Shown here: one piece after another, positions 1 through 64,000 of the stretch | Layout of the letters: each line of letters opens with the position of its first letter | How positions within the stretch are numbered: the stretch's first letter is position 1 | From: a phage | Direction: 5' to 3' (one strand) | Sequence record: PZ091942.1 | Length of the DNA stretch: 64,000 bases | Translations under genes and position numbers: made by a program | Notes under the pieces: generated by a model | The model's input: the letters and a program-made list of their open reading frames with translations, nothing else | What the model was told of the DNA's origin: nothing | Database searches by the model: none

Positions 1-892
1 ATGCTTTGTGCAGAGCAAGGAAGATTGACGGACGGTTCTCTTTCAAGACTTCTTCTTCAGTAGCACCGAGATCGATTGCATATTGCATCAGATTCTGATA
101 AACGCTGTCATCCCAATTAGGAATCTCACGTTTCAATACATTAACACACTCAGTACATTTGGCTTGGAAGGCTTGTTGTTCCTTTGCTTGTGCATCTTGC
201 TTGATTTTGACCTGAGCCTGTTCAAGCTGTTGACGACGAGCAGTGTATTTCTCTAAAAAGCGTTTGTTTTCAACATAGGCTTGTGGATCTTCAACTGCTA
301 GCTTGTCCCAATCAAAACCGTTGTAATCTTCAATTACTCGGTCTGCTTCTAAGGACGCTAATTCTAATACATCCGCTAAACCACCTACACGCTCTTCAAA
401 AGCTTCAACATGACGCTGAAGAACAGATTCCCGTTCAGTCATATCAGAGCCAGTAACATAGCCATTTGATAACTCTTCAATAGTCATCTCACGACCATCA
501 GGAAGGGTGATAACAGTTTCATAATCTACATCGAAAGCATCGCCATCTTCGTAGTCACTGTCAGCATCATCATCGTGATCTGCATCACTTGGTTCATCTT
601 CCACGTCCACTTCATCAGCGTCGCTGTCAGAATCACCTTCATCTTCTTCACCTTCCTCTTCCGAATCATCCCATCCGTCTTCATCTTCGAACGCTAGGCT
701 ATCGCCTTTGCCCAGAATGTCAGAATCAATGTCGAACTGGTCACCGGCATCTTCCGGGAATTCATCGTCAATGTCCACTTCTGGTTCTTGTTCAGATTCT
801 AATCGACTAAGGTCTTCTTTGAAGGAACCTTTTAAGTCATCTAACTGAAGGAATGATTTGAAATCGTTTGGGTCAATAAATTCATTTGCCAT
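1..892 (-). CDS. acidic scaffolding-like protein (3' end beyond window edge)
   Basis: ATG at 892-890 preceded by AGGAGA SD; minus frame stays open to position 1 (not in ORF track because it runs off the edge); D/E-rich then helical; lies downstream of portal. Confidence 0.5.
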   Translation of the reverse strand, partial: MANEFIDPNDFKSFLQLDDLKGSFKEDLSRLESEQEPEVDIDDEFPEDAGDQFDIDSDILGKGDSLAFEDEDGWDDSEEEGEEDEGDSDSDADEVDVEDEPSDADHDDDADSDYEDGDAFDVDYETVITLPDGREMTIEELSNGYVTGSDMTERESVLQRHVEAFEERVGGLADVLELASLEADRVIEDYNGFDWDKLAVEDPQAYVENKRFLEKYTARRQQLEQAQVKIKQDAQAKEQQAFQAKCTECVNVLKREIPNWDDSVYQNLMQYAIDLGATEEEVLKENRPSIFLALHKA

Positions 893-897
893 TAGGA

Positions 898-1128
898 TTA
901 TTCTCCTGCACTATTGATAGCAGCTTTTATGACCTCTTTTAAGCTACCAACCATTTTATACTTTTGATAACACTCTTCGCGTTTCTTGGACTCATGAACA
1001 TCGGTAAGTACGATATCTCTCATAAGTGTTTCTTTTAATGCCTCTAATGCTGCGTCAAGAATGCCGTTATGATTGAGAGCCGCCAAAGCGGCGGCATGCT
1101 CTTCGTTAAATTTATGTCTAGTATTCAT
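898..1128 (-). CDS. hypothetical protein (76 aa)
   Basis: ORF track; AAGGA SD; tightly packed between portal stop (1138) and scaffold-like start (892). Confidence 0.5.
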   Translation of the reverse strand: MNTRHKFNEEHAAALAALNHNGILDAALEALKETLMRDIVLTDVHESKKREECYQKYKMVGSLKEVIKAAINSAGE

Positions 1129-1137
1129 TCCGTGTCC

Positions 1138-3381
1138 TTATTTTCTACTACCAAGCTTTCTATTAGGAATACGTGAATCTTTGAGAGAACTTTGTTGTTC
1201 TTTCTTAGTTTCATTTGCTTCTTTCTTTTGGAGTTCCAAAGTCTTATCTTGAATGTGAGCTTGCTGGTCAATCTTCTCCAAATCAACTTGATGATTCATA
1301 GTCAACTGTAGTTCTTTCAATACTGATTCATACTGACGAACCTGTTGCTGGAGCAGAGATAACTTATGCTTAGCTTGTTCAAGAGTAGCTGAATTGTCTT
1401 CCTTACGATTCTCAAGAGTCATATGATCTGCTGCGTTCTCTTGCTTGAATTGCAGTTCTTCTTGACGTAAACTAAAGTCATCCGCAGCTTTCTGCTGTTC
1501 GAATGTAGTACGTTCACGCTGGTCGAATGCATCAGCAATCATCTTCTGAGAAGAAGCCTGTACGTTCTCAACCTGAGCTTTAGTCATCTCGAGCTGGAGG
1601 ATTTCCATCGGAGAAGGCTGAGGCGGTTGATACTGTTCCAGAGGCATAAGATATTTATGAGTATCTTTAATTCCCATCAGTTCAAAGATTTGAGCAGTCA
1701 TGTAACGATCTTGTTCCAGAGTAAAGAGAGGTGCAAGCTGAGCATCAGCAGCAATCAGTTGCTTCAGACTAATCAGTTTCTGTGCACGTTCTGCTTTCTC
1801 ATTAGGAGAGATAGCTACAACAACTTGTAGATTGTGACGAGCTGGTAATTGTTTAGGGTTCACTTCTACCATACCACGAGGGGTTTGTACCTGTAAAGGA
1901 ACTTCACCATTTTCTCTGATAAGGTTATAAATACCACGCATTAACTCAACCATACCATTATGTGCAATGTTACGACACACCATACGGAGACGGTTCTGTG
2001 CAGCATTCATCATTAAGCCAACAGTTGCATACGCATTATCGTTCTTAAATACATCAGGGTTAATACCCATACCTAGTTTAGTAACACCTGTACGAGTTTC
2101 TTTCAATTCATCAGACATACCCAACAGACCATCAATACCCTGAGGTAGATTGTGGTATGGGAAGAGATCAATCGCATCCTGACGCTCCATTTCTACTACA
2201 CCGCCCGGACGGTTGTCTAGCAAAGAACGACGGTCGTACGTGCCTGCTATCGCCTTATAGCGACCATAGTTGGCATTGTTAACGTTATCAATATAACCGC
2301 GTACTAAAGCTGTACGGAGGTCTTGAATATCCTTAGTAATGTCATACACGGATTGACCATAGAAGGAACCCGGAATCGGATAAGGACAGAAAGTAACAAA
2401 AGGAATACTGGTAACTTCTTCACAGGAAAGAATGTGCTCGCCTGCTTGGATTACTTGGTACAATTTAGATTCTTTATTCTTATCTAGTACACCAGTACGG
2501 ATATAGTGTTCATAGACCCACACCATAGAAGATACATCTTCAGTATCTACACCAATATCTGCATCAATGTCCTGTCTCCAGTCAGTACGTGACCAAGCAA
2601 CAGTTGATTGAGTGGTATCCATTGTGTCAGTCCAATCGTTGAATGCTTCGATTTCGTCTTTAGGAAAACCAAGAGCAAGTAATTCATCTTTAGACTTACG
2701 TGTGCGATGGCAGAAATACTGAGCATCTGCAAAAGAGGTTGCATGTTCATCAACAAAGATTTGCTCTGAAGGAACATATTCAACTTTAACACGTTTAACA
2801 GTTTGTTTGTACGTGACCTTGACGTCAACCGTACCATCTTCATTTTCAGTGGTAAAGATTTCTAAATCCTGTAAACCGCCTGCTTCCATACCTTGAACAT
2901 ATGCAGCAAGAGCTTCCGGTGGAACGCCCTCTGCCTCTTCAGTTTGAGTTGAGGTTTGTTCATCCCAATAGTATTTGATAAAAGAGTTACGTGTAACCAG
3001 ACATTCCTGAGCCGCTGAGGAAATGATGTTATATCCCGGATTATCACGAAGCATGATTTGGTTGACAAGCTTAGTTGCTACATCAGCTGCATCAGAATCT
3101 GCTTGGTTGTCCGCAACAAACGTCACCGCTTCATCGCCTGAACAGAACACGTTAATGATATCTTGCAATGTACCGTTTACTGATTCCCATACTGTACGGT
3201 CTACCCAACTAGAGCTACCATCTGTAACTGGAGCAGGTAAGTTACCATAGAAGTATTCCCAAGCTTCACGAGCATAGCCTTTTACAGCAATGTCTACATA
3301 ACCTTGAGCATAATAGAATCGACGTTGAAGGTCAACGCGCAGTTCATCCAAAATATCTTCACTAAATTTATTCTTAGCCAT
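1138..3381 (-). CDS. portal protein (putative)
   Basis: 747 aa ORF directly downstream of large terminase; GAGGGAG SD; C-terminal charged coiled-coil region as in P22-type portals; assignment by position and size. Confidence 0.6.
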   Translation of the reverse strand: MAKNKFSEDILDELRVDLQRRFYYAQGYVDIAVKGYAREAWEYFYGNLPAPVTDGSSSWVDRTVWESVNGTLQDIINVFCSGDEAVTFVADNQADSDAADVATKLVNQIMLRDNPGYNIISSAAQECLVTRNSFIKYYWDEQTSTQTEEAEGVPPEALAAYVQGMEAGGLQDLEIFTTENEDGTVDVKVTYKQTVKRVKVEYVPSEQIFVDEHATSFADAQYFCHRTRKSKDELLALGFPKDEIEAFNDWTDTMDTTQSTVAWSRTDWRQDIDADIGVDTEDVSSMVWVYEHYIRTGVLDKNKESKLYQVIQAGEHILSCEEVTSIPFVTFCPYPIPGSFYGQSVYDITKDIQDLRTALVRGYIDNVNNANYGRYKAIAGTYDRRSLLDNRPGGVVEMERQDAIDLFPYHNLPQGIDGLLGMSDELKETRTGVTKLGMGINPDVFKNDNAYATVGLMMNAAQNRLRMVCRNIAHNGMVELMRGIYNLIRENGEVPLQVQTPRGMVEVNPKQLPARHNLQVVVAISPNEKAERAQKLISLKQLIAADAQLAPLFTLEQDRYMTAQIFELMGIKDTHKYLMPLEQYQPPQPSPMEILQLEMTKAQVENVQASSQKMIADAFDQRERTTFEQQKAADDFSLRQEELQFKQENAADHMTLENRKEDNSATLEQAKHKLSLLQQQVRQYESVLKELQLTMNHQVDLEKIDQQAHIQDKTLELQKKEANETKKEQQSSLKDSRIPNRKLGSRK

Positions 3382-3478
3382 CTAATCTCTCCCTCGGTGA
3401 TAGCTTGGAAGGAGTTACTAAAGGGAGGACTATGCCTCCCCTACATATCCGGTTAACTTAGACTCCGGCATCCATGTT

Positions 3479-5020
3479 TTAGTAACTCGAATTCCATCTG
3501 TTAATATTTTCTTGATAAAGCGACGAGCTACCATAGCTAGCGTCATGCTTAGACCGACCTCTGTGTGTAACAGAACACGCTGAATATCGCATTGCATCCA
3601 TAAGGTCATCATGTTCTTTAATAATCTTACCAACTTTTCGATGGTAACGTGCTTTCTCTTCAAAGAGCTTAGCACATGAGGTAGTATTAAAGATTTTGAA
3701 TCGACCTGACATCATACGTTCACGAATATCAGTAATTCCTGGCTCCACAAAGAAGTTCTTCTTACCATCCATTCCGATCTTGTTATGGAAGGTCTCACTT
3801 TGTACGTTAACACCTGCATTTTTATAGAATTGAGCTACAGAAGCACCACTACCCTTCTCGGTATTGTCCGCATCATGAGGTAGTATCACTGGAATCCACT
3901 GTCCACGTCCGTTAATTGCAGGAGCATGATACACTGGAGTGAAGCCGCTTTCTTTATAGCAGTCATAAACGTAGATTGTATCGGTGTTCGCATCGTATGC
4001 TGACCATACAGCTGCCGTCGGGTGATCAATACCAATATCAATGGCACATACGCGTTTCCATGTCTCAGGAATTTCAAACGGGTCACACTTAATTGAATCA
4101 TCAGATACATCGTAAATCAAACCTGAACCCAACAGAGGCATACCTTTAGAGCGCATTTCTAATTGCCACGCTGGAATACCTTCAGTCATATCTTTAATAT
4201 CTTGTTCAGAGATGTGTCCACCTATATCGACATGTGCATCCCACCAAGAAGCGTTCTGGAAATACAGAGAACCTGTGTTCTCGTCCCCTTCACCTTTCAT
4301 AAACTTGTCCACCAGCTCTGTTAAACCGTTCTCTGGTGTTGCTGTAATAGTAACTAAACCTTTAGTAGTAAGTGTACGTGTAACGCACTGAGAGAAAATT
4401 GCCATACTTTCGTAAGGATCTTCTTCGTCCAGCCAAATATAGTCCACTGTAGCACCCATTAATGTGTGTTCACCCTGTTGGGTAGAACGGAATTCTAACG
4501 TACTCAGCCCATCGAATTCACCTCTAGCGTTTTGGTGCTTGATTTGTACGATTTGTAATTTATTACCATCTCGTTCAATTGTGTCTATGACAATTGCATC
4601 ACGAGGAATAACTCCTGTTCCTATTAGGTTGGTGTCCTTTCCGATTGGTGTACCAAACAACTCCTTTTGCAATACCTTTCTTGTAGAGTCCCCTGTAATC
4701 CCTACTGCCCAAGCCAATATGGGTCGATTAAATCTATATCCTGTCCACCAAGTTGGATAGCGACCTGTGACATGACAAGCAAACTCGTATGCCTCGCTGT
4801 AAGATTTACCAACACGGTTCGCTGCACACAAAAATCTAAAGCGATGCTTCAATCCTGCTGCATAAAACTCTTTCTGAAACTGGTATGCTTTGAAAGCTAG
4901 AATCCTATTATACTTTCTCCATTGATCTCTATCCTTCAGCATTTCAAGCAGAGCCTTTTTCTCCTCTGTCGTAAGCTTGTCTCCAGTTAGTGCTTCATAT
5001 ATTTCTTTATCTAATGACAT
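3479..5020 (-). CDS. terL: terminase large subunit
   Basis: Track ORF 3479..5149 trimmed to internal ATG at 5020 with GGAGGA SD; Walker-A-like AANRVGKS; C-terminal nuclease-like acidic motifs. Confidence 0.85.
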   Translation of the reverse strand: MSLDKEIYEALTGDKLTTEEKKALLEMLKDRDQWRKYNRILAFKAYQFQKEFYAAGLKHRFRFLCAANRVGKSYSEAYEFACHVTGRYPTWWTGYRFNRPILAWAVGITGDSTRKVLQKELFGTPIGKDTNLIGTGVIPRDAIVIDTIERDGNKLQIVQIKHQNARGEFDGLSTLEFRSTQQGEHTLMGATVDYIWLDEEDPYESMAIFSQCVTRTLTTKGLVTITATPENGLTELVDKFMKGEGDENTGSLYFQNASWWDAHVDIGGHISEQDIKDMTEGIPAWQLEMRSKGMPLLGSGLIYDVSDDSIKCDPFEIPETWKRVCAIDIGIDHPTAAVWSAYDANTDTIYVYDCYKESGFTPVYHAPAINGRGQWIPVILPHDADNTEKGSGASVAQFYKNAGVNVQSETFHNKIGMDGKKNFFVEPGITDIRERMMSGRFKIFNTTSCAKLFEEKARYHRKVGKIIKEHDDLMDAMRYSACSVTHRGRSKHDASYGSSSLYQENINRWNSSY

Positions 5021-5087
5021 GTTTCCTCCAATTGAAAATAAAAAAGGGAGAGATCCCTCGCGAAAAGAACCCTCCCCTTTAATCCTA

Positions 5088-5555
5088 TTAACTCTCGTCC
5101 GCTTCCTCCTCCTTTTCAGCGTCCTCAGAGTCCTCTGGAGGTAGCACATCTGTACCTAATGCTCCAGCCAAGAAGTCCTTGATTTGTGCGTTCAACGAAT
5201 CCTCGTTAATTACATTCTCGTCCTCAATCTTAATCTCAACAGAAGCTGCCTTCGGATATACCAGATCTGCAACTTTACTTGCAGCCTTGAATCTAAGATC
5301 AGGTGGAATATTTGGGTCTTCATAAATTTGAATCAGCACTTCATCAGGGGACAGATGACTTGCAGCAACTCGGTCCAACATGAGCTGTGTCAACTTACCT
5401 CTACTACCTTTGGGTCGTCCGAACTTATTTCCCTTTTGGAACTTCCCTGTGCTTGGCTCCATACCACGGCTTTCCAATTCATCAGTTACACCGGGTAATC
5501 TTCCTGTAACCTCAGCTACCTGTGCAGGTGTGAGTTCTCCTTTTTCTCCAAACAT
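5088..5555 (-). CDS. terminase small subunit (putative)
   Basis: 155 aa ORF immediately upstream of terL; GAAGGAG SD; acidic C-terminus. Confidence 0.5.
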   Translation of the reverse strand: MFGEKGELTPAQVAEVTGRLPGVTDELESRGMEPSTGKFQKGNKFGRPKGSRGKLTQLMLDRVAASHLSPDEVLIQIYEDPNIPPDLRFKAASKVADLVYPKAASVEIKIEDENVINEDSLNAQIKDFLAGALGTDVLPPEDSEDAEKEEEADES

Positions 5556-5620
5556 TGTATACTCCTTCTACATTATCGTTATAACAAAAAGCCTCCCACT
5601 GAAGGAGGCAACACCTTTTA

Positions 5621-6280
5621 TTAGTCTACATCACCTACGTGTAGGTTGAACAAAGTCTGGAGAGCTACCGTTTCACCTTTCCAAGTAACTGGAACGGACT
5701 TGTCATTCTCTACATCAAAAGAAGAGGACGCCAAAAATTTTTTGTATTCTTCAAGCTCGGGGTCCAGAGCTTGTTCACTAACATGCACCCACGTAACTAC
5801 TTCATTACCTTCTTCATCAATTACTACATTACGAGACCATTGCTCTTTTGAATTTAAATAATTATTCAGAGCTTCATACTCGGCTTCTTCAATCATCTCA
5901 ATCATCTCACGGGCATAGTCCGGTAGGTGTGCATGTTTGTCAGCTACATACGGAACAACTTCTAAATTGGAGGGACACTTGCGTTTAACTTCCTTTGCTA
6001 CAGTGAAATAGTCTTTCACATCTTTAGCTTCTGTACGAGGAATCAAACCTTCCCATAATTCACGGGTTGAAGGAGCATAACCATACACAGAACCATGAGC
6101 CAGTTGTTTTACCATCTCAACTTGGGATTTACCTCCAGTAGTTTCATGAACACGGTTCAGATAGAAAGTGTCCTCTGATAAAGGACGGATCGAACCATTG
6201 TAAACAACCTCGCCTTTACATCCCATGTTCTCATAGATTGCATTCAGTGTATTAGTTCCTGTCATATTGTTATTCATCAT
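5621..6280 (-). CDS. hypothetical protein (219 aa)
   Basis: Track ORF 5621..6349 begins with TTG; trimmed to ATG at 6280 with GAAGGAGAGA SD. Confidence 0.5.
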   Translation of the reverse strand: MMNNNMTGTNTLNAIYENMGCKGEVVYNGSIRPLSEDTFYLNRVHETTGGKSQVEMVKQLAHGSVYGYAPSTRELWEGLIPRTEAKDVKDYFTVAKEVKRKCPSNLEVVPYVADKHAHLPDYAREMIEMIEEAEYEALNNYLNSKEQWSRNVVIDEEGNEVVTWVHVSEQALDPELEEYKKFLASSSFDVENDKSVPVTWKGETVALQTLFNLHVGDVD

Positions 6281-6530
6281 TCTCTCCTTCAGTGTCAGTG
6301 TTATCACTATAACGATAATCTTTAAATGTCTCAGCCTTGTAGGACACAAAGCATCTCATGTACAACCAGCCCAATGAACTAAGGTCCATCGTAGCATCAA
6401 AATCTTCGTCGTCGTCTAAGTCTACCAATCTACCCAAACAACTCAATACTTCTCCTCCTTCTTCAAATACAAATGCACATTTTTCAGTGCGGAAGTAAGG
6501 AATCAACTCTGATAAAAAGTCTAGAATCAT
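6270..6530 (-). CDS. hypothetical protein (86 aa)
   Basis: Track ORF 6270..6563 (TTG start) trimmed to ATG at 6530 with GAGGAGAT SD. Confidence 0.45.
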   Translation of the reverse strand: MILDFLSELIPYFRTEKCAFVFEEGGEVLSCLGRLVDLDDDEDFDATMDLSSLGWLYMRCFVSYKAETFKDYRYSDNTDTEGENDE

Positions 6531-6823
6531 TTTATATCTCCTCTGATATAAGAGAGCAATCAACCCATAAAGGCGTACTCATCTAAAGGCCCACCCATGT
6601 ATGAACCCATGTACGCTGATGTAAAGGGGACTTCATAAAGGCCATGTCACATTAAGGCATACCCATTAAGGCTTATCCACCCATGTACTGAATCTCAACT
6701 TACCACATTCCTTGCACTTCCATGTTGATAGGTAGAGACCATGTATTCTTTCATCCCCGTAAGCTTTACGAAGAAGATAGTAATTGTGCTTACACTTCAT
6801 CCGTCTAAATACTTTAATTAGAT

Positions 6824-6970
6824 TCATTCCATCTCCCGTAAAGCTTTAGTTAGCATCATTACCAACGTAGCTGCATCTGAGCGTTCTGTGTAATGGAGGA
6901 AAGGATTGGTAGCCTTCTTTAAGGCCTTCTCAAGTTCAATGTTAATGAGTTCTTTAGTGCTGAGATTCAT
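6824..6970 (-). CDS. hypothetical small protein (48 aa)
   Basis: Internal ATG of track ORF 6824..7147 with AAGG SD; first ORF of the minus-strand late block. Confidence 0.3.
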   Translation of the reverse strand: MNLSTKELINIELEKALKKATNPFLHYTERSDAATLVMMLTKALREME

Positions 6971-7714
6971 ACTTAACCTTATATATAAGAGTTTAAAATA
7001 CAGATTTATAAAAAATAAAGATGTATATATCTGTTTAAAATTCTGATTTGACCGAGTGGACCTAGCCCCTCCGCGAGTGTTTCCTAAAAAGGGGGAGTCC
7101 TCATTTAAAAAAGGGTTATTGGCAATGCCTTTACATCCTTTCCCCACGTTCCAGCGTTTCCCCGTACCTACTCCCCGTTATTCTTTCCCCGTGTATACTA
7201 CCCAATACATTACCTACCCGTTTATTTAGTACCCCTTTAAAGAGTAGGAGAAAGGCTAGTCGCTGATAAGGCCAACTGATTAGTCTGCTAATAATGCCAT
7301 TAATGATGGTCACCACTCCCCATAGTTTGATTGTAAATAGTTTCAATAGTGATTGTTATGAGTGCAATAATGATGTATATATTAATCAAGTGGATGATTG
7401 TGTTTCTTTTAATTATTTCCTTTTTCAGCGTTCTTTTATTCTTTTTCTTTTAACGTTTGATGTTTGAGTAATGCTATTAATAGTTAACTAATTATTTAAG
7501 TGGTATATTATTACCGCACTATCTTGCTATGTTTCCCCGTGGTCTGTCCTGCGGTTGGGTGTTCCCCGTTCGTCCTGGTCTGTTGGTCTGCTACCCGTAG
7601 GATTAGTGTTATAAAGTAACAATAGTCAGTAAGATAATCCCCTGAATGTAGAAAGTTTAGTAAATTAAATTTCTTTAGTTTTCAGTAAGATGCGAGAAAG
7701 TTAGAAAATAGTTG

Positions 7715-7742
7715 GTTGACGGTCTTTTCCTTTATTATATAG
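7715..7742 (+). promoter_or_regulatory. sigma70-type early promoter (TTGACG-16-TATAGT)
   Basis: -35 TTGACG 7715-7720, -10 TATAGT 7737-7742, AT-rich upstream; about 45 nt before first plus-strand gene. Confidence 0.5.
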
Positions 7743-7787
7743 TGGCGATTGTAGTTTGTAGTTTTCATCAACCAGAAGGAATATCAA

Positions 7788-8660
7788 ATGTCTAAAGTAG
7801 CAATTAACCAATTGAACAAAGCAAACGAAAGTCTTTCCTCTTTAGGCTTAACCGTTGGTAGTCCTGATGCGTGGATGGAAAACGAAAGCGCACGTAAAGG
7901 ATTCAAAAACTCAATCATGTTGGCTTGCTTGATCATCAATTCTACTGCGAACGCTTTACAGTGTGAAGATGAAAGCACGTTCAAAGAAAACGGTTTTACC
8001 GATATGCAGGACGCTATTAATTGTTACATTCAGGCAAATTTAGACAGTTGGAATCAGAAAGATTGGCCGGAATCATGCCGCGATGTGAAAGCTGAATTAT
8101 CCCGCTTGTCTGTCATGGTTGAAGCATGGAACAAGAAAAATAAGAAACAGCCAATCAAGCCCACTGTTGCAAGTAAGATTATGAAGTCTATTAATCTGGC
8201 AAGTTATGCACTGGTTGCAGCAATCGGTGTTAGTGCACTGGTAACTTCTCTTTCTGATAAGGCTGTGGCTAGTCCTACTCCTGCAACTGATGCGGCTAGT
8301 GTCTTCGTTAGTTCCATCAATAAAGGTTGGATGATTTGCAACGGTGCAGATAGTGACACTAATCAAGTAGTTTTAAAGGTTAAATTTAGTAACGTTTCCC
8401 GTAGTGGTCTGGTTGTTAGTACCAAAACATTGGACAATCAGGGCAATGAAGATTTAGTCTTAAAGCGTAGTGATAATGATCCCGAACTAGTCACATTTGG
8501 TACTGTACAACATTACAGCCATGCGAAAGCTGTCACGAATCTGGTGAGTTATGGTCCGGTTAATGAGTCGATGATCGCTACCACTGTTTATAATAATGCT
8601 GATAACGCTGTTTATACCGTTCACGTTAATTTAGCCAACTGTATTAAGGCTAGTAAATAA
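7788..8660 (+). CDS. hypothetical early protein (290 aa)
   Basis: ORF track; GAAGGAA SD; first gene of plus-strand block. Confidence 0.7.
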   Translation: MSKVAINQLNKANESLSSLGLTVGSPDAWMENESARKGFKNSIMLACLIINSTANALQCEDESTFKENGFTDMQDAINCYIQANLDSWNQKDWPESCRDVKAELSRLSVMVEAWNKKNKKQPIKPTVASKIMKSINLASYALVAAIGVSALVTSLSDKAVASPTPATDAASVFVSSINKGWMICNGADSDTNQVVLKVKFSNVSRSGLVVSTKTLDNQGNEDLVLKRSDNDPELVTFGTVQHYSHAKAVTNLVSYGPVNESMIATTVYNNADNAVYTVHVNLANCIKASK

Positions 8661-8687
8661 ATAACCTATTTTTCAGGAGTGTAAAAC

Positions 8688-8939
8688 ATGGCTATCAAAG
8701 AAGTTAAATTATCTAGCGGCTTTTCTTGTTTTGTGTGTGATACTTTTATCGCGTTCGGCTTGCGAACTGGTGACGTAATACTGCCTACCGTTGCATTTTG
8801 TTCAATGAGTTTTAACGAGGCCAAAAAATGGCTTCAATTGGTGCGCATTGATATTAATCGCGATGACTTCCGATCGATCTATGTTGACGGTGATTTGTCG
8901 CTTGCTGGTCTTCTTGATTGTGATTTGCCAAAATGGTGA
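8688..8939 (+). CDS. hypothetical protein (83 aa)
   Basis: ORF track; CAGGAG SD. Confidence 0.6.
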   Translation: MAIKEVKLSSGFSCFVCDTFIAFGLRTGDVILPTVAFCSMSFNEAKKWLQLVRIDINRDDFRSIYVDGDLSLAGLLDCDLPKW

Positions 8940-9052
8940 CAAAAAAATGATTCATGATTATTTTTTTGCGTTGCTTGTTCGTTGTTACAGTGTCGTTATT
9001 CGTCGCTGATATGCTTTATTCTTATATCCTTTAATTAAGAAGGTTTATTGCT

Positions 9053-9418
9053 ATGTGGTTTATTAAATTCGTCATTAAAACGGTTGTAGGCTTTTTTCTG
9101 GTCATTCTTCTGTTGGGTGTATTACTATCGGCTATGGGTAGTGTAAAGGCTGCAACGTTTTCCCCTGCTACGGTGGAAGGTTTACAGTGTACCTATTTGA
9201 TAGAAAACTATTCGACTGGTAAAAAGTCACCTAAGGTTATTATTTTACATGTAAACGATTTCGATCATGTACAATCATACGATAAGACTATTCAACTGGT
9301 AAATGAATCCACTGGTAAACAAATCACGGTCGATCACTTGATGCGCTCATCGTTAACACTCTTTGATGAGTTTATGAATGAAATGGCATCCGGTAACGGT
9401 CAATGTGTAAATCCATAG
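9053..9418 (+). CDS. hypothetical membrane/secreted protein
   Basis: ORF track; AAGAAGG SD; hydrophobic N-terminal helix. Confidence 0.6.
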   Translation: MWFIKFVIKTVVGFFLVILLLGVLLSAMGSVKAATFSPATVEGLQCTYLIENYSTGKKSPKVIILHVNDFDHVQSYDKTIQLVNESTGKQITVDHLMRSSLTLFDEFMNEMASGNGQCVNP

Positions 9419-9494
9419 GCTTAATCTTTCTCCTTTATTGTGCCGTGGTCATGCCTATGGTCATAATCTATCTGATGCTTTAAAACCTCCCTAT

Positions 9495-9517
9495 AAGCCT
9501 CTTAATGAGGCTTTTTT
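9495..9517 (+). terminator. rho-independent terminator
   Basis: Stem AAGCCTC/GAGGCTT, loop TTAAT, followed by TTTTTT. Confidence 0.6.
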
Positions 9518-9679
9518 CATTTCTAAGGTGATTGCATACCTTACTACCTTTTAGCTCGCTATAGTGCGTTTTAGGCCGCTAAATATTGCTTTACAAGCCG
9601 TTTCCTATGATGTATCACGTTCGCCCGCTCTTTTACCTCCCTCATAGTGAAAAAGTTTAAAATATTTTGCTTTCCCCTA

Positions 9680-9707
9680 TTGCAACCTCAACTGATTGGC
9701 GTATACT
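9680..9707 (+). promoter_or_regulatory. candidate sigma70 promoter (TTGCAA-16-TATACT)
   Basis: Hexamers read directly; no ORF downstream. Confidence 0.35.
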
Positions 9708-9805
9708 CATTTCTATCGGGTACGATGTAAAACATACAAGGCAAGGAAACTTGCCCCGCTCTTTAAAAATCAGGCTAGAAAGTGAAAATATTCTTAAAAA
9801 GAGTA

Positions 9806-9833
9806 TTGACAGCCGGAAAGCCTGAACTATAAT
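9806..9833 (+). promoter_or_regulatory. near-consensus sigma70 promoter (TTGACA-16-TATAAT) with AT-rich UP-like region
   Basis: -35 9806-9811, -10 9828-9833; downstream ATG opens only a 7-codon frame. Confidence 0.6.
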
Positions 9834-10542
9834 GAGTGTAGAAAGACAAGATGACCGCTCAAGTAACTCCCTAGTGAGTGAAGCAAGTCAGACGTAGGCA
9901 GGCGGATACCATGCCCCCAAATAATCGTGGGTTAACTGATTATCAAGCGGTGTTATGTGAGCCGCACGCTCTTTAAAAACATGATTTGTCTTAAAGGTGG
10001 CGGTGACGTCATTACTATAAGGCGCTCAGTTAATCGGTAGAATTGATTCCTGATTCATACGTGACGCAGGCGGACAATAAGCAATATCAATAAGCCTTAT
10101 TTGTTCGATACTTTCAAAAGATTAATGCTTGAAAGCGTACTAGATTCCTAAAAGACAAATCAGACTTATCATCTTGCCCTTTCGCATAGATTCACGCGAG
10201 ATAAGGGAAAAGAATAAAAGAAGATGATAAAAAAGAGGTTGCAAACGTGGTTAAGATAGTTCATACTAACCACAAGTTAACAAAACAACGTTAACTAGTT
10301 CCCAAATCAACGTATCGCGGGAAAGGTGGCACATAGTGCAGCGAGTAGTTCGGGAGTAGGCGCCCCGTTAATGAATAAGTAAGCCTTTAATGATGCAGTG
10401 ATTAGCAGACACTATAAAAGGCTAAAACGCTCTTTAACAATATGAATCATGATTTTAGCCTCATCGCTTGATCTTCAATCAAATAAAGCTGATTGATATA
10501 TCCTCCCAATAGCGGGAACGACGAAAAAGATTAAAAAAGCGA

Positions 10543-10571
10543 TTGACAGCTAAAACATCATGGTCCATAAT
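10543..10571 (+). promoter_or_regulatory. near-consensus sigma70 promoter (TTGACA-17-CATAAT) with AT-rich upstream
   Basis: -35 10543-10548, -10 10566-10571; no start codon with SD in the next ~120 nt. Confidence 0.6.
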
Positions 10572-18603: not shown

Positions 18604-18830
18604 TTTATGTTATAGGTTGGTGGTTAGCAGCCATCGCAGTTAAGTGGTGCTTCAAAACCCATACATTCTACAACTTCTTCCATTCCTCATGGAGCGGTAA
18701 GCCTGATGAATATTCTATTTGGATGGTGATATTCTTCTGGCCTTTTATTCTGATCACTATCTTACTATTACCTTTCTTTATGTTAATAGGCTGGTTGTTG
18801 GATAAGGTGACAGCCTTTGTTACTAAGTAA
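18564..18830 (+). CDS. hypothetical membrane protein (start uncertain)
   Basis: ORF track; 2-3 predicted TM helices; no clear SD. Confidence 0.4.
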   Translation: MERSMVTAAYVLLIYVIGWWLAAIAVKWCFKTHTFYNFFHSSWSGKPDEYSIWMVIFFWPFILITILLLPFFMLIGWLLDKVTAFVTK

Positions 18831-19106
18831 TATCGTGAAGGATTCTTACGAGAGTCCTTTGAGATAGGACTTCAGATCTCCTATCAACTAACCGCTCAAT
18901 GTTGAGCATTTTAATCACATAAGCCCCTTAAGGGCTGGGTTTAATGCCGGTAAGCGTTTTACGCTATCCACTACAGCATCGGATTGTTAGGTCTTACATG
19001 CAATATTAATCAATAGGATATGGGAGGATTCGTCCCCTCCCCCTATTTATGAAAGCATTCTTCCGAGAGTTCTCTCATAAATTGGTCCATAACTAAAGGT
19101 GGTTAA

Positions 19107-19361
19107 ATGAAAGTTAACAAACCAGCAGGTAAGAGTGCAATACCTCTCAGTGCTTTGCGACTTGGGGATTGCTTCATGTACCCTAACAGTGAAGATGGTG
19201 ATTTGTACATCTTATTATCTACCGAGTTCTCCACTCGACTGTGCATCAAGGGCGCGGACGAGCACAGACTTGTAGCCTGTCTTAACACAGGCCGAGCGAC
19301 AGCGCCTCGTAAAGATGTTGCTGTTATTCCTATCAAAGCTGAAGCAACTATTAAGGAGTAA
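19107..19361 (+). CDS. small protein, GDxF-motif paralog family
   Basis: ORF track; AAAGGTGG SD; LRLGDCF motif. Confidence 0.55.
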   Translation: MKVNKPAGKSAIPLSALRLGDCFMYPNSEDGDLYILLSTEFSTRLCIKGADEHRLVACLNTGRATAPRKDVAVIPIKAEATIKE

Positions 19362-19364
19362 GCA

Positions 19365-19628
19365 ATGGCTCTGACCATTAACAAAACTCGTATTGCGGAT
19401 ATTCCTCTAATGGTGGCAGGTGTTTCTATCGGCTCTTTCTTTACTTTGAAAGAAGATAAAGAACAAACCATTTACATGAAAGTAAACAAAAGCTCTAATG
19501 GTTGTGAATACCACCGAGCTGTGTCGATGCAGAGTGGATATGTTCGTAATATGGCATCCAATATGCCAGTTGGTGTTGTGTTTGAATCGGCAACTCTGGA
19601 TTTAGTGGAGAAGATTAGTGAGACGTAA
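19365..19628 (+). CDS. hypothetical small protein
   Basis: ORF track; AAGGAG SD. Confidence 0.55.
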   Translation: MALTINKTRIADIPLMVAGVSIGSFFTLKEDKEQTIYMKVNKSSNGCEYHRAVSMQSGYVRNMASNMPVGVVFESATLDLVEKISET

Positions 19629-19875
19629 AGATCATCCGAAGTATGTATCACTACTGGATGCAGTCCTTCTCTGCACATATTGGCTCCTCATTGTCGTTGG
19701 GGCTGTGCTGATGGTATGTGGTGTCGTACAGTTCTTTATGTATCTGCAAAGCGTGTTAGATATCACATTAGCTAACACTATAATCCTTGCAACTCTCGGT
19801 ATTATTGCTTTCTGTGTGATTGTCTTCTTCGTTTGGTTATCTATGAACGACGACTCTACACACACCTTCTATTGA
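19618..19875 (+). CDS. hypothetical membrane protein
   Basis: ORF track (GTG start, GGAGAAG SD); two hydrophobic helices. Confidence 0.45.
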   Translation: MRRKDHPKYVSLLDAVLLCTYWLLIVVGAVLMVCGVVQFFMYLQSVLDITLANTIILATLGIIAFCVIVFFVWLSMNDDSTHTFY

Positions 19876-19888
19876 CAGGAGAAAATCA

Positions 19889-20005
19889 GTGAGAAAACGT
19901 GCCTACTCTGAAGAAGAAATGGTTAACTTGAAAGGCTTCGGTCAACGACAGCCTGACGGTTCAGTTATCTGGTACATTAACGGACAGAAAAAGGCAAGTA
20001 AATAA
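19889..20005 (+). CDS. hypothetical small protein (38 aa)
   Basis: GTG start 7 nt after CAGGAG SD; below track cutoff. Confidence 0.35.
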   Translation: MRKRAYSEEEMVNLKGFGQRQPDGSVIWYINGQKKASK

Positions 20006-20073
20006 GCCCTCTTCTCTCCTCCCTTTAGCTACTATGACGCCTCTCTTTTCGGCGCTGTTTTGGAGCTTCAAAA

Positions 20074-20487
20074 ATGTCTGGGAAATTCCCCAACGTAAGC
20101 AAGAAATTGGCTTACCTCACGTATAAAGAAAACATTGATCTTCTGGTCAAACTTTATCCGGCTTCATTCAACAAGCAATTCCCTCTTCCTTTGGAGCTTA
20201 ACATCCATAAGGAGATCGCCCGTAAGACCGGTTGGTCAGCGGAGAAAACAAGCATGGTGCTCAACATCTGGACTACTCGTATGGAGTATGTGATGATGGC
20301 CTGTAGCACTGGTAAACGCTTCAAGCTGCACTCTGTAGCTATGAAGATCCGTAGTCCTATTGACCCTGAGCCAATGGCTGGGTTCAGCAGCCGTCTGAAA
20401 TCTTTCCGTGATCGTGGTCGTGTAGTGAAGTTTAAGCACGACTTCTCTTATAAGTTTGGATACGAAGCGTTCCAATTCGTTGTTTAA
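20074..20487 (+). CDS. ProQ/FinO-domain-like RNA-binding protein (putative)
   Basis: ORF track; by-eye alignment to E. coli ProQ N-terminal domain (LYPASF~RFPHCF, PLPLELNIHKEI~PLKIGIFQDL, SAEKTSMVLNIWTTRMEYV~SKTQLRSALRLYTSSWRYL). Confidence 0.55.
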   Translation: MSGKFPNVSKKLAYLTYKENIDLLVKLYPASFNKQFPLPLELNIHKEIARKTGWSAEKTSMVLNIWTTRMEYVMMACSTGKRFKLHSVAMKIRSPIDPEPMAGFSSRLKSFRDRGRVVKFKHDFSYKFGYEAFQFVV

Positions 20488-20515
20488 TCTCTCTTTAATA
20501 TAAGGTAATAAAAAC

Positions 20516-20749
20516 ATGTCTAAAGTTAGCGCAATTGATGCCATCCGTCAGCCGTTCCAGTTTCAGTCCAAGTCAACTCAGACCCAAAGTGAACCGCGTC
20601 AGATTCGTCTGGGTGGTACAGAGAAGTCTGTGTTTGATATTGCGAAAAACAAAAGCGTAACCATCGTCGAAGGTGGTGAGCTGGTTAATGTTTCCCATCG
20701 TATCCGCACTGGCAAAACTGCCAAAGATCGTGCTAAGAAAGGTCTGTAA
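20516..20749 (+). CDS. hypothetical protein
   Basis: ORF track; AAGGT SD. Confidence 0.55.
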   Translation: MSKVSAIDAIRQPFQFQSKSTQTQSEPRQIRLGGTEKSVFDIAKNKSVTIVEGGELVNVSHRIRTGKTAKDRAKKGL

Positions 20750-21000
20750 TGCAAATTGCTAATAAAACCCCTCCTGAATCAATTACCCAAGTAAAGGATA
20801 TGTCACCGGGAGATGTATTTCGTGCAACGGAATATCCGGGGGATTTCTTTATTCGAATCCCCTCAGCATCTGTTGGTGGCATCGCTAAACCGGTAACAGC
20901 AGTTCAGCTAAGTACGGGTCATCTCTTCCGTTTAGAGATTGATATGGTTGTGATTCCTGTTCCAACAGCAATCCTCCGCTTCGACGGAGCCACAGAGTAA
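20749..21000 (+). CDS. small protein, GDxF-motif paralog family
   Basis: ORF track; TAATG overlap; MSPGDVFRATEYPGDFF. Confidence 0.55.
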   Translation: MQIANKTPPESITQVKDMSPGDVFRATEYPGDFFIRIPSASVGGIAKPVTAVQLSTGHLFRLEIDMVVIPVPTAILRFDGATE

Positions 21001-21002
21001 CA

Positions 21003-21140
21003 TCTATAGCCCTTGTGAGTATCAGAGGGCTATGTGAGCTATTCTGGCTCAACTAACCTAAACTTAATTTAATCTTACCCGTATGGGGCCGATGCTAGGG
21101 AGAGGAACAGTCCTCGAACATCCGTCGGATAGAATATTTT
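21003..21140 (+). repeat. conserved intergenic hairpin element, copy B
   Basis: Same TAGCCCT...AGGGCTA hairpin and downstream blocks as 15825-15960; begins 3 nt after a stop codon as copy A does. Confidence 0.6.
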
Positions 21141-21241
21141 AAGAGCAGGTTATCCACAGATATTGGGTGATATCTATTTAATTGGCCTTAAAGCTTGGCT
21201 CTCTTAGGAGAGTCCTTTTTTAAGTTCAAAGAAGAGGTTGT

Positions 21242-21409
21242 ATGGATAATAAGTTGAAAGTTAAGTTCTTATTGGCAGCAATCTTTATTTGCTTAGCCAC
21301 CGTGGGGTTTGCCCGTGTGACTTCCTTTGTATCTTGTGAATTAAGCAAGAACAACAGAGGGTCTTATAACTGGCTTACCAATCAATGTGATAAACAGGAG
21401 AAGTTATGA
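21242..21409 (+). CDS. hypothetical small secreted protein (55 aa)
   Basis: ATG with AGAAGAGG SD; signal-like N-terminus; ATGA overlap with next gene. Confidence 0.45.
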   Translation: MDNKLKVKFLLAAIFICLATVGFARVTSFVSCELSKNNRGSYNWLTNQCDKQEKL

Positions 21410-21768
21410 ACCTACGCCCCATCAAAGGCCATGTGAACCTGTCTACGCTGCATAAAGTAGCAAATGATCTGGGTGGCATGGACGAGAATGATTTGGAGCA
21501 GCAATTGCTCTGGATTGCTCATGGCATCAAGGCGGCAAAGGCCAAAATGGCTCGTGCACAAAGCAAGTTAAAGGCGAATAAATATCTTATTCGTCGTCGT
21601 AATACCTTACCTCAGGATGTGGTGAGTTTGGCTGTGGCAGGATACAATGCAGCAGAGGTAGAACTTCAGGAAGCAGAATTCGAAAAAATGCGCTTCCAAG
21701 AAAACTACCGAAACTTCCGTAGCATTGCCTACATTCGCAAATCTCTGGGCCTTCTGGTAGCAGAGTAA
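21406..21768 (+). CDS. hypothetical protein
   Basis: ORF track; AGGAG SD. Confidence 0.6.
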   Translation: MNLRPIKGHVNLSTLHKVANDLGGMDENDLEQQLLWIAHGIKAAKAKMARAQSKLKANKYLIRRRNTLPQDVVSLAVAGYNAAEVELQEAEFEKMRFQENYRNFRSIAYIRKSLGLLVAE

Positions 21769-21779
21769 AGAGGTAAAAG

Positions 21780-23000
21780 ATGTTCCCTGTAACACTTCAA
21801 AGCTGGAAAGAATCAGAAGATGTTGTAACCGTCTGGCCTCCTTGTTATGGTTTCCTTAAAGCAGGTTACTATCAGGGTGGTGATTATGATGAAGATGATG
21901 AAGACGATGATCCTGACTACTACAACACGTATGACAGCAACTACGGCTGGAATATCCGCATCAAGGTGTGGAGTAAAAATATGATGGTTCGTCAAGGCAC
22001 TGCTGAAGAGAACGTTCTTGAGAATATGTTGCCTATGTCTGAAATCAAGTATATCTGGAACTCCGGAACACATCTTCCAGCTTACGGTGTAAGACGTTAT
22101 GGTGATACTGAATATATCGCTACTCAGTATTTCCGTGAAGGGTTAGAAAATGAAGACCCTCGTCCTCCTTCTCATGTGGAAACATGGGCAGAAGAAAACA
22201 ACCGTCCTGATATCACTGATCGTGTTGTTATGGAAACCTTTGCAGCATTCATGGATAAAGATCTTGACTCATGTCTGGTGTGGCATGAAGTAGGGTTCAT
22301 GGGTGTTTGCACTGATGGCTGTCCCGCTGATCGTGCTCTGTTCTATCTGATGTTGAATCGCACATTCTATACAGATGATGAAAAATCTGCTGTGTATGAA
22401 ATGTTGAACAAGATGTATAAGAAGGGCTGGTCTCCTTTAGCCTCTCTTGCATTCAGCCGACTTATCAACTCTTCAGTGGATGTATTCGGTAACGAACGTG
22501 TTGCTTTAACAGGGAATGATTACGATTCCTGTATCTTCCAAGCATCTCTGTATACAGTGGGTGTTGGTAGTACGATGATTGAGCCTCGCCAGACCAAATG
22601 GCGACAGTGTGAATACACTGAAGGTGAAGGCCACCTGCGTGATGAAGACTTCTCCAGTCTGATCTATCGCAGTGAAGGTGTTCGTGATTGTCGAGTGAAC
22701 AACTCGATGTTCTTGCCAATCCTTTTGCCTCAATATTGCCATCTGTCAGAAGATACCCGCCCAATCATCACAGAAAAGTCACTCTTGGTTGAATTTATCC
22801 GAGAGGTGACTGAATCTGAAACATCTTTTGCTAAAATTGTGTTCGGTTATAACTGGAACAATGAAACAGCTTCAGCTCGAAGCTACAACATGTATAACAT
22901 TATCAGTAGTATGTCCAATGGACTAACAGGTAGTAATTATACAGTACGTCCCTCAGAAGAGTGGGAAAACATTTTGGAAAAATTATTCTTCAATAAATAG
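21780..23000 (+). CDS. hypothetical protein (406 aa) with acidic patch
   Basis: ORF track; AGAGG SD; DYDEDDEDDDPDYY segment. Confidence 0.7.
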   Translation: MFPVTLQSWKESEDVVTVWPPCYGFLKAGYYQGGDYDEDDEDDDPDYYNTYDSNYGWNIRIKVWSKNMMVRQGTAEENVLENMLPMSEIKYIWNSGTHLPAYGVRRYGDTEYIATQYFREGLENEDPRPPSHVETWAEENNRPDITDRVVMETFAAFMDKDLDSCLVWHEVGFMGVCTDGCPADRALFYLMLNRTFYTDDEKSAVYEMLNKMYKKGWSPLASLAFSRLINSSVDVFGNERVALTGNDYDSCIFQASLYTVGVGSTMIEPRQTKWRQCEYTEGEGHLRDEDFSSLIYRSEGVRDCRVNNSMFLPILLPQYCHLSEDTRPIITEKSLLVEFIREVTESETSFAKIVFGYNWNNETASARSYNMYNIISSMSNGLTGSNYTVRPSEEWENILEKLFFNK

Positions 23001-23008
23001 AGGCGAAT

Positions 23009-23959
23009 ATGTCAATCTCCGCATCGACTGCTCCGGTAACACCATCAGAGGATTTTGGTGAGTCAGTGTTCAGAGGGCGAGCTTGTTTTGGTACTTTCAA
23101 CTGTCAGCATATGTATTCTGTTACAGACATTAACGGCGACAGTATCAATCGCTCAAACCTTCGTGACAGAACTTCAGAAATTGGAGTTATCAACTTCTGG
23201 CCTCACAACTTTTATGGCACACCAGCTAAAGATATCGAAAGAGCTTTAGTTGAAGCAACAGACATTTTTAACTCAATGTCTTGCTATAAAAACATGTTCT
23301 CTGTCACTTCGGTGAACTCAGTTGCCGTGAACCTTCGAGACCACCCAGCAGACAAGGTGTTTACTGGATTAATGACCCTCCGGAGTTATCTGGATGGGGA
23401 TTTTATGGGAATGGAGTTCCTTCAGGAAGGCGTTCAAGACAAGGAAGAGTTACTCAAGCGACAACGAATCGGCTTAGCTTTACGCTTAGCTGGTTTAAGT
23501 CGTAACTTCTTTGGTCGTTGGGATTATTCACACGATGTGGATACTGATGATGAATCAGCAGCGACCTATTTTAATGGTGACATGAGTGCAATTGCATTCT
23601 TGCCACTAGTCTGTACCACTGATGAATTTTCTGAAAACGTATGGGTTCAGAATGTGTTCGGTATTGACGATAACAGAGATGGTTATGTACGAAACCACAA
23701 TGACGGAGTTCTCCGCAGTATGGCTCGTCGTCGTGACCAAGACCCTGACTATTACGAAAGTATGAGTGAGTGGTTACGTCTCTGGTCAATGTGTGCAGGC
23801 CACAAACGTGAAGTATTAGATCAGCGTATGGACAGAATTACTGTTCAAAGTTTTATTGAACGTCTGATGCAAGCAGTACCTTCCTCAATGACACCAGAAG
23901 AAGCTGGTGCCCGTGTTGTTTCCCTTTTTGATGAACTCGTGGAGTATTACAATGACTAA
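23009..23959 (+). CDS. hypothetical protein (316 aa)
   Basis: ORF track; AGAGG SD. Confidence 0.7.
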   Translation: MSISASTAPVTPSEDFGESVFRGRACFGTFNCQHMYSVTDINGDSINRSNLRDRTSEIGVINFWPHNFYGTPAKDIERALVEATDIFNSMSCYKNMFSVTSVNSVAVNLRDHPADKVFTGLMTLRSYLDGDFMGMEFLQEGVQDKEELLKRQRIGLALRLAGLSRNFFGRWDYSHDVDTDDESAATYFNGDMSAIAFLPLVCTTDEFSENVWVQNVFGIDDNRDGYVRNHNDGVLRSMARRRDQDPDYYESMSEWLRLWSMCAGHKREVLDQRMDRITVQSFIERLMQAVPSSMTPEEAGARVVSLFDELVEYYND

Positions 23960-24758
23960 GCGTGCTTTCCTTATTGGTTCTGACCCTGAAATGTTTGTTC
24001 GTACCGCTTCTGGTATTATCACCTCTGTGGCTGGTAAGCTGGGCTGTTCCAAAGATAACAAAATCGATCTGGCCCCTGATGTTCGTCTTCAAGAAGACAA
24101 CGTTCTGGCTGAGTTCGATATTAACCCACAGAAAGGGTTTGAAGCGTTTGATGATAACATCCAGCGTGGTATTGATCTGACCAACAAAGTTCTCCATGAA
24201 CGTGGTATGGAAGCTGCACTTGGGATTAGCTCCCATGTGTACACTTCTGAAGAGCTGGAATCATTCCACCCGTCAGCCTTCGTATTTGGCTGTACTCCTG
24301 ATTTCAACGCCTTCACTGGTCAGAAAAACCCATCTCCGGTAGCGACAGACAAAGGTCTGCGTACCGCTGGAGGTCACGTTCACCTCGGTGTTACTGGTAC
24401 ACTGGAAATTAGTCGTCAGACTCAGATGATGCTGGGTGTGCTGTGCGATTACTTCCTGTCACTTCCAGCGGTTGTGATGGACAAGGACACTCGTCGTAAA
24501 GAGCTTTACGGCAAGGCATCTGCGATTCGTTATAAAGATTACGGTATTGAATATCGTTCTCTGTCAAACTTCTGGATTGGTGAACAGTCCACTCGTAAGT
24601 TTGTTTACGATCAAGTTGATAAGGTTATTCAGGGCTGTGACATGGAAACCCTCATGTCTCTGCATTCCCGTTTGCCTATCGAAAAGCTTCACAACATCAT
24701 CAACAGCAACGATGTTAAAGAAGCGGATAAGTTCTCCTCTCAACTTCAGATTATCTAA
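23952..24758 (+). CDS. carboxylate-amine ligase-like protein (GCS2/amidoligase-like, tentative)
   Basis: Track ORF 23907..24758 trimmed to ATG 23952; motifs LIGSDPEMF and GGHVHLG resemble the GxExE / HVHxG signatures of GCS2-type ligases. Confidence 0.5.
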   Translation: MTKRAFLIGSDPEMFVRTASGIITSVAGKLGCSKDNKIDLAPDVRLQEDNVLAEFDINPQKGFEAFDDNIQRGIDLTNKVLHERGMEAALGISSHVYTSEELESFHPSAFVFGCTPDFNAFTGQKNPSPVATDKGLRTAGGHVHLGVTGTLEISRQTQMMLGVLCDYFLSLPAVVMDKDTRRKELYGKASAIRYKDYGIEYRSLSNFWIGEQSTRKFVYDQVDKVIQGCDMETLMSLHSRLPIEKLHNIINSNDVKEADKFSSQLQII

Positions 24759-24767
24759 GGTGTTATC

Positions 24768-25394
24768 GTGAGCCTGTTAAGAGATTTTCAGCATTATTAT
24801 TGCGGAACATGGATTGCCCAACGTGCAGAACGAGGGATTAATCTCCCTCTGTATGTACTCAACGTAAGCCAACCAAGCCGCTTTGGGGAAGATGACTTCT
24901 CCCACGAAGCCGAAATGGCCTTGACCTTTGAAGTTGAACGCTGGTCTAAGAACTCCGAAGGGCAGTTTGAGCGACAAGTTGTTCAGGGTATCCCTGTGTT
25001 TGATCAGAGTCTGATTCTGGAATCTCCAGATGTGGGCTATCTACAACATGGTAACAACATGGTAAGCTGGACTCATATCAACCCTGTTCGTCAGCGAGCT
25101 AAAGGTCTGATGGGGAACAAGCTGCGTGGTGCACCTCCTTCAATGGGACGTTCAATTCCGGGAGAGCTGGTGTATAACCTGTTCAACCCTGACTTTGAAG
25201 GTCTGGTTACTCGCTTCATCTACATTAACCCTGTTGATGGTAAAGTTTATTACAAAGGGGCGCTTGTAGGTCAAGTTGATCTTTCTGCTGGTTACGGCGA
25301 CAACGGTCGTCAATCTTTAAATCTTCTGGAGAAGTTCAAGCATATTTCTTCAGACCTGTCATCATATAATGTAGAGTTGGTGGAAACGTTATGA
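24768..25394 (+). CDS. hypothetical protein (208 aa)
   Basis: ORF track (GTG start, AAGGTG SD). Confidence 0.55.
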   Translation: MSLLRDFQHYYCGTWIAQRAERGINLPLYVLNVSQPSRFGEDDFSHEAEMALTFEVERWSKNSEGQFERQVVQGIPVFDQSLILESPDVGYLQHGNNMVSWTHINPVRQRAKGLMGNKLRGAPPSMGRSIPGELVYNLFNPDFEGLVTRFIYINPVDGKVYYKGALVGQVDLSAGYGDNGRQSLNLLEKFKHISSDLSSYNVELVETL

Positions 25395-26491
25395 CAACCG
25401 TAGCACAAGTTTTTGGATACCGTAATGCTCGTCTGGCTGAGCCGCACCCAAGCATCGCTTTTCAGTGTGGTATTGGCATCGAGCTGGAAGTTGAAGGAAC
25501 CTCTGAAATTGATGCAGACCTTTGGGTTTGTACTGAAGATGGTTCACTTCGTGATGGCTGTGAGATGGTTTGCGCACGGCCTTACAACGGTGTAGAATTG
25601 CTTCGTGCTATTAACAATCTGAGTGAAGCAGTACAAGACTCTGAAGCTGAAGGGACTTGGCGCTGCTCTACTCATGTTCATATGGATATGCGTGACGCTG
25701 ATAGTAACATCCTGAAGAAAGTAATTCTTGGATGGACGTTCTATGAAAAGATGATGTTCAAATGTTCTGGATACCATCGCTATCGTAGCAACTTCTGTCC
25801 TGCCTTTGCTGTTGTTCAAGCACAGGTAATGAATGCTTCCGCAGCGTTCAACCGAGATGGTGAAGCCTTCTTCAACACTCTTGTTAATAGCTGGGACAAG
25901 TACACCTCCCTTAACCTATTACCTCTGGCTCAGTTTGGTTCTGTTGAGTTTCGTATCTCAGAGCCGAAGTGGAAGAAAAGCCAACTCCTGAATCTGGTCA
26001 ACCGCTTCTTGGTTCTCAAGAAACTGGCTGTTGAATATGCAGATTTGGACAATGAAGCATACGTTGAGAAACTGAATGAGCTTCGCTTCGCTCCTATGAT
26101 TCAGTATCTACCTCTGGACTACACGCCTAATGATAATGATCTTACTGAAGGTTATCGTTTGGCTCGTGACATTCTGTTCTGTCGTGAACGTTCGGTTACT
26201 CTGGTTGGTCGTGTTCGTGTACAACAGACTGGCCCTGATGGTGAAGTCCTTATCAACTTGCGTGATATGGGTGACTTCTATGGTTTCTTGGGATATGTAC
26301 GGGGTAATGCCAACTCTGTTTACGAAGAGATCATGACATATTACACCCCTCAGATTGAAAACACTCGAATCGCAACGGTTCGTGAAATTCGTCACATGTT
26401 TACTTTGATGCGTGAATCAGGTAGCAGTGATGATAACGTCACTGGTTATATTCCAGACCATCTGGAAATGCAATTAGAACGACTGCTGTAA
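25391..26491 (+). CDS. GS/GCS2-like amidoligase
   Basis: ORF track; motifs GIGIELEVEG, EDGSLRDGCE, STHVHMD, GSVEFR typical of glutamine-synthetase-fold carboxylate-amine ligases. Confidence 0.6.
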   Translation: MTTVAQVFGYRNARLAEPHPSIAFQCGIGIELEVEGTSEIDADLWVCTEDGSLRDGCEMVCARPYNGVELLRAINNLSEAVQDSEAEGTWRCSTHVHMDMRDADSNILKKVILGWTFYEKMMFKCSGYHRYRSNFCPAFAVVQAQVMNASAAFNRDGEAFFNTLVNSWDKYTSLNLLPLAQFGSVEFRISEPKWKKSQLLNLVNRFLVLKKLAVEYADLDNEAYVEKLNELRFAPMIQYLPLDYTPNDNDLTEGYRLARDILFCRERSVTLVGRVRVQQTGPDGEVLINLRDMGDFYGFLGYVRGNANSVYEEIMTYYTPQIENTRIATVREIRHMFTLMRESGSSDDNVTGYIPDHLEMQLERLL

Positions 26492-26568
26492 CACAATGGG
26501 CGCTCTGATAAAGGGCGCATTTAAAGGTTAATTAGATGAAAGGGTTTACCCTTCAGGTGGATTAGAAA

Positions 26569-28602
26569 ATTTGTGGTATCGTATTAGCTGGGGGCAACAT
26601 GACCTCCACAGACTTAGACGTATTCAACCAGCTTCTGTATGCCGGAGTCTTCCGTGGTCAGCACTCAACTGGTGTGTTCGGTCAGCGTAAAAGTGATGCA
26701 AGAGTGTTTTCTTATAAAGAAGCACTTCCTTCTTATGCTTTCATGCTTCAGACAGAGTACACGAATATTACTAAGGGGCTTACGAACTATGTAGTTCCTC
26801 CAGCGTGGATTGTTGGTCATAGCCGACATGCCACTCGTGGCGCTGTCAATGCTCGAAATGCTCACCCGTTCTCTCATGGTGACATTACTCTGGTTCACAA
26901 TGGTACATTGATGGACCAAGAGCTGTTACCTGACCATAAGAACTTCGAAGTTGATAGCGAAAACATCTGTCATTCAATCAACACCATTGGTGCAGCAGAG
27001 ACTATCCAGAAGTTGGATGGTGCGTTCACTTTAATCTGGCATGATGCCAAAGACAATACTCTGCATATCATTCGTAACGATGAACGTCCTTTCCATCTGG
27101 CCCGTTGTGGTCTGGATTGGTTTGGTGCTTCTGAAGAAGATATGTTGATGTGGATTCTTAATCGTTCCAAGTCACACAAGAACCGTATCAATGATCACTT
27201 TGAATGTAAAGTGGGAACTGAATACATCTTTGATTTGTCTGGCAACCGTATGACTCTGACTCAAGAGGTGGAGCACAAGCTTCCGGTTTTTACGGTAACG
27301 AGTCGCTGGGGCGGCTATTACTCGAACTCCTCTCTATATCAGAACCAACAGACAAACAAATCAAGCAGCAGCACAAGCGACATTTACGGAAACAAAGACG
27401 ACAAGCCCGGCGTGACAAGCGGGGACATTCGCCGTCGTAAAGCGATTGAAGATCAGAATAAACTGGCTGCCGATCGTGGTCTTCCATATCGTCGTGATGG
27501 TCGTGTGGATATCATCCCTCACGAGTTCCATGCTTACAACAACACTGACCGTGGTAAGATGGTTGGTTATATTTATGATGATGCTGCTCAAGAATATGTT
27601 GAGGGTGATGTTCATAATGTAGCCAAGAGTGAGTACTTGAAGGCTCTCGAAAACCCAAAGGTAGTGTATCGCGGGACAGTTGCTTGTATCTCCGAAGTGG
27701 ACAGTATGATTCGCCTCGTACTCACTTCAGGGCTGTTTGTTGATGCTACCGATAAGGAGCCTCAAAGCACTACCGCTGATTTTGATGATGATATCCCTTT
27801 TGATTTAGAAGACTCCTTCATCACTAAGAATGGTGTGGAAGTCACTCGTAAGTTCTGGGAATCTCATTCTCATGGTGATTGTGGCGGTTGTGACAAGCAC
27901 ATTGAATGGAAAGATGCTAAGAAAGCTGTGTTCGCTTACCAAGCATATTGGCATCCGGCCTGTTTCGAAGCATTGTCCAAACCATCGGAAGAAGATGAAG
28001 ACATCCCTTTAGGTGTCTGTGCTGTGTGTGGCAATGTTAAAACTGATTTCGAGTTTGATAACGAAATGAGTAAACTTCGTGGTGAAGATATTTGTTATGT
28101 CTGTGCCAAAGAAATCAAAGACAAAGTGACTAACACTACATTGTCTGAAGGTTACATTTGGACTAAAGCAGTTGACACAACTAACCCACGCCGCCCTGAA
28201 GTAGCAGTTCGTGTTGATCAGCGTATGCTTAGCCGGATGATCGTAATGGTTAGCTCAGCTAAGCGTTCTGGAGACATTGAACTGTCTGATGTTCCTAATT
28301 CTTATTTGGAGAAACGTGGTGGTGATACTTATGCCATCTCTGTTTATGGTCCAAAGAATGCCCCAAAGGAGGTGCCCGCTGAGAAAGCGGAAACATTTCC
28401 AGAAAAACAAACAACTCTCCGAAAAACAGTTGTCAGTTACGATGGACAGCGAACAGCTGAGTTCACAAAAGCCCTCTGGACTTCAATTGGGTTTTGTGCA
28501 GTCTGTTATAAACAAATTCCGTGGCGTGATGCAGAAGTTTGCTCACTAAACAAAGAAAACAGGGTGATCTGTAATTCAGATTACTGTAAAGGTAAACATT
28601 AA
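26569..28602 (+). CDS. class-II glutamine amidotransferase domain protein with Cys-rich C-terminal region
   Basis: Track ORF 26599..28602; GHSRHATRG...NAHPF...HNG motifs; in-frame upstream codons ATT-TGT-GGT-ATC-GTA encode the canonical CGIV N-terminus, so start placed at ATT 26569 (AGGTGG SD 8 nt upstream); C-terminal half has several CxxC pairs. Confidence 0.7.
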   Translation: MCGIVLAGGNMTSTDLDVFNQLLYAGVFRGQHSTGVFGQRKSDARVFSYKEALPSYAFMLQTEYTNITKGLTNYVVPPAWIVGHSRHATRGAVNARNAHPFSHGDITLVHNGTLMDQELLPDHKNFEVDSENICHSINTIGAAETIQKLDGAFTLIWHDAKDNTLHIIRNDERPFHLARCGLDWFGASEEDMLMWILNRSKSHKNRINDHFECKVGTEYIFDLSGNRMTLTQEVEHKLPVFTVTSRWGGYYSNSSLYQNQQTNKSSSSTSDIYGNKDDKPGVTSGDIRRRKAIEDQNKLAADRGLPYRRDGRVDIIPHEFHAYNNTDRGKMVGYIYDDAAQEYVEGDVHNVAKSEYLKALENPKVVYRGTVACISEVDSMIRLVLTSGLFVDATDKEPQSTTADFDDDIPFDLEDSFITKNGVEVTRKFWESHSHGDCGGCDKHIEWKDAKKAVFAYQAYWHPACFEALSKPSEEDEDIPLGVCAVCGNVKTDFEFDNEMSKLRGEDICYVCAKEIKDKVTNTTLSEGYIWTKAVDTTNPRRPEVAVRVDQRMLSRMIVMVSSAKRSGDIELSDVPNSYLEKRGGDTYAISVYGPKNAPKEVPAEKAETFPEKQTTLRKTVVSYDGQRTAEFTKALWTSIGFCAVCYKQIPWRDAEVCSLNKENRVICNSDYCKGKH

Positions 28603-28613
28603 GAGGTGAAGTT

Positions 28614-28847
28614 ATGGAAGTTCGTAAATTGATGTTGGATAACGTTGTAACCACTCGACGTATCCCAATGACAAGCACAGGATGTGACAACCTTCGAGCT
28701 ATTCAGAAATGGATGCAAGAGGGTATTGGGGGACTGGTTAACTCTCCAGTTGAAATTCCTTTCCCAACCGTTATCAACAACGTGTTGGCTGACTATGTGA
28801 AATTGAAGGGGATTAAAGTTGAGCCTCATGTCAAGCAAGGGAGCTAA
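28614..28847 (+). CDS. hypothetical protein
   Basis: ORF track; GAGGTGA SD. Confidence 0.55.
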   Translation: MEVRKLMLDNVVTTRRIPMTSTGCDNLRAIQKWMQEGIGGLVNSPVEIPFPTVINNVLADYVKLKGIKVEPHVKQGS

Positions 28848-29049
28848 GCCTCACCTGACAATGCTGGAGTATCAACAACTCCGACTTCAACAACTGGTAA
28901 CGGAGCAGCGAAAGCTGTATCCGTTTGCTTTTAACCTAATTGATTCACCAAGCGATGACCAAGAAGACGAGATGTTCGCCAAGTATTGGGAAATCGAAGT
29001 TAAAATTCAATCCTGTCGTAACGAAATTCTTAAACTAAAAGGTATCTAA
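28819..29049 (+). CDS. hypothetical protein (start uncertain)
   Basis: ORF track; overlaps upstream gene; no clear SD. Confidence 0.4.
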   Translation: MSLMSSKGAKPHLTMLEYQQLRLQQLVTEQRKLYPFAFNLIDSPSDDQEDEMFAKYWEIEVKIQSCRNEILKLKGI

Positions 29050-29051
29050 AA

Positions 29052-30299
29052 ATGACTACTCGTATCCGTGTTCTTCCGTATGGCCCTTCTGATTCTGTTA
29101 ACGCTCTGGTAACTGCCATTAATGATACTATCCGTGATGAACGTATCAACGCTAACGTAATGGGTCTTCTTTCAGAGAACAGCCGCTGGCGTTCTCGTGA
29201 AGGTGATGTGGTTGTGAACTACGGGAACCGTCGCTATCCTGAATCATTCTTTGGTTCTGCAACTGTTCTGAACAGCACAGCATCTCTGCATATGGCAGCG
29301 AACAAGCGTCGTGCTTTTAGCGTGATGGACCAAGCAGGTGTTAAAACAGTTGAATATACAGATGTTCAATCAACTGCTCAAGAGTGGTCAAACTCTGGCA
29401 ATATTGTGTATGAGCGTCATGAACTGACTGGTCACTCTGGTTCAGGCATTGTTGTTGTAGAGCCTCGTGATTCGGTTGGTCAAGCTGAACTGTACACCAA
29501 AGGTATCCTAGGCCCACGTCGTGAATGGCGTGTCCATGTGTTCAAAGGTGCTATCACCTATGTTCAGAAAAAGATTCGTCGTAACGGTTATCGTGAAGAC
29601 CCTAACTATCGTGAAGATGTTCGTAACCATCACACTGGTTGGGTTTACTCAAGTTCCTTCACAGACGTTCCGAACGACACCTCTCTGATCAACGCAGTGA
29701 AAGCTGTTGAATCAATGGGTCTGGATTTCGGTGCAGTTGATATCATCACCAAAGGTCAAGAAGCATGGGTACTGGAAGTTAATACAGCACCGGGCCTAAC
29801 TGGCACAACTCTGGATATCTACCGTCATAATATCCTTGAGTTTGTTAAAGCTCAAAACCCTCTTTATACTCCTCAGTATAAAGTAGTTTACCAGACTCCT
29901 GTTGAAGCTCCAATCGAAGACGGAGACGGTGAGTTGGTTGCTGACAGTGAAAGTGCTGACGATGAAAACTTTGCACTGGAAGGCCAAGTAGCACAACCGG
30001 TTGATTCAGTTGATGTGGTTCCTGAAGAAATGCAACTGGAAGGTCAGATGAATACTCAAACTATTCGTAATGCACCTACTGGTTATGTGTTGTCTCGTGG
30101 TTATTGGATTGCCAACATCCGTCATGTTCATAACAACCTGCAACCAAATGCAATGGCTGCCAATGTCATTCTGTTCTGTGATGGTCGTAACTTCTACCGC
30201 TCTGGTTGGAACGTTCCGGTCAATCCAGTCCAGATTCATAACCCTCGCAAGTTAGAATCTGTCAATGTTGAAGGTAGTGAAGTAGCAGTAACTCTGTAA
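29052..30299 (+). CDS. ATP-grasp family ligase
   Basis: ORF track; motifs HSGSGIVVVEP, DFGAVDII, EVNTAPGLTG matching ATP-grasp (RimK/GshB-like) fold. Confidence 0.7.
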   Translation: MTTRIRVLPYGPSDSVNALVTAINDTIRDERINANVMGLLSENSRWRSREGDVVVNYGNRRYPESFFGSATVLNSTASLHMAANKRRAFSVMDQAGVKTVEYTDVQSTAQEWSNSGNIVYERHELTGHSGSGIVVVEPRDSVGQAELYTKGILGPRREWRVHVFKGAITYVQKKIRRNGYREDPNYREDVRNHHTGWVYSSSFTDVPNDTSLINAVKAVESMGLDFGAVDIITKGQEAWVLEVNTAPGLTGTTLDIYRHNILEFVKAQNPLYTPQYKVVYQTPVEAPIEDGDGELVADSESADDENFALEGQVAQPVDSVDVVPEEMQLEGQMNTQTIRNAPTGYVLSRGYWIANIRHVHNNLQPNAMAANVILFCDGRNFYRSGWNVPVNPVQIHNPRKLESVNVEGSEVAVTL

Positions 30300-30325
30300 T
30301 TAAATTAAACAAAAAGGAATTTGTA

Positions 30326-30568
30326 ATGTTGTCTATCGAAGATTTGATCAGCCGTGGAATGACCGAAGAAAAAGAGCCTCTGATTGTAGGCTCTCGTAAA
30401 GCTATTAACCAACTCTGTGAAGAGTTTGGCATCACAAACAAGAGAATGATTGGTAATCAGTTCTCTGCAATCATCACCTTCCTCAAACGAGGTGATAAAT
30501 ATTCAATGGAATGTGTTGAGCGTATCATCGCAATTGCACAAGAAGATAAGGGAGTAACAACTCTGTGA
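30326..30568 (+). CDS. hypothetical protein
   Basis: ORF track; AAAGGAA SD. Confidence 0.55.
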   Translation: MLSIEDLISRGMTEEKEPLIVGSRKAINQLCEEFGITNKRMIGNQFSAIITFLKRGDKYSMECVERIIAIAQEDKGVTTL

Positions 30569-30750
30569 ATAAATATACAATCATGTTTCGTACAGTATCA
30601 GCAGAAGGGAATATTCAATCTCTGGACATTCAAGCAGACCGCTTTGAATCACTTGGAACAAATGTTAATTTCTTCCGAGGTGCAGAGCTAGTAGGTATGT
30701 TCCAATCTGATGTATTGACTGGTGTGATCAAACACTTCGAAGTAGAATAA
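30565..30750 (+). CDS. hypothetical protein
   Basis: ORF track (GTG start overlapping upstream stop). Confidence 0.45.
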   Translation: MNKYTIMFRTVSAEGNIQSLDIQADRFESLGTNVNFFRGAELVGMFQSDVLTGVIKHFEVE

Positions 30751-30807
30751 TTTGCTTTAGCCTCTTCGAAAGAGGGGGCTAGTTCGAATTTAACTGGAGG
30801 TTGTAAA

Positions 30808-31224
30808 ATGGTTGATAATAAACTGGATATGTTTAAAAGTCGTATCTTAGATGTAGAGTATTCCAAAAACCTCTTTGAGAAACATAAGAAAGAGGCAAAG
30901 GAAGAATTAGAAAGTCTTCTGAAAGATGAAGAGATTCCACTCTTTAATCGCTGGTGCCTGTTTATGGAGCACAGCTCCCTTTTCCCTGTGGCTTCTAGCT
31001 CTATCAGCAGAGCTGTTAACTATGCAGTAGACCGTTATTATGACTTGGAGAGATATCGAACCTACACCCTCTCTGATATTTTTGAAGAGTATTGGTTCAA
31101 GGAAAAAGAATTGTCGAACAGTGATCTTGTGGAAGCTGTTAAGGAGAGTTTTGAACTAATCTCTGAAAAAGATGTTCGATCAATCATCTTCTCCGGATAT
31201 TCTGGTTTCCTATACGATTGGTAG
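30808..31224 (+). CDS. hypothetical protein
   Basis: ORF track; GGAGG SD. Confidence 0.6.
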   Translation: MVDNKLDMFKSRILDVEYSKNLFEKHKKEAKEELESLLKDEEIPLFNRWCLFMEHSSLFPVASSSISRAVNYAVDRYYDLERYRTYTLSDIFEEYWFKEKELSNSDLVEAVKESFELISEKDVRSIIFSGYSGFLYDW

Positions 31225-31230
31225 ACAGTC

Positions 31231-31428
31231 ATGAAAAAGATTTTACTCCTCCTCTCCTTATTCAGCGTATCAGCAATCGCCGCTGATGAATGCATCTCTA
31301 AAGATTCAGGGAGAGGTCAAATCGTAACTCAATGTGGCAGCCATGTAACGGTTGTCGATTCTATAACTCAAACAATTCTCGTGTGTAACGGGACTTCTTG
31401 TACAAAAGAAATTCTAAACAAAAGGTAA
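31231..31428 (+). CDS. small secreted Cys-containing protein
   Basis: ORF track; signal-peptide-like N-terminus. Confidence 0.5.
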   Translation: MKKILLLLSLFSVSAIAADECISKDSGRGQIVTQCGSHVTVVDSITQTILVCNGTSCTKEILNKR

Positions 31429-31432
31429 TGTA

Positions 31433-31864
31433 ATGTCTGATAAAGTATTAGTTGCAACGTATGGTTCTCTTCGTAAAGGTCAACACAACCACGCTATCAA
31501 TGCTCGTGCCGGTGGTGTGTCTATTGGTGAAGGGTGGACAGTAAACAACTGTAACCTGTATCAGTATTGCACAGCATACTTCCCAAGTGTATCTCTGGTG
31601 CATGACAGCAATGGCAAGCCTGTTCGTGTAGAAGTCTTTGAAACAACCCAAGCTGGTCTGGAAGGTCCGTATGACGGTCTGGAAGGTTATCGTGGTAAAG
31701 ACAATCCGTACACCTTCTATAATCGTACACTGATTCCAGTAGTGCTGGATAATGGTGAAACTGTGGAAGCATGGATTTATCATATCGACGAAGAACAAGA
31801 TGTTCTGGTTGAATCTGGTGACTGGACAGCGTATCTGGCAGGTGAACAGGATGACAGTAACTGA
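31433..31864 (+). CDS. gamma-glutamyl cyclotransferase (AIG2/GGCT-like)
   Basis: ORF track; N-terminal VATYGSLRKG motif and downstream Glu (EAWIYH). Confidence 0.7.
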   Translation: MSDKVLVATYGSLRKGQHNHAINARAGGVSIGEGWTVNNCNLYQYCTAYFPSVSLVHDSNGKPVRVEVFETTQAGLEGPYDGLEGYRGKDNPYTFYNRTLIPVVLDNGETVEAWIYHIDEEQDVLVESGDWTAYLAGEQDDSN

Positions 31865-32057
31865 GCGACAGAAGCTGAGAAAGCTTGAGTCTGATTACTT
31901 AAAGTTACGGTGGAAGATTAACCGTTATGATAAGTTTGTCAGTATGCTTGACCGCAATAAACATTCTGAAGATTTTATCATGAGAACCCAATCAGCTTTA
32001 CAGGGTTTTAAAAGTCTTCAAGATGATGTGTGGGAAGAAATACGTTCGTTTTATTGA
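31851..32057 (+). CDS. hypothetical protein
   Basis: Internal ATG of track ORF 31752..32057; overlaps GGCT 3' end. Confidence 0.45.
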   Translation: MTVTERQKLRKLESDYLKLRWKINRYDKFVSMLDRNKHSEDFIMRTQSALQGFKSLQDDVWEEIRSFY

Positions 32058-32093
32058 AGAAGTCTGCTCAAGGAATTCCAAGGAGGATAGAGC

Positions 32094-33884
32094 ATGTCAA
32101 AGATCATCCTAGGAGATACAGGTTGTAAAGAATGTATCTCTCATGGTCGTGATAAGACCCACAATCACATGATTCTCTTCCGAAATGAAGAGTCCGGTGA
32201 AGAGTGGGGCAGTTGTAATCGTTGTGGTAGTTATGAAGTTTTCGAAAAGGGAACAACTCCTACACCGAATGAGAAGAAAGAACTATCCCCTGAAGAACTC
32301 CGAGAGATCTTAGACGATTGCTTAGAGCTACCTCAGGGTGAGCTTACTCGTCGTTTGATTCCTAAAGCTGTCTCTGAACGGTATGAATGTCGTATTGGTT
32401 TAAGTCAGACAGATGGGCAAACTCCTGACAGTTATTTCTTCCCTCGTGAACGTGATGGAAACATTGTTGGTTATGAAGTTAAGCTTCTGGACAGCAAGAA
32501 GTTCTATTACATTGGCAGTGTTAAAGAAGCCGACTTGTTCGGCATGGCTCAAGCACAGCGTGGTGATGTATACAACAAGAAGCTCTTCATCTTTGAAGAC
32601 CCACTTTCTTGTATGTCTGGTTTCCATGTGCTCACTGCGTTCACGAACGCTACAAACATCAAACCTGCTTGTGTATCTCTACCGTTCGGTGCAGGTTCAA
32701 TCTCTTCCGTTCTATCACGTAACCGTGACTTCTTGAACGGTTTTGAGGAGATTGTACTCTGCATGGACAATGATGATGCGGGTGAGATTGCATTAACTAA
32801 AGGTCGTGCATTATATCCACATGTTAAGTTTGCTCGTATTCCGAAAGGAACCTTCACTTATAATGGTCAAGAGAAGGAGATCAAAGATGCGAACGACATG
32901 TTACTCGCTGGTCGAGGTCAAGAGCTATTCAACAATCTGAAATACTCAGCGAAGCGGGAATCGCCTGCTGGTGCTGTTACTGTCTTTGATTGCTTAGAAG
33001 ATGCTCTGAAGAAAGCGGAATGGGGTATTCCTTATCCGTGGAAAACTCTGAATGAGATGACCTTCGGCATTCGTTGGGGAGAGATGGTTGCTATCGGTGG
33101 TGGTGTTGGTTCAGGTAAAACCTTAATCGCACACGAACTGGTAGCATGGCTTTGCCTTGAACATGGTTTTAATGGTGGTGGCTTCTTCTTGGAAGAGAAG
33201 GTAGGCATGTCTGTTAAGAACATTGCAGGTAAGTCAGCATCTGTACCTTTCCACCGACCTGATGTTGAGTATGAGGAAGCTCAGTTACGTGACGAAGCAC
33301 TTCGTTACGCTGATAAGTTCTTCTTGTATGACAACTTCGGACAGAACGAGTGGGATGATATTAAGCAGTGTATTCGCTTCTGGGTAGTCGAGAATCAGTG
33401 TAAGTTTATCATTCTTGATAACATTACTGCGCTAGTCTCTCACCTAACTCCGTCTGAGGTGAATACAGAAATCAGTAAGATTGCTTCAGAGCTTGCTGGT
33501 ATGTGTAAGGAATTAGACTTCACTGCTTTTGTATTATCTCACTTGAATGCTCCGGCAGGTGGTGCTCCTCACGAAGAAGGTGGACAGGTGAAAGAAGTTC
33601 AGTTCACTGGTTCACGTTCACTAATGCGTTGGTGTCAGTGCATCATCGGTTTTGAGCGAGATAAGCAAGCTGATGGGTTAGGCAAGAACTTGTCAATCAT
33701 ACGACTCCTCAAAGAGCGTAACTATGGTCAGACAGGTGTTTGCTACACCAAGTACATCAATGAAACAGGTCGACTTGTAGAACGAGAAGATCATGAAGTT
33801 GATGAAGCTAATCCGTTTGTCTTGACCAATGGTGAGGATGCAGCTTCTCTGCTCACACAAGACGGGGAGGCACGACCTTGGTAA
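32094..33884 (+). CDS. T7 gp4-like primase-helicase
   Basis: ORF track; GGAGG SD; N-terminal Zn-ribbon (CKEC...CNRC), [14 protein letters not shown], Walker [10 protein letters not shown], Walker B FIILDN. Confidence 0.9.
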
Positions 33885-34426
33885 AGAAAATATTCGCCTT
33901 CGATATCGAGGGTGATAATCTTTATGAGGGCATCCAAAATGTCTGGTGTATCTGGATATTTGATGCTCTTACAGGTGAACGGTGGGGGTATCGCCCTCAC
34001 CAAATTGAAGAAGCTCTTCACAAACTGAAAGAAGCTGATGTAGTTGTAGGTCATAACATTATCGACTTCGACCTTCCAGCTCTCTTTAAATTCTACTCTC
34101 ATGTAATACCTTTCCACTTCAATGTCTTCGATACACTTTGCCTGAGTCGTTATCTCAAGCCTGACCGTATTGGAGACAATCCAGAATACCCCAAAGGCGA
34201 CCCTAGACATGGCCCTCGTGGTCATGGCCTCAAGCAATGGGGCGAATTCCTGGGTGAGCTGAAGGGTGATTATGGTGAGCAGGAAGAAGCATGGGATGCA
34301 TTCACTGAAGACATGTTCACATATTGTGAGCAAGACGTTAACTTAACAGTTAAGGTTTACATGTGTCTTTGCCAAATGGCAGGATTTGATTATAAGAATC
34401 CCCCATCTCTCAACTGGAAAATGTAG
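33878..34426 (+). CDS. DNA polymerase I-family 3'-5' exonuclease domain protein
   Basis: TTG start with GGGGAGG SD; Exo I FDIE, Exo [14 protein letters not shown]; strong by-eye match to T7 DNA polymerase N-terminus. Confidence 0.8.
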
Positions 34427-34428
34427 AA

Positions 34429-35877
34429 ATGATTAAGATTCCATTGTCTGAATTGAACCTTCAAGAAGGAGAAGCCCTCAGTGTAGGGCTTGACCTAATT
34501 CGTAATTTGATCAGAGATAACGTAGTCCCTGATGGTATCTATCCTGTCATTGCAGGTGGTGCTATCCGTGATACGTTCTTCCAAAATCGAACTCCGAATG
34601 ATGTTGATATCTTCCTAGTTCAAGGAGGGCTTCGTTGGAACACTCGTCAGGAAAACAGCCCTGCTAACGTAGGTAATGCTGCACTTTTCCTTGACAACTT
34701 CTTATCTTGGACAGAAAGTAAGGGGCTTCAGGTTACATCTCGACTAATTCAGCCTGTTAACGGGACAACCTATGCTGAAGCGCTTTTCACTTTCCAAGAG
34801 ATTCTGGAAATTGAGATTGATCAAGTTAAAATCCAGATGATGATTAATCTACCTTTGGATATGGATACTTTAAGCCGTCGCTTCCCTATGATCTGTCAAG
34901 GGTTTATGACTCTTGGTAATCTGTATGTGTCAAACGAAGGTTTGTTTGCAATGTCATACACTCGTGACATTCCTGTGGTATCTAGTCGTGAAATGAAGTA
35001 CGTTCACAAGAAGTGGCCTGAAGCAACTGTTGCAGTTTATAGCAGTTCTACCGAATATATGCACCTTGCAATGGGAGCTTTCGGTGAGCCAGAAGTTCAC
35101 CTGATTAGTGATTTAGTTGGACCTATGGCTGGTGTAAATTTATATCAGAATCAGCGTCGTCATTATACCCTGAAGATGATGGAAACTATATTAAACATTC
35201 CTCAGGAAAGGGGTCGTAGTTATCTGGACGAGGAAGTTAACCTACAGACAGAATGGTCTAGTGGATTAACCACTATCGGTGCTGAAGCAATCACACAACC
35301 TTGGACTCCGGGAACCAACAGACGTGACTCTTGGCAACAGGAAGTCCCAAGATTCGCAGCCCCTTCTACAATGGACCCTCGTAATACTTTTAATGGCAGT
35401 TTTGGTAGTGCACGTTCTTCTGGGACGGACACCCACAACCGTACATGGCATGTTCAAGGGGGAACTGCTCGTCCTATTCCTTCTCCGTCAATGGGTGATT
35501 TACAGCGTTCTCGTCGTTCATGGGAAACAGTAAGCTCAGTTGTTCAGGGTCTACGTGCTGGTGATATAGAACGTGTAGAAGTTGGTGATTTGCCAACCCC
35601 TATGGAAGATCGAGTGTCAACTATAGCGGCTCGTGAAGCTGCTCGTGTTGGTTTTCCATCTTTAGCTAATGATGCTAACAATACTCCTCGACCTGTCGGT
35701 CGTCGTAACGGTCTGGCTCACTCTGACACTGCACTTGGTGCAGAACTTCGAGCTGCTGCTCGTGAACTATCTGGTGAGCTTCATAACAACTTAGCAGGTG
35801 TTACACTATCTCGTGAAACAGCTCGCAACATGATTAACAATTTGGCATCATCTGTACAAGGAAATAGAAACTCATGA
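34429..35877 (+). CDS. Pol-beta superfamily nucleotidyltransferase (CCA-adding/poly(A) polymerase-like head domain)
   Basis: ORF track; IAGGAIRD-x9-DVDIF matches GGxVRD...DxD head-domain motif; C-terminal half is R/S/G/T-rich low complexity. Confidence 0.55.
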   Translation: MIKIPLSELNLQEGEALSVGLDLIRNLIRDNVVPDGIYPVIAGGAIRDTFFQNRTPNDVDIFLVQGGLRWNTRQENSPANVGNAALFLDNFLSWTESKGLQVTSRLIQPVNGTTYAEALFTFQEILEIEIDQVKIQMMINLPLDMDTLSRRFPMICQGFMTLGNLYVSNEGLFAMSYTRDIPVVSSREMKYVHKKWPEATVAVYSSSTEYMHLAMGAFGEPEVHLISDLVGPMAGVNLYQNQRRHYTLKMMETILNIPQERGRSYLDEEVNLQTEWSSGLTTIGAEAITQPWTPGTNRRDSWQQEVPRFAAPSTMDPRNTFNGSFGSARSSGTDTHNRTWHVQGGTARPIPSPSMGDLQRSRRSWETVSSVVQGLRAGDIERVEVGDLPTPMEDRVSTIAAREAARVGFPSLANDANNTPRPVGRRNGLAHSDTALGAELRAAARELSGELHNNLAGVTLSRETARNMINNLASSVQGNRNS

Positions 35878-36407
35878 GTCTTTTAGGTTCTCAAGAATTA
35901 CACAGCGTTATTGATAATGGCTTTTTAGATGCGGAGCATAAATATGTTAACGCTGCTAGCGTGGATATCCGTATTGGTGATACTATCCTTGTTGAAGAAC
36001 AGGCTGACGGCATTGTTGACATTGATGCTAAAGAAAACCTCAAGTGGAAAGAAGTAAAAATCCCTGAAGATGGTATCGTTATCACTCCGGGACAGTTCTT
36101 CTTAGCTCACTCGATGGAAGAGTTTAACCTTCCAGATAATATCTCAAGCCTGTTTGTACTCCGCTCCTCAATGGCTCGTTGTGGTTTAAACCACCTCCAT
36201 GCTGGTTGGGCTGATGCAGGGTTTAACAGCAGTAAACTAACCTTTGAATTTCATAACGTTACCCATAATCATAGCTTACGAGTTCGTGCTGGGATGCGTG
36301 TTGGTCAAATGGTTATGTTCGAACACTCTCACGCTGGTGATGACTCTTATGCAGTGAAGGGTCGATACAACGGCAGTAATGGTGTAGTTGCATCTAAGGG
36401 TGTATAA
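35874..36407 (+). CDS. dCTP deaminase-like (dUTPase fold)
   Basis: ORF track; ASVDIRIG, RSSMARCG, GWADAGF motifs. Confidence 0.7.
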   Translation: MSLLGSQELHSVIDNGFLDAEHKYVNAASVDIRIGDTILVEEQADGIVDIDAKENLKWKEVKIPEDGIVITPGQFFLAHSMEEFNLPDNISSLFVLRSSMARCGLNHLHAGWADAGFNSSKLTFEFHNVTHNHSLRVRAGMRVGQMVMFEHSHAGDDSYAVKGRYNGSNGVVASKGV

Positions 36408-36412
36408 CCAAG

Positions 36413-36604
36413 ATGAAAGAGGAAAAAGCTACTTACTTAGCTGTTGGTTTTATAGTTGGGGCATTTGCTATGGGAGTATTTATATCTAACGTTGGTCCAG
36501 ATTCTAGCGTTAAGATTGAGACGAGAAGAGCTGCTTGTGAAATAAATCTCCCTCGTAGTCAGGTCTGTGTAATGCAGTTTGTCCCTAAATCGGTTGACAG
36601 ATAA
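36413..36604 (+). CDS. hypothetical small membrane protein
   Basis: ORF track; hydrophobic N-terminal helix. Confidence 0.45.
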   Translation: MKEEKATYLAVGFIVGAFAMGVFISNVGPDSSVKIETRRAACEINLPRSQVCVMQFVPKSVDR

Positions 36605-36618
36605 TGGAGTTTGGAACA

Positions 36619-36816
36619 ATGAAAAGACGTTGGGTAGTTCGTATTCACTGGAGTAGTGGTACAGAGTCAATGGGTATTAGGAATACCCGTCAAGAAGCTC
36701 GCGCTCATAAGAAGTTCTTGTTAAGTTGTGAAAGCACAATTAATAAGATCACTATCCACAAAGCTCAAGACTTTAAATCAGGTCGTTTCTATATCAGCGG
36801 AAAGGTACATTACTAA
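36619..36816 (+). CDS. hypothetical small protein, tandem paralog A
   Basis: ATG 36619 with GGAG SD inside track ORF 36604..36816; NTRQEARAHKK...ISGKVHY. Confidence 0.5.
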   Translation: MKRRWVVRIHWSSGTESMGIRNTRQEARAHKKFLLSCESTINKITIHKAQDFKSGRFYISGKVHY

Positions 36817-37031
36817 TGGATAAATTATGGGCAGTTCGTACTAAATGGGCTAACAAAGCTCTTGGTGGTGATTGTATTCAATTATTCAACACAAGACAAG
36901 AGGCTCGTCTTGCTAAGAAAACTATAAAAGCTACAAAAGCTTTAGGAATCGCTGAAAAGGTGGAGATTCATCGTTGGATTGAAAATATCCATAACAGTGC
37001 TGGATTCATATCCAGCAAGGTTTATTACTAG
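36816..37031 (+). CDS. hypothetical small protein, tandem paralog B
   Basis: ORF track; NTRQEARLAKK...ISSKVYY parallels upstream gene. Confidence 0.5.
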   Translation: MDKLWAVRTKWANKALGGDCIQLFNTRQEARLAKKTIKATKALGIAEKVEIHRWIENIHNSAGFISSKVYY

Positions 37032-37101
37032 TTGGTAGTAGATATGATAACTCTCAAATGTATATACAGTATAAGAATATTGTATGAAACAGGAGAGAGT
37101 T

Positions 37102-37431
37102 ATGTTAGATTTGAGTAAAGTGGCCCCGCCATCTGAAGAGATTAGCAAAGCTAAAGTTATGCAGCAGTTCTACCATCGGGATATGCTTGGTCGTTATATC
37201 AAGAATCGTGATGTTGTTGCATGGTCTATTGGAAATCAAGGTTATCTTCTCAAAGTGTTGCAAGTTACTGGCTCAACAGCCAAGCGTGTTAAGGTGTATG
37301 ACCCTGAAATGGGGCGTTCTAAGTCTGTAGACCCACAGAACTGCATCGTTATTACCCAGCAAGTAATGGATAATATTGAACGCAATGTAGCGAACTCAAC
37401 TAACTTAGAGGGAGAATCTCCAAATGCATAA
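37102..37431 (+). CDS. hypothetical protein
   Basis: ATG 37102 with AGGAGAGAG SD inside track ORF 37084..37431. Confidence 0.55.
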   Translation: MLDLSKVAPPSEEISKAKVMQQFYHRDMLGRYIKNRDVVAWSIGNQGYLLKVLQVTGSTAKRVKVYDPEMGRSKSVDPQNCIVITQQVMDNIERNVANSTNLEGESPNA

Positions 37432-37990
37432 TAATGTCTTCGACTTACCAGAACTGACACGAGTGGGTTCTAGCAACCCATTCTCTACAACTGACTCTTC
37501 TATCTCTCGTCTAGAGGGAATGAATAAACTGATCAGTGGTAACAGTCTAGAGCACATCCTATGCGGTGTGCAGGCTAACCTTGAGCTTCTACACATCAAA
37601 GCAAAGAATTATCACTGGAACGTCTCTGGAGCTGGTTTCCAAGGTGTTCATGGTATGTTCGATGAATTAGAAGACTATGCTCGTGAAACTGGTGATCGGG
37701 TAGCAGAGCGAATGCGTTATCACTGTATTAAAGTGGATGCAACAGCTAGTAGCTATCTTGGTTGTGCTTGGTTCCGAGAAGGTAACGCTGATCTCGACAT
37801 GGACGGTATGCTTTCCGACATGTGCATGACTCTTATGTGTATGATTGAGAAGATGGATGAGTTTGATTCAGACTTGTGCACCTATCCAGTAGACCAGAGT
37901 ATGCTTCAAGAAATTAATGAAGGTCTTGGCAAGTTCTGTTACTTCGTCAAGAGCAACATGTCCCACTCTAGTGGCGATGTGTCTTACTAA
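37424..37990 (+). CDS. Dps/ferritin-like protein
   Basis: ORF track; GAGGGAG SD; LQANLELLHIKAKNYHWNVSGAGFQGVHGMFDELEDY matches Dps signature. Confidence 0.55.
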   Translation: MHNNVFDLPELTRVGSSNPFSTTDSSISRLEGMNKLISGNSLEHILCGVQANLELLHIKAKNYHWNVSGAGFQGVHGMFDELEDYARETGDRVAERMRYHCIKVDATASSYLGCAWFREGNADLDMDGMLSDMCMTLMCMIEKMDEFDSDLCTYPVDQSMLQEINEGLGKFCYFVKSNMSHSSGDVSY

Positions 37991-38053
37991 TCAAACCTCC
38001 GCCCTGTCTCTTTGTTTAAGAGGTGGGGCGAACTTCTTTATAAGGATATGAAT

Positions 38054-38233
38054 ATGTTTTCAGCAATCGTATGGTCTGTGTGGGCAATTTTTGTTGGTGG
38101 TATCGTTTATCTGGCTCAGAAGCAGATGCTTAAAGAGAATCCAAATGATGCTAAACCTATTAAACATGGTAGCATTGCTCTGGTAGTTTTCTCTGTTGTC
38201 ATTCCTTTCCTTCTCCACCTGTTGACTGCATAA
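38054..38233 (+). CDS. small membrane protein, tandem paralog 1
   Basis: ATG 38054 with AAGGA SD inside track ORF 38012..38233 (TTG); two hydrophobic helices. Confidence 0.45.
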   Translation: MFSAIVWSVWAIFVGGIVYLAQKQMLKENPNDAKPIKHGSIALVVFSVVIPFLLHLLTA

Positions 38234-38242
38234 GGGTTTGAT

Positions 38243-38428
38243 ATGATTTCACTGATTGTGTGGGCCGTGTGGTCATTAATAGTTGGTACTGTTATATATA
38301 AAGCTCGAAATTTAGCAATTAAAGAAAACCCAGCAGAAGAGGATGTTAAAGCTATCAAGCTGGGTAGTGTTGTTCTGGTACATTTTGCTATAACACTACC
38401 TCTTGTTATTATTCTTTGTATGCTATAA
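38243..38428 (+). CDS. small membrane protein, tandem paralog 2
   Basis: ORF track; AAGGG SD; similar two-helix layout and KENP motif. Confidence 0.5.
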   Translation: MISLIVWAVWSLIVGTVIYKARNLAIKENPAEEDVKAIKLGSVVLVHFAITLPLVIILCML

Positions 38429-38618
38429 GGAATCCAAAGAGTGAAACTAAACCTACCTGAAGAATTACAAGCACATGCCATTATCGTTAGTGGCTGTGTG
38501 ATGGGTCTTGGTCAAACAAAGAAGATTGCTCACGACTTAGCAAAAGGTCAGTATAAATCTTTTATTGTTGTTCCTGCTACCCAGCGTCATATCAACCTGT
38601 TTATTAACAAGGAATAGA

Positions 38619-38897
38619 ATGAGTAAAGTAATTAAGTTTTATAGTAATTCATGTGCTCCATGTGCAGCTATGGCTCCTGTGTTTAAGAAGGTTGTAGCTG
38701 ATTACAACGTAGAGGTTGAAGAAGTAAATATCTCTGAAGGTGATGGTCGAGAGCGAGCCATTGAATACGGTGTTCGCAGTATCCCAGCCTTTGTTGTCCC
38801 TGACCGTAATAGTGGTGCACATTATAGTTTATCAGGTATGCAGACCGAAGCAAACCTGAAAGCATTTTTGGATACAGCTCTGAATGGTAATCGATGA
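38619..38897 (+). CDS. thioredoxin/glutaredoxin-like protein (CxxC)
   Basis: ATG 38619 with AAGGA SD inside track ORF 38565..38897; FYSNSCAPC active-site-like motif. Confidence 0.7.
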   Translation: MSKVIKFYSNSCAPCAAMAPVFKKVVADYNVEVEEVNISEGDGRERAIEYGVRSIPAFVVPDRNSGAHYSLSGMQTEANLKAFLDTALNGNR

Positions 38898-39354
38898 TTT
38901 AGAGTATATCCCCGAAACTGGAGAGTTCTTCCGAAATGGTAAGAAGTTAGGAGGAACTCGAAGTAAGTACATAACCCTACGGTTTAAAGGGAAGGTACAC
39001 AAAGCTCATAAAGTGGCATGGTTCTTTTATTATGGAGAATGGCCTTCTTCTCAGATAGATCATATCGACAGAAACAAGAAGAACAACTCAATACAGAACT
39101 TAAGACTGGTAGACACTTCGACAAACTGCCACAACCAGTTCGGGGCTAGAGTATCAAACAAGGAAACAGGGCTTCAAGGTGTTAAGGTTGTCAAATATAG
39201 ATCAGGGACTATTAGATATAGAGCTGTTATCTGTATTGATAAAGTAGACATACATCTAGGTATGTATGGCACTGCCGAAGAAGCCCATCAAGTTTACATG
39301 AATCGAAAAAAGGAACTTTTAATTGAACGAACAACTACAAGCAACACTGATTGA
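38884..39354 (+). CDS. HNH homing endonuclease
   Basis: ORF track; IDHIDRNKKNNSIQNLRL HNH motif; sits between trx-like and thyX-like genes. Confidence 0.7.
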   Translation: MVIDDLEYIPETGEFFRNGKKLGGTRSKYITLRFKGKVHKAHKVAWFFYYGEWPSSQIDHIDRNKKNNSIQNLRLVDTSTNCHNQFGARVSNKETGLQGVKVVKYRSGTIRYRAVICIDKVDIHLGMYGTAEEAHQVYMNRKKELLIERTTTSNTD

Positions 39355-39976
39355 AGCAATGGGTAGTGACAAATCTGTAGTCAACGCAGCTAGGGTATCT
39401 TTCGGTGTTGTTCGAGAAGGTGACTTAAATGAGAGAGACACAAAACTTATCAATTTCCTTGCACGGGAAAAACACTGCACGCCTTTCCGTCATCCGACAA
39501 TTAGCTTCCGATGCAAAGCGCCAATCGCAATTGCGAGACAGTTGGGCAAGCATCAAGTTGGATTCTCGTGGAACGAAATGTCCCGGAGGTATAAAGATGG
39601 AGCAGTTGAATGCTTTGTCCCTGAAGAGATTTTTGAAAGACCTTCAGACCTCCATGCAGGTTCGGGGAGCCTCCTTATCGGAGCCAATGGTGAAGCAGCA
39701 AAAGTAGCCTTTGAACGTGCTTATACTTTAGCTGTTCAGACATACGAAGGGTTGTTATCAGAAGGTGTTGCACCAGAACAAGCTCGATTCGTATTGCCTC
39801 AGGGCATGATCACTGAGTGGGTCTGGACAGGTTCTTTATTCGGTTGGTCAGAGTTATGTCGTCAGCGACTGTCAGACCACGCTCAGTATGAAGTACGAGT
39901 GTTTGCATCAACTATTGATGAAGAGCTTCGTAAAATCTACCCAATCTCTTGGGATGCATTACGTGAAGCCCACTAA
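39323..39976 (+). CDS. thyX: flavin-dependent thymidylate synthase (ThyX)-like protein
   Basis: TTG start with AAAGGAA SD; AARVSF, TPFRH, KAPIAIARQ, NEMSRRY, RFVLPQ...WT, SDHAQYE align with T. maritima ThyX; RHR signature reads KHQ. Confidence 0.7.
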   Translation: MNEQLQATLIEAMGSDKSVVNAARVSFGVVREGDLNERDTKLINFLAREKHCTPFRHPTISFRCKAPIAIARQLGKHQVGFSWNEMSRRYKDGAVECFVPEEIFERPSDLHAGSGSLLIGANGEAAKVAFERAYTLAVQTYEGLLSEGVAPEQARFVLPQGMITEWVWTGSLFGWSELCRQRLSDHAQYEVRVFASTIDEELRKIYPISWDALREAH

Positions 39977-40148
39977 AGCATGTAGCTTCTGTCGAAAGCA
40001 GAAGCTTCTTATCAATTTCAAGCTGAACGAGGAAACAGGTTTGGGTCATGCTTTTTGTCATGATTGCAGGCACTACCTCGAACAGAAGCAATACATAAAC
40101 TGGTTGCATTACTGCAACCCTAACATCTATAAGCACAAGGTTATCTAA

Positions 40149-40628
40149 ATGAAAGCTATTTTTGAAGGAAGGGAGTATGATGTTCCTGATTGGGTTAAAT
40201 ACATAGCTCGTGACTATGATAATCTGGTTTGGGCATATGGAGACGTAAGACCTGTGTTTAATGAAAACACTGGTAGTTGGTCTAACATGTCAAAATTACC
40301 AGGATTTATTCGGGCACTTGGCTCTTCTAGTCGTCCTGTAGGTTTCGCTGCTGACTCACTTGTTGAGGTTGGTGTTGAAAAGGAAATAGACAAGCCAGAA
40401 ACGATTTGGGTTTTATCTTCAAGCACACCAATCAAGGGAAGTCGTGGGATTTCCTTCTATGTTGAGCCTGTCGCTTACTTCAAAAACAAGCCGACCATTA
40501 ATGCTCTTATGTTAAAGAATATCCCTTATTCGCAAGTTACCACCCTGTTAGACAATGGGACAGTGCTTGTTGAGAATAACGGGACAAATCAAATCTTTTA
40601 TGATTTAGAAGAAAGGGTTTTAGAATGA
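40149..40628 (+). CDS. hypothetical protein
   Basis: ORF track; AAGG SD. Confidence 0.6.
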   Translation: MKAIFEGREYDVPDWVKYIARDYDNLVWAYGDVRPVFNENTGSWSNMSKLPGFIRALGSSSRPVGFAADSLVEVGVEKEIDKPETIWVLSSSTPIKGSRGISFYVEPVAYFKNKPTINALMLKNIPYSQVTTLLDNGTVLVENNGTNQIFYDLEERVLE

Positions 40629-40837
40629 AAGGTTTAGGATTAGGAAAGCACCGTTTTACTTTCCGCATCTCCGACAGGAACCCATACCCAACGAAGATTG
40701 AACCTTACGAGATCATCTCTGAGGTGTTTATCTGGCCTTGGCAGAGTATCTATGATGTTGCTCTTAAGTCCAAGAAGAAGCTGATACCTGTTGGTATTTG
40801 GGCTGATGTTGATTTAATTAAAATCGAAAAGGTTTAA
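40625..40837 (+). CDS. hypothetical protein
   Basis: ORF track; ATGA overlap. Confidence 0.5.
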   Translation: MKGLGLGKHRFTFRISDRNPYPTKIEPYEIISEVFIWPWQSIYDVALKSKKKLIPVGIWADVDLIKIEKV

Positions 40838-40838
40838 A

Positions 40839-41159
40839 ATGATTAATGATAATACATTTAGGACTGGTAACGGAAACGAGATTAGTCCTGCTGAAGTGAT
40901 TAAACGACACAGAACACAGATGCTTATCCACTCCTATTTGTATTATTGGTTGGATGACCCAATCTGGTCTGACGATAAGTGGCAACAAGTGGCTGATGAC
41001 TTAACCACCTTGCAGGAGATGTATCCCGAACCTATTGGATTCTTTGATTCAGAGTTTGAAGGATGGAACGGTTCTACTGGTATGCATCTCCCACATGACG
41101 AGCGTATTGCTTGTATGGCTACTGAAGTATATCGTTTACATAAGGACAAATCAATCTGA
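40839..41159 (+). CDS. NAD-dependent DNA ligase domain-Ia-like protein (tentative)
   Basis: ORF track; IHSYLYYWLDDPIWSDDKWQQVADDLTTLQEMYPEPIGFFDSEFEG resembles LigA N-terminal domain Ia (YxYYVxDxPxISDxEYDxL...LE...PEL...DSP). Confidence 0.5.
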   Translation: MINDNTFRTGNGNEISPAEVIKRHRTQMLIHSYLYYWLDDPIWSDDKWQQVADDLTTLQEMYPEPIGFFDSEFEGWNGSTGMHLPHDERIACMATEVYRLHKDKSI

Positions 41160-41337
41160 AATGTTTTAAATGTGAATCAACTCTTCTCCATTTGAACTCG
41201 AAAGTAATACGGGAGCTTGCCAAAGGCTCCCCGACTAAAGGGAAGAATAAGAAGTTTGTCGAAATTAAGGTTATAGGTATACATTGTTCAGAGTGTAAAT
41301 CCTGTAGCTTCTTATATGAAGAACACGGAGGTAGGAA

Positions 41338-42078
41338 ATGAGTCGTAGAGAATCTCGGAAAGCATCACGGAGAGAATTACGTCGTGAAGCTCTCGTCACC
41401 AAGAAAGGAAAGCGGGAATTTGAAGAAGTAGTTCTTGCTAAGCCGGTAGTACCTCAGAACCAATTCCAGAGTGAGCTACTCAATGCTATCAAGACTAAAC
41501 AAGTGGTGTTCACAGACGCTCCTGCGGGCTGTGGTAAGACGTTCGTCATCACCTCTACTGTCATTGATGCACTGAAGAGTGGTAAGATTCAAAAGATTAT
41601 CATTAGCCGACCCTCTGTTGGCATGGGTAATTCTCTTGGATTACTTCCGGGCGGGCTTCGTGATAAGTTCGAACCATACCTAATGCCTATTGTTGATGTG
41701 ATTACTCAGCGATACGGTAAAGGTTTCTATGAATGTCAGCTTGGTAATGGGAACATTGAGTTTGTACCTCTGGAATATCTCCGTGGTCGATCTTTCAATG
41801 ATGCCATTGTTATTGTGGATGAGTTCCAGAATACAACCAAAGATGAGGCATTCTCTATCATGACCCGCTTGGGTGAAACATCCCAGCTGTTCTGTATGGG
41901 TGACACAAACCAGCACGATATGAAAGGTCGAGAGAGTGGTCTTACTTGGGCTACCGAGTTTATTGATGAGCACGACCTGTATGAGTTCGCTGATATTGTT
42001 GATGGCGACTCAGGTGATATTGTTCGTTCTGGTTTCTGTAAAGCAATTGTTAAAGCTATGGAAAAGGATGGTAATTAA
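41338..42078 (+). CDS. phoH: PhoH-like ATPase
   Basis: ORF track; GGAGG SD; Walker A DAPAGCGKT, Walker B IVDEFQN. Confidence 0.8.
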   Translation: MSRRESRKASRRELRREALVTKKGKREFEEVVLAKPVVPQNQFQSELLNAIKTKQVVFTDAPAGCGKTFVITSTVIDALKSGKIQKIIISRPSVGMGNSLGLLPGGLRDKFEPYLMPIVDVITQRYGKGFYECQLGNGNIEFVPLEYLRGRSFNDAIVIVDEFQNTTKDEAFSIMTRLGETSQLFCMGDTNQHDMKGRESGLTWATEFIDEHDLYEFADIVDGDSGDIVRSGFCKAIVKAMEKDGN

Positions 42079-42264
42079 ATGCAAGTTGCCCTAGTTATCC
42101 GAGACTGTGGTGATGGTACTTCTACCATTGACTTCTACAAAAACATTGAACAAGCATGTTTTGAGTGTGAAGAATTTAATGAAGATACCTGTGTAAATGA
42201 TGGTGAACCAACTATTATTGATGTTCCTGACACTTTTGTACCACCTACAGGGTGGTGTGACTAG
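42079..42264 (+). CDS. hypothetical acidic small protein
   Basis: ORF track; TAAATG overlap; D/E-rich. Confidence 0.5.
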   Translation: MQVALVIRDCGDGTSTIDFYKNIEQACFECEEFNEDTCVNDGEPTIIDVPDTFVPPTGWCD

Positions 42265-42335
42265 GGCTGGCAACTAAAGCCACCCTCTCATAATGTATAC
42301 TCCTTAGTGTACACTGATATGTTAAGGAGTTGTAA

Positions 42336-42650
42336 ATGACTGATAAGGCTAAAAGAGATTATGCACAAGAACGAAGAACTGCAATCGCAAGGGGTGAGAC
42401 CGGCGTTGGTAGCAAGAGCGGAGATGCTCAGCGCCACCGTGCACGTCGCATCGTTGAAAAGCGCGATGGAAAAGCTGCTGTCCGAGGTAAAGATGTTGGA
42501 CACAAACGATCAATCAAGTCGGGAGGTTCTAATGCGTCAAGTAACTTACGTGTTGAATCAATCTCTGGAAATCGCTCGAACGGCGGCAAAAGTGGAGATC
42601 GTGCTGGAAAATCAGCAGGCGGTCGCAAAGGAGCTTTAAGCTCAAGTTAA
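42336..42650 (+). CDS. basic Gly/Arg/Lys-rich protein
   Basis: ORF track; AAGGAG SD 7 nt upstream; NNT-biased codons match other phage genes. Confidence 0.5.
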   Translation: MTDKAKRDYAQERRTAIARGETGVGSKSGDAQRHRARRIVEKRDGKAAVRGKDVGHKRSIKSGGSNASSNLRVESISGNRSNGGKSGDRAGKSAGGRKGALSSS

Positions 42651-42655
42651 TATAA

Positions 42656-42684
42656 GGCTACCCATTTCGGGTGGCCTTTTCTTT
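42656..42684 (+). terminator. rho-independent terminator (UUCG-type loop)
   Basis: GGCTACCC-ATTTC-GGGTGGCC then TTTTCTTTT. Confidence 0.7.
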
Positions 42685-42706
42685 TATATAACCTAAGGTA
42701 ATAAAT

Positions 42707-42958
42707 ATGTCTAAAGTAACTTATATCACTGTAACTGATTTCTTTCCTTTTCTGGATGTAACTGAAAGCTACACCTTCCCCGTGAGCAATGTTACAAGCT
42801 CTGTTGAGATGATTCAATTTAACCCAACAACAGCTCGTACTAACGTGGCTCTTCGTGGTCCTGATGGCAAGTTCATCTCCTTCCGTGATAAGAGTGTTCC
42901 TAAGCGTATTGCTAAGTCTATTGAAAACTTGAAACCTTTCCCTAACTTTGGTGCATAA
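42707..42958 (+). CDS. hypothetical protein, tandem paralog 1
   Basis: ORF track; TARTNVALRGPDGKFISFRD...NLKPFP. Confidence 0.55.
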   Translation: MSKVTYITVTDFFPFLDVTESYTFPVSNVTSSVEMIQFNPTTARTNVALRGPDGKFISFRDKSVPKRIAKSIENLKPFPNFGA

Positions 42959-42959
42959 T

Positions 42960-43217
42960 ATGAAGATCAGCTTAATCCAAATCCGTGATCATCTCTTTAA
43001 TGGTGATGCTCAGACTCATGATTACAAGGTTAATCAAGGACAACACCCTACCAATCATCTTATTGGAGGGATTTCTCTATTACCTAATAAAACAGCACGG
43101 ACGAATGTAATGATTCGTGGTAAGGATGGTAAATTCCTCTCTTATCGTGACCCTGAAATCTGTGATGATGTTCGTACAGCTATGAACAATCTGAAACCTT
43201 TCCCGACAGTGGAGTAA
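42960..43217 (+). CDS. hypothetical protein, tandem paralog 2
   Basis: ATG 42960 inside track ORF 42948..43217; TARTNVMIRGKDGKFLSYRD...NLKPFP. Confidence 0.5.
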   Translation: MKISLIQIRDHLFNGDAQTHDYKVNQGQHPTNHLIGGISLLPNKTARTNVMIRGKDGKFLSYRDPEICDDVRTAMNNLKPFPTVE

Positions 43218-43220
43218 GTT

Positions 43221-43574
43221 ATGCCAGTACCTCAACGCCTAGAACGTCACTGCGTTCTCAAATGGGACAATATTCATGACAACCTCTCCATTCAAGAGTT
43301 TCGTCAGTTTATTGAATTAACAGCGAAGATTAACCGAAACCAACCAGCTCGAAACTTTGTAGTGGTTAGTGATAAGTATCCTGAGTTGTATGAGCAGGTG
43401 TGGGGTATGAAACTTGCACAGGTTCAGAGGAACAGTAATGAACGGAGAGAAGCTCGTAGGCAGCGAGCAGAAGATATTCCAGCAGTCTTTTATGTGGATG
43501 AATTGACGGAATCCTATGAACAGTTAGATATCGTTGAGGATAACCAAGCGTTCACTGATTTAATATACCAATAA
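43221..43574 (+). CDS. hypothetical protein
   Basis: ORF track; GGAG SD. Confidence 0.6.
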   Translation: MPVPQRLERHCVLKWDNIHDNLSIQEFRQFIELTAKINRNQPARNFVVVSDKYPELYEQVWGMKLAQVQRNSNERREARRQRAEDIPAVFYVDELTESYEQLDIVEDNQAFTDLIYQ

Positions 43575-43590
43575 TTATAAGGAGTGGGTG

Positions 43591-45435
43591 ATGGATAACC
43601 CTGATAAGTTACCTTTCATAACGGAGATGACAGTCGCTGATATAATCTCAAAGCAGGCGAAGCATGGCGTCAACTTCCACAGAAGAAACGCTCGGTGGTT
43701 TGTTCACCTTCTCAAAGAGATTATTGTCAATATTGATAAAGAACTGATTCCTCTCCTCCCCAAAATGCGGGTGGATGGTTCAACTTATTCGAAACCTTTT
43801 AAGAAGTCAGGTGCTTTGCAAAAGTGGCCTCAGCTCTATTGTGACAGAGTTGGTCTTAAAAGAGAAGATATCGGTGGGGCGTTTACTTGCGTTGAGTATG
43901 TAGACTTTGACCCATCGAAAGATGCACGTATTAAAGAAGCCTTGATGGATGAAGGCTTCATTCCTCCAGAGTGGAATACATCCAAGAAACCTTGGAATAC
44001 TTATGAAATCCGTAAAGCGATGAAGAAGTATGGCACATATGCTGCTTGGTATTCTGCTTGGATGCGAGGAAACGCTAAAGAAAAACAGACAGCTGAGATG
44101 ATTGATGCTGACATTCGTCGGTTCTTGGATAAACACTTCCGTTATCACACTGTCAACTACATGAAAGCCTACGTCAGCGGTTTAGGTTTGAATCCTAATA
44201 GGAAGAAGCCTGTAACCTTTGATGAAATCAAGAAAGCTTTAGCCATGTCAAACAAGTGGCCTACAGCTCCTACAAACCTTGAGGAGACACTTGAAGAAGG
44301 TCTTGGTGGTGATCTAGGAGGTGTGGGAAGTCTGCTTAAGAGACGCGTTGTAGCGGCTCACAGACTTGGTTTGATTAGCGGGCTTATCGACAAGGAACGT
44401 AAAGATGGTAAGTTGTCCGCCGAAGCTAATAGCTGCGCTACTCCGACATTTCGTTTTAAACATCGCATTGTTGTTAATATTCCTTCTCGCGGTTTGTTTG
44501 GTCACGAGTGCCGCAGTCTTTTTCAATCTGACTATTCCTCAGACGATAGTCATAACTATCCTTTCATCATTACCAACCATATCCCTGATGGGTGTTACGT
44601 ACGAAAAGGTACTAACATTATCTACGAAGTGGGAAAACCGGGCAAGAAAGACAAACCTGTAGGTGCCTATAAATTCTATGTACCTGCTGGTCGTGAAATC
44701 TTCTTAGGTTACGATGGCTCTGGTCTTGAGCTGAGGATGCTAGCTCACTACCTTATTAAAGAATGTCGTGAGATGCTCGCTGAAGCAGAGCGAGAAAACA
44801 ACCCAGCTAAGAAACGAGAAGCTGAACGTGGTCTAGCTTCTGCTGTTATGTACAGAGATATTCTTTTAGAAGGAGATATTCACTCACATAACCAAAAACT
44901 TGCTGGTCTTCCTACTCGCGATAACGCTAAGACGTTTATATATGCCTTTAACTATGGGGCAGGTGACGCTAAGCTAGGAAGTATCGTAGGTGGTGGCTCT
45001 GACGAAGGGGCTATTATGAGAGCAAGATTCTTAGCAGAGAATCCTTGTATTGCAATCCTTATTGAACGTATGACCGAGAAAGCACAAAGTGGATACATCT
45101 ACGGTGTGGATGGACGTCGTATTACAATGAGAAGGGATGCAACTGGAAAGGTTATGGTTCATAAAGCCTTAAATACGCTCTTACAGAGCGCTGGGGCGAT
45201 TGTTATGAAGTATGCAATGCTATTCCTCAATAAATGGATTGAGCGTGATGGTGTTCGTTGTGCGAAGGTTATCGACATGCATGATGAAGGCCAGTTCACT
45301 GTACATCGTGAAGATGTTAACAAACTTCGTACTCTCACTGAAGAGTGTGTTCGTAAAGCGGGTGAATACCTCAAGATGGAATGCCCTCTTGCATCAGATT
45401 GTAAGATTGGGCTTAACTGGAATCATACTCACTAA
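43591..45435 (+). CDS. family-A DNA polymerase, polymerase domain (T7 gp5-like)
   Basis: ATG 43591 with AAGGAG SD; motif A region GYDGSGLELRMLAH, motif B RDNAKTFIYAFNYGAG, motif C VIDMHDEGQF, C-terminal His. Confidence 0.9.
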   Translation: MDNPDKLPFITEMTVADIISKQAKHGVNFHRRNARWFVHLLKEIIVNIDKELIPLLPKMRVDGSTYSKPFKKSGALQKWPQLYCDRVGLKREDIGGAFTCVEYVDFDPSKDARIKEALMDEGFIPPEWNTSKKPWNTYEIRKAMKKYGTYAAWYSAWMRGNAKEKQTAEMIDADIRRFLDKHFRYHTVNYMKAYVSGLGLNPNRKKPVTFDEIKKALAMSNKWPTAPTNLEETLEEGLGGDLGGVGSLLKRRVVAAHRLGLISGLIDKERKDGKLSAEANSCATPTFRFKHRIVVNIPSRGLFGHECRSLFQSDYSSDDSHNYPFIITNHIPDGCYVRKGTNIIYEVGKPGKKDKPVGAYKFYVPAGREIFLGYDGSGLELRMLAHYLIKECREMLAEAERENNPAKKREAERGLASAVMYRDILLEGDIHSHNQKLAGLPTRDNAKTFIYAFNYGAGDAKLGSIVGGGSDEGAIMRARFLAENPCIAILIERMTEKAQSGYIYGVDGRRITMRRDATGKVMVHKALNTLLQSAGAIVMKYAMLFLNKWIERDGVRCAKVIDMHDEGQFTVHREDVNKLRTLTEECVRKAGEYLKMECPLASDCKIGLNWNHTH

Positions 45436-45746
45436 TGATTGATATCAAAACTGAAGTTAAATATAATCCCAAGCTCAATTTTGATGCTTGGGCAAAACTG
45501 ATTCTTAATATACCTCTCCAAGATGTGGGTTACACACAAGTAACCTGCACAGCAGAACTTCCTACTTATGGGTTACGTCCGTGGAAAGGCGAATCAGTTG
45601 TAGATGTGATAAAAGAGATGGTTAAAAGATGTGCCACTCAGTACGGAGGTGCATTAGAAGGTCGTCATTTCTACTACACCCGTAAGCAGGAATCAACACA
45701 ATACGAAACTTTCATTGAAGTTAACCTCTTTGTGGTGGAGAAGTAG
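45435..45746 (+). CDS. hypothetical protein
   Basis: ORF track; TAATG overlap with polymerase stop. Confidence 0.55.
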   Translation: MIDIKTEVKYNPKLNFDAWAKLILNIPLQDVGYTQVTCTAELPTYGLRPWKGESVVDVIKEMVKRCATQYGGALEGRHFYYTRKQESTQYETFIEVNLFVVEK

Positions 45747-45827
45747 TGATTAGTTCAGTGGAAGAGTTGAATGGTATTACGAAATGAACTAGTCATATTG
45801 ATTAGTTCTTTTTAAGGAGACAAGGAA

Positions 45828-45962
45828 GTGGAAGAAGTGAAAAGTTCTGAATGGTGCTTGAATCAACAGAAGCTCGCACAGGATGAAGGGCGTTTTGAAG
45901 ACGCTAAAGATTACGGTGAATTATTTCAAACATGGGTAGAACGAGAGGAGAAAGCCAAATGA
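45828..45962 (+). CDS. hypothetical small protein (44 aa)
   Basis: GTG start 8 nt after AAGGAG SD; below track cutoff. Confidence 0.35.
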   Translation: MEEVKSSEWCLNQQKLAQDEGRFEDAKDYGELFQTWVEREEKAK

Positions 45963-46126
45963 TGGACCTGATTCGTAAACCTGCTCCAAAGTGGAATATC
46001 TATTATCAAGACTCCACTGGTAAATTTCATAACCAACTCGTTTACTCTGATGAAGAACGCGATGAAGTCGTTGCTCAGATTGAAGCAGACGGTGGTACAG
46101 TTCTCAAAATCTACGAAAGGAATTAA
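45959..46126 (+). CDS. hypothetical small protein
   Basis: ATG 45959 with GAGGAG SD inside track ORF 45932..46126. Confidence 0.45.
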   Translation: MMDLIRKPAPKWNIYYQDSTGKFHNQLVYSDEERDEVVAQIEADGGTVLKIYERN

Positions 46127-46128
46127 TA

Positions 46129-46371
46129 GTGACTCTAACCTCTAAAGAATTAAAAGAAACTCTGGAAACATCTGAAGGTAAACAACACCTCCTTGCACAG
46201 ATTCACTCAATGAGTAAAGATACCTTACGTCAGGCTCTATATGAGCTGACCACTGCTGTTATCCAGATTGAAGCTAACGCTGAAGAAAGTTTGATTAAAT
46301 TAGAAGCTGCTGATGCAGAAATCAATGGATTGAAGGTTCGTATTGCCGAGCTGGAAACACAAAATAAATAA
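46129..46371 (+). CDS. hypothetical coiled-coil protein
   Basis: ORF track (GTG start, AAGGA SD). Confidence 0.5.
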   Translation: MTLTSKELKETLETSEGKQHLLAQIHSMSKDTLRQALYELTTAVIQIEANAEESLIKLEAADAEINGLKVRIAELETQNK

Positions 46372-46396
46372 GCTACCTTCGGGTGGCTTTTCTTGT
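46371..46396 (+). terminator. rho-independent terminator (UUCG tetraloop)
   Basis: AGCTACC-TTCG-GGTGGCT then TTTTCTTG. Confidence 0.7.
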
Positions 46397-46409
46397 CTAA
46401 GGAGCTGGT

Positions 46410-46802
46410 ATGAAGATTGGCTTAGATTATGACGACACTTTTACAGCGGACAAAGAGATGTGGACACATATCGTAGGACTTATGAAGTCTAGAGGTCATG
46501 ATGTTCGTATCGTGACTTACCGATTCGCTGAACCTAATGGGTACACAAACGATGAATTGCTGGCAGATGCAGCTGTTCTAGATATCCCTGTTATCTTTTG
46601 CAATGGTGTTCAGAAGGATTCTGTCACTCAGAGCTTAGGTTTCTTTGTGGATGTTTGGATTGATGACTTCCCTGTTGGTATCCCTAAAATGGACCACCTA
46701 GAAGGTATGCTGAAGGGCGTAAGGCTTAATGACCTTAGAGCAGCACCTCCAGTAGAAATAGCCTCTCCTAAGTATTCTGAAGAGCCTTTGGTGATACGAT
46801 GA
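46410..46802 (+). CDS. HAD-superfamily phosphatase (possible nucleotidase)
   Basis: ORF track; AAGGAG SD; motif I LDYDDT, motif IV VWIDDF. Confidence 0.6.
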   Translation: MKIGLDYDDTFTADKEMWTHIVGLMKSRGHDVRIVTYRFAEPNGYTNDELLADAAVLDIPVIFCNGVQKDSVTQSLGFFVDVWIDDFPVGIPKMDHLEGMLKGVRLNDLRAAPPVEIASPKYSEEPLVIR

Positions 46803-46981
46803 AGAAATTCCTAATCTGGTCTATTATCATTGCTCTATTTCTTTGGGTGATGGATGCTCTTGGGGATGCTAGCAAAGAAGACTGTGAGACCCGAATCTCA
46901 AGAGAGTTTAATGCACCTACCAAGTTTGTGGGTGGTCGCTGTTATGTTGAAGGTTGGAGTCGCACCAACACTCGTTACTAA
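46799..46981 (+). CDS. hypothetical small membrane protein
   Basis: ORF track; ATGA overlap; hydrophobic N-terminus. Confidence 0.5.
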   Translation: MKKFLIWSIIIALFLWVMDALGDASKEDCETRISREFNAPTKFVGGRCYVEGWSRTNTRY

Positions 46982-46989
46982 GGATTAAA

Positions 46990-47214
46990 ATGATTTACGT
47001 TCACACTTACACGATTGGAAAGAAAGTAGTTGACCGAGTTCATACTGATGAAGCAGAAGCTCAGGCTTCTCTAGCAGTTCTAGGTGGAAAGGTTAAGAAT
47101 TACGTGGAGGCTGGTAAACCAGTTAGTAGTCCACCTGTTCTAGAGTATCTTGGAACAAACAACCCAATCACAGCAATGTCAGTCATTAACGCTAAACAAA
47201 GGGAGATCTTATAA
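46990..47214 (+). CDS. hypothetical protein
   Basis: ATG 46990 with AAGGA SD inside track ORF 46954..47214. Confidence 0.5.
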   Translation: MIYVHTYTIGKKVVDRVHTDEAEAQASLAVLGGKVKNYVEAGKPVSSPPVLEYLGTNNPITAMSVINAKQREIL

Positions 47215-47417
47215 TGTCTAATATTTACGTCGTACAAAGCGCACCACATATTAATGACTACAAATACCAAGTGATTGCTGACCGACACGAGCTACTAACC
47301 TTTGTTGACCTTATGGCTCTGAAAGAAGAGGTTGACAAGTTGGTATCAGATGAACAATCCCGGCTCTTGCAAGAGTCTCTAAGCGGAGATTACATCTGCG
47401 ATGGTTGCACTATCTAA
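47214..47417 (+). CDS. hypothetical protein
   Basis: ORF track; AAAGGGAG SD. Confidence 0.55.
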   Translation: MSNIYVVQSAPHINDYKYQVIADRHELLTFVDLMALKEEVDKLVSDEQSRLLQESLSGDYICDGCTI

Positions 47418-47560
47418 ACGATATAAAGTCTGGCTAGACGAAGGAGCTGAGTATCCTGATGGTTCTGGCTGGAAAGTGATTCTGGAAACAGACGACATGG
47501 AGGAGGCTGAAACGAAAGCTGAATCCTTCAACTACTCATATTATGAGGACACATACGAGA

Positions 47561-48139
47561 ATGGCTGAAGTTTATTTTGCAGGTGATGGTCACCTAGGCC
47601 ATCGTAACATCTGTAACTTTAGGAAGAAGTTTAGTAGTATTGAAGAACACGACAAAGCTATCTTAGCAGCGTTTGACCATGTTACTAAACGTGATAAAAC
47701 TTTCTTTACAGGTGATTGGGTGTTTGAGAAATATGCACTTGATATTATCGCTGAAGTAAAAGGAGAGAAGCATCTTGTCTTAGGAAATCATGACAGATTA
47801 GAACTTCTCCCTGATATGATGAAAGTCTTTAGACACATCAGTGGTGATTATAAGTACAAAGAGTTTTGGGTAACTCATATTCCTATTCACTCTGATGAAA
47901 TGAGAGGAAAGTATAATATCTATGCTCATACTCATAACTCTACTATCAAAGATTGGAGATACTTTTGTACTTCTATGGAACAAATTGATTACAGAGCTGT
48001 GTCTCTGCAAGAGATTAGAAAAGAGTTTGATAAAAGAAAGGAAGATGAACTTAATCTTCTTACTAAACAGAGAGAATCTAATCTTCAGTTTCAGAGAGAA
48101 GTTAAGTATACTAATCTAAATCAGTTTATTGAATGGTAA
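47561..48139 (+). CDS. calcineurin-like metallophosphoesterase
   Basis: Internal ATG of track ORF 47543..48139; GDGHLGH, TGDWVFE, GNHD, AHTHN motifs. Confidence 0.7.
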   Translation: MAEVYFAGDGHLGHRNICNFRKKFSSIEEHDKAILAAFDHVTKRDKTFFTGDWVFEKYALDIIAEVKGEKHLVLGNHDRLELLPDMMKVFRHISGDYKYKEFWVTHIPIHSDEMRGKYNIYAHTHNSTIKDWRYFCTSMEQIDYRAVSLQEIRKEFDKRKEDELNLLTKQRESNLQFQREVKYTNLNQFIEW

Positions 48140-48345
48140 GTTAATTAGTTTTCTTTTGATTTTAATAGAGAATCAAAGTCCTAGGAGTCCTCAACCTAAA
48201 TCAAGGATTTCCTTAATTCTCTATTTTTATCTCGCAGGTGTCTCCTGCCCTTCCGGTAGTCTCTCAATTTCTAACAAACTTATGAGAGGTGGTTGTCCGC
48301 GCCTTATAGTCGTCGGTCCCGTGCAATAGTTTTACTAGCTATACC

Positions 48346-48357
48346 ATATATACATTA
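48346..48357 (-). promoter_or_regulatory. TAATGTATATA-type motif (candidate phage-sigma promoter), minus strand
   Basis: Minus-strand TAATGTATATAT; no minus-strand ORF downstream. Confidence 0.35.
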
Positions 48358-48419
48358 CTGTTTGTTATTATCTACTACCAAAAAGGTTATAGTATAATAG
48401 AACCTTATCTGTATAGGTG

Positions 48420-48431
48420 TAATGTATATAG
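48420..48431 (+). promoter_or_regulatory. TAATGTATATAG motif (candidate phage-sigma promoter)
   Basis: Exact 12-mer also on minus strand at 57629-57640, both 35-55 nt upstream of a gene start. Confidence 0.5.
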
Positions 48432-48487
48432 TATACCAACCGCTCAAAGAGAGCAACAATCTTAAATTTATATAAGGAAATATTAAT

Positions 48488-49228
48488 ATGTCTATGATCC
48501 CTGAACTGTCTGTATCCCGTAAATCCAACTACGATGTAATCCCTGATGGCGAGTACGAAGCACGCATTGTTCGTGTAGTAGGTTTAGGTGTTCACAATCG
48601 TGACCCTTGGATTGACCCTAAGACCAAAGCAGTTACTCCTAAGAACCCAGCTTTCCGTATGGACTTGGCTTTTGAACTGATTGGCGTGGATGCAACAGGG
48701 ATTGATAATGAAGGCAAACCTCTGGACCCTCGTCCTGCTTGCCAGTTTAAAACTTTCGATGTAAACCCACGAGCTAAGAATTCTGGTATTCTGAATTTGA
48801 TTAAAATGATCGACCCAAGTGTTCAAGCACTGAAAGGTGATTTGGGTTGGTTTAAAGATATGCTGTTAGGTCAGCCTGTTAACATTCTGGTTAACTCCTA
48901 TGTAAACAAAGCTGGGGAGAAGAAAAATTCTATTAAGAGTATTACTCCAATCCCGACCAAGTATCGTGATGCAGTAGGTGCTCCTCGTAGCGACCTTATC
49001 TTCTTCGAACCGTATGCTGAGACTGATGCTAACTTAACCGCTTATCAAGCTATGTTCCCATTCCAACGTAACCTTCTGACCCAAGCTAATGATGCTAAGA
49101 ACATTCCTCTGGCTGGTCGTGAAGTTACTCGCGCTTCTGATACTGAACAGAAAGATGCGACTCCTAGTATCCCTACTATTAATGAAGAGCCGCAGTCTAC
49201 CTTTGAAGAAGATGATAGCCCTTTCTAA
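48488..49228 (+). CDS. ssDNA-binding protein-like (acidic C-terminal tail)
   Basis: ORF track; AAGGAA SD; NNT-biased codons; C-terminus FEEDDSPF resembles SSB acidic tail DFDDDIPF. Confidence 0.55.
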   Translation: MSMIPELSVSRKSNYDVIPDGEYEARIVRVVGLGVHNRDPWIDPKTKAVTPKNPAFRMDLAFELIGVDATGIDNEGKPLDPRPACQFKTFDVNPRAKNSGILNLIKMIDPSVQALKGDLGWFKDMLLGQPVNILVNSYVNKAGEKKNSIKSITPIPTKYRDAVGAPRSDLIFFEPYAETDANLTAYQAMFPFQRNLLTQANDAKNIPLAGREVTRASDTEQKDATPSIPTINEEPQSTFEEDDSPF

Positions 49229-49251
49229 TGAATCTCTCCTTGTAATAGCTT

Positions 49252-49275
49252 AGCCACCTTCGGGTGGCTTTTTTC
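49252..49275 (+). terminator. rho-independent terminator (UUCG tetraloop)
   Basis: AGCCACC-TTCG-GGTGGCT then TTTTTTCG. Confidence 0.75.
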
Positions 49276-49287
49276 GTTGGGGTTAAA

Positions 49288-49635
49288 ATGGAAAAGCTTC
49301 AAAACAATATAGGTTTCTTAGTCTTTACAGCTCTGGTTTTCTTTGGTGGTATGAAGTTTGAGCAATATCGAAATGATAGTAATGCTCTTGACCAAGAGAA
49401 GAAACAGCAAGAGATAGAGATAGAGAGAGCTAAGGCTGCTGATGAAGTAGCTCAGAAAGTTCTGACTGGTTTAACTAACTGGAAGAAGAACACAGAAACT
49501 ATTTACAAAGAGATGCATTATGAAAAGACTAAGCCAGTTTTTTACAATGTGTGTGCTAGCGATGAATTTGTCAGCTTGTTCAACGAGCGACAACAGCAGG
49601 CAGCTAGTGCCCTTACCAACAAACCTAAAAGCTGA
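49288..49635 (+). CDS. i-spanin-like protein (Rz-like)
   Basis: Internal ATG of track ORF 49264..49635; N-terminal TM helix then coiled coil; contains embedded lipoprotein gene in another frame. Confidence 0.5.
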   Translation: MEKLQNNIGFLVFTALVFFGGMKFEQYRNDSNALDQEKKQQEIEIERAKAADEVAQKVLTGLTNWKKNTETIYKEMHYEKTKPVFYNVCASDEFVSLFNERQQQAASALTNKPKS

Positions 49636-49780
49636 ATGCGATATAGACCTCCCTTTACTTCAGAGTGGACAAGGAGTAGCATTTGCAACAACACTTGAGT
49701 GGTATCAGGATAACTACACAATCTGTGCTGCTAACCACAATGGTTTACTTAAAGCTCTCAAAGAGAGAGGAATACAATGA
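49520..49780 (+). CDS. o-spanin-like lipoprotein (Rz1-like)
   Basis: ORF track; signal peptide with lipobox LSAC; Pro-rich mature region; starts inside 49288..49635 in a different frame. Confidence 0.5.
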   Translation: MKRLSQFFTMCVLAMNLSACSTSDNSRQLVPLPTNLKAECDIDLPLLQSGQGVAFATTLEWYQDNYTICAANHNGLLKALKERGIQ

Positions 49781-50001
49781 TCAGAGCAGAACTTACAATA
49801 CCAGAAGGCGTTACTCAGCTTCATGCAGTATGGGAGTATAACAACCAGATTTGGGGACGAACCTTTAAGTTCTTTGTCGATGGAGATCAATCCTATTGGG
49901 CCTATTATGACTCTGAAGAGGATATGTGGATTAAAGTGAGTGGCATTCAGACAGCCATCCCTTGCCCTGAAACGGCTATGTATTTATTCTGCGTAGTTTA
50001 A
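49777..50001 (+). CDS. hypothetical protein
   Basis: ORF track; GAGAGG SD; ATGA overlap. Confidence 0.5.
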   Translation: MIRAELTIPEGVTQLHAVWEYNNQIWGRTFKFFVDGDQSYWAYYDSEEDMWIKVSGIQTAIPCPETAMYLFCVV

Positions 50002-50025
50002 TGTAAAGTAAGTTAAGGATGACTT

Positions 50026-50676
50026 ATGAAGAAAAAGACAACACCTACACGCTATCGTATTCATGGCATTCCTATTAAGTATTATCCAACCTTCGATGAA
50101 TTCTATCGAGAGAACTGGAAAGTTGTGCATAAGTATTTTATGTATGACATTAAAGATTATCACGAAGCAGAGGATGTTGCTCAGGAAGTGTTACTAAACG
50201 CTTGGCGTTTTGTGTTTGCAAAGCAAGAAGAACTTCTGCTCACTGATGAAAAAGATATTGAGCACATGACTTATCGTGTCAAGAATATCATCTGGTCGAT
50301 TCGTTCTAATCGCCAGACAGTTGGAGACCGACGTATCTACTCTATTCCAGAGGCTGATATGTTTAGACCTCCTGAGATGAATTCATGGGAAAGCCCTTTA
50401 GAGATTGCAATGGATAAGCATGACTCTACTGGAGACCCATTCTTGGAATCTAGAATCTTTTTCTTCTTCCAAGACTTAAGTGATATTATGGATACCAAGA
50501 AAATGGCAAGCATGTTCTCTATGCTCTTCCTTGGAATACCTCATGATCACATCCAGCAGGAGCTGGGAATTTCACACGGAACTTTCTATCGCCGTTATGC
50601 AGAGAATCGTGATCTATATGAAGCGGTAGTAGAGAAGCACTTTGATAAAGAAGATCTTCAAGGGATGATTCAATAA
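50026..50676 (+). CDS. ECF-type sigma-70 family sigma factor
   Basis: ORF track; AAGGA SD; region-2-like [14 protein letters not shown] and region-4 HTH-like [15 protein letters not shown]. Confidence 0.75.
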
Positions 50677-51272
50677 TGAGTAAACCATTAGTAGTAATTC
50701 TGAATGGACCACCGGGTTGTGGTAAAGATACAATCGCTAATTCTTGGTTAGAGAAGACACTCGGTAACGATGAGTTTAGACCGCATGTAAAGGCTTTTAA
50801 GGAGCCTATGCATCGAGTGGCTGCTGCTGCATTAGGTCTCCCTCTTCATGAGTTCATGGAGCTGTACAACGACCGTGAGTGGAAAGAACATAACCGTCCT
50901 GAATGGGGCGGTAAGTCAGTTCGAGACTTGATGATTGTAACTAGTGAGAGCTATCTGAAGCCTATGTTTGGTGAGACCTGCATGGGTAAACTTGCTGTTA
51001 GTAGTATTCAACAACGCATCCCATCACAGAATGATGTTATCGTCTTCTCTGATGGTGGGTTTAAAGCAGAAGTTGAAGAACTAGAGAAGCATTTCCATGT
51101 TCGAGTAGTTCAGATTCTCCGAGATGGCTGCTCCTTTGAAGGAGATTCCCGTTCTTATATTGAAGGAACAAACCTACCAACCTACCTCCTATTTAATGAC
51201 CGTTCTGTAGAAGAGGCAGTGGAGGATTTGGAGTGGATTATTGAAGGGACACGGAGAGGTCTCTATGTCTGA
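50676..51272 (+). CDS. P-loop nucleotide kinase (T4 dNMP kinase-like)
   Basis: ORF track; Walker A LNGPPGCGKDT resembles T4 gp1 LSGVKRSGKDT. Confidence 0.6.
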   Translation: MSKPLVVILNGPPGCGKDTIANSWLEKTLGNDEFRPHVKAFKEPMHRVAAAALGLPLHEFMELYNDREWKEHNRPEWGGKSVRDLMIVTSESYLKPMFGETCMGKLAVSSIQQRIPSQNDVIVFSDGGFKAEVEELEKHFHVRVVQILRDGCSFEGDSRSYIEGTNLPTYLLFNDRSVEEAVEDLEWIIEGTRRGLYV

Positions 51273-52086
51273 TGTAATCTATCCTGAAGTAGCAATTGTG
51301 GATGCAGATGTTCTACGGTATGAGGTTGGTGCTCTTACACAAGAGCATCCTTTCCTAGACACAGGTCGTGTTCCAGTTGATTATGGATTTCTGATTGAAC
51401 GTCTCCAACATAAGATTGATGTAATCATCTCAAGAGCTGGTTGTGAAAGAACAATCTTTTATTTCAGCGAAGGTGGAAACTTCCGCTTCGATGTTGCCAA
51501 GCAGCAAGGTTATAAAGCTAACCGACCTCCGGGAGAAAGGCCACATCACTGGCAGAACGTTAGTGATTACATCAAAGAACATTATCAGTACGTTGAAGTG
51601 TTTGGTAGAGAAGCAGATGATGCACTCGCTGAACGGCAGCGTATAGAGAAGAACACTATCATCTGTACTCGTGATAAAGATTTGTTAATCACTCCCGGAT
51701 GGCATTATCGCTGGGCTTGTGGTGAACGACAGAAAGAAGTACCACCTCATTATGTATCAGAGGAAGTAGCATGGCAGAACTTCTTCTATCAGATGTTGAT
51801 TGGGGATAGTACAGATAACATCCCCGGATGTGGTGAGAAAGTTGAAATGATGTGGGGCGGTAATTTAGTTATGCGTCGTAAGGGTATTGGTAGCAAAGCT
51901 GCTATCAAACTTATTGAGAAGGTATTCGATAAGTGGACTCTTTATCATATTATACGAATGGAATACTATAAGAGGTTCGAGGAAGAAGCAGAAGCTAAGA
52001 TGTTAGAAAATGCTCGATTGCTCTTCGTTGGACAAGCTGAAGGCGACCTGTTCGATTGGTCGTGGTTAGATAAAACTTGGGAATAA
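51265..52086 (+). CDS. 5'-3' exonuclease / flap endonuclease (T5 D15-like)
   Basis: Internal ATG of track ORF 51241..52086 with GGAGAGG SD; YKANR, EADDAL, GDSTDNIPG motifs. Confidence 0.7.
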   Translation: MSDVIYPEVAIVDADVLRYEVGALTQEHPFLDTGRVPVDYGFLIERLQHKIDVIISRAGCERTIFYFSEGGNFRFDVAKQQGYKANRPPGERPHHWQNVSDYIKEHYQYVEVFGREADDALAERQRIEKNTIICTRDKDLLITPGWHYRWACGERQKEVPPHYVSEEVAWQNFFYQMLIGDSTDNIPGCGEKVEMMWGGNLVMRRKGIGSKAAIKLIEKVFDKWTLYHIIRMEYYKRFEEEAEAKMLENARLLFVGQAEGDLFDWSWLDKTWE

Positions 52087-52096
52087 GGATATTATA

Positions 52097-52288
52097 ATGG
52101 GTAAATTTGACTATCGTTCGTATGATGAAAATTCCTCTAATCGTGAGTCTCGCAAAGACCAGAAGATTAAACATCAAGCATTTGATCGTCGTACTGGACG
52201 TATCCCTCGTGCTGAAAAAGAATCACATCGTATTAACAAACGTATTTGGGAAGACGCTGATATGGATGTAGGTTATGGCGAAGGCTGA
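52097..52288 (+). CDS. hypothetical basic small protein
   Basis: ORF track; AAGGA SD. Confidence 0.5.
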   Translation: MGKFDYRSYDENSSNRESRKDQKIKHQAFDRRTGRIPRAEKESHRINKRIWEDADMDVGYGEG

Positions 52289-52679
52289 GAAAACAAGATG
52301 TTCAAACCAGTGGACTGAAGCACGTTACAATTCCTTCATCAAGTCAGGGATTCGTTCTCTGACTAGAAAGTGGAAGCCTATGTTTGATGCTCTCAAAGAA
52401 GCTCAGACAGAACGTAAGACCAACCCTAAGACTGGCAAGCTGGCAATGCACTACAAGTGTGCCATGTGTGGTAATGACTCTCCTCTTAAGGAAGTAGCTG
52501 TTGACCACATTAATCCTATTGTTCCAGTGGACCATGAAGCATCTTGGGATGAAATCATTGAGAGAGCTTTGGTTGAGGTAGATGGCTTTCAAGTCTTGTG
52601 TAAAGAACCTTGCCATAAGATTAAAACTAAGGAAGAGAATGATGCAAGACGCGAATTTAAAAAATCTAGAGACTCCTGA
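52275..52679 (+). CDS. HNH endonuclease
   Basis: ORF track; CAMCGN...VDHINPIV...H...LCKEPCH motif. Confidence 0.65.
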   Translation: MAKAEKTRCSNQWTEARYNSFIKSGIRSLTRKWKPMFDALKEAQTERKTNPKTGKLAMHYKCAMCGNDSPLKEVAVDHINPIVPVDHEASWDEIIERALVEVDGFQVLCKEPCHKIKTKEENDARREFKKSRDS

Positions 52680-52941
52680 AGAGAAGGAAGTCTTTGAATC
52701 TATGAACAAGGAAAATACAAATGATCAAGTATCTACGACACAAACTCTTCGCTTTAGCTATCGTAATTGGAGAGGCGAAGTTGCAGACCGCTCCGTTATT
52801 CCTTTACGAACCTCAGTTGCTTCTTCCCGTTATCATAATGGGGGCAAACCTTGTTGGATAATGACCGCTTGGGACAATGACAAGAATGACATTCGAGAGT
52901 TTAAGCTCTCTGATATTATTAAGTATTATGATTTAATCTAG
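52639..52941 (+). CDS. hypothetical protein
   Basis: Internal ATG of track ORF 52582..52941 with AAGGAAG SD. Confidence 0.45.
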   Translation: MMQDANLKNLETPEEKEVFESMNKENTNDQVSTTQTLRFSYRNWRGEVADRSVIPLRTSVASSRYHNGGKPCWIMTAWDNDKNDIREFKLSDIIKYYDLI

Positions 52942-53127
52942 GAGGTCTTATGATTGACTTCGAAGAAGAAAATTGGGATGTATGATGAATTCGATGGATT
53001 CTAATAGCCTTGGGTTTTCTCTTTGTTCTAATGGTTTCTATTAAGAGCAAGGACACACCCCTACTGTATAGTAGATATGGCAAGAGAAGTGATAAAGGTT
53101 TGATATCAAAATGTCGAATCTATATCT

Positions 53128-53177
53128 AGAAATAAAGAAGCCCCCTTCCTTTTTACAGGTTGGGGGCTTTTCTTGTT
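53128..53177. terminator. bidirectional terminator at convergence of plus and minus blocks
   Basis: AAGCCCCC...GGGGGCTT inverted repeat flanked by A-rich tract upstream and TTTTCTTGTTT downstream. Confidence 0.6.
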
Positions 53178-56100
53178 TACTCCTTAGCTCGAACTCTAAC
53201 ACGGAGTTTAGCTTGACGCTTACCTCTCTCCAACTTGTCAGACAGAGAACCACGTTTGACTTTCAACTCTCCCTCGTCATTATACTTCTCCAAGAACTGT
53301 AAATACTCTTGTCGAGTAGTTGTCTTGTAAGAAGGAATCTTAACATCAGGATTCTCTTCAATCACACGTCTAATCTTCGCTACATCATCTCGCCCTAAAA
53401 GTTTCCCTTTAGCTTGTTCAGCAGTAGAACCAAAGATTTTCTCCAGTGCTCTAGATTTGTTACCACCCGCTGAAGCAGCACCAAGTTTCGCAATAGCAGA
53501 GTAATCGTCAGCACTAAACCAAGCCACTGGATTATCTCCATATTGTTTCTTGTTCTCCGCAGCAGTTTGTAAAGCACGCACAAAGCGACGGTTATTACCA
53601 GCTTTGTCAGCACCATGAACCCTATCTAGAACCTCCGCTACACTAGCCAGCTCCTGCAAGTCTTTCCCTTCGATAAAAGCTTTCTCTGCTTTGTTAGCAA
53701 AGTCATCTTCCTGCTTCTTAATACTTTCCAGTATATCAGAGGAGGCTTGAGATCTTTCATCTTCCGGCAACGCCGAACGAACTTTCTCCATTTCCAACTC
53801 TTCATCCTGAAGTTTCTTCAACCCAGAATCTACCTTCTTCGCATCTTCGATAGCTTTCGAAGTGTCTGCATCCACCTCTACCTTTCCATCCATATCACCA
53901 GTTGCCTTAGCAATATCTTTCTCGATTGGTGTCATCTTCTCAAAATCCTTAGCAAACTTAGAGATATCAGATTCAATACGAGAGCGAGCATTCTGGTGCT
54001 CAGTAGGAGTCATGGGTTTCTCCAGAAGAGAGTAACGGTTATCCATATAAGAACCTGCAAAGATTTCTGCATCTTCCTTAGGAATGCCCTTATCCTCCAT
54101 AGAACGCATCAGGCGCTTGTGAATGTCATCACGTTGACGTTGTACTGCCATACGATCATTCTCTGCTTCCTGAGCTTCCTTGAGCTTCTTATCACGCTGT
54201 ACACGAGAGTCAATGTCGAATTTACGGTTCATCTCTTCCGCTTGCTCATACATCTTATTCCACTTAGCTTCACGAGCATCTTCTTCCGCTTCAGTGAGTC
54301 GACGTTTACGGTCGATGTAATCACTCTCTGCGTTGTGGATACGTTCAATGATACTACGGAAACGCTCTGGTGGTACAGGAGAGTTCTTCTCATGGTGAGC
54401 TGCTAACTGTTTCAGCGTACGACCTTCCTGAGCTTCACGTACTGACTCTGGCAGATCTTTCATCAGTTTCTCCATCTCCGATTTCTGAGCCGCTATAGCT
54501 TCGAGAGACTGCCTTTCTGTCTCTACCGCTGCCTTGGCATCACTACGAGCCTTAGCCCTGTTACGGAGCGTATCAAGACGTTCCTGACGTGCTTGCAGGT
54601 GTTTAGCTGCTGCTTCGTACTGAGAGTTCTTATTAGCTTTGTTGAACATGTTAACTTCACGGTTATAGGTGTTGATAAAGCCATCCCATATATCCTTCAT
54701 CTGTCCCACTTCCAAAGCATCTTCCCTTCCAGCCCTCTCTGAAGCTTTAAACTTCCCATCTACAAAATCTTCCATCATCTTACGCATAGCATCTTTCTGA
54801 GCTGGACGTAATGGCTCTGCATCAAGAAGTGTATTGATTTCACTGTGTAACTCTTTCTTCTGGTCAACCAGTTTAGGGGCATCAGCTTTGTCAATCTTCT
54901 TATTCTCTGCAAGAGCTTCCTCATACAGCTTGTTAAATTCATCATCACGTTGTTTCTGATACAGACGTTCAGACCTACGCTTCAGTGAATCCAAACTAGT
55001 CACGTTCCCACCAATACCTTTCTCCTCAGCACGTAATGCCTTGGTAGCAATATCAGAAGGCAGACCACGTTCCTTAACCCAATCAGCAAACGAAGAACGA
55101 ACACGTTGTGACTTAGCAGCAGCAATACCCTGTTGAGAAGCAAGCTGGTTACGAGCCATCTCAGCATGACGTTCAGAGTTGTTCGCTTGGTCTTCCTGAC
55201 GAATACGACGCATCAACTCTTTCGGGTCACCTTTATAAGAAAGGAAGTTCTCAGCTGTAGCTTTAGCCTTCGCACTTGCCGTATACAGAGAACGAGCAAA
55301 GCGATCTGCACGGTCTTTAGTAGCTTGACGAGCAGCACTTGACATAGCAGCCAGACGTTCGATTCCAGTAGCCGGTTTAACAGGCTCAGCCTCAACCTCA
55401 GGAGCTTTAGGAGCACGGGTAGGCAATGGCTCTGCTTGAACAGTTGGCTCCTCAGGGGCGCTCTCAGCAGCCTTGCTGGCCTCTTCTGCTTCTTGACGTT
55501 TACGAGCTTCTGAAACAGCACGACGTTGAGCAACTAAATCTCTCGCTGTAGTAACTGGTTCTTGTGGCTCTGGCTCGGGAGTTGGCTCTTCCTGAATCTT
55601 ACTAGCTTCGGCTTCCTGACGTCTAGCTTGAGCTTCCTTCAAAGCACGTCTTTGTGCGACCAAATCACGAGCAGTTAAAGGAGAGGTTTGAGGAGAGGAA
55701 ATTTCTTCCGTCACAGTAGTAGCAGAAGGCTCCCGAACCGGTTCGATTTCCGGGTCATTTTGAGTTCTAAATTTAATGTCATCAACTTCAGGTTCTTTCT
55801 CCATCGCAGCACGAGCTTCATCAGCCTGAGCACGAGCACGAGTTACTTCCATATCACTACGAGCAAGAGAACGAATAGCTTCGCTGTTAGCCGCCTGTTG
55901 ACCTTCACGTTGAGAGCGAGCACGGTCAGAACGGAAACGGTTGAGAACATGTTTAGCAGCACCAAGTGGATTCTTAATCAGAACCGGAGGAGCAGCTTCT
56001 TTGAAACCGTCAGCAGTTAGAGAGGTCCAACCACGGTCTTGGTTACTCATTAACTTAGCTGTGTTATTCAGAGTGAAAGCATCTTGGATTGGGTTGAAAC

Positions 56101-57595
56101 CTTCAGGCATACCTTTGAGTTTCTTCAAACCACCAATAGCAGTTTTCATCTCTGGAGATACATTATCAGAAAGCTTCTGTAGTTCAGTAGCTTTCTCAAT
56201 GAAGTTATTGAAGTCTTCACCATCACGAGCTTTGAATCGGTTAGCTTCATTATAGAAAGTTTTGTAAGCATCAATGAAGTCACGGTCAGCTTGAGTACGG
56301 TTCTTAATATCCATAGCACTACCGGTAAAGTCACCACTAGCACGAGCAGATGTTAATTCACGGTCAAGATTATCTAGTACGTCAGATAGAGACTTAGTGT
56401 TGTCTTTCGTATAGTCAGCCATTGCATCTTTCATTGCTACAGCTTGTTTCTGGTTATGTTCGTTATCAGCGTTCGCTTTACCTTGACGCTTATTAGGAGC
56501 AGCAAGAGGATTCAAACCCGGAACATTAGAACGATCTTCCAGAATAGTAGCAGCCTTCTCAGCACGACCTTGGTCAGTGTTCAGGATACGCTGAGCAGCA
56601 GGAGAATCCATAGCCACAGCATCAGTAACACGGAAACCATTCTCGTCCAGAAGGTTAAGGGCAGAAGCAGTGTTAGCATTGTCAGCTTTAGAATACGCTT
56701 CACGTAATTCATCAGCATTAGTAGCACTACGTATCGCTTCATCTTCAGCAGCAATATCTGTCTTCACATGATCAGGAGTACGGTCAAAGACTTGAGGACT
56801 AGGACGACTTATCAATCCATGAACCCCACCGATAGCCCCACCGTAAGCAGCACCCATCGCACCTTCTTCTACAGCACCTTCAATAATATTAGCAAGAGTA
56901 GTGTCATCACTATATTTGTTCTGTGCTTCAGCAGCACCTACAAGAGCACCACCTTTAGCACCAGCCACTGCGTTAGATGCTACACTCTGACCAACACGAC
57001 CTAGAGTAGTAGAAGCAGTGCCTGTCATCCCCGGAAGAATCTTCTGAGCTGCAAAGTTAGCACCACCAACTAAACCAGCATCAAGAACAGACTTCTCTTC
57101 ACCCTCTTCTGGAGTTTGGTCTGCATAAGCTCTACCTGTCTCACGAGCTGCAATAACAGCAGCAGCTACAGCAGGGTTAGCAACTGTCAAACCGATATCA
57201 GCAGCGACACCAGCATACTGACCAGCTGACTTCCCAATCCCATCTTCAATCTTAGAGAGACGTTCTTCTAATAAATTCTTAGAGTTCTCTTGAATACGCT
57301 TACCATAGCTTGTCTGTGAACTAGTTAGATTCTCTCCAATCTCAACTAATCCACCAATACCTCTAGCAGCACTAGCTGCAATATTAGCACCACCTGATTG
57401 AATAGCATTGGACACACCTTGAGCAAAGTCACCAATTAATCCCGGTTGTTCTTCTTGTTTCAGAGCTGGAGCCGCCTCAGGAATTGTTCCACCTGCTGCT
57501 TTATATTGTTCTCGCATCTGAGACTGTTGCTCAGGGGAGGCATTCAAATACGCAGGGCTTTTAGAAGCTTCTTCCCACGGTTTTAAGTTAGCCAT
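53177..57595 (-). CDS. large virion protein (internal core/ejection protein-like, 1472 aa)
   Basis: ORF track; AAGGAG SD; Gly/Ala-rich N-terminus, long coiled-coil regions, internal tandem repeat. Confidence 0.6.
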   Translation of the reverse strand: MANLKPWEEASKSPAYLNASPEQQSQMREQYKAAGGTIPEAAPALKQEEQPGLIGDFAQGVSNAIQSGGANIAASAARGIGGLVEIGENLTSSQTSYGKRIQENSKNLLEERLSKIEDGIGKSAGQYAGVAADIGLTVANPAVAAAVIAARETGRAYADQTPEEGEEKSVLDAGLVGGANFAAQKILPGMTGTASTTLGRVGQSVASNAVAGAKGGALVGAAEAQNKYSDDTTLANIIEGAVEEGAMGAAYGGAIGGVHGLISRPSPQVFDRTPDHVKTDIAAEDEAIRSATNADELREAYSKADNANTASALNLLDENGFRVTDAVAMDSPAAQRILNTDQGRAEKAATILEDRSNVPGLNPLAAPNKRQGKANADNEHNQKQAVAMKDAMADYTKDNTKSLSDVLDNLDRELTSARASGDFTGSAMDIKNRTQADRDFIDAYKTFYNEANRFKARDGEDFNNFIEKATELQKLSDNVSPEMKTAIGGLKKLKGMPEGFNPIQDAFTLNNTAKLMSNQDRGWTSLTADGFKEAAPPVLIKNPLGAAKHVLNRFRSDRARSQREGQQAANSEAIRSLARSDMEVTRARAQADEARAAMEKEPEVDDIKFRTQNDPEIEPVREPSATTVTEEISSPQTSPLTARDLVAQRRALKEAQARRQEAEASKIQEEPTPEPEPQEPVTTARDLVAQRRAVSEARKRQEAEEASKAAESAPEEPTVQAEPLPTRAPKAPEVEAEPVKPATGIERLAAMSSAARQATKDRADRFARSLYTASAKAKATAENFLSYKGDPKELMRRIRQEDQANNSERHAEMARNQLASQQGIAAAKSQRVRSSFADWVKERGLPSDIATKALRAEEKGIGGNVTSLDSLKRRSERLYQKQRDDEFNKLYEEALAENKKIDKADAPKLVDQKKELHSEINTLLDAEPLRPAQKDAMRKMMEDFVDGKFKASERAGREDALEVGQMKDIWDGFINTYNREVNMFNKANKNSQYEAAAKHLQARQERLDTLRNRAKARSDAKAAVETERQSLEAIAAQKSEMEKLMKDLPESVREAQEGRTLKQLAAHHEKNSPVPPERFRSIIERIHNAESDYIDRKRRLTEAEEDAREAKWNKMYEQAEEMNRKFDIDSRVQRDKKLKEAQEAENDRMAVQRQRDDIHKRLMRSMEDKGIPKEDAEIFAGSYMDNRYSLLEKPMTPTEHQNARSRIESDISKFAKDFEKMTPIEKDIAKATGDMDGKVEVDADTSKAIEDAKKVDSGLKKLQDEELEMEKVRSALPEDERSQASSDILESIKKQEDDFANKAEKAFIEGKDLQELASVAEVLDRVHGADKAGNNRRFVRALQTAAENKKQYGDNPVAWFSADDYSAIAKLGAASAGGNKSRALEKIFGSTAEQAKGKLLGRDDVAKIRRVIEENPDVKIPSYKTTTRQEYLQFLEKYNDEGELKVKRGSLSDKLERGKRQAKLRVRVRAKE

Positions 57596-57628
57596 AATTT
57601 CTCCTTATAAATAAAAATGTCCTACCTC

Positions 57629-57640
57629 CTATATACATTA
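57629..57640 (-). promoter_or_regulatory. TAATGTATATAG motif (candidate phage-sigma late promoter)
   Basis: Minus-strand 12-mer 33 nt upstream of ATG 57595; identical to 48420-48431. Confidence 0.55.
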
Positions 57641-57660
57641 TAAGAGATAGGACTTAGGTC

Positions 57661-59292
57661 TTACTGAATCATCCAATCAACATTAGAAGACAGAGCACCA
57701 TTAAGTTTGGGATTAGTTGCTGCACCACCAACAGCTTCATCAGCTTCTGCATCAAAAGTCTTGTATGGGTCATAGAAACCACCAGAAGGGATACCACGGT
57801 TAACCACAGCAGTTGCACGCTTCTTATCCATGCCAGAACCAATATAAGCATCAATTGTAGCTTTCTTAGATTCCAGAACACCCTTATCAGCGGAAGAAGC
57901 ACCAACTGTTGCCTGCTTACGAGCATAAGACAGAGCTGCATCAGAAGGACGATAACCAGCTTTGAGAGACCAAGTGTTACCAGTCTTAACAAAGATTGAC
58001 GGGTCTTCTGCAAAGTGGGATAAGTCATCTGCTTGCAGAGAGCGGTTAGCACCAATTTCAGCCCTTGCGGAGTTCATGATAGCCTGCATGTAAGCGGTAC
58101 GAGCAGATTGATAATCACCATCTTTAATGGCTTTGTCTGCCAAATCCAAGTCTTTGTGAGACTGTTTAAACAGAGCTGCTTTTTCTGCCCACTGTTTAGC
58201 AACAGAGCCTTCAGCAGTATTCTGAACGTTACGAAGCTCTTTCGTACTGAAGTTGAAGCTCTGAGCAGCTTGTTCTGCACGGTCTGCTTTAACCTGATCA
58301 CGATAGCCAATAAGCTCTTTCTGTTTAGCAAACTGTGCATCGGCACGTTCTTCAGCAGCACGACGAGTTTCAGCAGCACGTTCACGAACCGACTGGTCTT
58401 GAATCTGTTGACGTCTATCCCACTCTCGATTAGCACGAGCTTCATCCTGAGCAGCAAGAGCCATCTTCTCCTGAGGACTAATCTGACGCATCTTCAACAT
58501 CGAAGGATCACCAGAAGCTATAGCAGCAGCTACAGAATCTTGAGAGTAACCTTGTTCAATCAGGTTATCACGGTTCAACTCCAACTGTTGTTTAGCTTCA
58601 TCCTGAGATGCCATACCAGAACCAATCTGGAATGCTTCAATCGGAGACTTACCAGACATAATAGAAAGACCTACACCCATCAAACCAGTATAGAAACTAG
58701 AGTTCTGATAGAAAGGTTGTTTCTGCATAGTCTTCCAAGCTTCTGCTGGATTCTTAGATTGAGCAACTTTAAGAATATCTTGGTTAACTCTTTCTTGGTC
58801 AGCAGCACGAGTAGCACCACCCATACCTTCACCTTGAGGAACTCCAGAAGCGATAGTGTTCATTACACCTTGTGCCTGCTGTACTTGTTCAGGGGCAAAC
58901 TCTTTATCTGACTCTTCAATCGGTTTAGCAGGAGCAGTAACCGGAAGAGGACTAGAAGCAGGAGCTGCATCAGGAGGAATCATAGAACCTTCATCACCCG
59001 GATTAATACCAGCATCAACACCAGCCAAACTAGCAGGAGCAGTGACACCTTGTTGTTCATACAGACGTTGCTTGAATCCTGGATTAACCATAGCTTGCTG
59101 GTCAGCCTGAGCTTGTTGTACTTGTTCTTCTAAACTAGCCGGTACAGCAGGACGCTGATACATAGAAAGGTCAGCAGCTGGGCCAGCAGGTCTAGACATG
59201 TAAGGAGAGGCCGTAACCCCTCTCTGACGATCACCATAAATCTGATTTCGCGGGTCTTGACTACGAAGATACGCGTAAGATGTTTGTTGCAT
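57661..59292 (-). CDS. virion protein (543 aa)
   Basis: ORF track; AGGAGA SD; Pro/Gln/Ala-rich. Confidence 0.55.
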   Translation of the reverse strand: MQQTSYAYLRSQDPRNQIYGDRQRGVTASPYMSRPAGPAADLSMYQRPAVPASLEEQVQQAQADQQAMVNPGFKQRLYEQQGVTAPASLAGVDAGINPGDEGSMIPPDAAPASSPLPVTAPAKPIEESDKEFAPEQVQQAQGVMNTIASGVPQGEGMGGATRAADQERVNQDILKVAQSKNPAEAWKTMQKQPFYQNSSFYTGLMGVGLSIMSGKSPIEAFQIGSGMASQDEAKQQLELNRDNLIEQGYSQDSVAAAIASGDPSMLKMRQISPQEKMALAAQDEARANREWDRRQQIQDQSVRERAAETRRAAEERADAQFAKQKELIGYRDQVKADRAEQAAQSFNFSTKELRNVQNTAEGSVAKQWAEKAALFKQSHKDLDLADKAIKDGDYQSARTAYMQAIMNSARAEIGANRSLQADDLSHFAEDPSIFVKTGNTWSLKAGYRPSDAALSYARKQATVGASSADKGVLESKKATIDAYIGSGMDKKRATAVVNRGIPSGGFYDPYKTFDAEADEAVGGAATNPKLNGALSSNVDWMIQ

Positions 59293-59306
59293 AATTAATC
59301 TCCTAA

Positions 59307-60275
59307 TTAAGAACTAGCCAACCCACCGATAACCCCACCTGCTAACGCACCCCAAGGTCCGAAGGAAGAGCCTGCTGCTGCGCCACTCATAGCACCACCT
59401 AAGAAACCACTCCCACCACCTGAAACTTTATTAGTAGTCGTTGTTCCTAGAGCACCATTAAGTACACCTGCTGCACCGAGTTGGTTGTTGATATCTTGCC
59501 AGCCCCAATTGGCTGCGTTCTGAGCATTGGTATAAGCATTGTCCAAATCAGACTGTTGCTGTTGTTGCTGTTGCAAACCAGCTGCCCATTGATTCTGCAT
59601 CTGCTGTTGAGAAAGTTGACCTGCCTGAGTACCAAGGTTAGACATAGTGTTACCGATACCAGAGAGACCACTTAGAGCAGAAGCCTGAGATTGTCTATTA
59701 CCAGACAGGATACTCTGAGCCTGATTAACAGCAGAGTCATAAGCACTGTTAGTAATGTTGGTTGCTGTATTCTGCATCTGATTCAGAGCATCACCCTGAG
59801 CAAAAGATTTAGCCATACGTGCACCTGAACCTTGCTGACCAGCATATTGCTGAGCCAATTGAGGAAGAGCATTACGAGCCAAGTCTTGCTGAGTTTGTTC
59901 ATTGTTTGCTGTAATAGCAGCCTGAACAGCATCGTCATCATAGAGCTGACCAGCCAGAGCACCAATCTGTTCTCCAGTGATTTGACCAGAGTTAGCCAAG
60001 TTATTATAACCAGCATTAGCTTGGTTGAGATAACCTAAACCAGATTGAGCAGCATCCATATACTGAGAAGAGAGAGCACCTAGTGCCCCTGATTGAGAAA
60101 GGTTATTCAGAGCCTCAGTTTGGTTCTGATTAAAACCTACATTGTCTTTATAAACATAATCGCCTGAACTTGTGTTATTCACCTGATTGACTAGTTGGTC
60201 AATATAATTTTGAATATATTCAGGTCTTGTCATTTTGGAAGTAGACGTGCTACCCCCTCCACCAAATAAACCCAT
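59307..60275 (-). CDS. Q/N/G-rich virion protein, paralog 1
   Basis: ORF track; AAGGAGG SD; low-complexity Q/N/G/A-rich, Gly-rich hydrophobic C-terminus. Confidence 0.55.
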   Translation of the reverse strand: MGLFGGGGSTSTSKMTRPEYIQNYIDQLVNQVNNTSSGDYVYKDNVGFNQNQTEALNNLSQSGALGALSSQYMDAAQSGLGYLNQANAGYNNLANSGQITGEQIGALAGQLYDDDAVQAAITANNEQTQQDLARNALPQLAQQYAGQQGSGARMAKSFAQGDALNQMQNTATNITNSAYDSAVNQAQSILSGNRQSQASALSGLSGIGNTMSNLGTQAGQLSQQQMQNQWAAGLQQQQQQQSDLDNAYTNAQNAANWGWQDINNQLGAAGVLNGALGTTTTNKVSGGGSGFLGGAMSGAAAGSSFGPWGALAGGVIGGLASS

Positions 60276-60284
60276 AACTCCTCC

Positions 60285-61334
60285 TTAGTTCGCCCCGAAG
60301 GCTCCGAGAACACCACCTAAAATATTACTCCCAGCTGTAGACAACCAGTTACTCTGACCAGAAGAGTTGGAAAGGTTAGACCCACCAATCATAGGACCAG
60401 CCATACCAGATTGACCACCAGAAGCATTGTAGGAGTTCCAAGCATTCGTAGTTTGTTGACTAGGAGTGAATGCACCTAACCGACCTGCAATACCTAGACC
60501 AGTGACACCAGCTCCAAGAAGCTGTTGAGTTGTATTAGGAGCGGCTCCTTTGTTAGTAATTGTGTAACCAGCCATAGGACTTACTGAGTTTAATACATTC
60601 AGTTGGTTGTTGAGTTGATTCCACCCATATTGTTGACTACCAATAGCGTTCTGCCAATTAAGGTCAGCTTGTGCTTGATCTTGCTGTTGCTGTAGATTGC
60701 CAGCAGTAAGTTGGTTCTGAATAGCCTGTTGAGCAGCTTGTGTACCTTGAGCACCAAGATTCAAATTCTGTCCAGCTAATCCAGTCTGAGCATTAAGCAA
60801 CCCTTGTTGGAAAGAGTTATTAGACTGGAGCGCATTAACACCCAAGTTCTTGCCAGAGATGCTACGAGACAGATTAGTATTAGCAGAGTTCAAAGCAGCA
60901 CCTTGAGCAGAAGCACGACGGAGAGAACCTGAGTCAGAGCCATTACCGAGAGATACATTAGAAGCTGCTTTACCAGTTGACTGAGCAAGAGCTGAGTTAT
61001 TAAGTCCAGAACTGAAGTTATTAACATCGTCAGCACTGATAGAGTTATTACCTAGGGCAGAGTATTTCTGAGCTAGAGTATTCATCTGATCTAAACCTTG
61101 CTGTGTACGAGGAGTGTACATACCACTCAACTGATTCAAGGTAGAAGAGTTAGCTAGGTTAGAAAGAGCAGCTTGTTGGTTAGGATTGAGACCAGCCAGT
61201 TGCTGAGAGATGAAACCAGCATCATTGCTATTCATATTCTGAGCATTAGCTACAATCTGTTTTAACAGAGCATCAACCTGAGAAGATGGAGCCACTGTAG
61301 TTTTAGTCTTAGAAGCAGACCCGAATAAAGACAT
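60285..61334 (-). CDS. Q/N/G-rich virion protein, paralog 2
   Basis: ORF track; AAGGAGG SD; same composition and MxLFG N-terminus as 59307..60275. Confidence 0.55.
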   Translation of the reverse strand: MSLFGSASKTKTTVAPSSQVDALLKQIVANAQNMNSNDAGFISQQLAGLNPNQQAALSNLANSSTLNQLSGMYTPRTQQGLDQMNTLAQKYSALGNNSISADDVNNFSSGLNNSALAQSTGKAASNVSLGNGSDSGSLRRASAQGAALNSANTNLSRSISGKNLGVNALQSNNSFQQGLLNAQTGLAGQNLNLGAQGTQAAQQAIQNQLTAGNLQQQQDQAQADLNWQNAIGSQQYGWNQLNNQLNVLNSVSPMAGYTITNKGAAPNTTQQLLGAGVTGLGIAGRLGAFTPSQQTTNAWNSYNASGGQSGMAGPMIGGSNLSNSSGQSNWLSTAGSNILGGVLGAFGAN

Positions 61335-61346
61335 ACGTCCTCCTTA

Positions 61347-62141
61347 TTATTTAGTAACACCAACACTTGCCAGACGTCTAAGAACGGCTTGTGTCTGTGG
61401 GCTGTATTGAGAACCTGCTTGAGTTGGTGCATGTGCTCTTTGAACTGTTTGAGACTTAGGAGCCTTGCCTGCTAACATTGCAGCAGCAGCTAGTGCAGCA
61501 TTACCAAAGTTCTGTTGTGGCTTCTGGTCTTCCCCAGCTTCTTCTACATCATCAGAATAGAACTCAGTAGGAGAACCACCAAGAGCACCTGTTTTAGCAG
61601 CAGCAATCTCAGCTTGAGTAGGAGCATTAGCAGCACCTTCCCTAGTAACCAATTCAGGAGAGAACTGATTCACTGGCTGTACTGACTGTAAAGCACCTAT
61701 TGGGTTAGCAACCTGACCAGCAGCATCGTTAGCTGTATAGAAAGGAAGGAAGTTCTTATTGTTCATAGAGTCCAAAGCCTGAGGTGTGAATCCTTTCTTA
61801 CCAGCGAACATTTGTTTTGCTCCACCCGTCCCTTCAGAATATCCCACCATAGCTTTCTTCACATCACCATTAAAAGCTTTCAAGTTATCTCGAATGTACC
61901 TAGCACCCATGTCAATGTTTTTGGCTGGGTCTAAACGATCTTCTAGTTTGTATCCATAGTCTTTAGCCAACCCTTTACTGATTTGCATTAAACCTACTGG
62001 CCCTGTACCTGATGCAACAGAAGGTCTACCACTAGACTCCCTCTGAATGACTGCATGGATAAGAGCAGCAGGAATGCCATACTTCTTAGAAGCTTGCTGG
62101 ACCATAGGGTCAAGCTCAGACACTCCCATGCGAATTGTCAT
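61347..62141 (-). CDS. lytic transglycosylase (SLT-domain) virion protein
   Basis: Internal ATG of track ORF 61347..62183 with AAGGAGG SD; SLT motif IQRESSGRP...GLMQI. Confidence 0.7.
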   Translation of the reverse strand: MTIRMGVSELDPMVQQASKKYGIPAALIHAVIQRESSGRPSVASGTGPVGLMQISKGLAKDYGYKLEDRLDPAKNIDMGARYIRDNLKAFNGDVKKAMVGYSEGTGGAKQMFAGKKGFTPQALDSMNNKNFLPFYTANDAAGQVANPIGALQSVQPVNQFSPELVTREGAANAPTQAEIAAAKTGALGGSPTEFYSDDVEEAGEDQKPQQNFGNAALAAAAMLAGKAPKSQTVQRAHAPTQAGSQYSPQTQAVLRRLASVGVTK

Positions 62142-62154
62142 AAAATCCTCCTTA

Positions 62155-63186
62155 TTATAGACCCGCAAAAACTTTAGCCGCATTTATTACCGGAATTGAT
62201 ATGTTAATGGCAGAGTTAGAACCTAGGTCATAGTTGGTAGACCACTGGAACATATACCTACCATAGCCAGTACCTATAGAAGATCCTGTCATTACATGAG
62301 ATCTCATTTGCTGATAGTACCAACCACTACCACTACCCCGAATAGCACCTACACCAGAGGAGAGTGGTATCATTGGGTATGCCATACCAGTATCACCTCC
62401 AGCAGAACCTACAAAATTATCAACAGTAAAAGGTGTTCTATTAGTAGAGAACACACACTGAGTTGTTCCGGGAGAATAAATATTTAATCCACCATTGTGC
62501 TCAGGAACTCCTGCTCCATTACAGAATACTGCGACCCTAGCAAATACAGAACCGCCTTCGTTAGAGTTTCCGTTATTATAAGATCTGTTCTGATATACAC
62601 GGATCACTCTATCTCCAGATGTATAAGAAAGGCCAACCCCTCCGTCAGACCAGTTAGCAAAGACTACAGCATTAGGCATATAAAACCCACCAATGTCAGG
62701 AATCTGTAAAGCGCCGTTTATAGTCCCTTGCCAAGCCCAAATACACTGACCAACAACACCAGCATCAGAGATAGAGAAGTAATCAGCTGTATTAGAGAAG
62801 GTAATACCATAATTTCTGTCAGCTCTTGGGTAGATTTGGTAAACGTTAAACCCACAATCAAACAGGGGGTTACTTCCGGGATTCTGGTTTAAGTTAACTC
62901 TGAAAGAGGAGTTATTCTCTACATAAATGTTATTAACACAATAAACATCAGGAACCAAGTTAGGAGGAACTTCCCACTGCCAGCACAGAGATCCAGTAGG
63001 GACGATAATTATCTGACCGCTACCATCCCAACCATTAATAGGGAAAGATCTCCCACCCCCATTAAAGTTGAAACTTCCACTAATAGAGTTCTTAATCTGA
63101 GGGAATGTACTCCCACTATCAATAAACAAAGGAGCCGGAGAGGCTGGCCCCGGTCCTACAGGTTGACACCATATTCCATATGCCAT
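62155..63186 (-). CDS. tail protein (beta-rich, putative)
   Basis: ORF track; AGGGAG SD; G/S/N-rich. Confidence 0.5.
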   Translation of the reverse strand: MAYGIWCQPVGPGPASPAPLFIDSGSTFPQIKNSISGSFNFNGGGRSFPINGWDGSGQIIIVPTGSLCWQWEVPPNLVPDVYCVNNIYVENNSSFRVNLNQNPGSNPLFDCGFNVYQIYPRADRNYGITFSNTADYFSISDAGVVGQCIWAWQGTINGALQIPDIGGFYMPNAVVFANWSDGGVGLSYTSGDRVIRVYQNRSYNNGNSNEGGSVFARVAVFCNGAGVPEHNGGLNIYSPGTTQCVFSTNRTPFTVDNFVGSAGGDTGMAYPMIPLSSGVGAIRGSGSGWYYQQMRSHVMTGSSIGTGYGRYMFQWSTNYDLGSNSAINISIPVINAAKVFAGL

Positions 63187-63187
63187 A

Positions 63188-63985
63188 TTACCAACTCCCT
63201 ATTCTAATTCTCAAAGCACCACCACCATCGTAGAAATCAATCCTGTTACCATTCATCCACAGCTGTGCCCCACCTGTACCACCCATAACAAAATCCCCAC
63301 CAACCGTAAGTCTCCAGTTAGAACCACTCATAGAGCCAGCAGTAATCTTGTTAGCAGTAAGGTTAGCAATCTGTCCATCTTGAATCCACACGTTATCAAT
63401 CTGAGCAAATTGGATTCGAGCATTAGCAATCTGAGCAGTTGTAATGTTGACATTCTTGATATCAGCGAATTCCATTCTAGCTCTACCACCTTCAAAAACA
63501 AAAGGAGTGTTACCAGAGTTACCATCACCGACAATAAACTTGTTAGCTGTTACTTGGAATTGACTATTCGTACCGTTGTTAGTAAGTTTAACTCCAGCAT
63601 ACTGACCGTTAACAGAAGAGTTGACACCCCATGTAGCTTCATAGCTGTCTAATCTCATGTATTGAGAAAGAGAGTTCTGTACGGTAGTAACCTTACCATC
63701 CACTTCAGCAATCTGAGTACCCTGAGCAGTAAGTTCTGTTTGAACTAAAGCAATCTCCTCTCCCTGTTCGTTCACAATCCCTTGTACTGTCTGAATCTTT
63801 AAGTCATTACCTTCAATAGAAGTTTTGAAACCTGCAACTGTACCATCCAATTTAGTAGGAGGATTAGTGCTTCTATCCCAAATATCTTCAGTGGATAGAT
63901 TACCCATCTGTGTTTGGATATCAGCAATTGCTGTTTCAATCTCTGTAGTAATTCGGTTCTCAAGTTCATCGAATTGTAGATTCAT
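63188..63985 (-). CDS. tail fibre-like protein
   Basis: ORF track; N-terminal coiled coil then repeats (IANARIQFAQIDNVWIQDGQIANLTANKITAG) typical of fibre proteins. Confidence 0.55.
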   Translation of the reverse strand: MNLQFDELENRITTEIETAIADIQTQMGNLSTEDIWDRSTNPPTKLDGTVAGFKTSIEGNDLKIQTVQGIVNEQGEEIALVQTELTAQGTQIAEVDGKVTTVQNSLSQYMRLDSYEATWGVNSSVNGQYAGVKLTNNGTNSQFQVTANKFIVGDGNSGNTPFVFEGGRARMEFADIKNVNITTAQIANARIQFAQIDNVWIQDGQIANLTANKITAGSMSGSNWRLTVGGDFVMGGTGGAQLWMNGNRIDFYDGGGALRIRIGSW

Positions 63986-64000
63986 TGCATGAAGAGCTTT

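Follow-up and report, generated by a model that had tools for sequence, protein, structure and literature searches.

The T7-type DNA polymerase of a phiEco32-like podophage of E. coli (Gordonclarkvirinae) is encoded by two separate genes that lie about 9.2 kb apart. We analysed a stretch of 64,000 nucleotides from this phage (sequence record PZ091942.1; hereafter the window), which is 95% identical at the nucleotide level to phage ECBP2. The original prediction had placed a 3'-5' exonuclease directly behind the primase-helicase and the remainder of a family A polymerase in a distant second gene, and this division was confirmed (Table 1). As both parts match their domain families with strong E-values, the assignment of a split polymerase is not a pattern produced by chance. 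The two open reading frames (ORFs) are probably two subunits of one T7-type replicative family A polymerase, derived from an old fission in the linker between its domains and docking non-covalently after translation. Like its relatives, the phage thus possesses a complete proofreading polymerase divided between two genes, and for the window the result is chiefly a correct annotation. The novelty that had been implied does not stand, since this split had already been annotated and described in phiEco32-like and LUZ24-like phages.

Table 1. Features of the split polymerase region, in positions of the window
Feature	Position	Strand	Basis or remarks
T7 gp4-type primase/helicase	32094..33884	+	Pfam DnaB_C, Toprim_2
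Shine-Dalgarno GGGGAGG of the exonuclease gene	33863..33869	+	Within the 3' end of the helicase gene; read from the sequence
3'-5' proofreading exonuclease subunit (predicted), 182 aa, TTG start	33878..34426	+	Equivalent of T7 gp5 residues 1 to ~205
Intervening block, 9.2 kb, ~20 genes	34429..43587	+	Between the exonuclease and polymerase genes; nucleotidyltransferase, dCTP deaminase, Dps/ferritin-like, thioredoxin, HNH, ThyX, Nlig-Ia domain protein, PhoH, small ORFs
Phage thioredoxin, CAPC motif	38622..38897	+	Pfam Thioredoxin, E=3.6e-12
Terminator-like hairpin followed by a T-run	42654..42678	+	Pattern scan only; between the exonuclease and polymerase genes
Polymerase subunit (predicted), thumb/palm/fingers, 614 aa	43591..45435	+	Equivalent of T7 gp5 residues ~209 to 704
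Empty intron site between codons H564 and D565 (motif C)	45282..45283	+	blastn break points, junction sequences

The exonuclease gene begins with a TTG codon 8 nt downstream of a GGAGG Shine-Dalgarno and overlaps the stop of the primase/helicase gene (ccTTGGTAA); in phage SU7, a ribosome-binding site is annotated at the equivalent position. Its product matched Pfam DNA_pol_A_exo1 (PF01612; E=9e-7, 29.3 bits against a cut-off of 23.6) and PHROG 403, 'DNA polymerase exonuclease subunit' (E=4e-38), and aligned with T7 gp5 residues 3-142 (E=3e-9), with D9 and E11 opposite T7 D5 and E7. The motifs quoted in the original prediction are present, and the full DEDDy set comprises Exo I (DxE) as FDIE with D9/E11, Exo II (Nx2-3[F/Y]D) as N60...F64-D65 and Exo III (Yx3D) as YCEQD with Y149/D153. 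D9, E11, N60, D65, Y149 and D153 were invariant among 19 homologues. The AF2 model (pLDDT 92.6) has the T7 gp5 exonuclease domain as its best PDB match (TM 0.75), and NrnC and diDNase are also among its structural matches. By these comparisons the ORF is a complete T7 gp5-type 3'-5' exonuclease domain with all of its catalytic residues, and it is predicted to be active. It is under strong purifying selection (dN/dS 0.034 versus SU7). None of the 35 homologues found by word search, which are 105-195 aa long, carries a polymerase domain; 34 of them are 163-195 aa long with query coverage of at least 91%, and the remaining one is a 105-aa partial match. In a profile search, the nearest matches were stand-alone proteins too, and fused forms appeared only further out.

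The polymerase ORF is longest from a GTG at 43588, which gives 615 aa, whereas the ATG at 43591 lies 6 nt downstream of AAGGAG, is the start annotated in ECBP2 and gives 614 aa. The original prediction was right about this start and about motifs A, B and C, but its length of 615 aa was one residue too long. The ORF matched Pfam DNA_pol_A (PF00476; E=5.5e-24, 85 bits against a cut-off of 34) and T7 gp5 (E ~7e-34). Its AF2 model (pLDDT 88) has the overall thumb/palm/fingers fold, and its top 27 PDB matches are all T7 gp5 (E ~1e-25). Motif A (DxxxLExR) reads YDGSGLELRMLAH, aligned with T7 'IDASGLELRCLAH'; motif B (RxxxKxxxFxxxYG, the O-helix) reads RDNAKTFIYAFNYGAG, aligned with T7 'RDNAKTFIYGFLYGAG'; and motif C reads MHDEGQ. 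Within these motifs, D375, E380 and R382 (motif A), R443, K447, Y451 and Y455 (motif B) and H564, D565 and E566 (motif C) were invariant in 30 homologues, and the gene is under strong purifying selection (dN/dS 0.042). As judged from these matches, the ORF is a complete family A polymerase domain with motifs A, B and C. Compared with fused relatives and T7, it carries about 110 extra residues at 133-244, with further insertions elsewhere relative to the fused relatives; these insertions may affect a possible interface between exonuclease and polymerase. We considered whether the ~360 residues that precede the Pfam match contain a remnant of an exonuclease, and rejected this: they are the thumb, a T7 TBD-like region and the ~110-aa insertion.

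Alignment to T7 gp5 and to fused relatives confirmed the domain boundaries. The two products tile PHROG 17 back to back, with the exonuclease on positions 670-826 and the polymerase on 837-1233. They likewise tile the fused relative P0144, in which exonuclease residues 4-164 match residues 2-148, and polymerase residues 12-132 and 245-614 match residues 164-281 and 304-611. On T7 gp5, the junction of both parts maps at about residues 200-208. The alignment of the exonuclease with its counterpart domain in T7 runs through residue 180 of 182, and the polymerase ORF starts 11 residues upstream of the polymerase domain's first conserved helix, with no exonuclease domain at its N terminus. Conservation extends to the exonuclease's C-terminal tail and the N terminus of the polymerase, both of which correspond to the linker of T7 gp5. 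These alignments place the break in the interdomain linker, with nothing missing and nothing duplicated relative to the fused relatives and T7 gp5.

The next gene opens with an ATG just 2 nt behind the exonuclease stop, and the ORF ends are so tight at both termini that there is no space for halves of an intein or intron. Neither a split intein (an N-intein of ~100 aa after the exonuclease and a C-intein of ~35 aa before the polymerase) nor intron halves were found at either flank, and an Rfam scan of the window returned a tRNA as its sole match and no intron. We therefore rejected rejoining by a split intein or by trans-splicing. We also rejected a programmed -1 frameshift that would fuse helicase and exonuclease: the exonuclease is in the -1 frame, but the overlap of the two genes has no slippery heptamer (X XXY YYZ), and the strong Shine-Dalgarno and TTG start explain the overlap.

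Comparison with related phages showed that the split is kept in close and distant relatives. The arrangement is identical in at least 20 independently sequenced relatives, and the exonuclease and a polymerase-only gene co-occur in every relative inspected; in at least six metagenomic cases, matches to the two parts lie on contigs of the same length. The order of primase/helicase, exonuclease and, downstream on the same strand, polymerase is shared by the window, ECBP2, SU7, WS1160 (Bruynoghevirus) and the metagenomic contigs L007 and L008, and the exonuclease directly follows the helicase in L004, L007 and L008. At this boundary, the genes of the window and distant relatives overlap by 7, 17 or 29 nt, with one gap of 8 nt. 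The distance from exonuclease to polymerase is far more variable: 9.2 kb in the window, about 2 kb in a LUZ24-like phage, 3.2 kb in L007 and more than 10 kb in L008. One further contig, that of P0151, has a possible split with parts about 0.3 kb apart, in which a 176-aa ORF is the candidate exonuclease; it may represent at least one additional split or a short-gap intermediate. Where the polymerase is fused, the entire polA follows the primase/helicase gene, at a distance of 85 nt in MQM1 and with one 222-aa ORF in between in the P0144 contig. In a neighbour-joining tree of 131 polymerase domains, a rough method with bootstraps computed on a 70-taxon subset, the polymerase-only sequences form one clade with all 36 fused forms outside (87/100), which suggests that one old fission lies behind all of them.

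The genes predicted between the two parts held up well. The dCTP deaminase, ferritin/Dps-like protein, HNH, ThyX, PhoH and thioredoxin were confirmed, and the nucleotidyltransferase was matched in PHROGs only, with no Pfam match. The thioredoxin-binding region of T7 gp5 (residues 283-362) shows a weak alignment to polymerase residues 53-134 (28% identity, pairwise E=3e-5), and the phage thioredoxin is possibly a processivity partner of the polymerase subunit, a hypothesis already published for phage Privateer (PMC7881722). The hairpin upstream of the polymerase gene is a possible boundary between transcription units. In SU7, a terminator is annotated at about the same position (L002 12502-12546), as placed through an alignment block that begins at window 42351 = L002 12208. 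With hairpins between them, the exonuclease and polymerase genes may thus belong to different transcription units; a scan for sigma-70 promoters gave 19 matches against 31 in shuffled sequence and was uninformative on this point. At exactly the H564/D565 site that is empty in the window phage, ECBP2 and SU7 have a 607-bp group-I-like intron that contains an HNH ORF; against Rfam RF00028, this intron scored E=8.8e-5 and 27 bits, under the gathering score of 50. The MQM1 polymerase gene is annotated with two introns.

The original prediction offered two functional alternatives, assembly in trans and a stand-alone proofreader, and these are still the appropriate ones. The most likely explanation of these data is that the two proteins assemble in trans into a T7-like two-subunit replicase. 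According to this model, the ancestral gene was cut in its interdomain linker. The exonuclease part would have kept the ancestral position of gene 5 directly behind the primase/helicase, its start codon overlapping the helicase stop, while the polymerase part shifted downstream and nucleotide-metabolism and small genes gathered in the gap. Both proteins would be active enzymes, and their non-covalent docking would resemble the packing of the two domains in T7 gp5 and allow a mismatched primer end to pass from the polymerase site to that of the exonuclease. Together with the primase/helicase, and possibly with the phage thioredoxin, the complex would form part of a T7-like replisome. The stability of PolA enzymes is reported to depend on the exonuclease domain, and for a split cyanophage enzyme AF2 predicts that the exonuclease-polymerase complex is preserved (PMC10201439). 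In the literature searched, we found no biochemical paper on a two-subunit enzyme of the phiEco32/LUZ24-type split. The exonuclease is translationally coupled to the helicase and not to the polymerase, and equal stoichiometry with the polymerase is therefore not guaranteed.

It is also possible, though we consider it unlikely, that the exonuclease is a dissociable or helicase-associated proofreader that does not bind the polymerase stably and either acts freely on mismatched 3' ends that the polymerase releases or enters the replisome through the primase/helicase, its partner in translation. In the window as in distant relatives, the exonuclease gene overlaps the end of the helicase gene or starts just behind it; the polymerase gene lies at a variable distance (about 2 kb to more than 10 kb), with terminator-like hairpins in between; and stand-alone DEDD nucleases of like size and fold exist (NrnC, diDNase). 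However, adjacency to the helicase is the ancestral T7 order of gene 4 followed by gene 5 and is also seen in fused relatives, and it need not mean that the proteins interact. Moreover, the best matches in sequence and structure are by far the exonuclease domains of PolA enzymes rather than free nucleases, and the reported dependence of PolA polymerase domains on their exonuclease domain for stability (PMC10201439) also argues against such a proofreader. A more doubtful variant is that the exonuclease is an exchangeable subunit of the replisome, made in step with the primase/helicase by way of the overlapping stop and start codons, and recruited through the helicase or only transiently to the polymerase. 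If so, proofreading and fidelity could be tuned independently of synthesis, in a family A equivalent of Pol III alpha-epsilon that has long been kept in two phage lineages.

We think it quite improbable that the exonuclease now serves a different purpose, for example in host DNA degradation, recombination or end processing, and that the polymerase replicates without proofreading. The two genes are physically unlinked, and other nucleases are encoded according to the literature on relatives (PMC9965538, PMC7881722), but the exonuclease accompanies a polymerase-only gene in all relatives inspected, matches to both parts recur on metagenomic contigs of equal length, the ends of both proteins that correspond to the T7 gp5 linker are conserved, and no new domain or motif change points to a new function. 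Finally, introns in the gene family (the motif C introns of ECBP2 and SU7, and those annotated in MQM1) and the term 'exons' for the LUZ24-type parts in one paper (PMC3890496) might suggest that the split is unreal at the protein level, through an assembly or sequencing artefact, a frameshift error, a decaying pseudogene, or rejoining by a split intein, RNA trans-splicing or programmed frameshifting, but this is hardly credible given about 20 intact genes between the parts, the same arrangement in so many independently sequenced phages and in distant clades, the tight ORF ends, the missing slippery site, the tRNA-only Rfam result and a dN/dS of ~0.03, which rules out decay.

A naturally split family A replicase, as favoured here, bears on how tightly proofreading and synthesis must be tethered, and the split polymerase is a ready-made two-piece enzyme for engineering.

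The closest known systems are those of the Gordonclarkvirinae/Kuravirus group and the LUZ24-like phages (Bruynoghevirus), whose 'DNA polymerase part I' and 'part II' are the same system as that of the window. This split has been described in 2012, 2014 and 2023 (PMC3517423, PMC3890496 and PMC9965538), and its first report is Savalia et al. 2008, according to the citation in PMC3517423. The ECBP2 gene bears the RefSeq label "DNA polymerase exonuclease subunit". The exonuclease of the window is orthologous to that of ECBP2 (99.5% amino acid identity) and to LUZ24-like part I (33-37%), and its polymerase is orthologous to LUZ24-like part II (41% over 99% of its length). All share the order ATP-grasp, GGCT, primase/helicase, exonuclease and, further on, polymerase. 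They differ in the size of the gap, and in the motif C intron, which is present in ECBP2, SU7 and LUZ24-type phages but not in the window.

A T7-like PolA is likewise cut at the boundary between exonuclease and polymerase domains in S-SBP1-like T7-like cyanophages (Czernecki et al. 2023, NAR, PMC10201439), for which AF2 modelling of the complex predicts that the normal interface is kept. In the cyanophages, the two genes are adjacent and overlapping, and the fission is a recent 1-nt frameshift with close unsplit relatives (PMC10201439). By contrast, the fission in the window appears old and is shared by two or more phage taxa, kilobases of sequence separate the two genes, and the exonuclease gene is coupled to that of the helicase. 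That 2023 survey of PolA enzymes reported fission between exonuclease and polymerase as seen in cyanophages "for the first time" (PMC10201439), which indicates that the phiEco32/LUZ24 split is under-appreciated, although it is older, deeper and non-adjacent.

For both parts of the window enzyme, the T7 system of gp5, thioredoxin and gp4 is the best match in sequence and structure. As in T7, motif B has a tyrosine at the position of T7 Y526 (Y451), one segment aligns weakly with the thioredoxin-binding region, and the helicase has an acidic C-terminal tail that ends in an aromatic residue, here W. Unlike T7 gp5, which is one 704-aa chain that uses host thioredoxin, the window enzyme consists of two chains totalling 796 aa, has extra insertions in the thumb and palm of the polymerase, and has a phage-encoded thioredoxin as its putative partner. 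Polymerase and 3'-5' exonuclease also reside on separate cooperating polypeptides in E. coli Pol III (alpha and epsilon, or DnaQ) and in archaeal PolD (DP1 and DP2). The analogy to PolD has been drawn for split PolA (PMC10201439); Pol III and PolD belong to the unrelated polymerase families C and D, and their exonuclease subunits did not come from fission of a PolA.

A megablast search with window positions 33000-46000 matched 99 phage records, 20 of which covered at least 80% of the query; the top record, Escherichia phage ECBP2 (a Suseptimavirus in the Gordonclarkvirinae), was 95% identical across 93% of the query. On the basis of these matches, we assign the window to the phiEco32-like E. 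coli podophages, a C3-morphotype group. As predicted from sequence, a T7 gp5-like 3'-5' exonuclease ORF lies next to the primase/helicase gene. Its product matched Pfam DNA_pol_A_exo1 (E=9e-7, exceeding the cut-off), PHROG 403 (E=4e-38) and T7 gp5 (residues 3-142 matched, E=3e-9). The start codon, with GGAGG 8 nt upstream, overlaps the primase/helicase stop codon (ccTTGGTAA), and the ATG of the next gene is 2 nt beyond the ORF end. Residues D9/E11 of Exo I (aligned with T7 D5/E7), N60/D65 of Exo II and Y149/D153 of Exo III were invariant in a 19-homologue alignment extending down to 37% identity, and dN/dS against the related phage SU7 was 0.034. The AF2 model (pLDDT 92.6) best matched the T7 gp5 exonuclease domain (TM 0.75, E=1e-10), with free DEDD nucleases such as NrnC matching much more poorly. 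None of the 35 homologues found by word search (105-195 aa) carried a polymerase domain; 34 were 163-195 aa long, the exception being one 105-aa partial match. A profile search against 1.8 billion representatives gave stand-alone proteins of 137-193 aa as the closest matches, with fused proteins of 570-700 aa appearing only from E ~1e-44 outward.

The separate polymerase ORF contains motifs A, B and C as predicted, but is probably 614 rather than 615 aa long. The most likely start is ATG 43591, which has AAGGAG 6 nt before it and is also where the ECBP2 annotation begins; the alternative GTG at 43588 would give 615 aa. This ORF matched Pfam DNA_pol_A (E=5.5e-24) and T7 gp5 (E=7e-34), and the top 27 PDB matches of its AF2 model (pLDDT 88) were all T7 gp5. 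D375/E380 (motif A), R443/K447/Y451/Y455 (motif B) and H564/D565/E566 (motif C) were invariant in 30 homologues, and dN/dS against SU7 was 0.042. All full-length homologues down to 36% identity, among them the LUZ24-like 'DNA polymerase part II', were polymerase-only proteins of 490-620 aa. The protein owes its extra length, compared with fused relatives and T7, to insertions at residues ~133-244, 305-365 and 392-420. The first is a helical thumb-region insertion of ~110 residues that is absent from fused relatives and T7 gp5 and has a confident AF2 model (pLDDT mostly 80-94); motif A is flanked on either side by smaller insertions.

In ECBP2 and SU7, the polymerase gene is interrupted by 607 bp exactly between the motif C codons H564 and D565, a site that is uninterrupted in the window. 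The insertion harbours an HNH endonuclease ORF and aligned with the complete group I intron model of Rfam at E=8.8e-5, its 27 bits falling short of the gathering score of 50; the last base of the 5' exon is T and that of the insert is G. The pieces of the interrupted gene are annotated as separate 'DNA polymerase' CDSs.

We then located the break between the two parts. In the fused relative P0144 (611 aa, both domains in one chain), residues 2-148 aligned with the exonuclease (39% identity), and residues 164-281 and 304-611 with the polymerase ORF (37-44% identity). A MAFFT alignment of both proteins with T7 gp5 and six fused relatives put the junction at T7 gp5 residues ~200-208, in the interdomain region flanked by the conserved PP...W tail on the exonuclease side and by the first conserved helix on the polymerase side. 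The full-length profile of PHROG 17 was covered by the exonuclease at positions 670-826 and by the polymerase at 837-1233. Together, the two parts show nothing lost and nothing duplicated. Alignments to fused relatives and T7 gp5 revealed no exonuclease remnant in the polymerase ORF, at its N terminus or elsewhere. There is no space at the termini of the two proteins for half of an intein or intron, no slippery site occurs where the helicase and exonuclease genes overlap, and an Rfam scan of the window found a tRNA alone. These results confirm the observation that a family-A polymerase is encoded as two genes and support its interpretation as a split enzyme.

The split order also holds in related phages. 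ECBP2, SU7, the Bruynoghevirus phage WS1160 and the metagenomic relatives L007 and L008 share the order ATP-grasp, gamma-glutamyl cyclotransferase, primase/helicase, exonuclease, N genes, polymerase. The exonuclease and polymerase genes are ~2 kb apart in WS1160, 3.2 kb in L007, 9.2 kb in the window and >10 kb in L008. In the window and its relatives, the exonuclease start and the helicase stop either overlap, by 7-29 nt, or are separated by 8 nt. In Aeromonas phage MQM1, a fused polA lies 85 nt downstream of the primase/helicase gene, and in the P0144 contig it is downstream of that gene with one 222-aa ORF between. Because the whole polA of fused relatives lies there, the exonuclease gene holds the place that the polymerase gene had ancestrally. 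A rough NJ tree of 131 polymerase domains placed all phiEco32-like and LUZ24-like polymerase-only sequences in a single clade with a mostly fused sister group, and in a 70-taxon subset this clade was free of fused sequences in 87 of 100 bootstraps. A contig encoding P0151, a 451-aa polymerase-only PolA that falls on the side of the mostly fused sister clade, has the order primase/helicase, 61-aa ORF, 176-aa ORF, 92-aa ORF, P0151, sigma-70-like factor, an apparent split with only the 92-aa ORF separating the parts. This contig may reflect another fission event or an intermediate stage with a short gap; fission may thus have occurred more than once, or may predate the polymerase-only clade.

Features of the window and of the polymerase insertion in related phages
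Feature	Coordinates	Remarks
tRNA-Arg	17927-18002	lone; anticodon TCT
ATP-grasp and gamma-glutamyl cyclotransferase genes	29052-31864	upstream of primase/helicase
Helicase C-terminal tail	33795-33881	last 30 residues
Exonuclease ORF	33878-34426 (+)	182 aa; TTG start
Putative nucleotidyltransferase	34429-35877	482 aa
Small paralogous ORF pair	36604-36816/36816-37031	32% identity over aligned parts
Terminator-like hairpin	38000-38030	
Small paralogous ORF pair	38012-38233/38243-38428	45% identity over aligned parts
Thioredoxin	38622-38897	CAPC motif
HNH endonuclease gene	38884-39354	Pfam HNH_3, E=1.6e-13
Swapped cassette	38890-39335	
Nlig-Ia-only protein	40839-41159	106 aa
Terminator-like hairpin	42654-42678	
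Small paralogous ORF pair	42707-42958/42948-43217	55% identity over aligned parts
Polymerase ORF	43591-45435 (+)	
Thioredoxin-binding-like segment	43747-43992	polymerase residues 53-134
Thumb-region insertion	43987-44322	
Empty motif C site	45282/45283	
Motif C insertion, ECBP2 (L001)	15119-15725	607 bp
Motif C insertion, SU7 (L002)	15140-15746	607 bp

Pfam and PHROGs bore out the genes predicted between the two parts, including nucleotidyltransferase, dCTP deaminase, Dps-like, thioredoxin, HNH, ThyX-like and PhoH genes. The protein directly after the exonuclease matched PHROG 12715 'nucleotidyltransferase' (E=7e-173) and nothing in Pfam; a motif of pol-beta type, GGxxRD...DVD, lies close to its N terminus, and R, S, G and N are abundant in its long C-terminal half. 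A PolyA_pol-like gene also lies near the fused polymerase of MQM1. Nlig-Ia is domain Ia, the N-terminal NAD+-binding domain of NAD-dependent DNA ligase; the protein consisting of it (E=8e-34) is labelled 'DNA ligase' in relatives, yet lacks the adenylation and OB domains. Among three pairs of neighbouring small paralogous ORFs, the one beginning at 38012 has the look of small membrane proteins. Most of the HNH gene has no ECBP2 nucleotide match, ECBP2 having other ORFs there, beside thyX; this segment is a swapped cassette. Upstream, the ATP-grasp protein is RimK-like ('ribosomal protein S6 glutaminyl transferase'); it and the cyclotransferase also precede primase/helicase in LUZ24-like phages and metagenomic relatives, and amidoligase and GATase genes accompany this module in relatives.

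The issue at stake is biochemical, namely how the exonuclease subunit acts and with which partner. The evidence best supports a two-subunit T7-type replicase, in which the exonuclease and polymerase subunits are predicted to dock non-covalently, like the domains of T7 gp5. The clean linker break with conserved new termini and the strict co-occurrence of the two genes support docking indirectly, as do the statements that PolA polymerase domains require the exonuclease domain for stability and that the interface of a split cyanophage enzyme is unchanged in an AF2 prediction (PMC10201439). Translational coupling of the exonuclease with the helicase, not with the polymerase, would also suit a dissociable or helicase-linked proofreader, a reading that we keep alive, although this adjacency is no more than the ancestral gene order. 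The two terminator-like hairpins between the exonuclease and polymerase genes, together with an annotated SU7 terminator at a comparable position, would likewise favour such a proofreader.

Beyond the two-subunit replicase itself, other T7-like replisome features appear to be present. The helicase tail is acidic (7 D/E versus 1 K/R) and ends in Trp, whose TGG codon overlaps the exonuclease TTG start; that of T7 gp4 is acidic too (...DTDF), but ends in Phe. Acidic, aromatic-ended tails also occur in relatives with split and fused polymerases alike. A polymerase segment aligns with T7 gp5 283-362, the thioredoxin-binding region, and the phage encodes its own thioredoxin (Pfam E=3.6e-12) between the two genes. 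The two may form a phage-supplied processivity pair, as hypothesised for phage Privateer (PMC7881722).

The split itself was already known. The ECBP2 RefSeq annotation and PHROG 403 both read 'DNA polymerase exonuclease subunit', and in the UFV-P2 paper the genes appear as 'DNA polymerase part I/II' (PMC3890496). The literature searched yielded no biochemical work on the two-subunit enzyme of the phiEco32/LUZ24 type. To what was known, our comparisons add the location of the break point at residue level, evidence for a single old fission common to two phage taxa, a variable distance between the two genes and an empty intron site in motif C. According to Glukhov et al. 2012, all LUZ24-group phages encode the polymerase and proofreading exonuclease as separate genes, and Savalia et al. 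2008 is cited there as reporting the same split for phiEco32 (PMC3517423). S-SBP1-like cyanophages also have separate exonuclease and polymerase genes, but in these phages the fission is a distinct, recent one and the genes are adjacent (Czernecki et al. 2023, PMC10201439).

Follow-up and report, generated by a model that had tools for sequence, protein, structure and literature searches.

A nucleotidyltransferase related to class II CCA-adding enzymes in the replication operon of a phiEco32-like phage

Locus and domain layout

The window analyzed here, a stretch of 64,000 nucleotides from phage sequence record PZ091942.1, belongs to a Suseptimavirus, a phiEco32-like podophage with 97.9% identity to phage ECBP2. 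One of its genes encodes a 482-aa nucleotidyltransferase (NTase) with 98.1% amino acid identity to the ECBP2 protein ECBP2_0071 (Table 1). The open reading frame is a genuine gene that had been annotated in RefSeq and PHROGs before this analysis, and both the NTase nature of the product and its likeness to the head domain of CCA-adding enzymes were known already from RefSeq, PHROGs, the SU10 genome paper of 2014, and the BASEL collection of 2025. The profile of the PHROG 12715 "nucleotidyltransferase" family, to which fewer than 30 of 1.84 billion representatives at 50% identity belong, matches the protein over its full length (aa 1 to 475; E = 6.8e-173). The protein is a full-length member of the phiEco32 gp73/ECBP2_0071 family with no essential difference from it; the alignment with Kuravirus (phiEco32-type) members is limited to aa 1 to 283 at about 33% identity, and their tail sequences are unrelated. 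A homologue was seen by mass spectrometry in a preparation of phage SU10 (PMC4281155), and the replication and nucleotide metabolism genes of phiEco32 belong to the middle class (PMC8948821). A search of the literature for experimental characterization of any family member, including its activity or CCA addition, found none.

Gene order comparisons revealed a constant setting. The genes for the primase/helicase, the exonuclease subunit, the NTase, and the dCTP deaminase overlap or abut one another, with the stop codon of the exonuclease subunit ending 2 nt before the ATG of the NTase, and the ATGA overlap at the far end of the NTase gene implies translational coupling with the dCTP deaminase. 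This four-gene order is kept in phiEco32, in Bas89, and in three representatives at 25 to 29% identity, and the placement of the NTase between the polymerase exonuclease subunit and the dCTP deaminase is found in ECBP2, phiEco32, Bas89, and metagenomic relatives. The constant partners of the NTase gene are replisome and dNTP metabolism genes. A position in the replication operon is no proof of a replication role; class II regions of T7-like phages also hold anti-host genes.

Table 1. Features of the NTase gene, its neighbors, and the tRNA gene in the window
Feature	Position	Strand	Evidence or remarks
tRNA-Arg(UCU)	17927..18002	+	ARAGORN; Rfam tRNA, 72.5 bits; 3' CCA genome-encoded at 18000-18002 (...GGGTGCA-CCA)
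Primase/helicase, T7 gp4-type, upstream	32094..33884	+	Pfam DnaB_C, Toprim; PHROG 239, E = 4e-174; 7-nt overlap with next gene; ends ...ARPW
3'-5' exonuclease subunit of split family A DNA polymerase, immediately upstream	33878..34426	+	PF01612, E = 9e-7; PHROG 38876/403
CDS, 482 aa, nucleotidyltransferase	34429..35877	+	ORF list; ECBP2_0071 orthologue, phiEco32 gp73 homologue, PHROG 12715
Ordered region with catalytic site (aa 1-283), made up of a class II-like NTase head and a small alpha/beta subdomain; conserved family core, aa ~1-215	34429..35277	+	
Motif A, aa 41-62 (IAGGAIRDTFFQNRTPNDVDIF): GG turn and metal-binding aspartates D58, D60	34549..34614	+	Conservation in 26/26; aligns to CCA-adding GGAVRD...DxD
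Beta-hairpin with third-ligand candidates E124, Q136	34798..34836	+	Column counts; hhalign; predicted strands 122-130, 133-143
Family-specific motif, aa 187-197 (REMKYVHKKWP): R187, D/E188, Y191, K194, K195, P197	34987..35019	+	Column counts; predicted helix 186-195
C-terminal tail, aa 284-482: disordered, R/A/S/G/T-rich, no lysine; length and sequence vary between genera	35278..35874	+	
Conserved last ~50 aa of tail (aa 433-482), with two helices predicted weakly	35725..35874	+	Pairwise identity; pLDDT
ATGA overlap: NTase stop TGA, dCTP deaminase start ATG	35874..35877	+	Sequence; ORF coordinates
dCTP deaminase, immediately downstream	35874..36407	+	PF22769, E = 1.6e-34; PHROG 1663

The protein divides into an ordered core and a tail whose pLDDT is mostly below 50 in the predicted structure. 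The original prediction had described the C terminus as rich in R, S, G, T, and P, and the counts bear this out: these five residues make up 45.2% of aa 284 to 482 versus 29.3% of aa 1 to 283, and hydrophobic residues make up 20.6% versus 38.9%. The tail holds 23 arginines and no lysine (family-wide, tails have 0.57% K versus 9.6% R), and lysine accounts for 1.45% of the whole protein versus a median of 6.6% across the 54 ORFs of the window. The neighboring amidoligase, ATP-grasp, and GGCT proteins are likewise lysine-poor. The catalytic domain is acidic, with a family median net charge of -10, and the tail is approximately neutral; neither domain therefore resembles an RNA-binding surface.

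The DNA encoding the tail is open in several frames, as had been noticed from the sequence at the outset, with 7 stops in frame +2 and 4 in frame -2; the N-terminal part has 22 and 18, respectively. This openness is explained by codon composition, since codon-shuffled controls give open stretches about as long. That control, and the lack of conservation of the alternative ORFs in eight relatives, led to the rejection of an overlapping hidden gene or a frameshift product. The Rfam search over the window found the tRNA alone, so that no structured RNA lies behind the odd composition. The GC content by codon position (0.62/0.58/0.24 in the tail), the indels among relatives, every one of which is in frame, and the dN/dS ratios (0.32 in the tail versus 0.08 in the core) identify the annotated frame as the coding frame. 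The tails of phiEco32 gp73 and Bas89_0068 fail to align with that of the window protein. Among eight Suseptimavirus-type relatives, aa 433 to 482 have a mean pairwise identity of about 90%, versus 69% for aa 284 to 340, and this end of the tail, with helices predicted at aa 435 to 455 and 462 to 481 (pLDDT, about 45 to 61), is possibly an interaction module. Judged from its dN/dS, its in-frame indels, and the conservation of these last 50 residues, the tail is functional and under purifying selection.

Relationship to class II enzymes

The motif on which the original prediction was built is present as described: IAGGAIRD at aa 41 to 48 is followed by exactly nine residues (TFFQNRTPN) and then by DVDIF at aa 58 to 62. 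Seven residues (G43, G44, R47, D48, D58, D60, and F62) are unchanged in all 26 family representatives, whose identity to the window protein is only about 21 to 29%, and the motif is therefore not a chance match. The segment aligns with GGAVRD...DxD of 6IBP and of E. coli Cca. A predicted strand-helix-strand unit (aa 37 to 42, 44 to 51, and 58 to 65) presents the G-rich turn and [DE]x[DE] strand of the Pol-beta-like superfamily, and the predicted structure has the NTase alpha/beta fold of that superfamily.

The third metal ligand is less clear. Residue 124 (codon 34798 to 34800), on the first strand of the hairpin in the predicted structure, is D or E in all 26 representatives, and residue 136 (codon 34834 to 34836) is Gln in all of them. 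Q136 is paired by hhalign with the Asp of "VDII," the only invariant Asp after the DxD in the small NTases of Autographiviridae; we take Glu79 of the Geobacillus stearothermophilus CCA enzyme to lie at the position matching both. Going by these alignments, the canonical third ligand may be absent, with the invariant Gln136 perhaps in the position of the third carboxylate, so that catalysis by the protein might be weak or noncanonical.

The relationship to class II enzymes was revealed by profiles and structure and not by single-sequence searches. The window protein as a single query had no match among Pfam, NCBIfam, or PDB sequences. All relatives found in a word-indexed protein search had at least 86% identity, and a second run with the family alignment gave mainly those and no new family member. 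An HMM search for the CCA/poly(A) polymerase (PAP) head, as had been proposed, was in keeping with the prediction for the relatives, of which 17 of 26 match PF01743 weakly (best E = 2.5e-4), and not for the window protein, which has no Pfam match at E <= 1 and does not reach the PF01743 gathering threshold. In a family profile search of the PDB, CCA-adding enzymes were the best sequence matches. Comparison with hhalign gave a probability of 93.9% (E = 1.6e-7; 112 columns) between the family profile and the small Autographiviridae NTases, and 95.5% (E = 1.4e-8) between these and class II CCA/PAP enzymes, with FDFNINQF aligned to RRDFTINA. The direct comparison of the family profile with the class II alignment gave 62% (E = 7.6e-5) and covered motif A alone; against the sequence of E. 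coli Cca or of PcnB by itself, the probability was an uninformative 5 to 11%. The chain of homology thus depended on two alignments, a small one of class II enzymes and a bridging one of small phage NTases. The predicted structure has class II NTases as its nearest neighbors, instead of the unrelated NTase clade that would have contradicted the prediction. A PADLOC search found no profile match to defense or antidefense NTases (CD-NTase, MenT/AbiEii, or MNT), and a defense-type NTase was dropped from consideration.

Beyond motif A, the resemblance to class II tRNA nucleotidyltransferases (CCA-, CC-, and A-adding, with a PF01743 head; 1MIV, 6IBP, 3H37, and 1OU5) ends. In those enzymes motif B serves ribose recognition, and motif D is the amino acid template that chooses CTP and ATP. 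Motif B (RRD; DxxRRDxTxNA) is absent from all 26 cores, where the corresponding segment reads x-x-[FM]-P-x-x-[CSA], and motif D ([ED]DxxR) is absent from all 26 as well. In the class II control alignment, which includes PcnB, RRD is invariant, as are D131, R134, R137, and R140 (E. coli Cca numbering). The helical neck, body, and tail that receive the tRNA acceptor and T arm are likewise missing, predicted order stopping at about aa 283, and the disordered C-terminal half stands in their place. The window protein also has an extra long helix with W94-x-E96 after the DxD strand. A further motif at aa 187 to 197 is specific to the family (Y191, K195, and D/E188 in 26/26; K/R194 in 23/26; R187 in 21/26), and we infer that it, rather than EDxxR, may take the region where class II enzymes have motif D. 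The match to a class II head domain is thus upheld by homology, motif A, and closest fold, and it is qualified by the restriction of shared motifs to motif A and by the loss of motifs B and D and of the body and tail. The NTase descends from the CCA-adding/poly(A) polymerase family without being a canonical CCA-adding enzyme of tRNA.

Other members of that family differ in similar ways. E. coli PAP I (PcnB; PDB 3AQL) has 12% sequence identity to the window protein, which lacks the motifs B and D kept in the PcnB-containing alignment. The combination typical of bacterial PAP I, a core with motifs A to E and a basic C-terminal RNA-binding region, was not found; in contrast to the basic C-terminal region of PAP I, the tail of the phage NTase is approximately neutral. 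The stand-alone CCA-head protein NP_344798.1 (PDB 2LA3), a bacterial protein of unknown function that has no tail, matches far less well than complete class II enzymes do.

The nearest relatives outside the family are the small "PolyA_pol head"-type NTases of Autographiviridae (LIMEzero ORF22, J8-65 gp17, WRT gp21, and H4/4 gp9; PHROG 1614). Their hhalign match takes in the W-x-E helix, and Foldseek matches to them in BFVD have target-normalized TM-scores of about 0.5 to 0.6. At 180 to 230 aa, they have no disordered tail, whereas the window family has a long one, and they retain a remnant of motif B (FDFNINQF) as well as the invariant Asp at the position of Gln136. They too adjoin replisome genes: directly before the DNA polymerase in LIMEzero and J8-65, before the primase/helicase in WRT, and one small ORF upstream of the primase in H4/4. 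Their distribution within Autographiviridae is patchy, in contrast to the window gene, which is core in its lineage, and they are annotated as putative tRNA nucleotidyltransferases and uncharacterized (PMC7693777).

Proposed activity and its alternatives

Whereas the fold, homology, motif content, synteny, disorder, and selection described above are results of the analysis, we infer catalytic competence, an acceptor, and a biological role for the protein as follows. With a probability of about one-half for the explanation as a whole, it is a lineage-specific, minimal class II descendant that transfers nucleotides without a template to a hydroxyl acceptor, encoded by a core middle gene of phiEco32-like phages. 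It combines a head domain with an intact GG...DxD site for NTP and metal, a small extra subdomain completing aa 1 to 283, and a long, almost lysine-free disordered tail, and it is cotranslated with the T7-type primase/helicase, the DNA polymerase exonuclease subunit, and the dCTP deaminase. G43-G44 and D58/D60 would bind NTP (or dNTP) with Mg2+, and the nucleotide would then be passed, untemplated, to the acceptor, most likely a nucleic acid 3'-OH encountered in the replication phase. Targeting would depend on the tail or on a partner protein and not on a tRNA-measuring body or tail domain. The combination of an acidic catalytic domain and a nearly neutral tail, which is unusual in a free-standing nucleic acid enzyme, counts against this explanation.

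A PAP-like activity is unlikely, although less so than the alternatives that follow. The protein would then extend RNAs of the host or phage with untemplated tails, which might hasten host mRNA decay and recycle nucleotides into DNA synthesis, and RNA or partners in the degradosome would be recruited by its disordered C terminus. RNA 3'-end addition is conceivable for this protein, and no result indicates tRNA as its substrate. PAP I, however, has motifs B to D and body and leg domains in common with CCA enzymes, all of which the phage NTase lacks, and neither the tail, with a net charge of about 0, nor the acidic core is basic.

Next in probability, and also unlikely, is a pathway directed at DNA, in which the NTase would act with the dCTP deaminase in installing or preparing a covalent DNA modification or would serve as a replisome-tethered terminal transferase on primers or DNA ends. 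Gordonclarkvirinae are reported to be markedly resistant to restriction-modification with no known modification pathway, and the authors of the BASEL collection speculate that the pair of dCTP deaminase and NTase accounts for it (PMC11990801). The window contains 12 EcoRI, 25 EcoRV, and 8 EcoKI sites, so the resistance does not stem from site avoidance. The strict synteny and translational coupling with replisome genes and the dCTP deaminase favor such a role, as does the loss of the ribose-sensing RRD of motif B, which in CCA enzymes reportedly governs the choice between rNTP and dNTP (Cho et al., 2007). A C-terminal F, W, or Y, moreover, is present in 9 of 26 relatives (P of about 1e-4) and also on this lineage's helicases and the WRT helicase and SSB; in T7, C-terminal aromatic tails dock on the DNA polymerase. 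Against this, the C-terminal residue of the window protein itself is not aromatic, the small NTases are patchy among T7-like phages, we know of no NTase of this fold that modifies DNA bases, and ThyX plus dCTP deaminase is an ordinary route of dTTP supply. Many GC-rich palindromes are strongly avoided, CCWGG occurs 5 times versus about 74 expected, and of the common 6-cutter sites counted, five do not occur at all, a pattern that speaks for continued exposure of the DNA to restriction. A more specific version carries the lower probability of the two: a replisome-associated, template-independent transferase devoid of ribose discrimination and base templating would act on phage DNA or primers, marking ends or performing one step of DNA modification, and the lysine-free tail would tether it to the phage polymerase or helicase.

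Ranked between those two versions, and hence doubtful, is the idea that the protein is no polynucleotide enzyme. Its target for nucleotidylylation would instead be a small molecule or a protein, as might suit an effector against the host or its defenses, or it would be a catalytically impaired NTP-binding scaffold acting via its tail. The possible Gln in place of the third carboxylate, the acidic core, and the patchy distribution of small NTases, which is typical of accessory genes, are consistent with this, as is the marked lysine depletion, shared by the adjacent amidoligase, ATP-grasp, and GGCT proteins, for which self-modifying or lysine-targeting systems might select. Most of the nearest structures, however, belong to enzymes of polynucleotide 3' ends, the GG...DxD site does not vary across deep divergence, and PADLOC found no similarity to known defense system NTases.

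tRNA repair and the annotation of the family

The original prediction had tied the NTase to the phage tRNA-Arg(UCU) in a tRNA repair or RNA tailing function. The tRNA gene exists, as called by both ARAGORN and Rfam; it lies among early genes, 16.5 kb from the NTase gene, and no link between the two was found. Dependence of the tRNA on the NTase was rejected, since its CCA is genome-encoded. No RNA ligase or polynucleotide kinase/phosphatase (Pnkp) is annotated in the near-identical ECBP2 genome, where the search for such genes met nothing beyond a calcineurin-like phosphoesterase, a PhoH-like ATPase, and a ligase domain Ia that stands alone, and an RNA repair module was rejected for this reason. 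With motifs B and D and the body and tail absent, an acidic core, an encoded CCA, and replisome partners, the proposed function is unsupported: the NTase lacks the parts that make CCA-adding and poly(A) polymerase enzymes work on tRNA.

A tRNA 3'-end CCA-adding or repair enzyme, serving tRNA-Arg(UCU) or mending tRNAs cut by host acceptor-end or anticodon nucleases, is accordingly very doubtful, even with class II CCA-adding enzymes among the closest structures and best PDB sequence matches, one tRNA in the phage, and related small NTases annotated for this function. A tblastn search with E. coli Cca did find genuine CCA-adding enzymes in 463 phage records, but no phiEco32-like phage appears in the organism and host summaries or among the best 30 of these 463 records. 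To our knowledge, tRNA genes are generally missing from T7-like phages with the related small NTase. The Asp and Arg of motif D, missing here in 26/26, proved irreplaceable for CCA repair in selection experiments (PMC11784652).

The main use of this analysis is a correction, and it adds little as a finding: for this family, and for the small NTases of many T7-like phages that also bear it, the sequence gives no justification for the label "CCA-adding/tRNA nucleotidyltransferase," motif A alone having been kept. The family is core to one phage lineage and is always encoded with the replisome. Should the enzyme tail RNA, it would be the smallest of class II type to do so. Should it act on DNA or at the replisome, it would be relevant to the resistance to restriction, so far unexplained, of these coliphages, which are in therapeutic use, and modification by a replisome-associated transferase, if true, would explain the resistance of Gordonclarkvirinae to EcoRI, EcoRV, EcoKI, and EcoP1-type restriction despite the presence of sites.

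Coding frame, provenance, and family

The open reading frame encodes 482 amino acids and contains, as originally predicted, the nucleotidyltransferase motif IAGGAIRD (aa 41 to 48) followed after nine residues by DVDIF (aa 58 to 62). We read the product, with a probability of about 0.5, as a minimal, divergent class II-type nucleotidyltransferase (NTase) with a disordered, lysine-free tail, which is expressed with the replisome and would probably transfer a nucleotide onto the 3'-OH of a nucleic acid. The residues R, S, G, T, and P make up 45% of the tail (aa 284 to 482) versus 29% of the core (aa 1 to 283), and the tail contains 11.6% R, 11.1% A, 10.1% S, and no lysine. This atypical composition had been anticipated, as had the openness of the tail DNA, where stops are scarce in two alternative frames. 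The annotated frame is the real coding frame, because codon-shuffled controls show similar alternative-frame openness in the tail DNA, none of the alternative tail ORFs is conserved in eight relatives, tail GC content by codon position is 0.62/0.58/0.24, indels among relatives always preserve the frame, and dN/dS is 0.32 for the tail versus 0.08 for the core. Purifying selection acts on the tail; within the genus, conservation reaches ~90% over its final 50 residues. Between 31000 and 38000, 11 terminator-like hairpins were found versus 4.1 ± 1.8 in shuffles, several of them within coding sequence.

Escherichia phage ECBP2 (Gordonclarkvirinae, Suseptimavirus) shares 97.9% identity with the ~2.7 kb surrounding the gene, and its ECBP2_0071, named "nucleotidyltransferase" in RefSeq, shares 98.1% with the window protein; a match to PHROG 12715 spans the whole window protein (E = 6.8e-173). 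Kuravirus homologues, such as phiEco32 gp73 (437 aa), share the core at ~33% identity, whereas no sequence relationship links their C-terminal halves to the tail. Both the gene and its original interpretation are therefore already on the public record, and the gene demonstrates no new kind of system.

When 1.84 billion cluster representatives were searched exhaustively with phmmer, only 28 proteins, 274 to 482 aa long, scored E ≤ 0.001, with matches covering aa ~1 to 215 or 1 to 285 of the query. In an alignment of 26 of these, identity to the window protein is ~21 to 29%, apart from one close relative; G43, G44, R47, D48, D58, D60, F62, Y115, I125, Q136, P153, Y191, and K195 do not vary, and D or E always occupies positions 124 and 188. 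A 3,044-aa protein of the searched library, P0049, has 10 separate stretches matching aa 102 to 168 (E = 5e-5); it may consist of repeats that resemble the β-hairpin region distantly or by chance.

Coordinates of the features discussed
Position	Strand	Feature	Details
17927-18002		tRNA-Arg(UCU) gene	ends ...GGGTGCA-CCA
21780-31864	+	large conserved amidoligase module	directly upstream of replication genes
23009-23959	+	lysine-poor ORF	
25391-26491	+	lysine-poor ORF	
29052-30299	+	lysine-poor ORF	
31433-31864	+	lysine-poor ORF	
32094-33884		primase/helicase	ends ...EARPW
33878-34426		3'-5' exonuclease subunit, 182 aa	adjoins helicase
34429-35877	+	NTase	ends ...GNRNS
35625-35643		terminator-like hairpin	in NTase tail
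40839-41159	+	ligase domain Ia protein, 106 aa	PF22745, E = 8e-34
about 43588-45435		DNA polymerase subunit	ECBP2 annotation; HNH endonuclease adjoining
59307-60275	-	lysine-poor ORF	
60285-61334	-	lysine-poor ORF	
62155-63186	-	lysine-poor ORF	

Descent from class II nucleotidyltransferases

Searched singly against Pfam, NCBIfam, and PDB sequences, the window protein had no matches. HMM evidence appeared instead at the level of the family, whose profile matches the CCA-adding enzyme 6IBP in the motif A region only (E = 0.0018), and 17 of the 26 members match PF01743 below threshold. With the family alignment as input, AlphaFold2 gave a pLDDT of ~90 for the core and mostly <50 for the tail. 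A Foldseek search of the PDB with this model is consistent with a class II fold, and a Foldseek search of viral models retrieved small (~135- to 215-aa) "PolyA_pol head" proteins from T7-like and other phages. Four of these small NTases (LIMEzero ORF22, J8-65 gp17, WRT gp21, and H4/4 gp9) served as a bridging set. The family profile matches them with 93.9% probability (E = 1.6e-7, 112 columns), and they in turn match the class II alignment with 95.5% (E = 1.4e-8), their FDFNINQF pairing with motif B RRDFTINA; directly, the family reaches class II with only 62%, motif A alone being covered. Descent from class II stock is well supported by this two-step chain, and the predicted class II/poly(A) polymerase head was correct.

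Replisome context and the lysine-free tail

The primase/helicase and exonuclease genes share 7 nt, 2 nt separate the exonuclease stop from the NTase ATG that follows, and the NTase stop and dCTP deaminase start run together as ATGA. This block is syntenic in ECBP2, phiEco32, and Bas89 (a relative from the BASEL collection), as reported across the Gordonclarkvirinae (PMC11990801 S3 Fig). Among three retrieved distant representatives (phage contigs up to 89 kb), two have the full order, and the third, on a short contig, reaches only one gene upstream. The replication and nucleotide-metabolism genes of phiEco32 belong to the middle class (PMC8948821). The small NTases, which are patchily distributed (PMC7693777), resemble the window NTase in adjoining replisome genes: directly before DNA polymerase in LIMEzero and J8-65, overlapping the primase/helicase start in WRT, and one small ORF upstream of primase in H4/4. 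The family A DNA polymerase is encoded in two parts: the exonuclease is a separate subunit, and the polymerase subunit lies, according to the ECBP2 annotation, ~9 kb farther downstream. The amidoligase module, also found in distant relatives, encodes two COOH-NH2 ligase/amidoligase proteins, a glutamine amidotransferase, a RimK-like ATP-grasp protein, a γ-glutamyl cyclotransferase (GGCT), and several unknowns; several of its proteins and the NTase were "early" proteins detected in a preparation of phage SU10.

Family-wide, the tails contain 18 Lys versus 303 Arg in 3,146 residues, and only two of 54 ORFs have less lysine than the window NTase (1.45% versus a median of 6.6%). Such depletion might be due to a system that modifies lysines or to avoidance of proteases. 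Low lysine also occurs in the PHROG 13102 unknown of the amidoligase module (1.9%), the ATP-grasp protein (2.65%), GGCT (2.8%), the amidoligase (3.0%), two DNA-ejection proteins (1.2 to 2.0%), and a "membrane protein" (0.58%).

In T7, the DNA polymerase is a docking site for C-terminal aromatic residues. The last residue is F, W, or Y in nine of the 26 NTase representatives (P about 1e-4), commonly as part of an aromatic-x-aromatic motif; phiEco32-like primase/helicases, that of the window among them, end in PW or PF, and in the T7-like phage WRT both helicase and SSB end in DF. By analogy, these ends may be a shared polymerase-docking motif. Tethering of the NTase to the replisome is only a hint, because the window protein lacks an aromatic terminus.

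Alternative activities and the tRNA link

A poly(A)-like RNA-tailing enzyme is unlikely, though first among the alternatives. The family's catalytic domains are acidic, with a median net charge of -10, while its tails are approximately neutral, a combination that does not fit a free RNA-binding enzyme.

Next, and improbable, comes a function directed at DNA or the replisome. In the BASEL study, Gordonclarkvirinae are reported to be resistant to restriction systems, and its authors speculate that the dCTP deaminase and NTase point to DNA modification (PMC11990801); selective site avoidance bears on this resistance. The window contains 12 EcoRI, 25 EcoRV, 8 EcoKI, and 24 HindIII sites, with EcoRI, EcoRV, and HindIII near expectation. 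CCWGG, however, is strongly avoided (5 versus ~74 expected), as are many GC-rich palindromes (no BamHI, PstI, KpnI, NcoI, or SacI sites versus ~11 expected each); 6-bp palindromes overall stand at 0.59 of expectation, and CAGCAG is over-represented (51 versus ~11). With sites present yet others avoided, the evidence for protective modification is mixed.

Impaired catalysis, or a target other than a polynucleotide, has a still slimmer chance. hhalign pairs the invariant Gln136 (IQxM) with the sole invariant acidic residue following DxD in the small NTases (VDII), a Gln in one family versus an Asp in the other. The position is presumably that of the third carboxylate (Glu79) of the Geobacillus stearothermophilus enzyme, for which D/E124 on the adjacent strand may substitute.

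Least probable is a genuine CCA repair enzyme. Class II enzymes have motifs A to E, of which motif D (EDxxR) is the template for CTP and ATP. Motif B RRD and motif D D..R..R..R are invariant in our class II control alignment, whereas neither RRD nor [ED]DxxR occurs in any of the 26 family cores; the motif B position reads x-x-[FM]-P-x-x-[CSA], and farther along comes R-[DE]-x-x-Y-x-x-[KR]-K-x-P, a motif specific to the family. The motif D Asp and Arg were irreplaceable in selection experiments (PMC11784652). These absences, and that of a helical body/tail domain from the AlphaFold2 model, speak against a CCA-adding enzyme. An E. coli Cca query readily finds genuine phage CCA-adding enzymes (463 records); neither the summaries by organism and host nor the 30 listed records include a phiEco32-like phage.

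The tRNA-Arg(UCU) gene is present as predicted, 16.5 kb upstream amid small early ORFs, and, from its terminal sequence, encodes its own CCA. The ECBP2 annotation includes no RNA ligase or polynucleotide kinase/phosphatase, the nearest RNA-repair candidates being a calcineurin-like phosphoesterase, a PhoH-like ATPase, and the stand-alone ligase domain Ia. The last comprises only the NAD+-binding domain of an NAD-dependent DNA ligase and is called "DNA ligase" in ECBP2 despite lacking an adenylation domain. With CCA encoded, motifs B and D absent, repair partners unannotated, and the core acidic, the proposed tRNA repair function is unsupported. The main value of the analysis is a caution against using the label "tRNA nucleotidyltransferase."

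Follow-up and report, generated by a model that had tools for sequence, protein, structure and literature searches.

The gene at positions 37424–37990 (+ strand) of the window, the 64,000-nucleotide stretch of phage sequence record PZ091942.1 analysed here, almost certainly encodes a member of the Dps family of mini-ferritins with a Dps fold. Judged by alignment, the protein carries an intact ferroxidase signature, and its gene follows the gp68 gene, to which it is translationally coupled, at the head of the middle operon. We consider the most likely role of the protein, and probably the right one by analogy with its relatives, to be that of a mini-ferritin that would sequester Fe(II) and consume peroxide during phage DNA replication. 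The window phage is a Suseptimavirus/Kuravirus-like E. coli podophage of the phiEco32 group and of virulent type. The Dps identity of the gene has been known in the literature and in databases since 2008, and near-identical proteins are in GenBank, so that the reading, though correct, is an unremarkable rediscovery of a gene that was already annotated. What we note anew is the acidic N-terminal extension without a basic tail, the coupling to gp68, the constant nucleotide-metabolism module around the pair and the mislabelling of the gene as an integrase.

Gene and reading frame

The open reading frame begins with an ATG at 37424, encodes 188 amino acids and ends at 37990 with the stop codon included; it is the ortholog of phiEco32 gp67. 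A Shine–Dalgarno-like GAGGGAG (37408–37414, + strand) lies 9 nt before the ATG, within the 3′ end of the upstream gene, and a ribosome-binding site is annotated at the equivalent position in the SU7 record. We considered an internal start at M33, which would yield a Dps of classical size (156 aa), and rejected it: the start at 37424 has its Shine–Dalgarno-like sequence at a distance of 9 nt, the GAGGGA that precedes M33 directly abuts the M33 ATG, and the motif MHNNxFDLP at the extreme N-terminus is kept in homologs down to about 50% identity. The open reading frames that overlap the gene on the opposite strand are short (42–72 aa), and we found no support for them in the open reading frame listing. 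Measured against the SU7, Bas87 and phiEco32 orthologs, dN/dS is about 0.05 overall and 0.03 in the core. The gene is real and is under purifying selection.

The protein contains seven cysteines, none of them invariant, and the count among homologs ranges from 2 to 10. A functional role for these cysteines, conceivable given the thioredoxin neighbour, is unsupported, as no cysteine is invariant.

Family and fold

Ferritin (PF00210) is the sole Pfam family that matches the protein at E up to 10, with an E-value of 2.4e-7 and a score of 31.2 bits (gathering cut-off 24.5), the match covering residues 56–99 only (helices A and B). PHROG 3636, named 'DNA binding protein', matches residues 37–181 at E 1.3e-52. 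A phmmer search against all PDB sequences returned Dps proteins only, the best being M. smegmatis Dps2 at E ~2e-9. A phage-clade profile, which was built from 22 sequences and searched against PDB chains, matched B. anthracis Dlp-2 over nearly its full length at E 7e-19, S. aureus Dps at 2e-17 and E. coli Dps at ~5e-9 (entry 1f30) and 3.8e-8 (1dps). Besides Dlp-2, about 55 further Dps entries were matched, and full-length Dps chains gave E-values from 7e-19 to 1e-8.

The AlphaFold2 model, computed with the phage-clade alignment as input, has a mean pLDDT of 82.4 and exceeds 90 through the core. It contains four long helices (residues 42–66, 72–99, 126–146 and 155–177), a short BC helix (108–113) in the B–C loop and an extra N-terminal helix (26–38) with a pLDDT of ~60. 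There is no fifth (E) helix in the model, and beyond residue 177 just three residues are helical. The predicted topology is that of Dps, not ferritin. A Foldseek search of the PDB gave a Dps structure for each of its 50 best matches, at target TM-scores of 0.67–0.92 and rmsd of 1.1–1.6 Å over ~140 residues. A maxi-ferritin or bacterioferritin, which assembles as a 24-mer, was rejected on the lack of a fifth helix, on the inter-subunit ligand pattern of Dps type, and because the best sequence and fold matches are all Dps.

The window protein scores 34.8 bits against the NCBIfam Dps equivalog NF006975, whose cut-off is 114. The NCBIfam equivalog cut-offs are far out of reach, and we therefore take the C-terminal half and the pores to have diverged. 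Dps family members form hollow dodecamers of 23 symmetry in which iron enters through acidic three-fold pores. An acidic cluster, DEFDSD...PVDQ (residues 146–158), precedes helix D; its alignment to known pore residues is uncertain. Recent capture of a host dps gene was rejected, since identity to E. coli Dps is 19–21%, the equivalog cut-off is missed and the GC content of the gene (43.7%) equals that of the window (42.4%). Sequence comparison indicates an old, phage-resident Dps lineage that is not orthologous to enterobacterial Dps.

Ferroxidase centre

The motif KNYHWNVSGAGFQGVHGMFDELEDYARETGDRVAERM occupies residues 61–97 of the open reading frame. Within it, the ferroxidase-centre segment of helices A and B (37613–37708, + strand) holds H64, W65, H76, D80, D91 and E95, which align with E. 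coli Dps H51, W52, H63, D67, D78 and E82 at identical spacing. All six residues are invariant in an alignment of 23 sequences that includes E. coli Dps. In a 19-sequence alignment that reaches 30–40% identical homologs from other phage families, H64, W65, H76, D91 and E95 are again invariant, and D80 is replaced in two distant sequences.

An earlier note on this DNA, made from the letters alone, had read a Dps gene with a ferroxidase-region signature at 37424–37990 of a lytic phage, and had named a profile search and a four-helix-bundle prediction as checks. Our results bear this reading out: the 188-residue frame lies on the + strand at exactly that place, all ligands of the signature are conserved, PF00210 scores above its gathering cut-off and the clade profile reaches E 7e-19, the model shows a four-helix bundle plus the BC helix and has Dps for its 50 best structural matches, and the phage is a virulent-type relative of phiEco32.

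N-terminal extension and charge

Residues 1–45 (37424–37558, + strand) form a clade-specific N-terminal extension, recognised from the alignments, the AlphaFold2 model and charge counts. It consists of MHNNxFDLP, then a variable linker, then a helix with the pattern S-x-x-R-[LM]-[DE]-x-M (residues 26–38), in which R29 and M33 are nearly invariant. The extension, 45 residues long in the window protein, varies from 28 to 52 residues in the window's clade and evolves faster than the core (dN 0.33 vs 0.08).

The whole protein has a pI of 4.7. Its 45-residue N-tail has a net charge of −2 with three Lys/Arg residues and its C-tail a net charge of −1; the N-tails of all 21 close and intermediate homologs carry between −3 and 0. 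The 32-residue N-tail of E. coli Dps has a net charge of +2 with six Lys/Arg residues, and its first 22 residues have a pI of 10. Short basic N-tails are found in the homologs of Salmonella phage 7-11 (MLGARPKRP...) and Privateer (MARDMIRSRPSLRR...), with net charges of +2 and +3, respectively. Many cellular Dps proteins bind DNA non-specifically, and the Dps proteins of L. innocua and A. tumefaciens, which are without a mobile basic tail, do not bind DNA. The Lys/Arg-rich flexible tail by which the DNA-binding subset of Dps is recognised is absent from the window protein, and we therefore judge it unlikely that the Dps of the window's clade binds DNA directly on its own. The widespread product name 'DNA-binding protein' thus appears unsupported by the sequence for this clade.

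The gp68 partner and the gene neighbourhood

The gene upstream of the Dps gene is a homolog of gp68 (37102–37431, + strand; 109 aa). Its mechanical open reading frame starts at 37084, and the probable start at 37102 fits both the lengths of its homologs (106–111 aa) and an AGGAG ribosome-binding site. The end of this gene, stop codon included, shares 8 nt with the beginning of the Dps gene. The protein belongs to PHROG 10984 (function unknown), and neither Pfam nor NCBIfam gave a match. It is basic, with a pI of 8.8 (9.5 for the barrel core), and it is more conserved than Dps, with 70–97% identity over the same set of contigs. In the AlphaFold2 model, whose confidence is low (pLDDT 66), five strands form an SH3/Tudor-like barrel with flanking helices. 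A fold search with this model gave no significant match (best E 6e-3), the neighbours being Tudor, PWWP and SH3 domains. The gp68 product is accordingly predicted to be a small SH3/Tudor-like β-barrel.

The association of the two genes extends to distant phages. A gp68 homolog abuts or overlaps the Dps gene directly upstream in Privateer (39% identity), in LAh_8 (37%) and in a 100-kb metagenomic contig (L009); in 7-11 it lies five genes from the Dps gene in the same module. Just upstream of gp68 is a promoter-like sequence, AAATGTATATA (37056–37066, + strand), which matches the phiEco32/SU10 middle/late motif tAATGTATAtA at 10 of 11 positions. A promoter is annotated at the corresponding position in the SU7 record, and in SU10 the promoter upstream of CDS68 marks the beginning of the middle genes (PMC4281155). 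Terminator-like hairpins flank the gp68–Dps pair, one of them at 38000–38030 (+ strand; 13 pairs, 7 of them G–C, with a weak T-tract), 10 nt past the Dps stop. The number of such hairpins in the region does not exceed shuffle expectation, and for this reason we give them little weight.

We compared synteny among Kuravirus, Suseptimavirus, Grimontviridae, Lahexavirus and metagenomic relatives. In every lineage the Dps gene lies amid genes for dCTP deaminase, thioredoxin, ThyX, PhoH, primase/helicase and DNA polymerase. Genes of anaerobic-type ribonucleotide reduction also occur close by: a NrdD-like fragment immediately downstream of Dps in Privateer, NrdD and NrdG immediately upstream in LAh_8, and NrdD 2.5 kb downstream in L009. 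Bas87, the closest relative of the window phage, encodes no ribonucleotide reductase (RNR) and keeps the Dps gene. The window phage carries an inserted HNH endonuclease gene further downstream of Dps.

Distribution and annotation

At the DNA level the region shares 94–96% identity with Escherichia phages ECBP2, Bas87, IME267 and SU7, all of them Gordonclarkvirinae (SU7 in the genus Suseptimavirus), relatives of phiEco32 and Kuravirus and prolate podophages of the C3 morphotype. With the Dps protein as query, tblastn matched 134 out of 50,697 phage records. Identity is 80–99% in Kuravirus-like phages, 30–42% in Salmonella phages 7-11 and SE131, Cronobacter phages GAP52 and A24, Proteus phage Privateer and Aeromonas LAh phages, and 28% in two Synechococcus phages, S-SRM01 among them. 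An exhaustive HMMER scan of 1.84 billion cluster representatives retrieved just 12 clusters with an E-value of 1e-10 or better, and 487 with one of 1e-3 or better.

The phiEco32 GenBank entry of 2008 (EU330206) already describes gp67 (ABY52868.1) as 'DNA-binding protein; member of the Dps family'. In SU10, CDS67 'contains a DPS domain' and is among the few genes common to all five C3 phages then known; its product was found by mass spectrometry, through 6 peptides and at 35.8% coverage (PMC4281155). Dps is a conserved core gene of podophages of the C3 morphotype and is rare among phages overall. The description of the gene in the earlier note as unusual cargo holds for phages at large and overstates the case for this group, where every C3 podophage carries it and phiEco32 has it annotated. 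Our search of the literature for functional studies of phage Dps of the phiEco32 group found no biochemical or genetic test.

The gene carries the label 'integrase' in P0011 (IME267), ES17, MLP3 and other records, at least 14 of the 60 records listed bearing it. We rejected an integrase, which would have a tyrosine- or serine-recombinase catalytic domain, given that Pfam yields Ferritin alone at E up to 10 and that the fold is Dps; the label is an annotation error. The mislabel recurs in genomes of phage-therapy candidates, where it could wrongly flag strictly lytic phages as temperate.

Role in infection

The reality of the gene, its family and fold, the conservation of its ligands, purifying selection, synteny and the expression of the SU10 ortholog are directly supported. 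From these we infer an oligomeric state, a ferroxidase activity and a physiological role, as follows. The protein would be made from the head of the middle operon, alongside the genes of replication and dNTP synthesis. By analogy with solved Dps structures, it would form dimers with inter-subunit di-iron ferroxidase sites, one chain supplying H64, H76 and D80 and its partner D91 and E95, with W65 nearby. Since every solved Dps divides these invariant ligands over two chains, at least a dimer is expected, and by homology the dimers would most likely assemble into a hollow dodecamer. Fe(II) would be oxidised with H2O2, the oxidant that Dps proteins prefer, and stored as an Fe(III) mineral. Fenton chemistry would thereby be lowered at the time of phage DNA replication, when the dNTP supply, which depends on iron and redox reactions and would comprise host NrdAB together with phage thioredoxin, dCTP deaminase and ThyX, runs at full load. 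Hosts strongly induce their own dps and catalase in lytic infection, as reported for YerA41 (PMC7354516). Of what the earlier note offered, the side of iron and oxidative protection is, we believe, better supported than that of DNA compaction or nucleoid interference.

A plain antioxidant role leaves some features unaccounted for, namely the conserved N-terminal extension, the obligate-looking partner gp68 and the need of a phage for another Dps when E. coli has its own. In a more speculative reading, the cage of the Kuravirus/Suseptimavirus clade would have been repurposed beyond a generic antioxidant, with twelve conserved acidic extensions pointing outward and the coupled, highly conserved and basic gp68 forming with them a two-component system that targets an iron-handling nanocage; the target may be the replisome, the dNTP-synthesis machinery or DNA being packaged. 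We give this arrangement only a slim chance. Gp68 also enters into the proposal that the Dps protein binds or condenses DNA, be it by covering or compacting phage DNA during replication or ahead of packaging, or by upsetting the host nucleoid. The non-specific DNA binding of many cellular Dps proteins speaks for it, as do the basic N-tails (+2 and +3) of the Grimontviridae homologs in 7-11 and Privateer, and gp68, being basic and having PWWP and Tudor domains as weak fold neighbours, could supply the DNA binding; but the fold matches of gp68 are non-significant, the protein of the window's clade is acidic, with both tails negative and the N-tails of the 21 homologs negative or neutral, and Dps proteins that have no mobile basic tail, such as those of L. 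innocua and A. tumefaciens, do not bind DNA. In Privateer the homolog stayed with DNA-filled virions through CsCl purification (PMC7881722), a further point in favour of DNA binding. On balance we regard a DNA-binding role as unlikely, and the compaction of DNA or interference with the nucleoid that the earlier note had envisaged finds no support in the sequence (pI 4.7, tails of −2 and −1, no basic tail).

The same virion data bear on whether the protein travels in the prolate head, alongside or bound to the packaged DNA, where it would shield the genome, packaged or entering, or function soon after ejection. In Privateer virions that had passed CsCl step and equilibrium gradients, Dps was one of about ten virion-associated proteins seen by mass spectrometry (PMC7881722), the SU10 ortholog was present in PEG-concentrated phage (PMC4281155), and the tblastn results confine the family to C3 prolate-head phages. 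The SU10 sample, however, was deliberately prepared without CsCl purification and also contained DNA polymerase and thioredoxin; the virion and ejection proteins described from SU10 cryo-EM (gp20–24, gel bands) omit Dps, and the terms 'gp67' and 'DNA-binding' are absent from that report (PMC9509320). Moreover, the gene sits in the middle replication operon and not in the late structural operon, and a cage bound to DNA fragments, with a density between those of protein and DNA, could band together with phage. A place in the virion is in our estimate very unlikely. A further alternative is a cage that serves not primarily as an antioxidant but as an iron store or chaperone for iron-dependent dNTP synthesis, that is, for the host di-iron NrdB and, in relatives, for the Fe–S enzymes NrdD/NrdG of the phage. 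The strict synteny with nucleotide-metabolism genes points this way, as do the NrdD/NrdG genes near Dps in Privateer, LAh_8 and L009 and the phage thioredoxin, the reductant of class I RNR, that neighbours Dps in every lineage. Against it, Bas87 keeps its Dps gene without any RNR, synteny inside a replication module is weak functional evidence, and no Dps is known to act as a dedicated iron donor for RNR; its probability seems low to us. We thus favour Fe(II) sequestration and peroxide consumption by a mini-ferritin. With Dps being core to a whole morphotype of virulent phages and paired with an uncharacterised small protein, the system offers a tractable question on how phages manage iron and peroxide.

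Comparison with known systems

The closest counterparts are phiEco32 gp67 and its Kuravirus and Suseptimavirus orthologs (SU10 CDS67, SU7_66 and the proteins of ECBP2, KBNP1711 and Bas86–89), of which the window gene is itself an ortholog. Identity is 82% to phiEco32 gp67 and 96–99% to the proteins of KBNP1711, ECBP2, Bas88 and SU7 (98–99% for the first three). These orthologs share the length (187–188 aa), the N-terminal extension, the upstream gp68 and the position between the dCTP deaminase gene and the thioredoxin/ThyX genes. The window copy differs from them by a few substitutions and in nothing of substance. The homologs of Grimontviridae and Lahexavirus (7-11 gp073, Privateer gp068, GAP52 and LAh_8 gp125) are 30–42% identical, with E-values from 1e-12 to 1e-23. 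They have the same ferroxidase ligands, lie in the same replication/nucleotide-metabolism module and have a gp68 homolog, but they are shorter (146–156 aa) and lack the 45-residue acidic extension.

The cellular Dps proteins of known structure, among them M. smegmatis Dps2 (2z90, 4m35), B. anthracis Dlp-2 (1jig), S. aureus Dps (2d5k), B. subtilis MrgA (2chp), L. innocua Dps (1qgh) and E. coli Dps (1dps), resemble the window protein in the four-helix bundle with its BC helix, in the identical His/Trp/His/Asp/Asp/Glu spacing and in a similar core length. The window protein is 19–27% identical to them and has in addition the N-terminal helix and motif. Its tails are acidic, neither basic as in E. 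coli Dps nor absent, and it is the product of a virulent phage, with gp68 as its partner.

Other phage Dps proteins are those of L. plantarum myophages (PMC6669764), of 'Gratiaviridae' and gut phages (PMC8008677) and of Synechococcus phage S-SRM01, whose genes likewise lie near DNA-metabolism genes; a gp68 partner has not been reported for them. They are independent lineages; tblastn with the window protein did not retrieve the Lactobacillus and Bacteroides phage genes, and S-SRM01 is detectably homologous, at 28% identity. For the Dps of the Lactobacillus phages (PMC6669764) and of the gut phages (PMC8008677), protection against oxidative stress and iron has been proposed, the kind of role that we favour for the window protein.

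The gp68 homolog is a candidate partner of Dps

The gene for the homolog of phiEco32 gp68 (window 37102–37431, + strand) lies immediately 5′ of the Dps gene, overlaps it by 8 nt and is translationally coupled to it. Dps directly follows the gp68 homolog in Kuravirus-like phages, in Privateer, in LAh_8 and in one metagenomic contig, and the gp68 homolog is the better conserved of the two. The gp68 homolog is basic (pI 8.8) and is predicted by modelling to adopt an SH3/Tudor-like barrel fold; no known family was found for it in Pfam or NCBIfam. Functionally, it may act together with Dps.

Variable genes surround the gp68–Dps pair

The pair is flanked by small paralogous genes on the + strand, arranged as two tandem pairs, one of PHROG 4939 (window 36604–36816 and 36816–37031) and one of PHROG 9296 (window 38012–38233 and 38243–38428). 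From their sequences, the PHROG 9296 products look like small membrane proteins. Relatives vary in the copy number of these paralogs, and phiEco32 has a single gene of PHROG 9296 size where the window phage has two. Farther downstream, an HNH endonuclease gene (window 38884–39354, + strand; Pfam HNH_3, E = 1.6e-13) sits between the thioredoxin and ThyX genes and overlaps both, whereas in phiEco32 ThyX follows thioredoxin directly. In the closest relatives, the megablast matches stop at about window 38889, the start of the endonuclease gene. This gene is likely to be a mobile insertion of a homing endonuclease, variable from one relative to another.

Misannotation of the Dps gene and probable misannotation at a neighbouring position

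Among the matches listed, at least 14 of 60 phage records, including IME267, ES17, MLP3, vB_EcoP-101114UKE3, EcoN5, IMEP8 and YW01, name the Dps gene "integrase" or "putative integrase", as do NCBI/UniRef for the IME267 protein. We rejected an integrase identity for the gene at window 37424–37990, which has no recombinase domain; the name is an annotation error and could cause lytic phages to be wrongly marked as temperate. SU7_61 (SU7 record L006, 3798–4289), at the position equivalent to the HNH endonuclease gene, is annotated "baseplate wedge subunit", probably another such error in this phage group.

Comparison with the Grimontviridae Dps homologs

The Dps homologs of Privateer (locus L003, 3923–4387) and Salmonella phage 7-11 (locus L004, 3959–4399) lack the long acidic extension of the window clade, and their N-tails are instead short and Arg/Lys-rich, with net charges of +2 and +3. 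It is Privateer's version of Dps that was found in CsCl-purified virions (PMC7881722). Because their N-tails differ in this way, the two clades of this one phage Dps family may also differ in DNA binding.

Follow-up and report, generated by a model that had tools for sequence, protein, structure and literature searches.

The open reading frame at positions 39323-39976 (plus strand) of PZ091942.1 is, by homology and predicted fold, an intact, full-length flavin-dependent thymidylate synthase (ThyX, or FDTS), and the Lys-His-Gln triad (KHQ) that stands in place of the hallmark Arg-His-Arg (RHR) is, judged from alignments, a signature fixed in a large ThyX subfamily of mostly viral members, reflecting neither decay nor private or neutral drift. 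We consider it probable that the gene encodes a functional ThyX, which carries out the ordinary conversion of dUMP to dTMP using a remodelled flavin cradle. This explanation rests on homology, fold, residue conservation, fixation across the clade, purifying selection and genomic context, and it is from these that we infer the activity of the enzyme, its product and the relocation of an arginine. The window, by which we mean the whole stretch of 64,000 nucleotides that was analysed, comes from a phiEco32-like (Kuravirus) coliphage, and thymidylate synthase is already the annotation given to near-identical copies of the gene in dozens of Kuravirus genomes.

Read from a TTG codon to the TAA stop at 39974-39976, the gene specifies 217 amino acids. 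Residues 8-207 cover positions 1-190 of the 191-position Pfam Thy1 model PF02511 with a score of 151.9 bits (cut-off 24.8; E = 2.4e-44), the NCBIfam equivalog model for thyX, TIGR02170, scores 131.8 bits (cut-off 87.9), and the product also matches PHROG 85 (E = 2.2e-62). ThyX enzymes are homotetramers in which each active site draws on three subunits, and they form dTMP in a reaction dependent on dUMP, NADPH and CH2H4folate. An AF2 model of the monomer, built without ligands, has a pLDDT of 95 and a pTM of 0.89; when compared with the PDB using Foldseek, its best 50 matches are all ThyX, with TM-scores of 0.80-0.84 to the Thermotoga maritima enzyme, and the T. maritima reference in the 0.84 match carries both FAD and dUMP. 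The closest solved relatives identified with HMMER are 6j61 (E = 2.5e-30) and T. maritima 1kq4 (E = 3e-25). The sequence-only reading, which regarded the frame as a ThyX homologue along its entire length, is borne out by these matches.

That reading also placed the start at TTG (39323-39325, plus strand), and this is where translation most likely initiates. An in-frame TAA (39320-39322) directly precedes the codon, which is consequently the only start upstream of the ATG at 39359 (Met13); its homologue in Bas88 is the ATG start of thyX, with which it aligns (ATGAATGAACAA versus TTGAACGAACAA); the N-terminus MNEQLQATLIEAMGSD is common to homologues; and residues 6-13 are confidently modelled by AF2 as a beta-strand. 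A Shine-Dalgarno-like AAGGAA (39310-39315, plus strand) lies 7 nt upstream, within the 3' end of a free-standing HNH homing endonuclease gene (38884-39354, plus strand; PF13392, E = 1.6e-13). The HNH gene runs into thyX by 32 nt, and the change from ATG to TTG falls at its junction; the gene is missing from this position in Bas88 and found there in TH38, YW01, FH3, myPSH2311 and ES17. We propose that the TTG would have arisen where the homing-endonuclease gene inserted against the original ATG. An Rfam search of 38000-41000 for RNA elements near thyX, group I introns included, returned nothing credible. YW01 and ES17 share both the insertion and the TTG junction, and their GenBank records begin thyX at Met13; records bearing the HNH insertion list a 206-aa ThyX product that lacks beta-strand 1.

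Such a truncated product, together with a weak TTG start, an overlapping HNH gene and the missing RHR hallmark, could be taken to mean that this ThyX is a catalytically dead or moonlighting relic that binds dUMP or flavin, or that it has been crippled in this phage by an insertion leaving only a weak TTG or a product shortened to Met13. We regard this as extremely improbable. The gene is under purifying selection, with dN/dS of 0.16-0.21 against the orthologues of Bas87 and Bas88 and 0.07-0.21 overall, and 99 related phage records keep it; most catalytic residues are invariant or nearly so over hundreds of diverged sequences; and, with regard to the start itself, the Shine-Dalgarno sequence is properly spaced and the same junction recurs in YW01 and ES17, the two further HNH carriers examined at the sequence level.

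The variant motif occupies 39548-39592 (plus strand; KHQ codons at 39548-39556) and reads K76-H77-Q78-V-G-F-S-W-N-E-M-S-R-R-Y90, compared with a canonical form of R-H-R-x2-S-x-N-E-x-S-G-R-Y. The replacement of Arg-His-Arg by Lys-His-Gln, first noticed in the sequence-only reading, withstood an alignment check, since HMMER alignments place K76-H77-Q78 directly under R78-H79-R80 of solved ThyX enzymes. The spacer before the conserved serine is longer by one residue (KHQ-VGF-SWNEMSRRY in the phage, RHR-IA-SYNELSGRY in T. maritima). The literal R-H-R-X7-S signature, a consensus built from canonical enzymes, is not matched by the K-H-Q-X8-S of the phage. Because this departure is common to the whole subfamily, including bacterial chromosomal genes situated beside pyr operons, we file the phage protein, on its sequence features, as a homologous member of the family and not as a ThyX of the canonical RHR type.

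No nucleotide-binding or catalytic residue has been lost. Equivalents of T. maritima H53, T55, Q75, N85, E86, S88, R90, Y91, R147, R174, H178, Q180 and E182 are all kept, and most are invariant or nearly so in 343 subfamily sequences (120 close homologues, 150 representatives at 50% clustering and 73 genome loci), those of T55 and H178 varying more. When roles are assigned from published work (PMC6514825; PMC11940539), the dUMP-binding and catalytic positions of the phage enzyme are Q73, E85, S87, R89, Y90, R155 and R182, with H51 and N84 on the folate and flavin side. The positions that bind FAD have fared differently: His77 and Thr53 are kept, while R78 of T. maritima is replaced by Lys, R80 by Gln and R165 by Phe173, so that three canonical FAD-phosphate ligands (Arg78, Arg80 and Arg165) are altered, and the phage enzyme gains Arg56 and Arg88. 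The RHR residues contact the phosphates and ribityl chain of FAD, the first arginine also touching the isoalloxazine and dUMP (PMC6514825), and FADH- is stabilised at N1/C2=O by Arg78 (PMC11940539). Reviews consulted for mutagenesis data on the RHR residues make no mention of them. The changed residues would, by alignment, all be ligands of the FAD phosphates, ribityl chain or isoalloxazine, whereas the residues that read the uracil and sugar are conserved throughout. The substitutions had been suggested to be either neutral or indicative of altered substrate handling, and neither description fits the evidence exactly: fixation as a clade signature speaks against neutrality, and the changes concern FAD ligands while the dUMP readers are kept.

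The closest solved enzymes, T. maritima ThyX (TM0449) and Thermus thermophilus Thy1 (1O26, 8REO and 6J61), are 31-33% identical to the phage protein, and the model superposes on them with TM-scores of 0.84 and 0.73 respectively. They are alike in length, fold and the equivalents of H53, Q75, N85, E86, S88, R90, Y91, R147, R174 and H178, but differ in having RHR for KHQ, in lacking the Gly80 added after the triad, and in reading S-G-R-Y instead of S-R-R-Y; in addition, Glu58 of T. maritima corresponds to Arg56 of the phage, and Arg165 (His in Thermus) to Phe173. Canonical virus-encoded ThyX enzymes that serve nucleotide supply include PBCV-1 A674R (2CFA), mycobacteriophage L5 gp48 and the proteins of Thermus phage phiYS40 and Roseobacter phage RD-1410Ws-07; the PBCV-1 and L5 enzymes have been assayed. 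Unlike the coliphage protein, the last three of these retain RHR and S-G/Q-R-Y without the extra residue, and PBCV-1 is a much weaker match (E = 3.6e-9).

Of 120 close homologues (52-96% identity), 119 have KHQ, as do 103 of the 120 sequences related to the bacterial ThyX copy. RHR occurs in none of 223 more distant relatives (the 150 representatives and 73 genome loci), which display KHQ, KHK, RHT or similar triads, nearly always with an extra glycine and S-R-R-Y. We delimited the subfamily by Lys or Arg at the first position of the motif, His (rarely Ser) at the second and a residue other than Arg at the third, combined with a spacer ahead of the Ser/x-W/x-N-E block that is one residue longer and includes Gly, with S-R-R-Y, and with loss of the Arg165 equivalent; in the phage ThyX these features are K76, H77, Q78, G80, S87-R88-R89-Y90 and F173. 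KHQ is accompanied by the extra glycine, Gly89 to Arg, the lost Arg165 equivalent and a relocated basic residue. Among cultured phages, phiEcoM-GJ1-like phages (~53 kb) have KHQ, Barbavirus and Pectobacterium phage Nepra have KHK, and Bacillus phage Taylor and Streptomyces phage Battuta have K-Y-x with a longer insert; they share the first-position lysine, extra glycine and S-R-R-Y with the protein described here, while the third motif residue and the length of the insert differ among them, and their annotations go no further than thymidylate synthase or 'ThyX-like'. Some homologues carry inteins exactly at the motif, as would be expected where a site is functionally critical, and in one giant-virus-like homologue ThyX is fused to a dNMP kinase domain. 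Homologues of ~530 aa that we had suspected of being Chlamydia-like contain LAGLIDADG- or HNH-type inserts, two of which have a detectable splicing domain and are inteins. The PDB holds no solved structure of a non-RHR member, and we found no measured activity for one in the literature.

In proposing how the cradle might function without two canonical arginines of the motif, we draw attention to Arg56 (codon 39488-39490, plus strand), a candidate for a relocated FAD-phosphate ligand. It lies three residues past Thr53, the aligned counterpart of Mtb Ser71 and Hp Ser50, and arginine occupies this position in 119 of 120 close homologues. Across the wider subfamily, a basic residue at position 56 excludes one at position 177 and vice versa (counts 0/26/99/18; Fisher p = 4e-17, kinship being ignored), and exactly one basic residue is found among positions 56, 177 and 78 in 299 of 338 sequences. 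Four of five canonical references fit this count as well, the enzyme of RD-1410Ws-07 having two. The mutual exclusion suggests that the phosphate-binding arginine has moved, an idea built on sequence covariation and helix periodicity. We envisage that the KHQ subfamily has a rebuilt pocket for the FAD phosphates and ribityl chain: Lys76 would stand in for Arg78, presenting positive charge toward N1/C2=O of the flavin, a part that lysine commonly plays in flavoproteins; phosphate-binding Arg80 would have given way to Gln78 and the Arg165 equivalent been lost; and a basic residue would be supplied from elsewhere, by position 56 here (Arg56) and in Taylor and Battuta, and by position 177 in Barba and most other members.

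These same changes to FAD-phosphate ligands could mean that cofactor affinity, or even the identity of the cofactor, differs. The enzyme might still convert dUMP to dTMP while using FMN, a loose and exchangeable flavin, or another reductant or partner such as a thioredoxin-like neighbour, a proposition to which we attach a small though appreciable probability. All of the residues that differ are ligands of the FAD phosphates, ribityl chain or isoalloxazine (R78K, R80Q, R165F/Y), and their changes are fixed throughout a large clade together with G89R and the extra glycine. There are also suggestive neighbours: a thioredoxin-domain gene (38565-38897, plus strand; PHROG 22, E = 1.2e-12), whose true start is probably internal to that frame, lies upstream of HNH and thyX, a thioredoxin-domain gene likewise precedes thyX in Rheinheimera phage Barba (Barbavirus), and thyX overlaps a short-chain dehydrogenase gene in a bacterial locus. 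However, thioredoxin genes are frequent in phage nucleotide-metabolism modules for other reasons, the FAD ligands His77 and Thr53 are conserved, and the regain of a basic residue, whether at 56 or at 177, suggests that the phosphate contact is retained.

A remodelled but otherwise ordinary ThyX would take its place in a short pathway encoded by the phage. It would convert dUMP to dTMP with methylenetetrahydrofolate, reduced FAD serving as both methylene carrier and reductant, in series with a dCTP deaminase and a dNMP-kinase-like protein, and would raise the supply of dTTP for a phage of 42% G+C in a host of higher G+C. The dCTP deaminase, dNMP-kinase-like protein and amide-forming enzymes reported earlier are all present in the window. 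The deaminase (35874-36407, plus strand; PF22769, E = 1.6e-34; TIGR02274, 107.1 bits against a cut-off of 92.8) is the likely upstream source of deoxyuridine nucleotides for ThyX. The kinase-like P-loop protein (50676-51272, plus strand), which groups with PHROG 139, 'deoxynucleoside monophosphate kinase' (E = 1.5e-38), and has a weak Pfam match, possibly performs the downstream step from dTMP to dTDP.

Homologues in other phages sit among genes for dCTP deaminase, NrdD/NrdG and class I ribonucleotide reductase, and an RHT-type thyX overlaps a dCTP deaminase gene in a TM6 genome. A KHQ-type thyX occupies a conserved chromosomal locus beside pyrD, pyrF/E, pyrB and pyrC in two bacterial assemblies, the two ThyX proteins sharing 66% identity; one of these pyr-linked genes is on a 1.79-Mb chromosome labelled Spirochaetia (OZ251568.1), and this pyr locus is the one in which thyX overlaps the short-chain dehydrogenase gene. 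The pyr-operon neighbours in bacteria, together with the dCTP deaminase and ribonucleotide reductase neighbours in phages, argue for ordinary thymidylate synthesis. Most matches in genome collections were discarded as a sign of cellular origin, being contigs of ~40-65 kb from metagenome bins that are probably mis-binned phages, and only loci with housekeeping neighbours were counted as bacterial evidence.

A role for ThyX in DNA modification is unlikely. Gordonclarkvirinae reportedly resist restriction-modification remarkably well without any known modification pathway or inhibitor, and the BASEL authors suspect a covalent modification on account of the dCTP deaminase and a nucleotidyltransferase (PMC11990801). 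The 482-aa 'nucleotidyltransferase' of the window has no Pfam, NCBIfam or PDB sequence match. Avoidance of restriction sites does not explain the resistance for EcoRI, EcoRV, EcoKI and EcoP1I, whose sites are numerous in the window, and Gordonclarkvirinae may carry a DNA modification of some kind. An enzyme with altered chemistry could hydrate the exocyclic methylene intermediate to give 5-hydroxymethyl-dUMP, make some other C5-modified deoxyuridylate or act on another pyrimidine nucleotide, and so feed a modification that would account for the resistance; we judge this very unlikely. In its favour, trapping of the ThyX reaction intermediate can yield 5-hydroxymethyl-dUMP, the altered hallmark motif lies beside the flavin, and the phage possesses both the P-loop kinase and a phiEco32-type amidoligase cluster (~23.9-31.9 kb). 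There is a precedent for functional drift within the family in PDB 4P5A, labelled ThyX in the database, which we take to be PolB, a flavoenzyme of ThyX fold and altered substrate range that methylates UMP and dUMP at C5 in polyoxin biosynthesis. PolB owes its specificity to two inserted loops, and it is a weaker match to the phage protein than true ThyX (E = 2.4e-18 against 2.5e-30).

Several observations weigh against such chemistry. The residues that read uracil O4/N3, phosphate and sugar are all retained, and so is the Tyr90 that shields the C5/N5 reaction centre; the KHQ type occurs in many unrelated phages that have no amidoligase cluster, besides the bacterial chromosomes where it adjoins pyrimidine operons. 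Phages that do make C5-modified dUMP for their DNA, which contains 5-hmdU or hypermodified thymidine (SPO1, ViI, M6 and phiW-14), encode their dUMP hydroxymethylases near P-loop kinases, but these enzymes are of the ThyA type, an unrelated fold belonging to the classical thymidylate synthase family (PMC8989533). We sought the components of that 5-hmdU pathway as described by Lee et al. (PMC8989533), namely a ThyA-type dUMP hydroxymethylase, a 5-hmdU DNA kinase and an aGPT-Pplase amino-acid:DNA transferase; a Pfam scan of 31 ORFs of the window, with small ORFs and the structural-gene region outside the scan, revealed none of these, nor any other thymidine hypermodification family. The proposed link between the altered triad and the amide-forming enzymes goes unsupported among the ORFs scanned. 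Moreover, phiEco32 DNA has been mapped through restriction profiling and sub-cloned (PMC9965538). The more specific proposal, that the KHQ-type ThyX of Gordonclarkvirinae leaves the reductive step incomplete and releases a C5-modified deoxyuridylate, such as 5-hydroxymethyl-dUMP or a more extensively derivatised form, which the phage P-loop kinase phosphorylates prior to incorporation into DNA, is very unlikely indeed. If it were true, the ThyX product would be the missing covalent modification behind the restriction resistance, and this would be the first ThyX-fold enzyme of a DNA hypermodification pathway; to this extent the non-RHR ThyX is one candidate behind that unexplained resistance.

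A conventional ThyX making dTMP with a rebuilt flavin cradle is unremarkable for the PZ091942.1 phage itself, and the interest of the gene is at the level of the family. The RHR signature has been considered invariant, and is the basis for both recognition of ThyX and the design of inhibitors, but it is missing from a large, mostly viral branch, which appears from residue covariation to have moved its flavin-phosphate-binding arginine elsewhere. This bears upon the plasticity of the FAD cradle and upon the annotation of thyX genes, including the choice of start codon in those phages that bear the HNH insertion.

The gene at 39323..39976 (+), thyX, encodes a 217-aa protein that is a member of the ThyX family by both sequence and fold. 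The Pfam Thy1 match is full-length (E 2.4e-44), the score against the NCBIfam thyX equivalog model exceeds its cut-off, and an AlphaFold2 model built from 43 homologues is confident (pLDDT 95, pTM 0.89), its best PDB matches all being ThyX (TM 0.84 against T. maritima ThyX with FAD and dUMP); these agree with the full-length homology proposed by the sequence-only reading. The replacement of Arg-His-Arg by Lys-His-Gln noted there is likewise borne out by HMMER alignments to solved ThyX enzymes, which place K76-H77-Q78 exactly under R78-H79-R80 of T. maritima. The motif departs from canonical ThyX in three ways, by Lys and Gln in the triad and by one extra residue before the conserved Ser (KHQ-VGF-SWNEMSRRY in the phage, RHR-IA-SYNELSGRY in T. 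maritima). In addition, Arg88 replaces the Gly of T. maritima and Thermus, giving S-R-R-Y for S-G-R-Y. The literal signature RHRX7S fails, we suggest, because the protein belongs to a distinct, large and virus-dominated subfamily in which the flavin-phosphate cradle would have been rebuilt.

KHQ is found in 119 of the 120 best homologues (52-96% identity), the remaining one having KSQ, and xGF-SWNExSRRY in almost all of them; KHQ is a signature of the subfamily and not decay. The earlier observations (ThyX, KHQ, TTG) stand; their interpretation is partly supported. Searching 1.84 billion cluster representatives yielded 7601 ThyX-like proteins at E up to 0.001, of which 434 reach E up to 1e-30, and RHR was absent from the best 150 of these matches (0/150); it is likewise missing from all 74 loci recovered from bacterial and archaeal genomes. 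Among 223 pooled representatives and genome loci the triads are KHQ (88), KHK (41), RHT (20) and otherwise K/R-H/S-x, with the extra Gly and S-R-R-Y in nearly every sequence. Canonical ThyX is carried by phiYS40, a Roseobacter N4-like phage and mycobacteriophage L5, whereas Barbavirus, Pectobacterium phage Nepra, Bacillus phage Taylor and Streptomyces phage Battuta have non-RHR enzymes like the present one. The dN/dS of thyX (0.07-0.21) indicates purifying selection. Several subfamily genes contain inteins with HNH or LAGLIDADG endonucleases; four homologues (P0122, P0129, P0232, P0264) are interrupted directly after KHQxGF (…VVHN|S/C-WNE), and three others (P0205, P0221, P0258) have an insert near His51, in the H-x-T-P-F segment of the flavin/folate site. 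Inteins placed in this way usually mark a site critical for function.

In flavoproteins generally, Lys can stabilise reduced flavin at N1/C2=O. In reduced T. maritima ThyX, FADH- is stabilised by Arg78, which points at flavin N1/C2=O (PMC11940539). In the M. tuberculosis and H. pylori enzymes RHR hydrogen-bonds the AMP phosphate, ribityl chain and FMN phosphate of FAD, its first Arg also touching the isoalloxazine and dUMP, and the neighbouring subunit adds phosphate contacts from Mtb Ser71 and Mtb Arg190 (PMC6514825). By alignment, Ser71 corresponds to phage Thr53 and is kept, and Arg190 (T. maritima Arg165) corresponds to Phe173, the Arg being lost. The residues for nucleotide binding and catalysis (H51, Q73, N84, E85, S87, R89, Y90, R155, R182, H186) are all present and nearly invariant across the subfamily, and the deviation would therefore concern how flavin is held and not which nucleotide is chosen. 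Neither of the two earlier suggestions, a neutral change or altered substrate handling, fits exactly: the second sits poorly with these intact substrate-reading residues, the first with the fixation of the change across the subfamily.

The lost positive charge may have been relocated. Position 56 (nt 39488-39490), equivalent to T. maritima Glu58, follows Thr53 by three residues within a short helix. It is Arg in 119/120 sequences of the close Kuravirus-like clade, where position 177 (nt 39851-39853; T. maritima Asn169) carries an acidic or neutral residue. Most sequences of the wider subfamily have Arg at 177 and not at 56; in the AlphaFold2 model 177 is four residues past 173 on one helix. 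Basic residues never occupy both positions among 143 representatives (counts 0/26/99/18; Fisher p 4e-17, a statistic that ignores phylogeny), and in 299 of 338 sequences just one of positions 56, 177 and 78 is basic. Four of five canonical references also fit, with the basic residue at the motif position, the exception being the Roseobacter phage enzyme, which has two. This pattern suggests a single FAD-phosphate-binding positive charge that could be supplied from three alternative positions.

The region 38000-42000 has 88-91% DNA identity to phiEco32-like podophages of E. coli (Kuravirus, Gordonclarkvirinae; e.g. Bas88, IME267, ECBP2) and matches 99 phage records; the G+C content of the window is 42.4%. 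In the related phage Bas88 the homologue, annotated 'thymidylate synthase', shares a block of early and middle genes with those for a thioredoxin-domain protein, DNA ligase, PhoH, dCTP deaminase, primase/helicase, DNA polymerase and dNMP kinase. A ferritin-like gene (37424-37990, +; PF00210, E 2.4e-7), annotated 'DNA binding protein' in Bas88, is also found upstream of thyX on a related contig (L087). Downstream, a small ORF from GTG 39963 to 40148 (+), positional homologue of the hypothetical protein Bas88_0051, shares its first 14 nt with the end of thyX; its product of about 61 aa contains two CxxC pairs and resembles a zinc finger. The central third of thyX (39605-39775, residues about 95-150) is strongly diverged from Bas88 and Bas87 and the ends are nearly identical, which suggests recombination within the gene.

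An in-frame TAA directly precedes TTG 39323, leaving ATG 39359 (Met13) as the sole alternative start. The UUG start proposed from sequence is the more likely: the Bas88 ATG aligns with this TTG and the encoded N-terminus, MNEQLQATLIEAMGSD, is identical, AAGGAA lies 7 nt upstream, and residues 6-13 are confidently predicted by AlphaFold2 as a beta-strand. A free-standing HNH homing-endonuclease gene (38884-39354, +; PF13392) is inserted directly upstream, its 3' end overlapping thyX by 32 nt, and the junction (39320-39325) coincides with the change from ATG, retained in HNH-less Bas88, to TTG. Six phage records (95-96% identity) have the insertion; the two read in sequence, YW01 and ES17, share an identical junction, and their annotation of a 206-aa product from Met13 probably truncates the protein by 12 residues. 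In Bas87 this spot is occupied by another HNH insertion, and the start is still ATG. TTG 39323 appears better supported than the annotated Met13.

Elsewhere, a 1.79-Mb Spirochaetia chromosome encodes a KHQ-type ThyX with 45% identity to that of the phage, and a copy 66% identical to the Spirochaetia protein is found at this conserved locus in a 186-kb metagenome contig. There, genes for 2-oxoglutarate dehydrogenase, citrate synthase, aldo-keto reductase and short-chain dehydrogenase precede thyX, with pyrD, pyrF/E, pyrB and pyrC running divergently beside it. The Spirochaetia lineage probably acquired thyX from a virus, since most relatives of its gene sit on phage-sized contigs. In a TM6 (Dependentiae) genome an RHT-type thyX overlaps the gene for dCTP deaminase and adjoins one for an aminoacyl-tRNA synthetase; in another genome it adjoins EF-P. 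Homologues in phages have dCTP deaminase/dUTPase, anaerobic and class I ribonucleotide reductase and 5'-nucleotidase genes among their neighbours. RHT-type ThyX also occurs on contigs (L006, encoding P0234, and L004, encoding P0139) of two very fragmented, eukaryote-like assemblies, GCA_013565655.1 and GCA_013572995.1, in one case fused to a dNMP kinase domain (PF21448); these are possibly giant-virus inserts. Such contexts are those expected of a true thymidylate synthase.

Gordonclarkvirinae are reported to resist restriction-modification systems strongly, by no known mechanism, and deoxyuracil DNA has been speculated because of their dCTP deaminase and nucleotidyltransferase (PMC11990801). 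Site avoidance does not explain the resistance, as the window has 12 EcoRI, 25 EcoRV, 8 EcoKI and 118 EcoP1I sites; BamHI and PstI sites are absent from its 64 kb and Dcm sites number only 5. A conserved, selected ThyX argues against wholesale replacement of dT by dU, if the enzyme makes dTMP. That ThyX might itself be the modifying enzyme is argued against by its conserved residues for uracil, phosphate and shielding, by the occurrence of the KHQ type in unrelated phages and beside bacterial pyr operons, by the absence of hypermodification families among the window ORFs scanned, and by the restriction mapping and sub-cloning of phiEco32 DNA (PMC9965538). A gene annotated 'nucleotidyltransferase' (34429-35877, +; 482 aa; PHROG 12715) lies between those for the polymerase exonuclease subunit and for dCTP deaminase; it matched nothing by sequence in Pfam, NCBIfam or PDB and was flagged by the BASEL authors as a possible DNA-modification gene (PMC11990801). 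The amide-forming enzymes that the sequence-only reading mentioned alongside ThyX belong to the known phiEco32-type amidoligase cluster (about 23900-31900, +), which comprises a COOH-NH2 ligase (PF14395), Amidoligase_2 (PF12224), a class II glutamine amidotransferase, a RimK-like ATP-grasp protein, a gamma-glutamyl cyclotransferase and three conserved family-less proteins; nothing joins it to thyX. On the approximately 101-kb contig L087 a gamma-glutamyl cyclotransferase gene lies near replication genes.

We consider it likely that this ThyX works as an ordinary dUMP-to-dTMP synthase with a rebuilt flavin-phosphate cradle. That the same reaction proceeds with altered flavin handling would fit the changed flavin ligands, but seems to us rather improbable. 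For the phage, a KHQ-type ThyX is ordinary. At the level of the family, our literature searches found no earlier description or test of the motif variant or of the apparent relocation of an arginine.

Follow-up and report, generated by a model that had tools for sequence, protein, structure and literature searches.

Between a gene for a ligase-like protein and phoH, in the phage DNA of sequence record PZ091942.1 (64,000 nucleotides, here called the window), a reading frame stays open from 41144 to a TGA at 41339-41341, encodes a peptide of the form ...KCFKCE...CSECKSC..., and contains not a single ATG or GTG. A TAA at 41141-41143 precedes it directly, and at its other end the TGA overlaps the ATG of phoH (41338-41340). 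Is this frame a gene and, if so, at which codon does its translation begin? A sequence-only reading of the same DNA had described an open frame without ATG or GTG that extends to the phoH start, a description that proved accurate, and had left three explanations side by side: non-canonical initiation, a programmed frameshift fusing the frame to the product encoded upstream, or the remains of a decayed ligase.

The window belongs to a phiEco32-like (Suseptimavirus/ECBP2-type) podophage of E. coli. A megablast search with region 40000-42200 returned 96 phage records, all of them from phiEco32-like podophages of E. coli or Shigella (Gordonclarkvirinae), with TH34, Bas88, ECBP2, IME267 and 4E8 as the closest matches at 90-92% identity. 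The frame lies in a co-directional early/middle block that encodes thioredoxin, ThyX, several small ORFs, the ligase-like protein, the frame itself, PhoH and, later, DNA polymerase. A scan of 39000-43000 for promoters and terminators found fewer promoter-like sites than in shuffled sequences, and the clearest terminator-like hairpin, with 10 pairs, falls at 42654-42678. Given this result, the ligase-like gene and the frame that follows it appear to lie within one transcription unit. The features discussed below are collected in Table 1.

Table 1. Coordinates of features at the junction between the solo Nlig-Ia gene and phoH in the window.
Feature	Position	Strand	Description
Solo Nlig-Ia gene	40839..41159	+	ATG to TGA, 106 aa; ortholog of ECBP2_0056 and phi32_62
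Shine-Dalgarno-like UAAGGA	41141..41146	+	Within the Nlig-Ia coding sequence, near its 3' end; spaced 9 nt from the CTG that follows
CTGA overlap	41156..41159	+	Putative zinc-ribbon start codon overlaps the Nlig-Ia TGA; translational-coupling geometry
Zinc-ribbon gene	41156..41341	+	61 codons plus stop, from an inferred CTG start; ortholog of phiEco32 phi32_61, phrog_14369
In-frame TTG	41192..41194	+	Start in some annotations, giving a truncated product of 49 aa; probably not the true start
phoH-like ATPase gene	41338..42078	+	Pfam PF02562, E 7.2e-56; ATG overlaps the zinc-ribbon stop as ATGA

The likeness of the upstream product to domain Ia of the NAD-dependent ligase LigA, proposed in the sequence-only reading, was borne out by an HMM search. 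Pfam model PF22745 (Nlig-Ia, DNA ligase-like N-terminal NAD+-binding domain) matches the 106-residue protein with an E-value of 8e-34 and 116.6 bits, against a cut-off of 27 bits, over positions 1-91 of the 92 in the profile. The protein also matches phrog_6466 (E 2.7e-38) and is 98-100% identical to its counterparts in ECBP2 and 4E8, with 98% for ECBP2_0056. Homology to the N-terminal domain of LigA, strong by way of the Pfam profile, is weak when structures of LigA are compared directly: the similarity covers residues 14-53 of the Thermus filiformis enzyme, on domain Ia, at an E-value of 0.2. LigA has adenylation (KxDG), OB, Zn-finger, HhH and BRCT domains, whereas the 106-residue protein has none of these. 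Pfam finds no ligase adenylation or OB domain within it and, as had been remarked, no adenylation domain follows it, the next ORFs being the zinc ribbon and PhoH. The suggested comparison with related phages did not yield an intact ligase: the orthologs are solo proteins, and the Bas88 record lists no other ligase over its first 50 kb.

Two proteins encoded elsewhere in the window were considered as hidden ligase partners acting in trans, and both were rejected. One, a 482-residue "nucleotidyltransferase" (34429-35877), carries what appears by eye to be a Pol-beta-type GGxxRD...DxD motif, and has no ligase, Pfam or PDB match. The other, an ATP-grasp protein of 415 residues (29052-30299), is RimK-like instead.

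The Nlig-Ia part of the locus is already published. Iyer, Burroughs, Anantharaman and Aravind (2022, Viruses 14:1977, PMC9503650 section 3.5.1) described the domain as a solo protein in 81 phages, naming ECBP2_0056 as an example, and reported that these phages, with one exception among the 81, lack a ligase module. The same authors asserted residue-level conservation of the NAD+/NMN contacts and proposed that the solo protein serves as an NAD+ sensor, or as an NAD+ shield against host NADases (Iyer et al. 2022, PMC9503650). The window's protein does not differ materially from this family. Like the proteins of the ECBP2_0056 type, it has about 106 residues, consists of domain Ia only, and is accompanied by no annotated ligase catalytic module; the sensor or shield role is the published prediction. 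By tblastn the domain is found in 228 phage records, most of which label it "DNA ligase", including records from Erwinia jumbo phages and from phages of Arthrobacter, Clostridium, Rhodococcus and Streptococcus. The orthologs make up a widespread and conserved phage family, and, judged from its domain content, the 106-residue product is not a ligase, a label that in many records is misleading.

The frame downstream is no chance ORF, because its translation is matched over the full length in many phages and a protein family is matched end to end. A tblastn search with the 61-residue translation from codon 41156 onward found full-length matches in 107 phage records, all from Gordonclarkvirinae or from Salmonella phages of the 7-11 type, and the peptide aligns with phrog_14369 over positions 1-61 of 61 (E 2.6e-24). 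In phiEco32 the homolog is an annotated gene, phi32_61, whose product begins MKCSRCEG.... The two proteins share 57% identity over 61 residues, the four cysteines and the ELAKGSPTKGKNK loop, and both genes lie directly upstream of phoH with an ATGA overlap. They differ in the start codon, which is ATG in phi32_61 and CTG in the window, and in the overlap with the upstream gene, which in phiEco32 is 14 nt, with the zinc ribbon in the +1 frame, and in the window is 4 nt, in the -1 frame.

The zinc-ribbon family is very narrow, with nine clusters at 90% identity among 5.8 billion proteins. An exhaustive HMM search of 1.8 billion 50% representatives returned five matches. Four of them are stand-alone proteins of 56-62 residues that begin at profile position 1, the clear homologs scoring at an E-value of 5e-10 or better; the fifth is marginal (E 1.2e-4) and falls on a short segment that recurs six times within a protein of 414 residues. 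Homologs across databases are all stand-alone, 55-65 residues long, and begin at profile position 1. An AF2 model (pLDDT 85.8) predicts a zinc-ribbon fold for the 61-residue product, with the zinc ribbons of ZPR1, NrdR and TFIIS as structural neighbors. The ligands C3, C6, C44 and C47 are invariant, and thus of the CxxC...CxxCxxC pattern first read from the window the CxxC...CxxC portion is conserved, while the third cysteine of CxxCxxC varies. Pfam gives the frame only a sub-threshold and not meaningful match to Thioredoxin_3 (E 0.088), and a sequence search against PDB chains gave no match even at an E-value of 10.

Alignment of the orthologs places the start at one exact position. In every locus compared, the start codon directly precedes K/A-C-x-x-C. 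The codon aligned with residue 1 is ATG in phiEco32, 7-11 and the loci L013, L014 and L015; it is GTG in KBNP1711, NJ01, Paul, FS2B, phiEc_1 and locus L012; and it is CTG, at 41156-41158 in the window, in all 17 loci of the window's own clade. These comprise the window, ECBP2 (two copies), 4E8 (two copies), Bas86, Bas87, Bas88, TH34, TH42, EK010, UKE3, a contig from a Shigella sonnei assembly, and four IMG/VR or metagenome contigs. IMG/VR and metagenome contigs were searched for close relatives with an ATG at this position, and four matches out of four carry CTG. A sequencing error at 41156 was rejected, since the CTG recurs in 17 independent assemblies.

The surroundings of the CTG point the same way. 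Upstream of it only four codons are open (encoding GQIN or GQIY), none of them canonical. The UAAGGA motif is predicted to pair with the 3' end of 16S rRNA at -5.9 kcal/mol, the strongest duplex among the orthologous zinc-ribbon starts; the values for those with ATG or GTG lie between +0.6 and -4.2. Compared with phiEco32, UAAGGA is the product of synonymous changes in the Nlig-Ia gene, AAA GAT to AAG GAC. Within the CTG clade the frame is, from its substitution pattern, under purifying selection: between the window and TH42/Bas88 we count Sd 10.8 and Nd 7.2, which give dS 0.36, dN 0.052 and an omega of about 0.14 (range 0.12-0.16), with a nonsynonymous deficit significant at a binomial p of about 2.5e-4, on some 18 substitutions in a gene of 61 codons.

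Since the alignment of starts, the lack of a canonical codon upstream, the selection, and the Shine-Dalgarno motif agree, CTG 41156 is the most likely initiation codon. We consider it probable, on this comparative evidence, that the frame is a stand-alone zinc-ribbon gene that initiates at CUG 41156, its translation probably coupled to the termination of Nlig-Ia, in keeping with the first of the three explanations, non-canonical initiation: the codon aligns with the ATG or GTG of orthologs, its Shine-Dalgarno motif is well spaced, and the clade that carries it shows purifying selection. The 61-residue product has already been called from the CTG in GenBank OQ689734 (4E8) and in the NCBI annotation of Shigella contig AAURJN010000002. 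Searches of the literature on these phages yielded no proteomics, ribosome profiling or other expression data, and we infer the codon actually used, the contribution of coupling, and the level of expression.

Other starts in the same frame deserve comparison with CTG 41156. The statement that the frame lacks any canonical start holds for ATG and GTG; TTG, a canonical bacterial start, does occur at 41192, and the 49-residue ORF that begins there stands in the ORF listing and is the annotated product in Bas86, Bas87 and vB_EcoP-101114UKE3. A protein started at this codon, however, would lose the first CxxC, that is, two of the four invariant zinc ligands. In Bas88, TH34 and TH42 the TTG is itself replaced by CTG, leaving this sub-clade without ATG, GTG or TTG across the whole 65-codon frame. 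Codons 2-12, upstream of the TTG, show a single change within the CTG clade, a synonymous one, and thus no nonsynonymous change at all, and the sequence leading up to 41192 (acucuucuccau) shows nothing that resembles a Shine-Dalgarno motif. A start at TTG 41192 is in our view very unlikely. Slightly more improbable still is initiation at ATC 41150, two codons before the CTG, for a protein of 63 residues beginning M-N-L-K-C.... That codon is in frame, conserved in the clade, and a near-cognate of strength similar to CUG, but it lies only 3 nt from UAAGGA, the codon between it and the CTG changes from N to Y between sub-clades, and the homologs all start exactly one residue before the cysteine knuckle, with position 1 of the PHROG profile aligned to the CTG codon. 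The want of ATG and GTG might also mean that the ORF lost its start in this clade and is now an untranslated relic or young pseudogene, the pair of genes being what is left of a degraded ligase; several annotators have in fact left a gap of 178 nt here, the gene being omitted from the records of ECBP2, Bas88 and EK010. Against decay of a ligase, solo Nlig-Ia is a widespread and conserved family (the 228 phage records noted above; Iyer et al. 2022), and the zinc ribbon exists without an adjacent Nlig-Ia gene in phages of the 7-11 type, in KBNP1711, and in contigs with NrdD and NrdG. We give the relic little credence, about as little as the TTG start, and the ligase-remnant explanation was set aside.

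The remaining explanation, a programmed -1 frameshift near 41144-41159 producing a fusion of about 165 residues, takes its appeal from the geometry of the junction: with respect to Nlig-Ia the zinc ribbon lies in the -1 frame, which opens four codons before the Nlig-Ia stop and offers no ATG or GTG of its own. The 12-nt overlap window (GGACAAATCAATCTGA), however, contains no slippery heptamer of the X XXY YYZ type, and RNA folding across 41110-41210 is at the level of shuffled sequences (z 0.05), revealing neither a frameshift stimulator nor a sequestered start. Nor are frame and adjacency conserved. In phiEco32 the zinc ribbon has its own ATG in the +1 frame, a 1-nt indel separating that arrangement from the window's; Nlig-Ia is separated from the zinc ribbon by one or two other genes in Paul, FS2B, phiEc_1 and a metagenome contig (L033); small unrelated ORFs precede the zinc ribbon in KBNP1711; and in 7-11 it adjoins neither PhoH nor any Nlig-Ia gene. 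The exhaustive HMM search found no fused protein among the 1.8 billion cluster representatives. We regard the frameshift as the least credible of the explanations, with next to no chance of being correct. In three contigs (L034-L036) a zinc-ribbon homolog lies between nrdD and nrdG, and more than 100 phages that infect other hosts carry Nlig-Ia, none of them among the 107 records with a zinc ribbon, which without exception are Escherichia, Shigella, Salmonella or unnamed phages. Nlig-Ia and the zinc ribbon are independent genes that happen to be adjacent in Gordonclarkvirinae.

Initiation of the stand-alone gene at CUG 41156 suggests the following course of events. Two independent genes, Nlig-Ia and then the 61-residue zinc ribbon, would be co-transcribed, the initiation codon of the second having presumably changed from ATG or GTG to CTG in the window's clade. 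Initiator tRNA would read CUG 41156 as the start, with the upstream UAAGGA assisting, and ribosomes that end Nlig-Ia at the overlapping UGA (C-UGA) may be delivered straight onto the zinc-ribbon start by termination-reinitiation. The expected output of zinc ribbon would be low and tied to upstream translation. The position of the start fits such coupling throughout the family, its distance from the stop of the preceding ORF being between -6 and +13 nt in every lineage. The junction is everywhere an NTGA, a gap of no more than 6 nt or a 14-nt overlap: it is GTGA in KBNP1711, Paul and NJ01, an overlap of 14 nt in phiEco32, and a gap of 0-3 nt in the 7-11 group.

What is known of near-cognate starts bears on both parts of this proposal. 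In E. coli, a natural start other than AUG, GUG or UUG is the AUU of infC. The window resembles known near-cognate starts and NUGA overlaps in its near-cognate codon, its upstream Shine-Dalgarno motif and its -4 nt stop/start overlap. It differs from starts of the infC type in that the codon is CUG, the gene is a phage gene, the codon is fixed clade-wide, and its use is one that we infer; nothing like the autoregulatory logic of IF3 and infC is evident for the window's zinc ribbon. Where a stop and a start overlap in four nucleotides of the form NUGA, termination-reinitiation couples the translation of the two genes (Huber et al. 2019, PMC6728339; Yoo and RajBhandary 2008, PMC2268962). CUG initiation in E. 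coli reporters reaches about 1-2% of that from AUG (Hecht et al., bioRxiv 10.1101/063800). Codons outside the canonical set are disfavored by IF3, in re-initiation too, and a Shine-Dalgarno sequence stabilizes re-initiating complexes (Yoo and RajBhandary 2008, PMC2268962). Because CUG is so poor an initiator and IF3 disfavors it, the output of zinc ribbon could be very low; because a Shine-Dalgarno sequence stabilizes re-initiation, we expect low-level initiation at the CUG to be assisted by that motif and by ribosomes arriving from upstream.

Could so weak a start be an advantage? Mutation of C41156 to T or A would leave the Nlig-Ia protein unaltered (ATC to ATT or ATA) and put TTG or ATG at the zinc-ribbon start. 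That none of the 17 loci shows such a change is consistent with selection for a weak output, and is not significant at a dS of about 0.4. A speculative and rather doubtful extension would make the CTG, in the Suseptimavirus-type clade, a selected expression device rather than a tolerated defect: the zinc ribbon would be made only by ribosomes re-initiating after Nlig-Ia at C-UGA, with a strengthened Shine-Dalgarno motif, its level would be fixed at a small fraction of that of Nlig-Ia, and the product would act, in a dosage-sensitive way, as a partner or regulator for the PhoH/Nlig-Ia/nucleotide-metabolism module, as the zinc ribbon of NrdR is for nrd regulation.

Genomic context gives a hint of function. 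The zinc-ribbon gene is always found among genes of nucleotide metabolism and replication, namely those for thioredoxin, ThyX, PhoH, NrdD/NrdG (in distant relatives) and DNA polymerase, and in Gordonclarkvirinae it abuts phoH translationally through the ATGA. With thioredoxin, ThyX, PhoH and, distantly, NrdD/NrdG as neighbors, our guess, offered with low confidence, is that the product might bind nucleic acid or protein as an accessory to the nucleotide-metabolism module of the phage.

The rarity of CTG as a start explains why annotators disagree on this gene, which has been omitted, called as a 49-residue product from TTG, or called as a 61-residue product from CTG. A start at the CTG would resolve this conflict, which touches about 20 deposited phage genomes, including those of therapy-candidate phages and of phages in the BASEL collection. 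The gene upstream is widely mislabeled "DNA ligase", though what it encodes is an NAD+-binding domain on its own. The zinc-ribbon family is a known PHROG, and a CTG start fixed in a clade, with a CTGA overlap and a strengthened Shine-Dalgarno motif, is a modest new example of a known phenomenon and no new kind of system. Phages of E. coli here provide a clean natural test case in which a CUG start coincides with a 4-nt stop/start overlap and close versions with ATG or GTG serve as built-in controls. Gene finders could be calibrated against such a case, which also lends itself to work on how the stoichiometry of proteins is set by weak start codons.

The thyX gene of the window begins with TTG at a codon that is ATG in Bas88, 4E8, phiEco32 and KBNP1711, in each of which the ATG is preceded by a taaggaa motif. 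The junction upstream of the gene differs from that of the relatives (aaaaaaggaacttttaaTTG). TTG is a second weakened start codon in the operon that carries the zinc ribbon gene, besides the inferred CTG start of the zinc ribbon itself. The 3' end of thyX is overlapped by a small Cys-rich ORF, annotated at a length of 61 aa in relatives, which matches phrog_15951 (E 4e-21) and, weakly, the Lar-like restriction alleviation family phrog_5558.

Two ORFs that lie between thyX and Nlig-Ia, the solo ligase-domain-Ia-like gene, are found in some close relatives and are missing from others, Bas88 carries an additional 70-aa ORF in this stretch, and query coverage ranges from 61% to 94% among megablast relatives of window 40000-42200. 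The stretch is therefore a mosaic hot spot. The acidic ORF downstream of phoH is a further mosaic insertion: Bas88, 4E8 and ECBP2 lack it, and KBNP1711 and Paul carry it at the equivalent position. A strong terminator-like hairpin follows the 104-aa ORF, and the transcription unit to which Nlig-Ia, the zinc ribbon and phoH belong probably ends there.

Features of the window and of three metagenomic contigs
Feature	Location	Length	Remarks
RimK-like ATP-grasp protein	29052-30299	415 aa	
"Nucleotidyltransferase"	34429-35877	482 aa	phrog_12715
thyX	39323-39976	217 aa	PF02511-type; TTG start
Small Cys-rich ORF	39888-40148	86 aa from first ATG	CxxC...CxxC
ORF	40149-40628	159 aa	
ORF	40625-40837	70 aa	phrog_2042
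Acidic, Cys-containing ORF	42079-42264	61 aa	phrog_13236, E 1e-25; directly 3' of phoH
ORF	42336-42650	104 aa	
Intrinsic-terminator-like hairpin	42654-42678		10 pairs, 6 GC, then T-rich tail
Zinc-ribbon homolog P0007	L034 3958-4140; L035 2925-3107; L036 1791-1973	60 aa	

Two other proteins were noted in the window. The 415-aa protein matches phrog_2599, "ribosomal protein S6 glutaminyl transferase", with an E-value of 1.9e-171, and scores slightly under the cut-off of the Pfam RimK model. Searches of Pfam and of PDB sequences gave no match to the 482-aa protein. A GGxxRD...DVD motif in its N-terminus resembles those of Pol-beta or CCA-adding proteins, and its C-terminal half (about 200 residues) consists of low-complexity sequence with many Ser, Arg and Gly residues. 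Its gene has a conserved place beside those for the DNA polymerase exonuclease subunit and the dCTP deaminase.

In all three metagenomic contigs, the zinc-ribbon homolog is flanked by nrdD, for anaerobic ribonucleotide reductase, and nrdG, for its activase, with a Macro-domain gene upstream in the neighborhood. This arrangement hints at a link of the zinc ribbon to nucleotide metabolism rather than to PhoH specifically.
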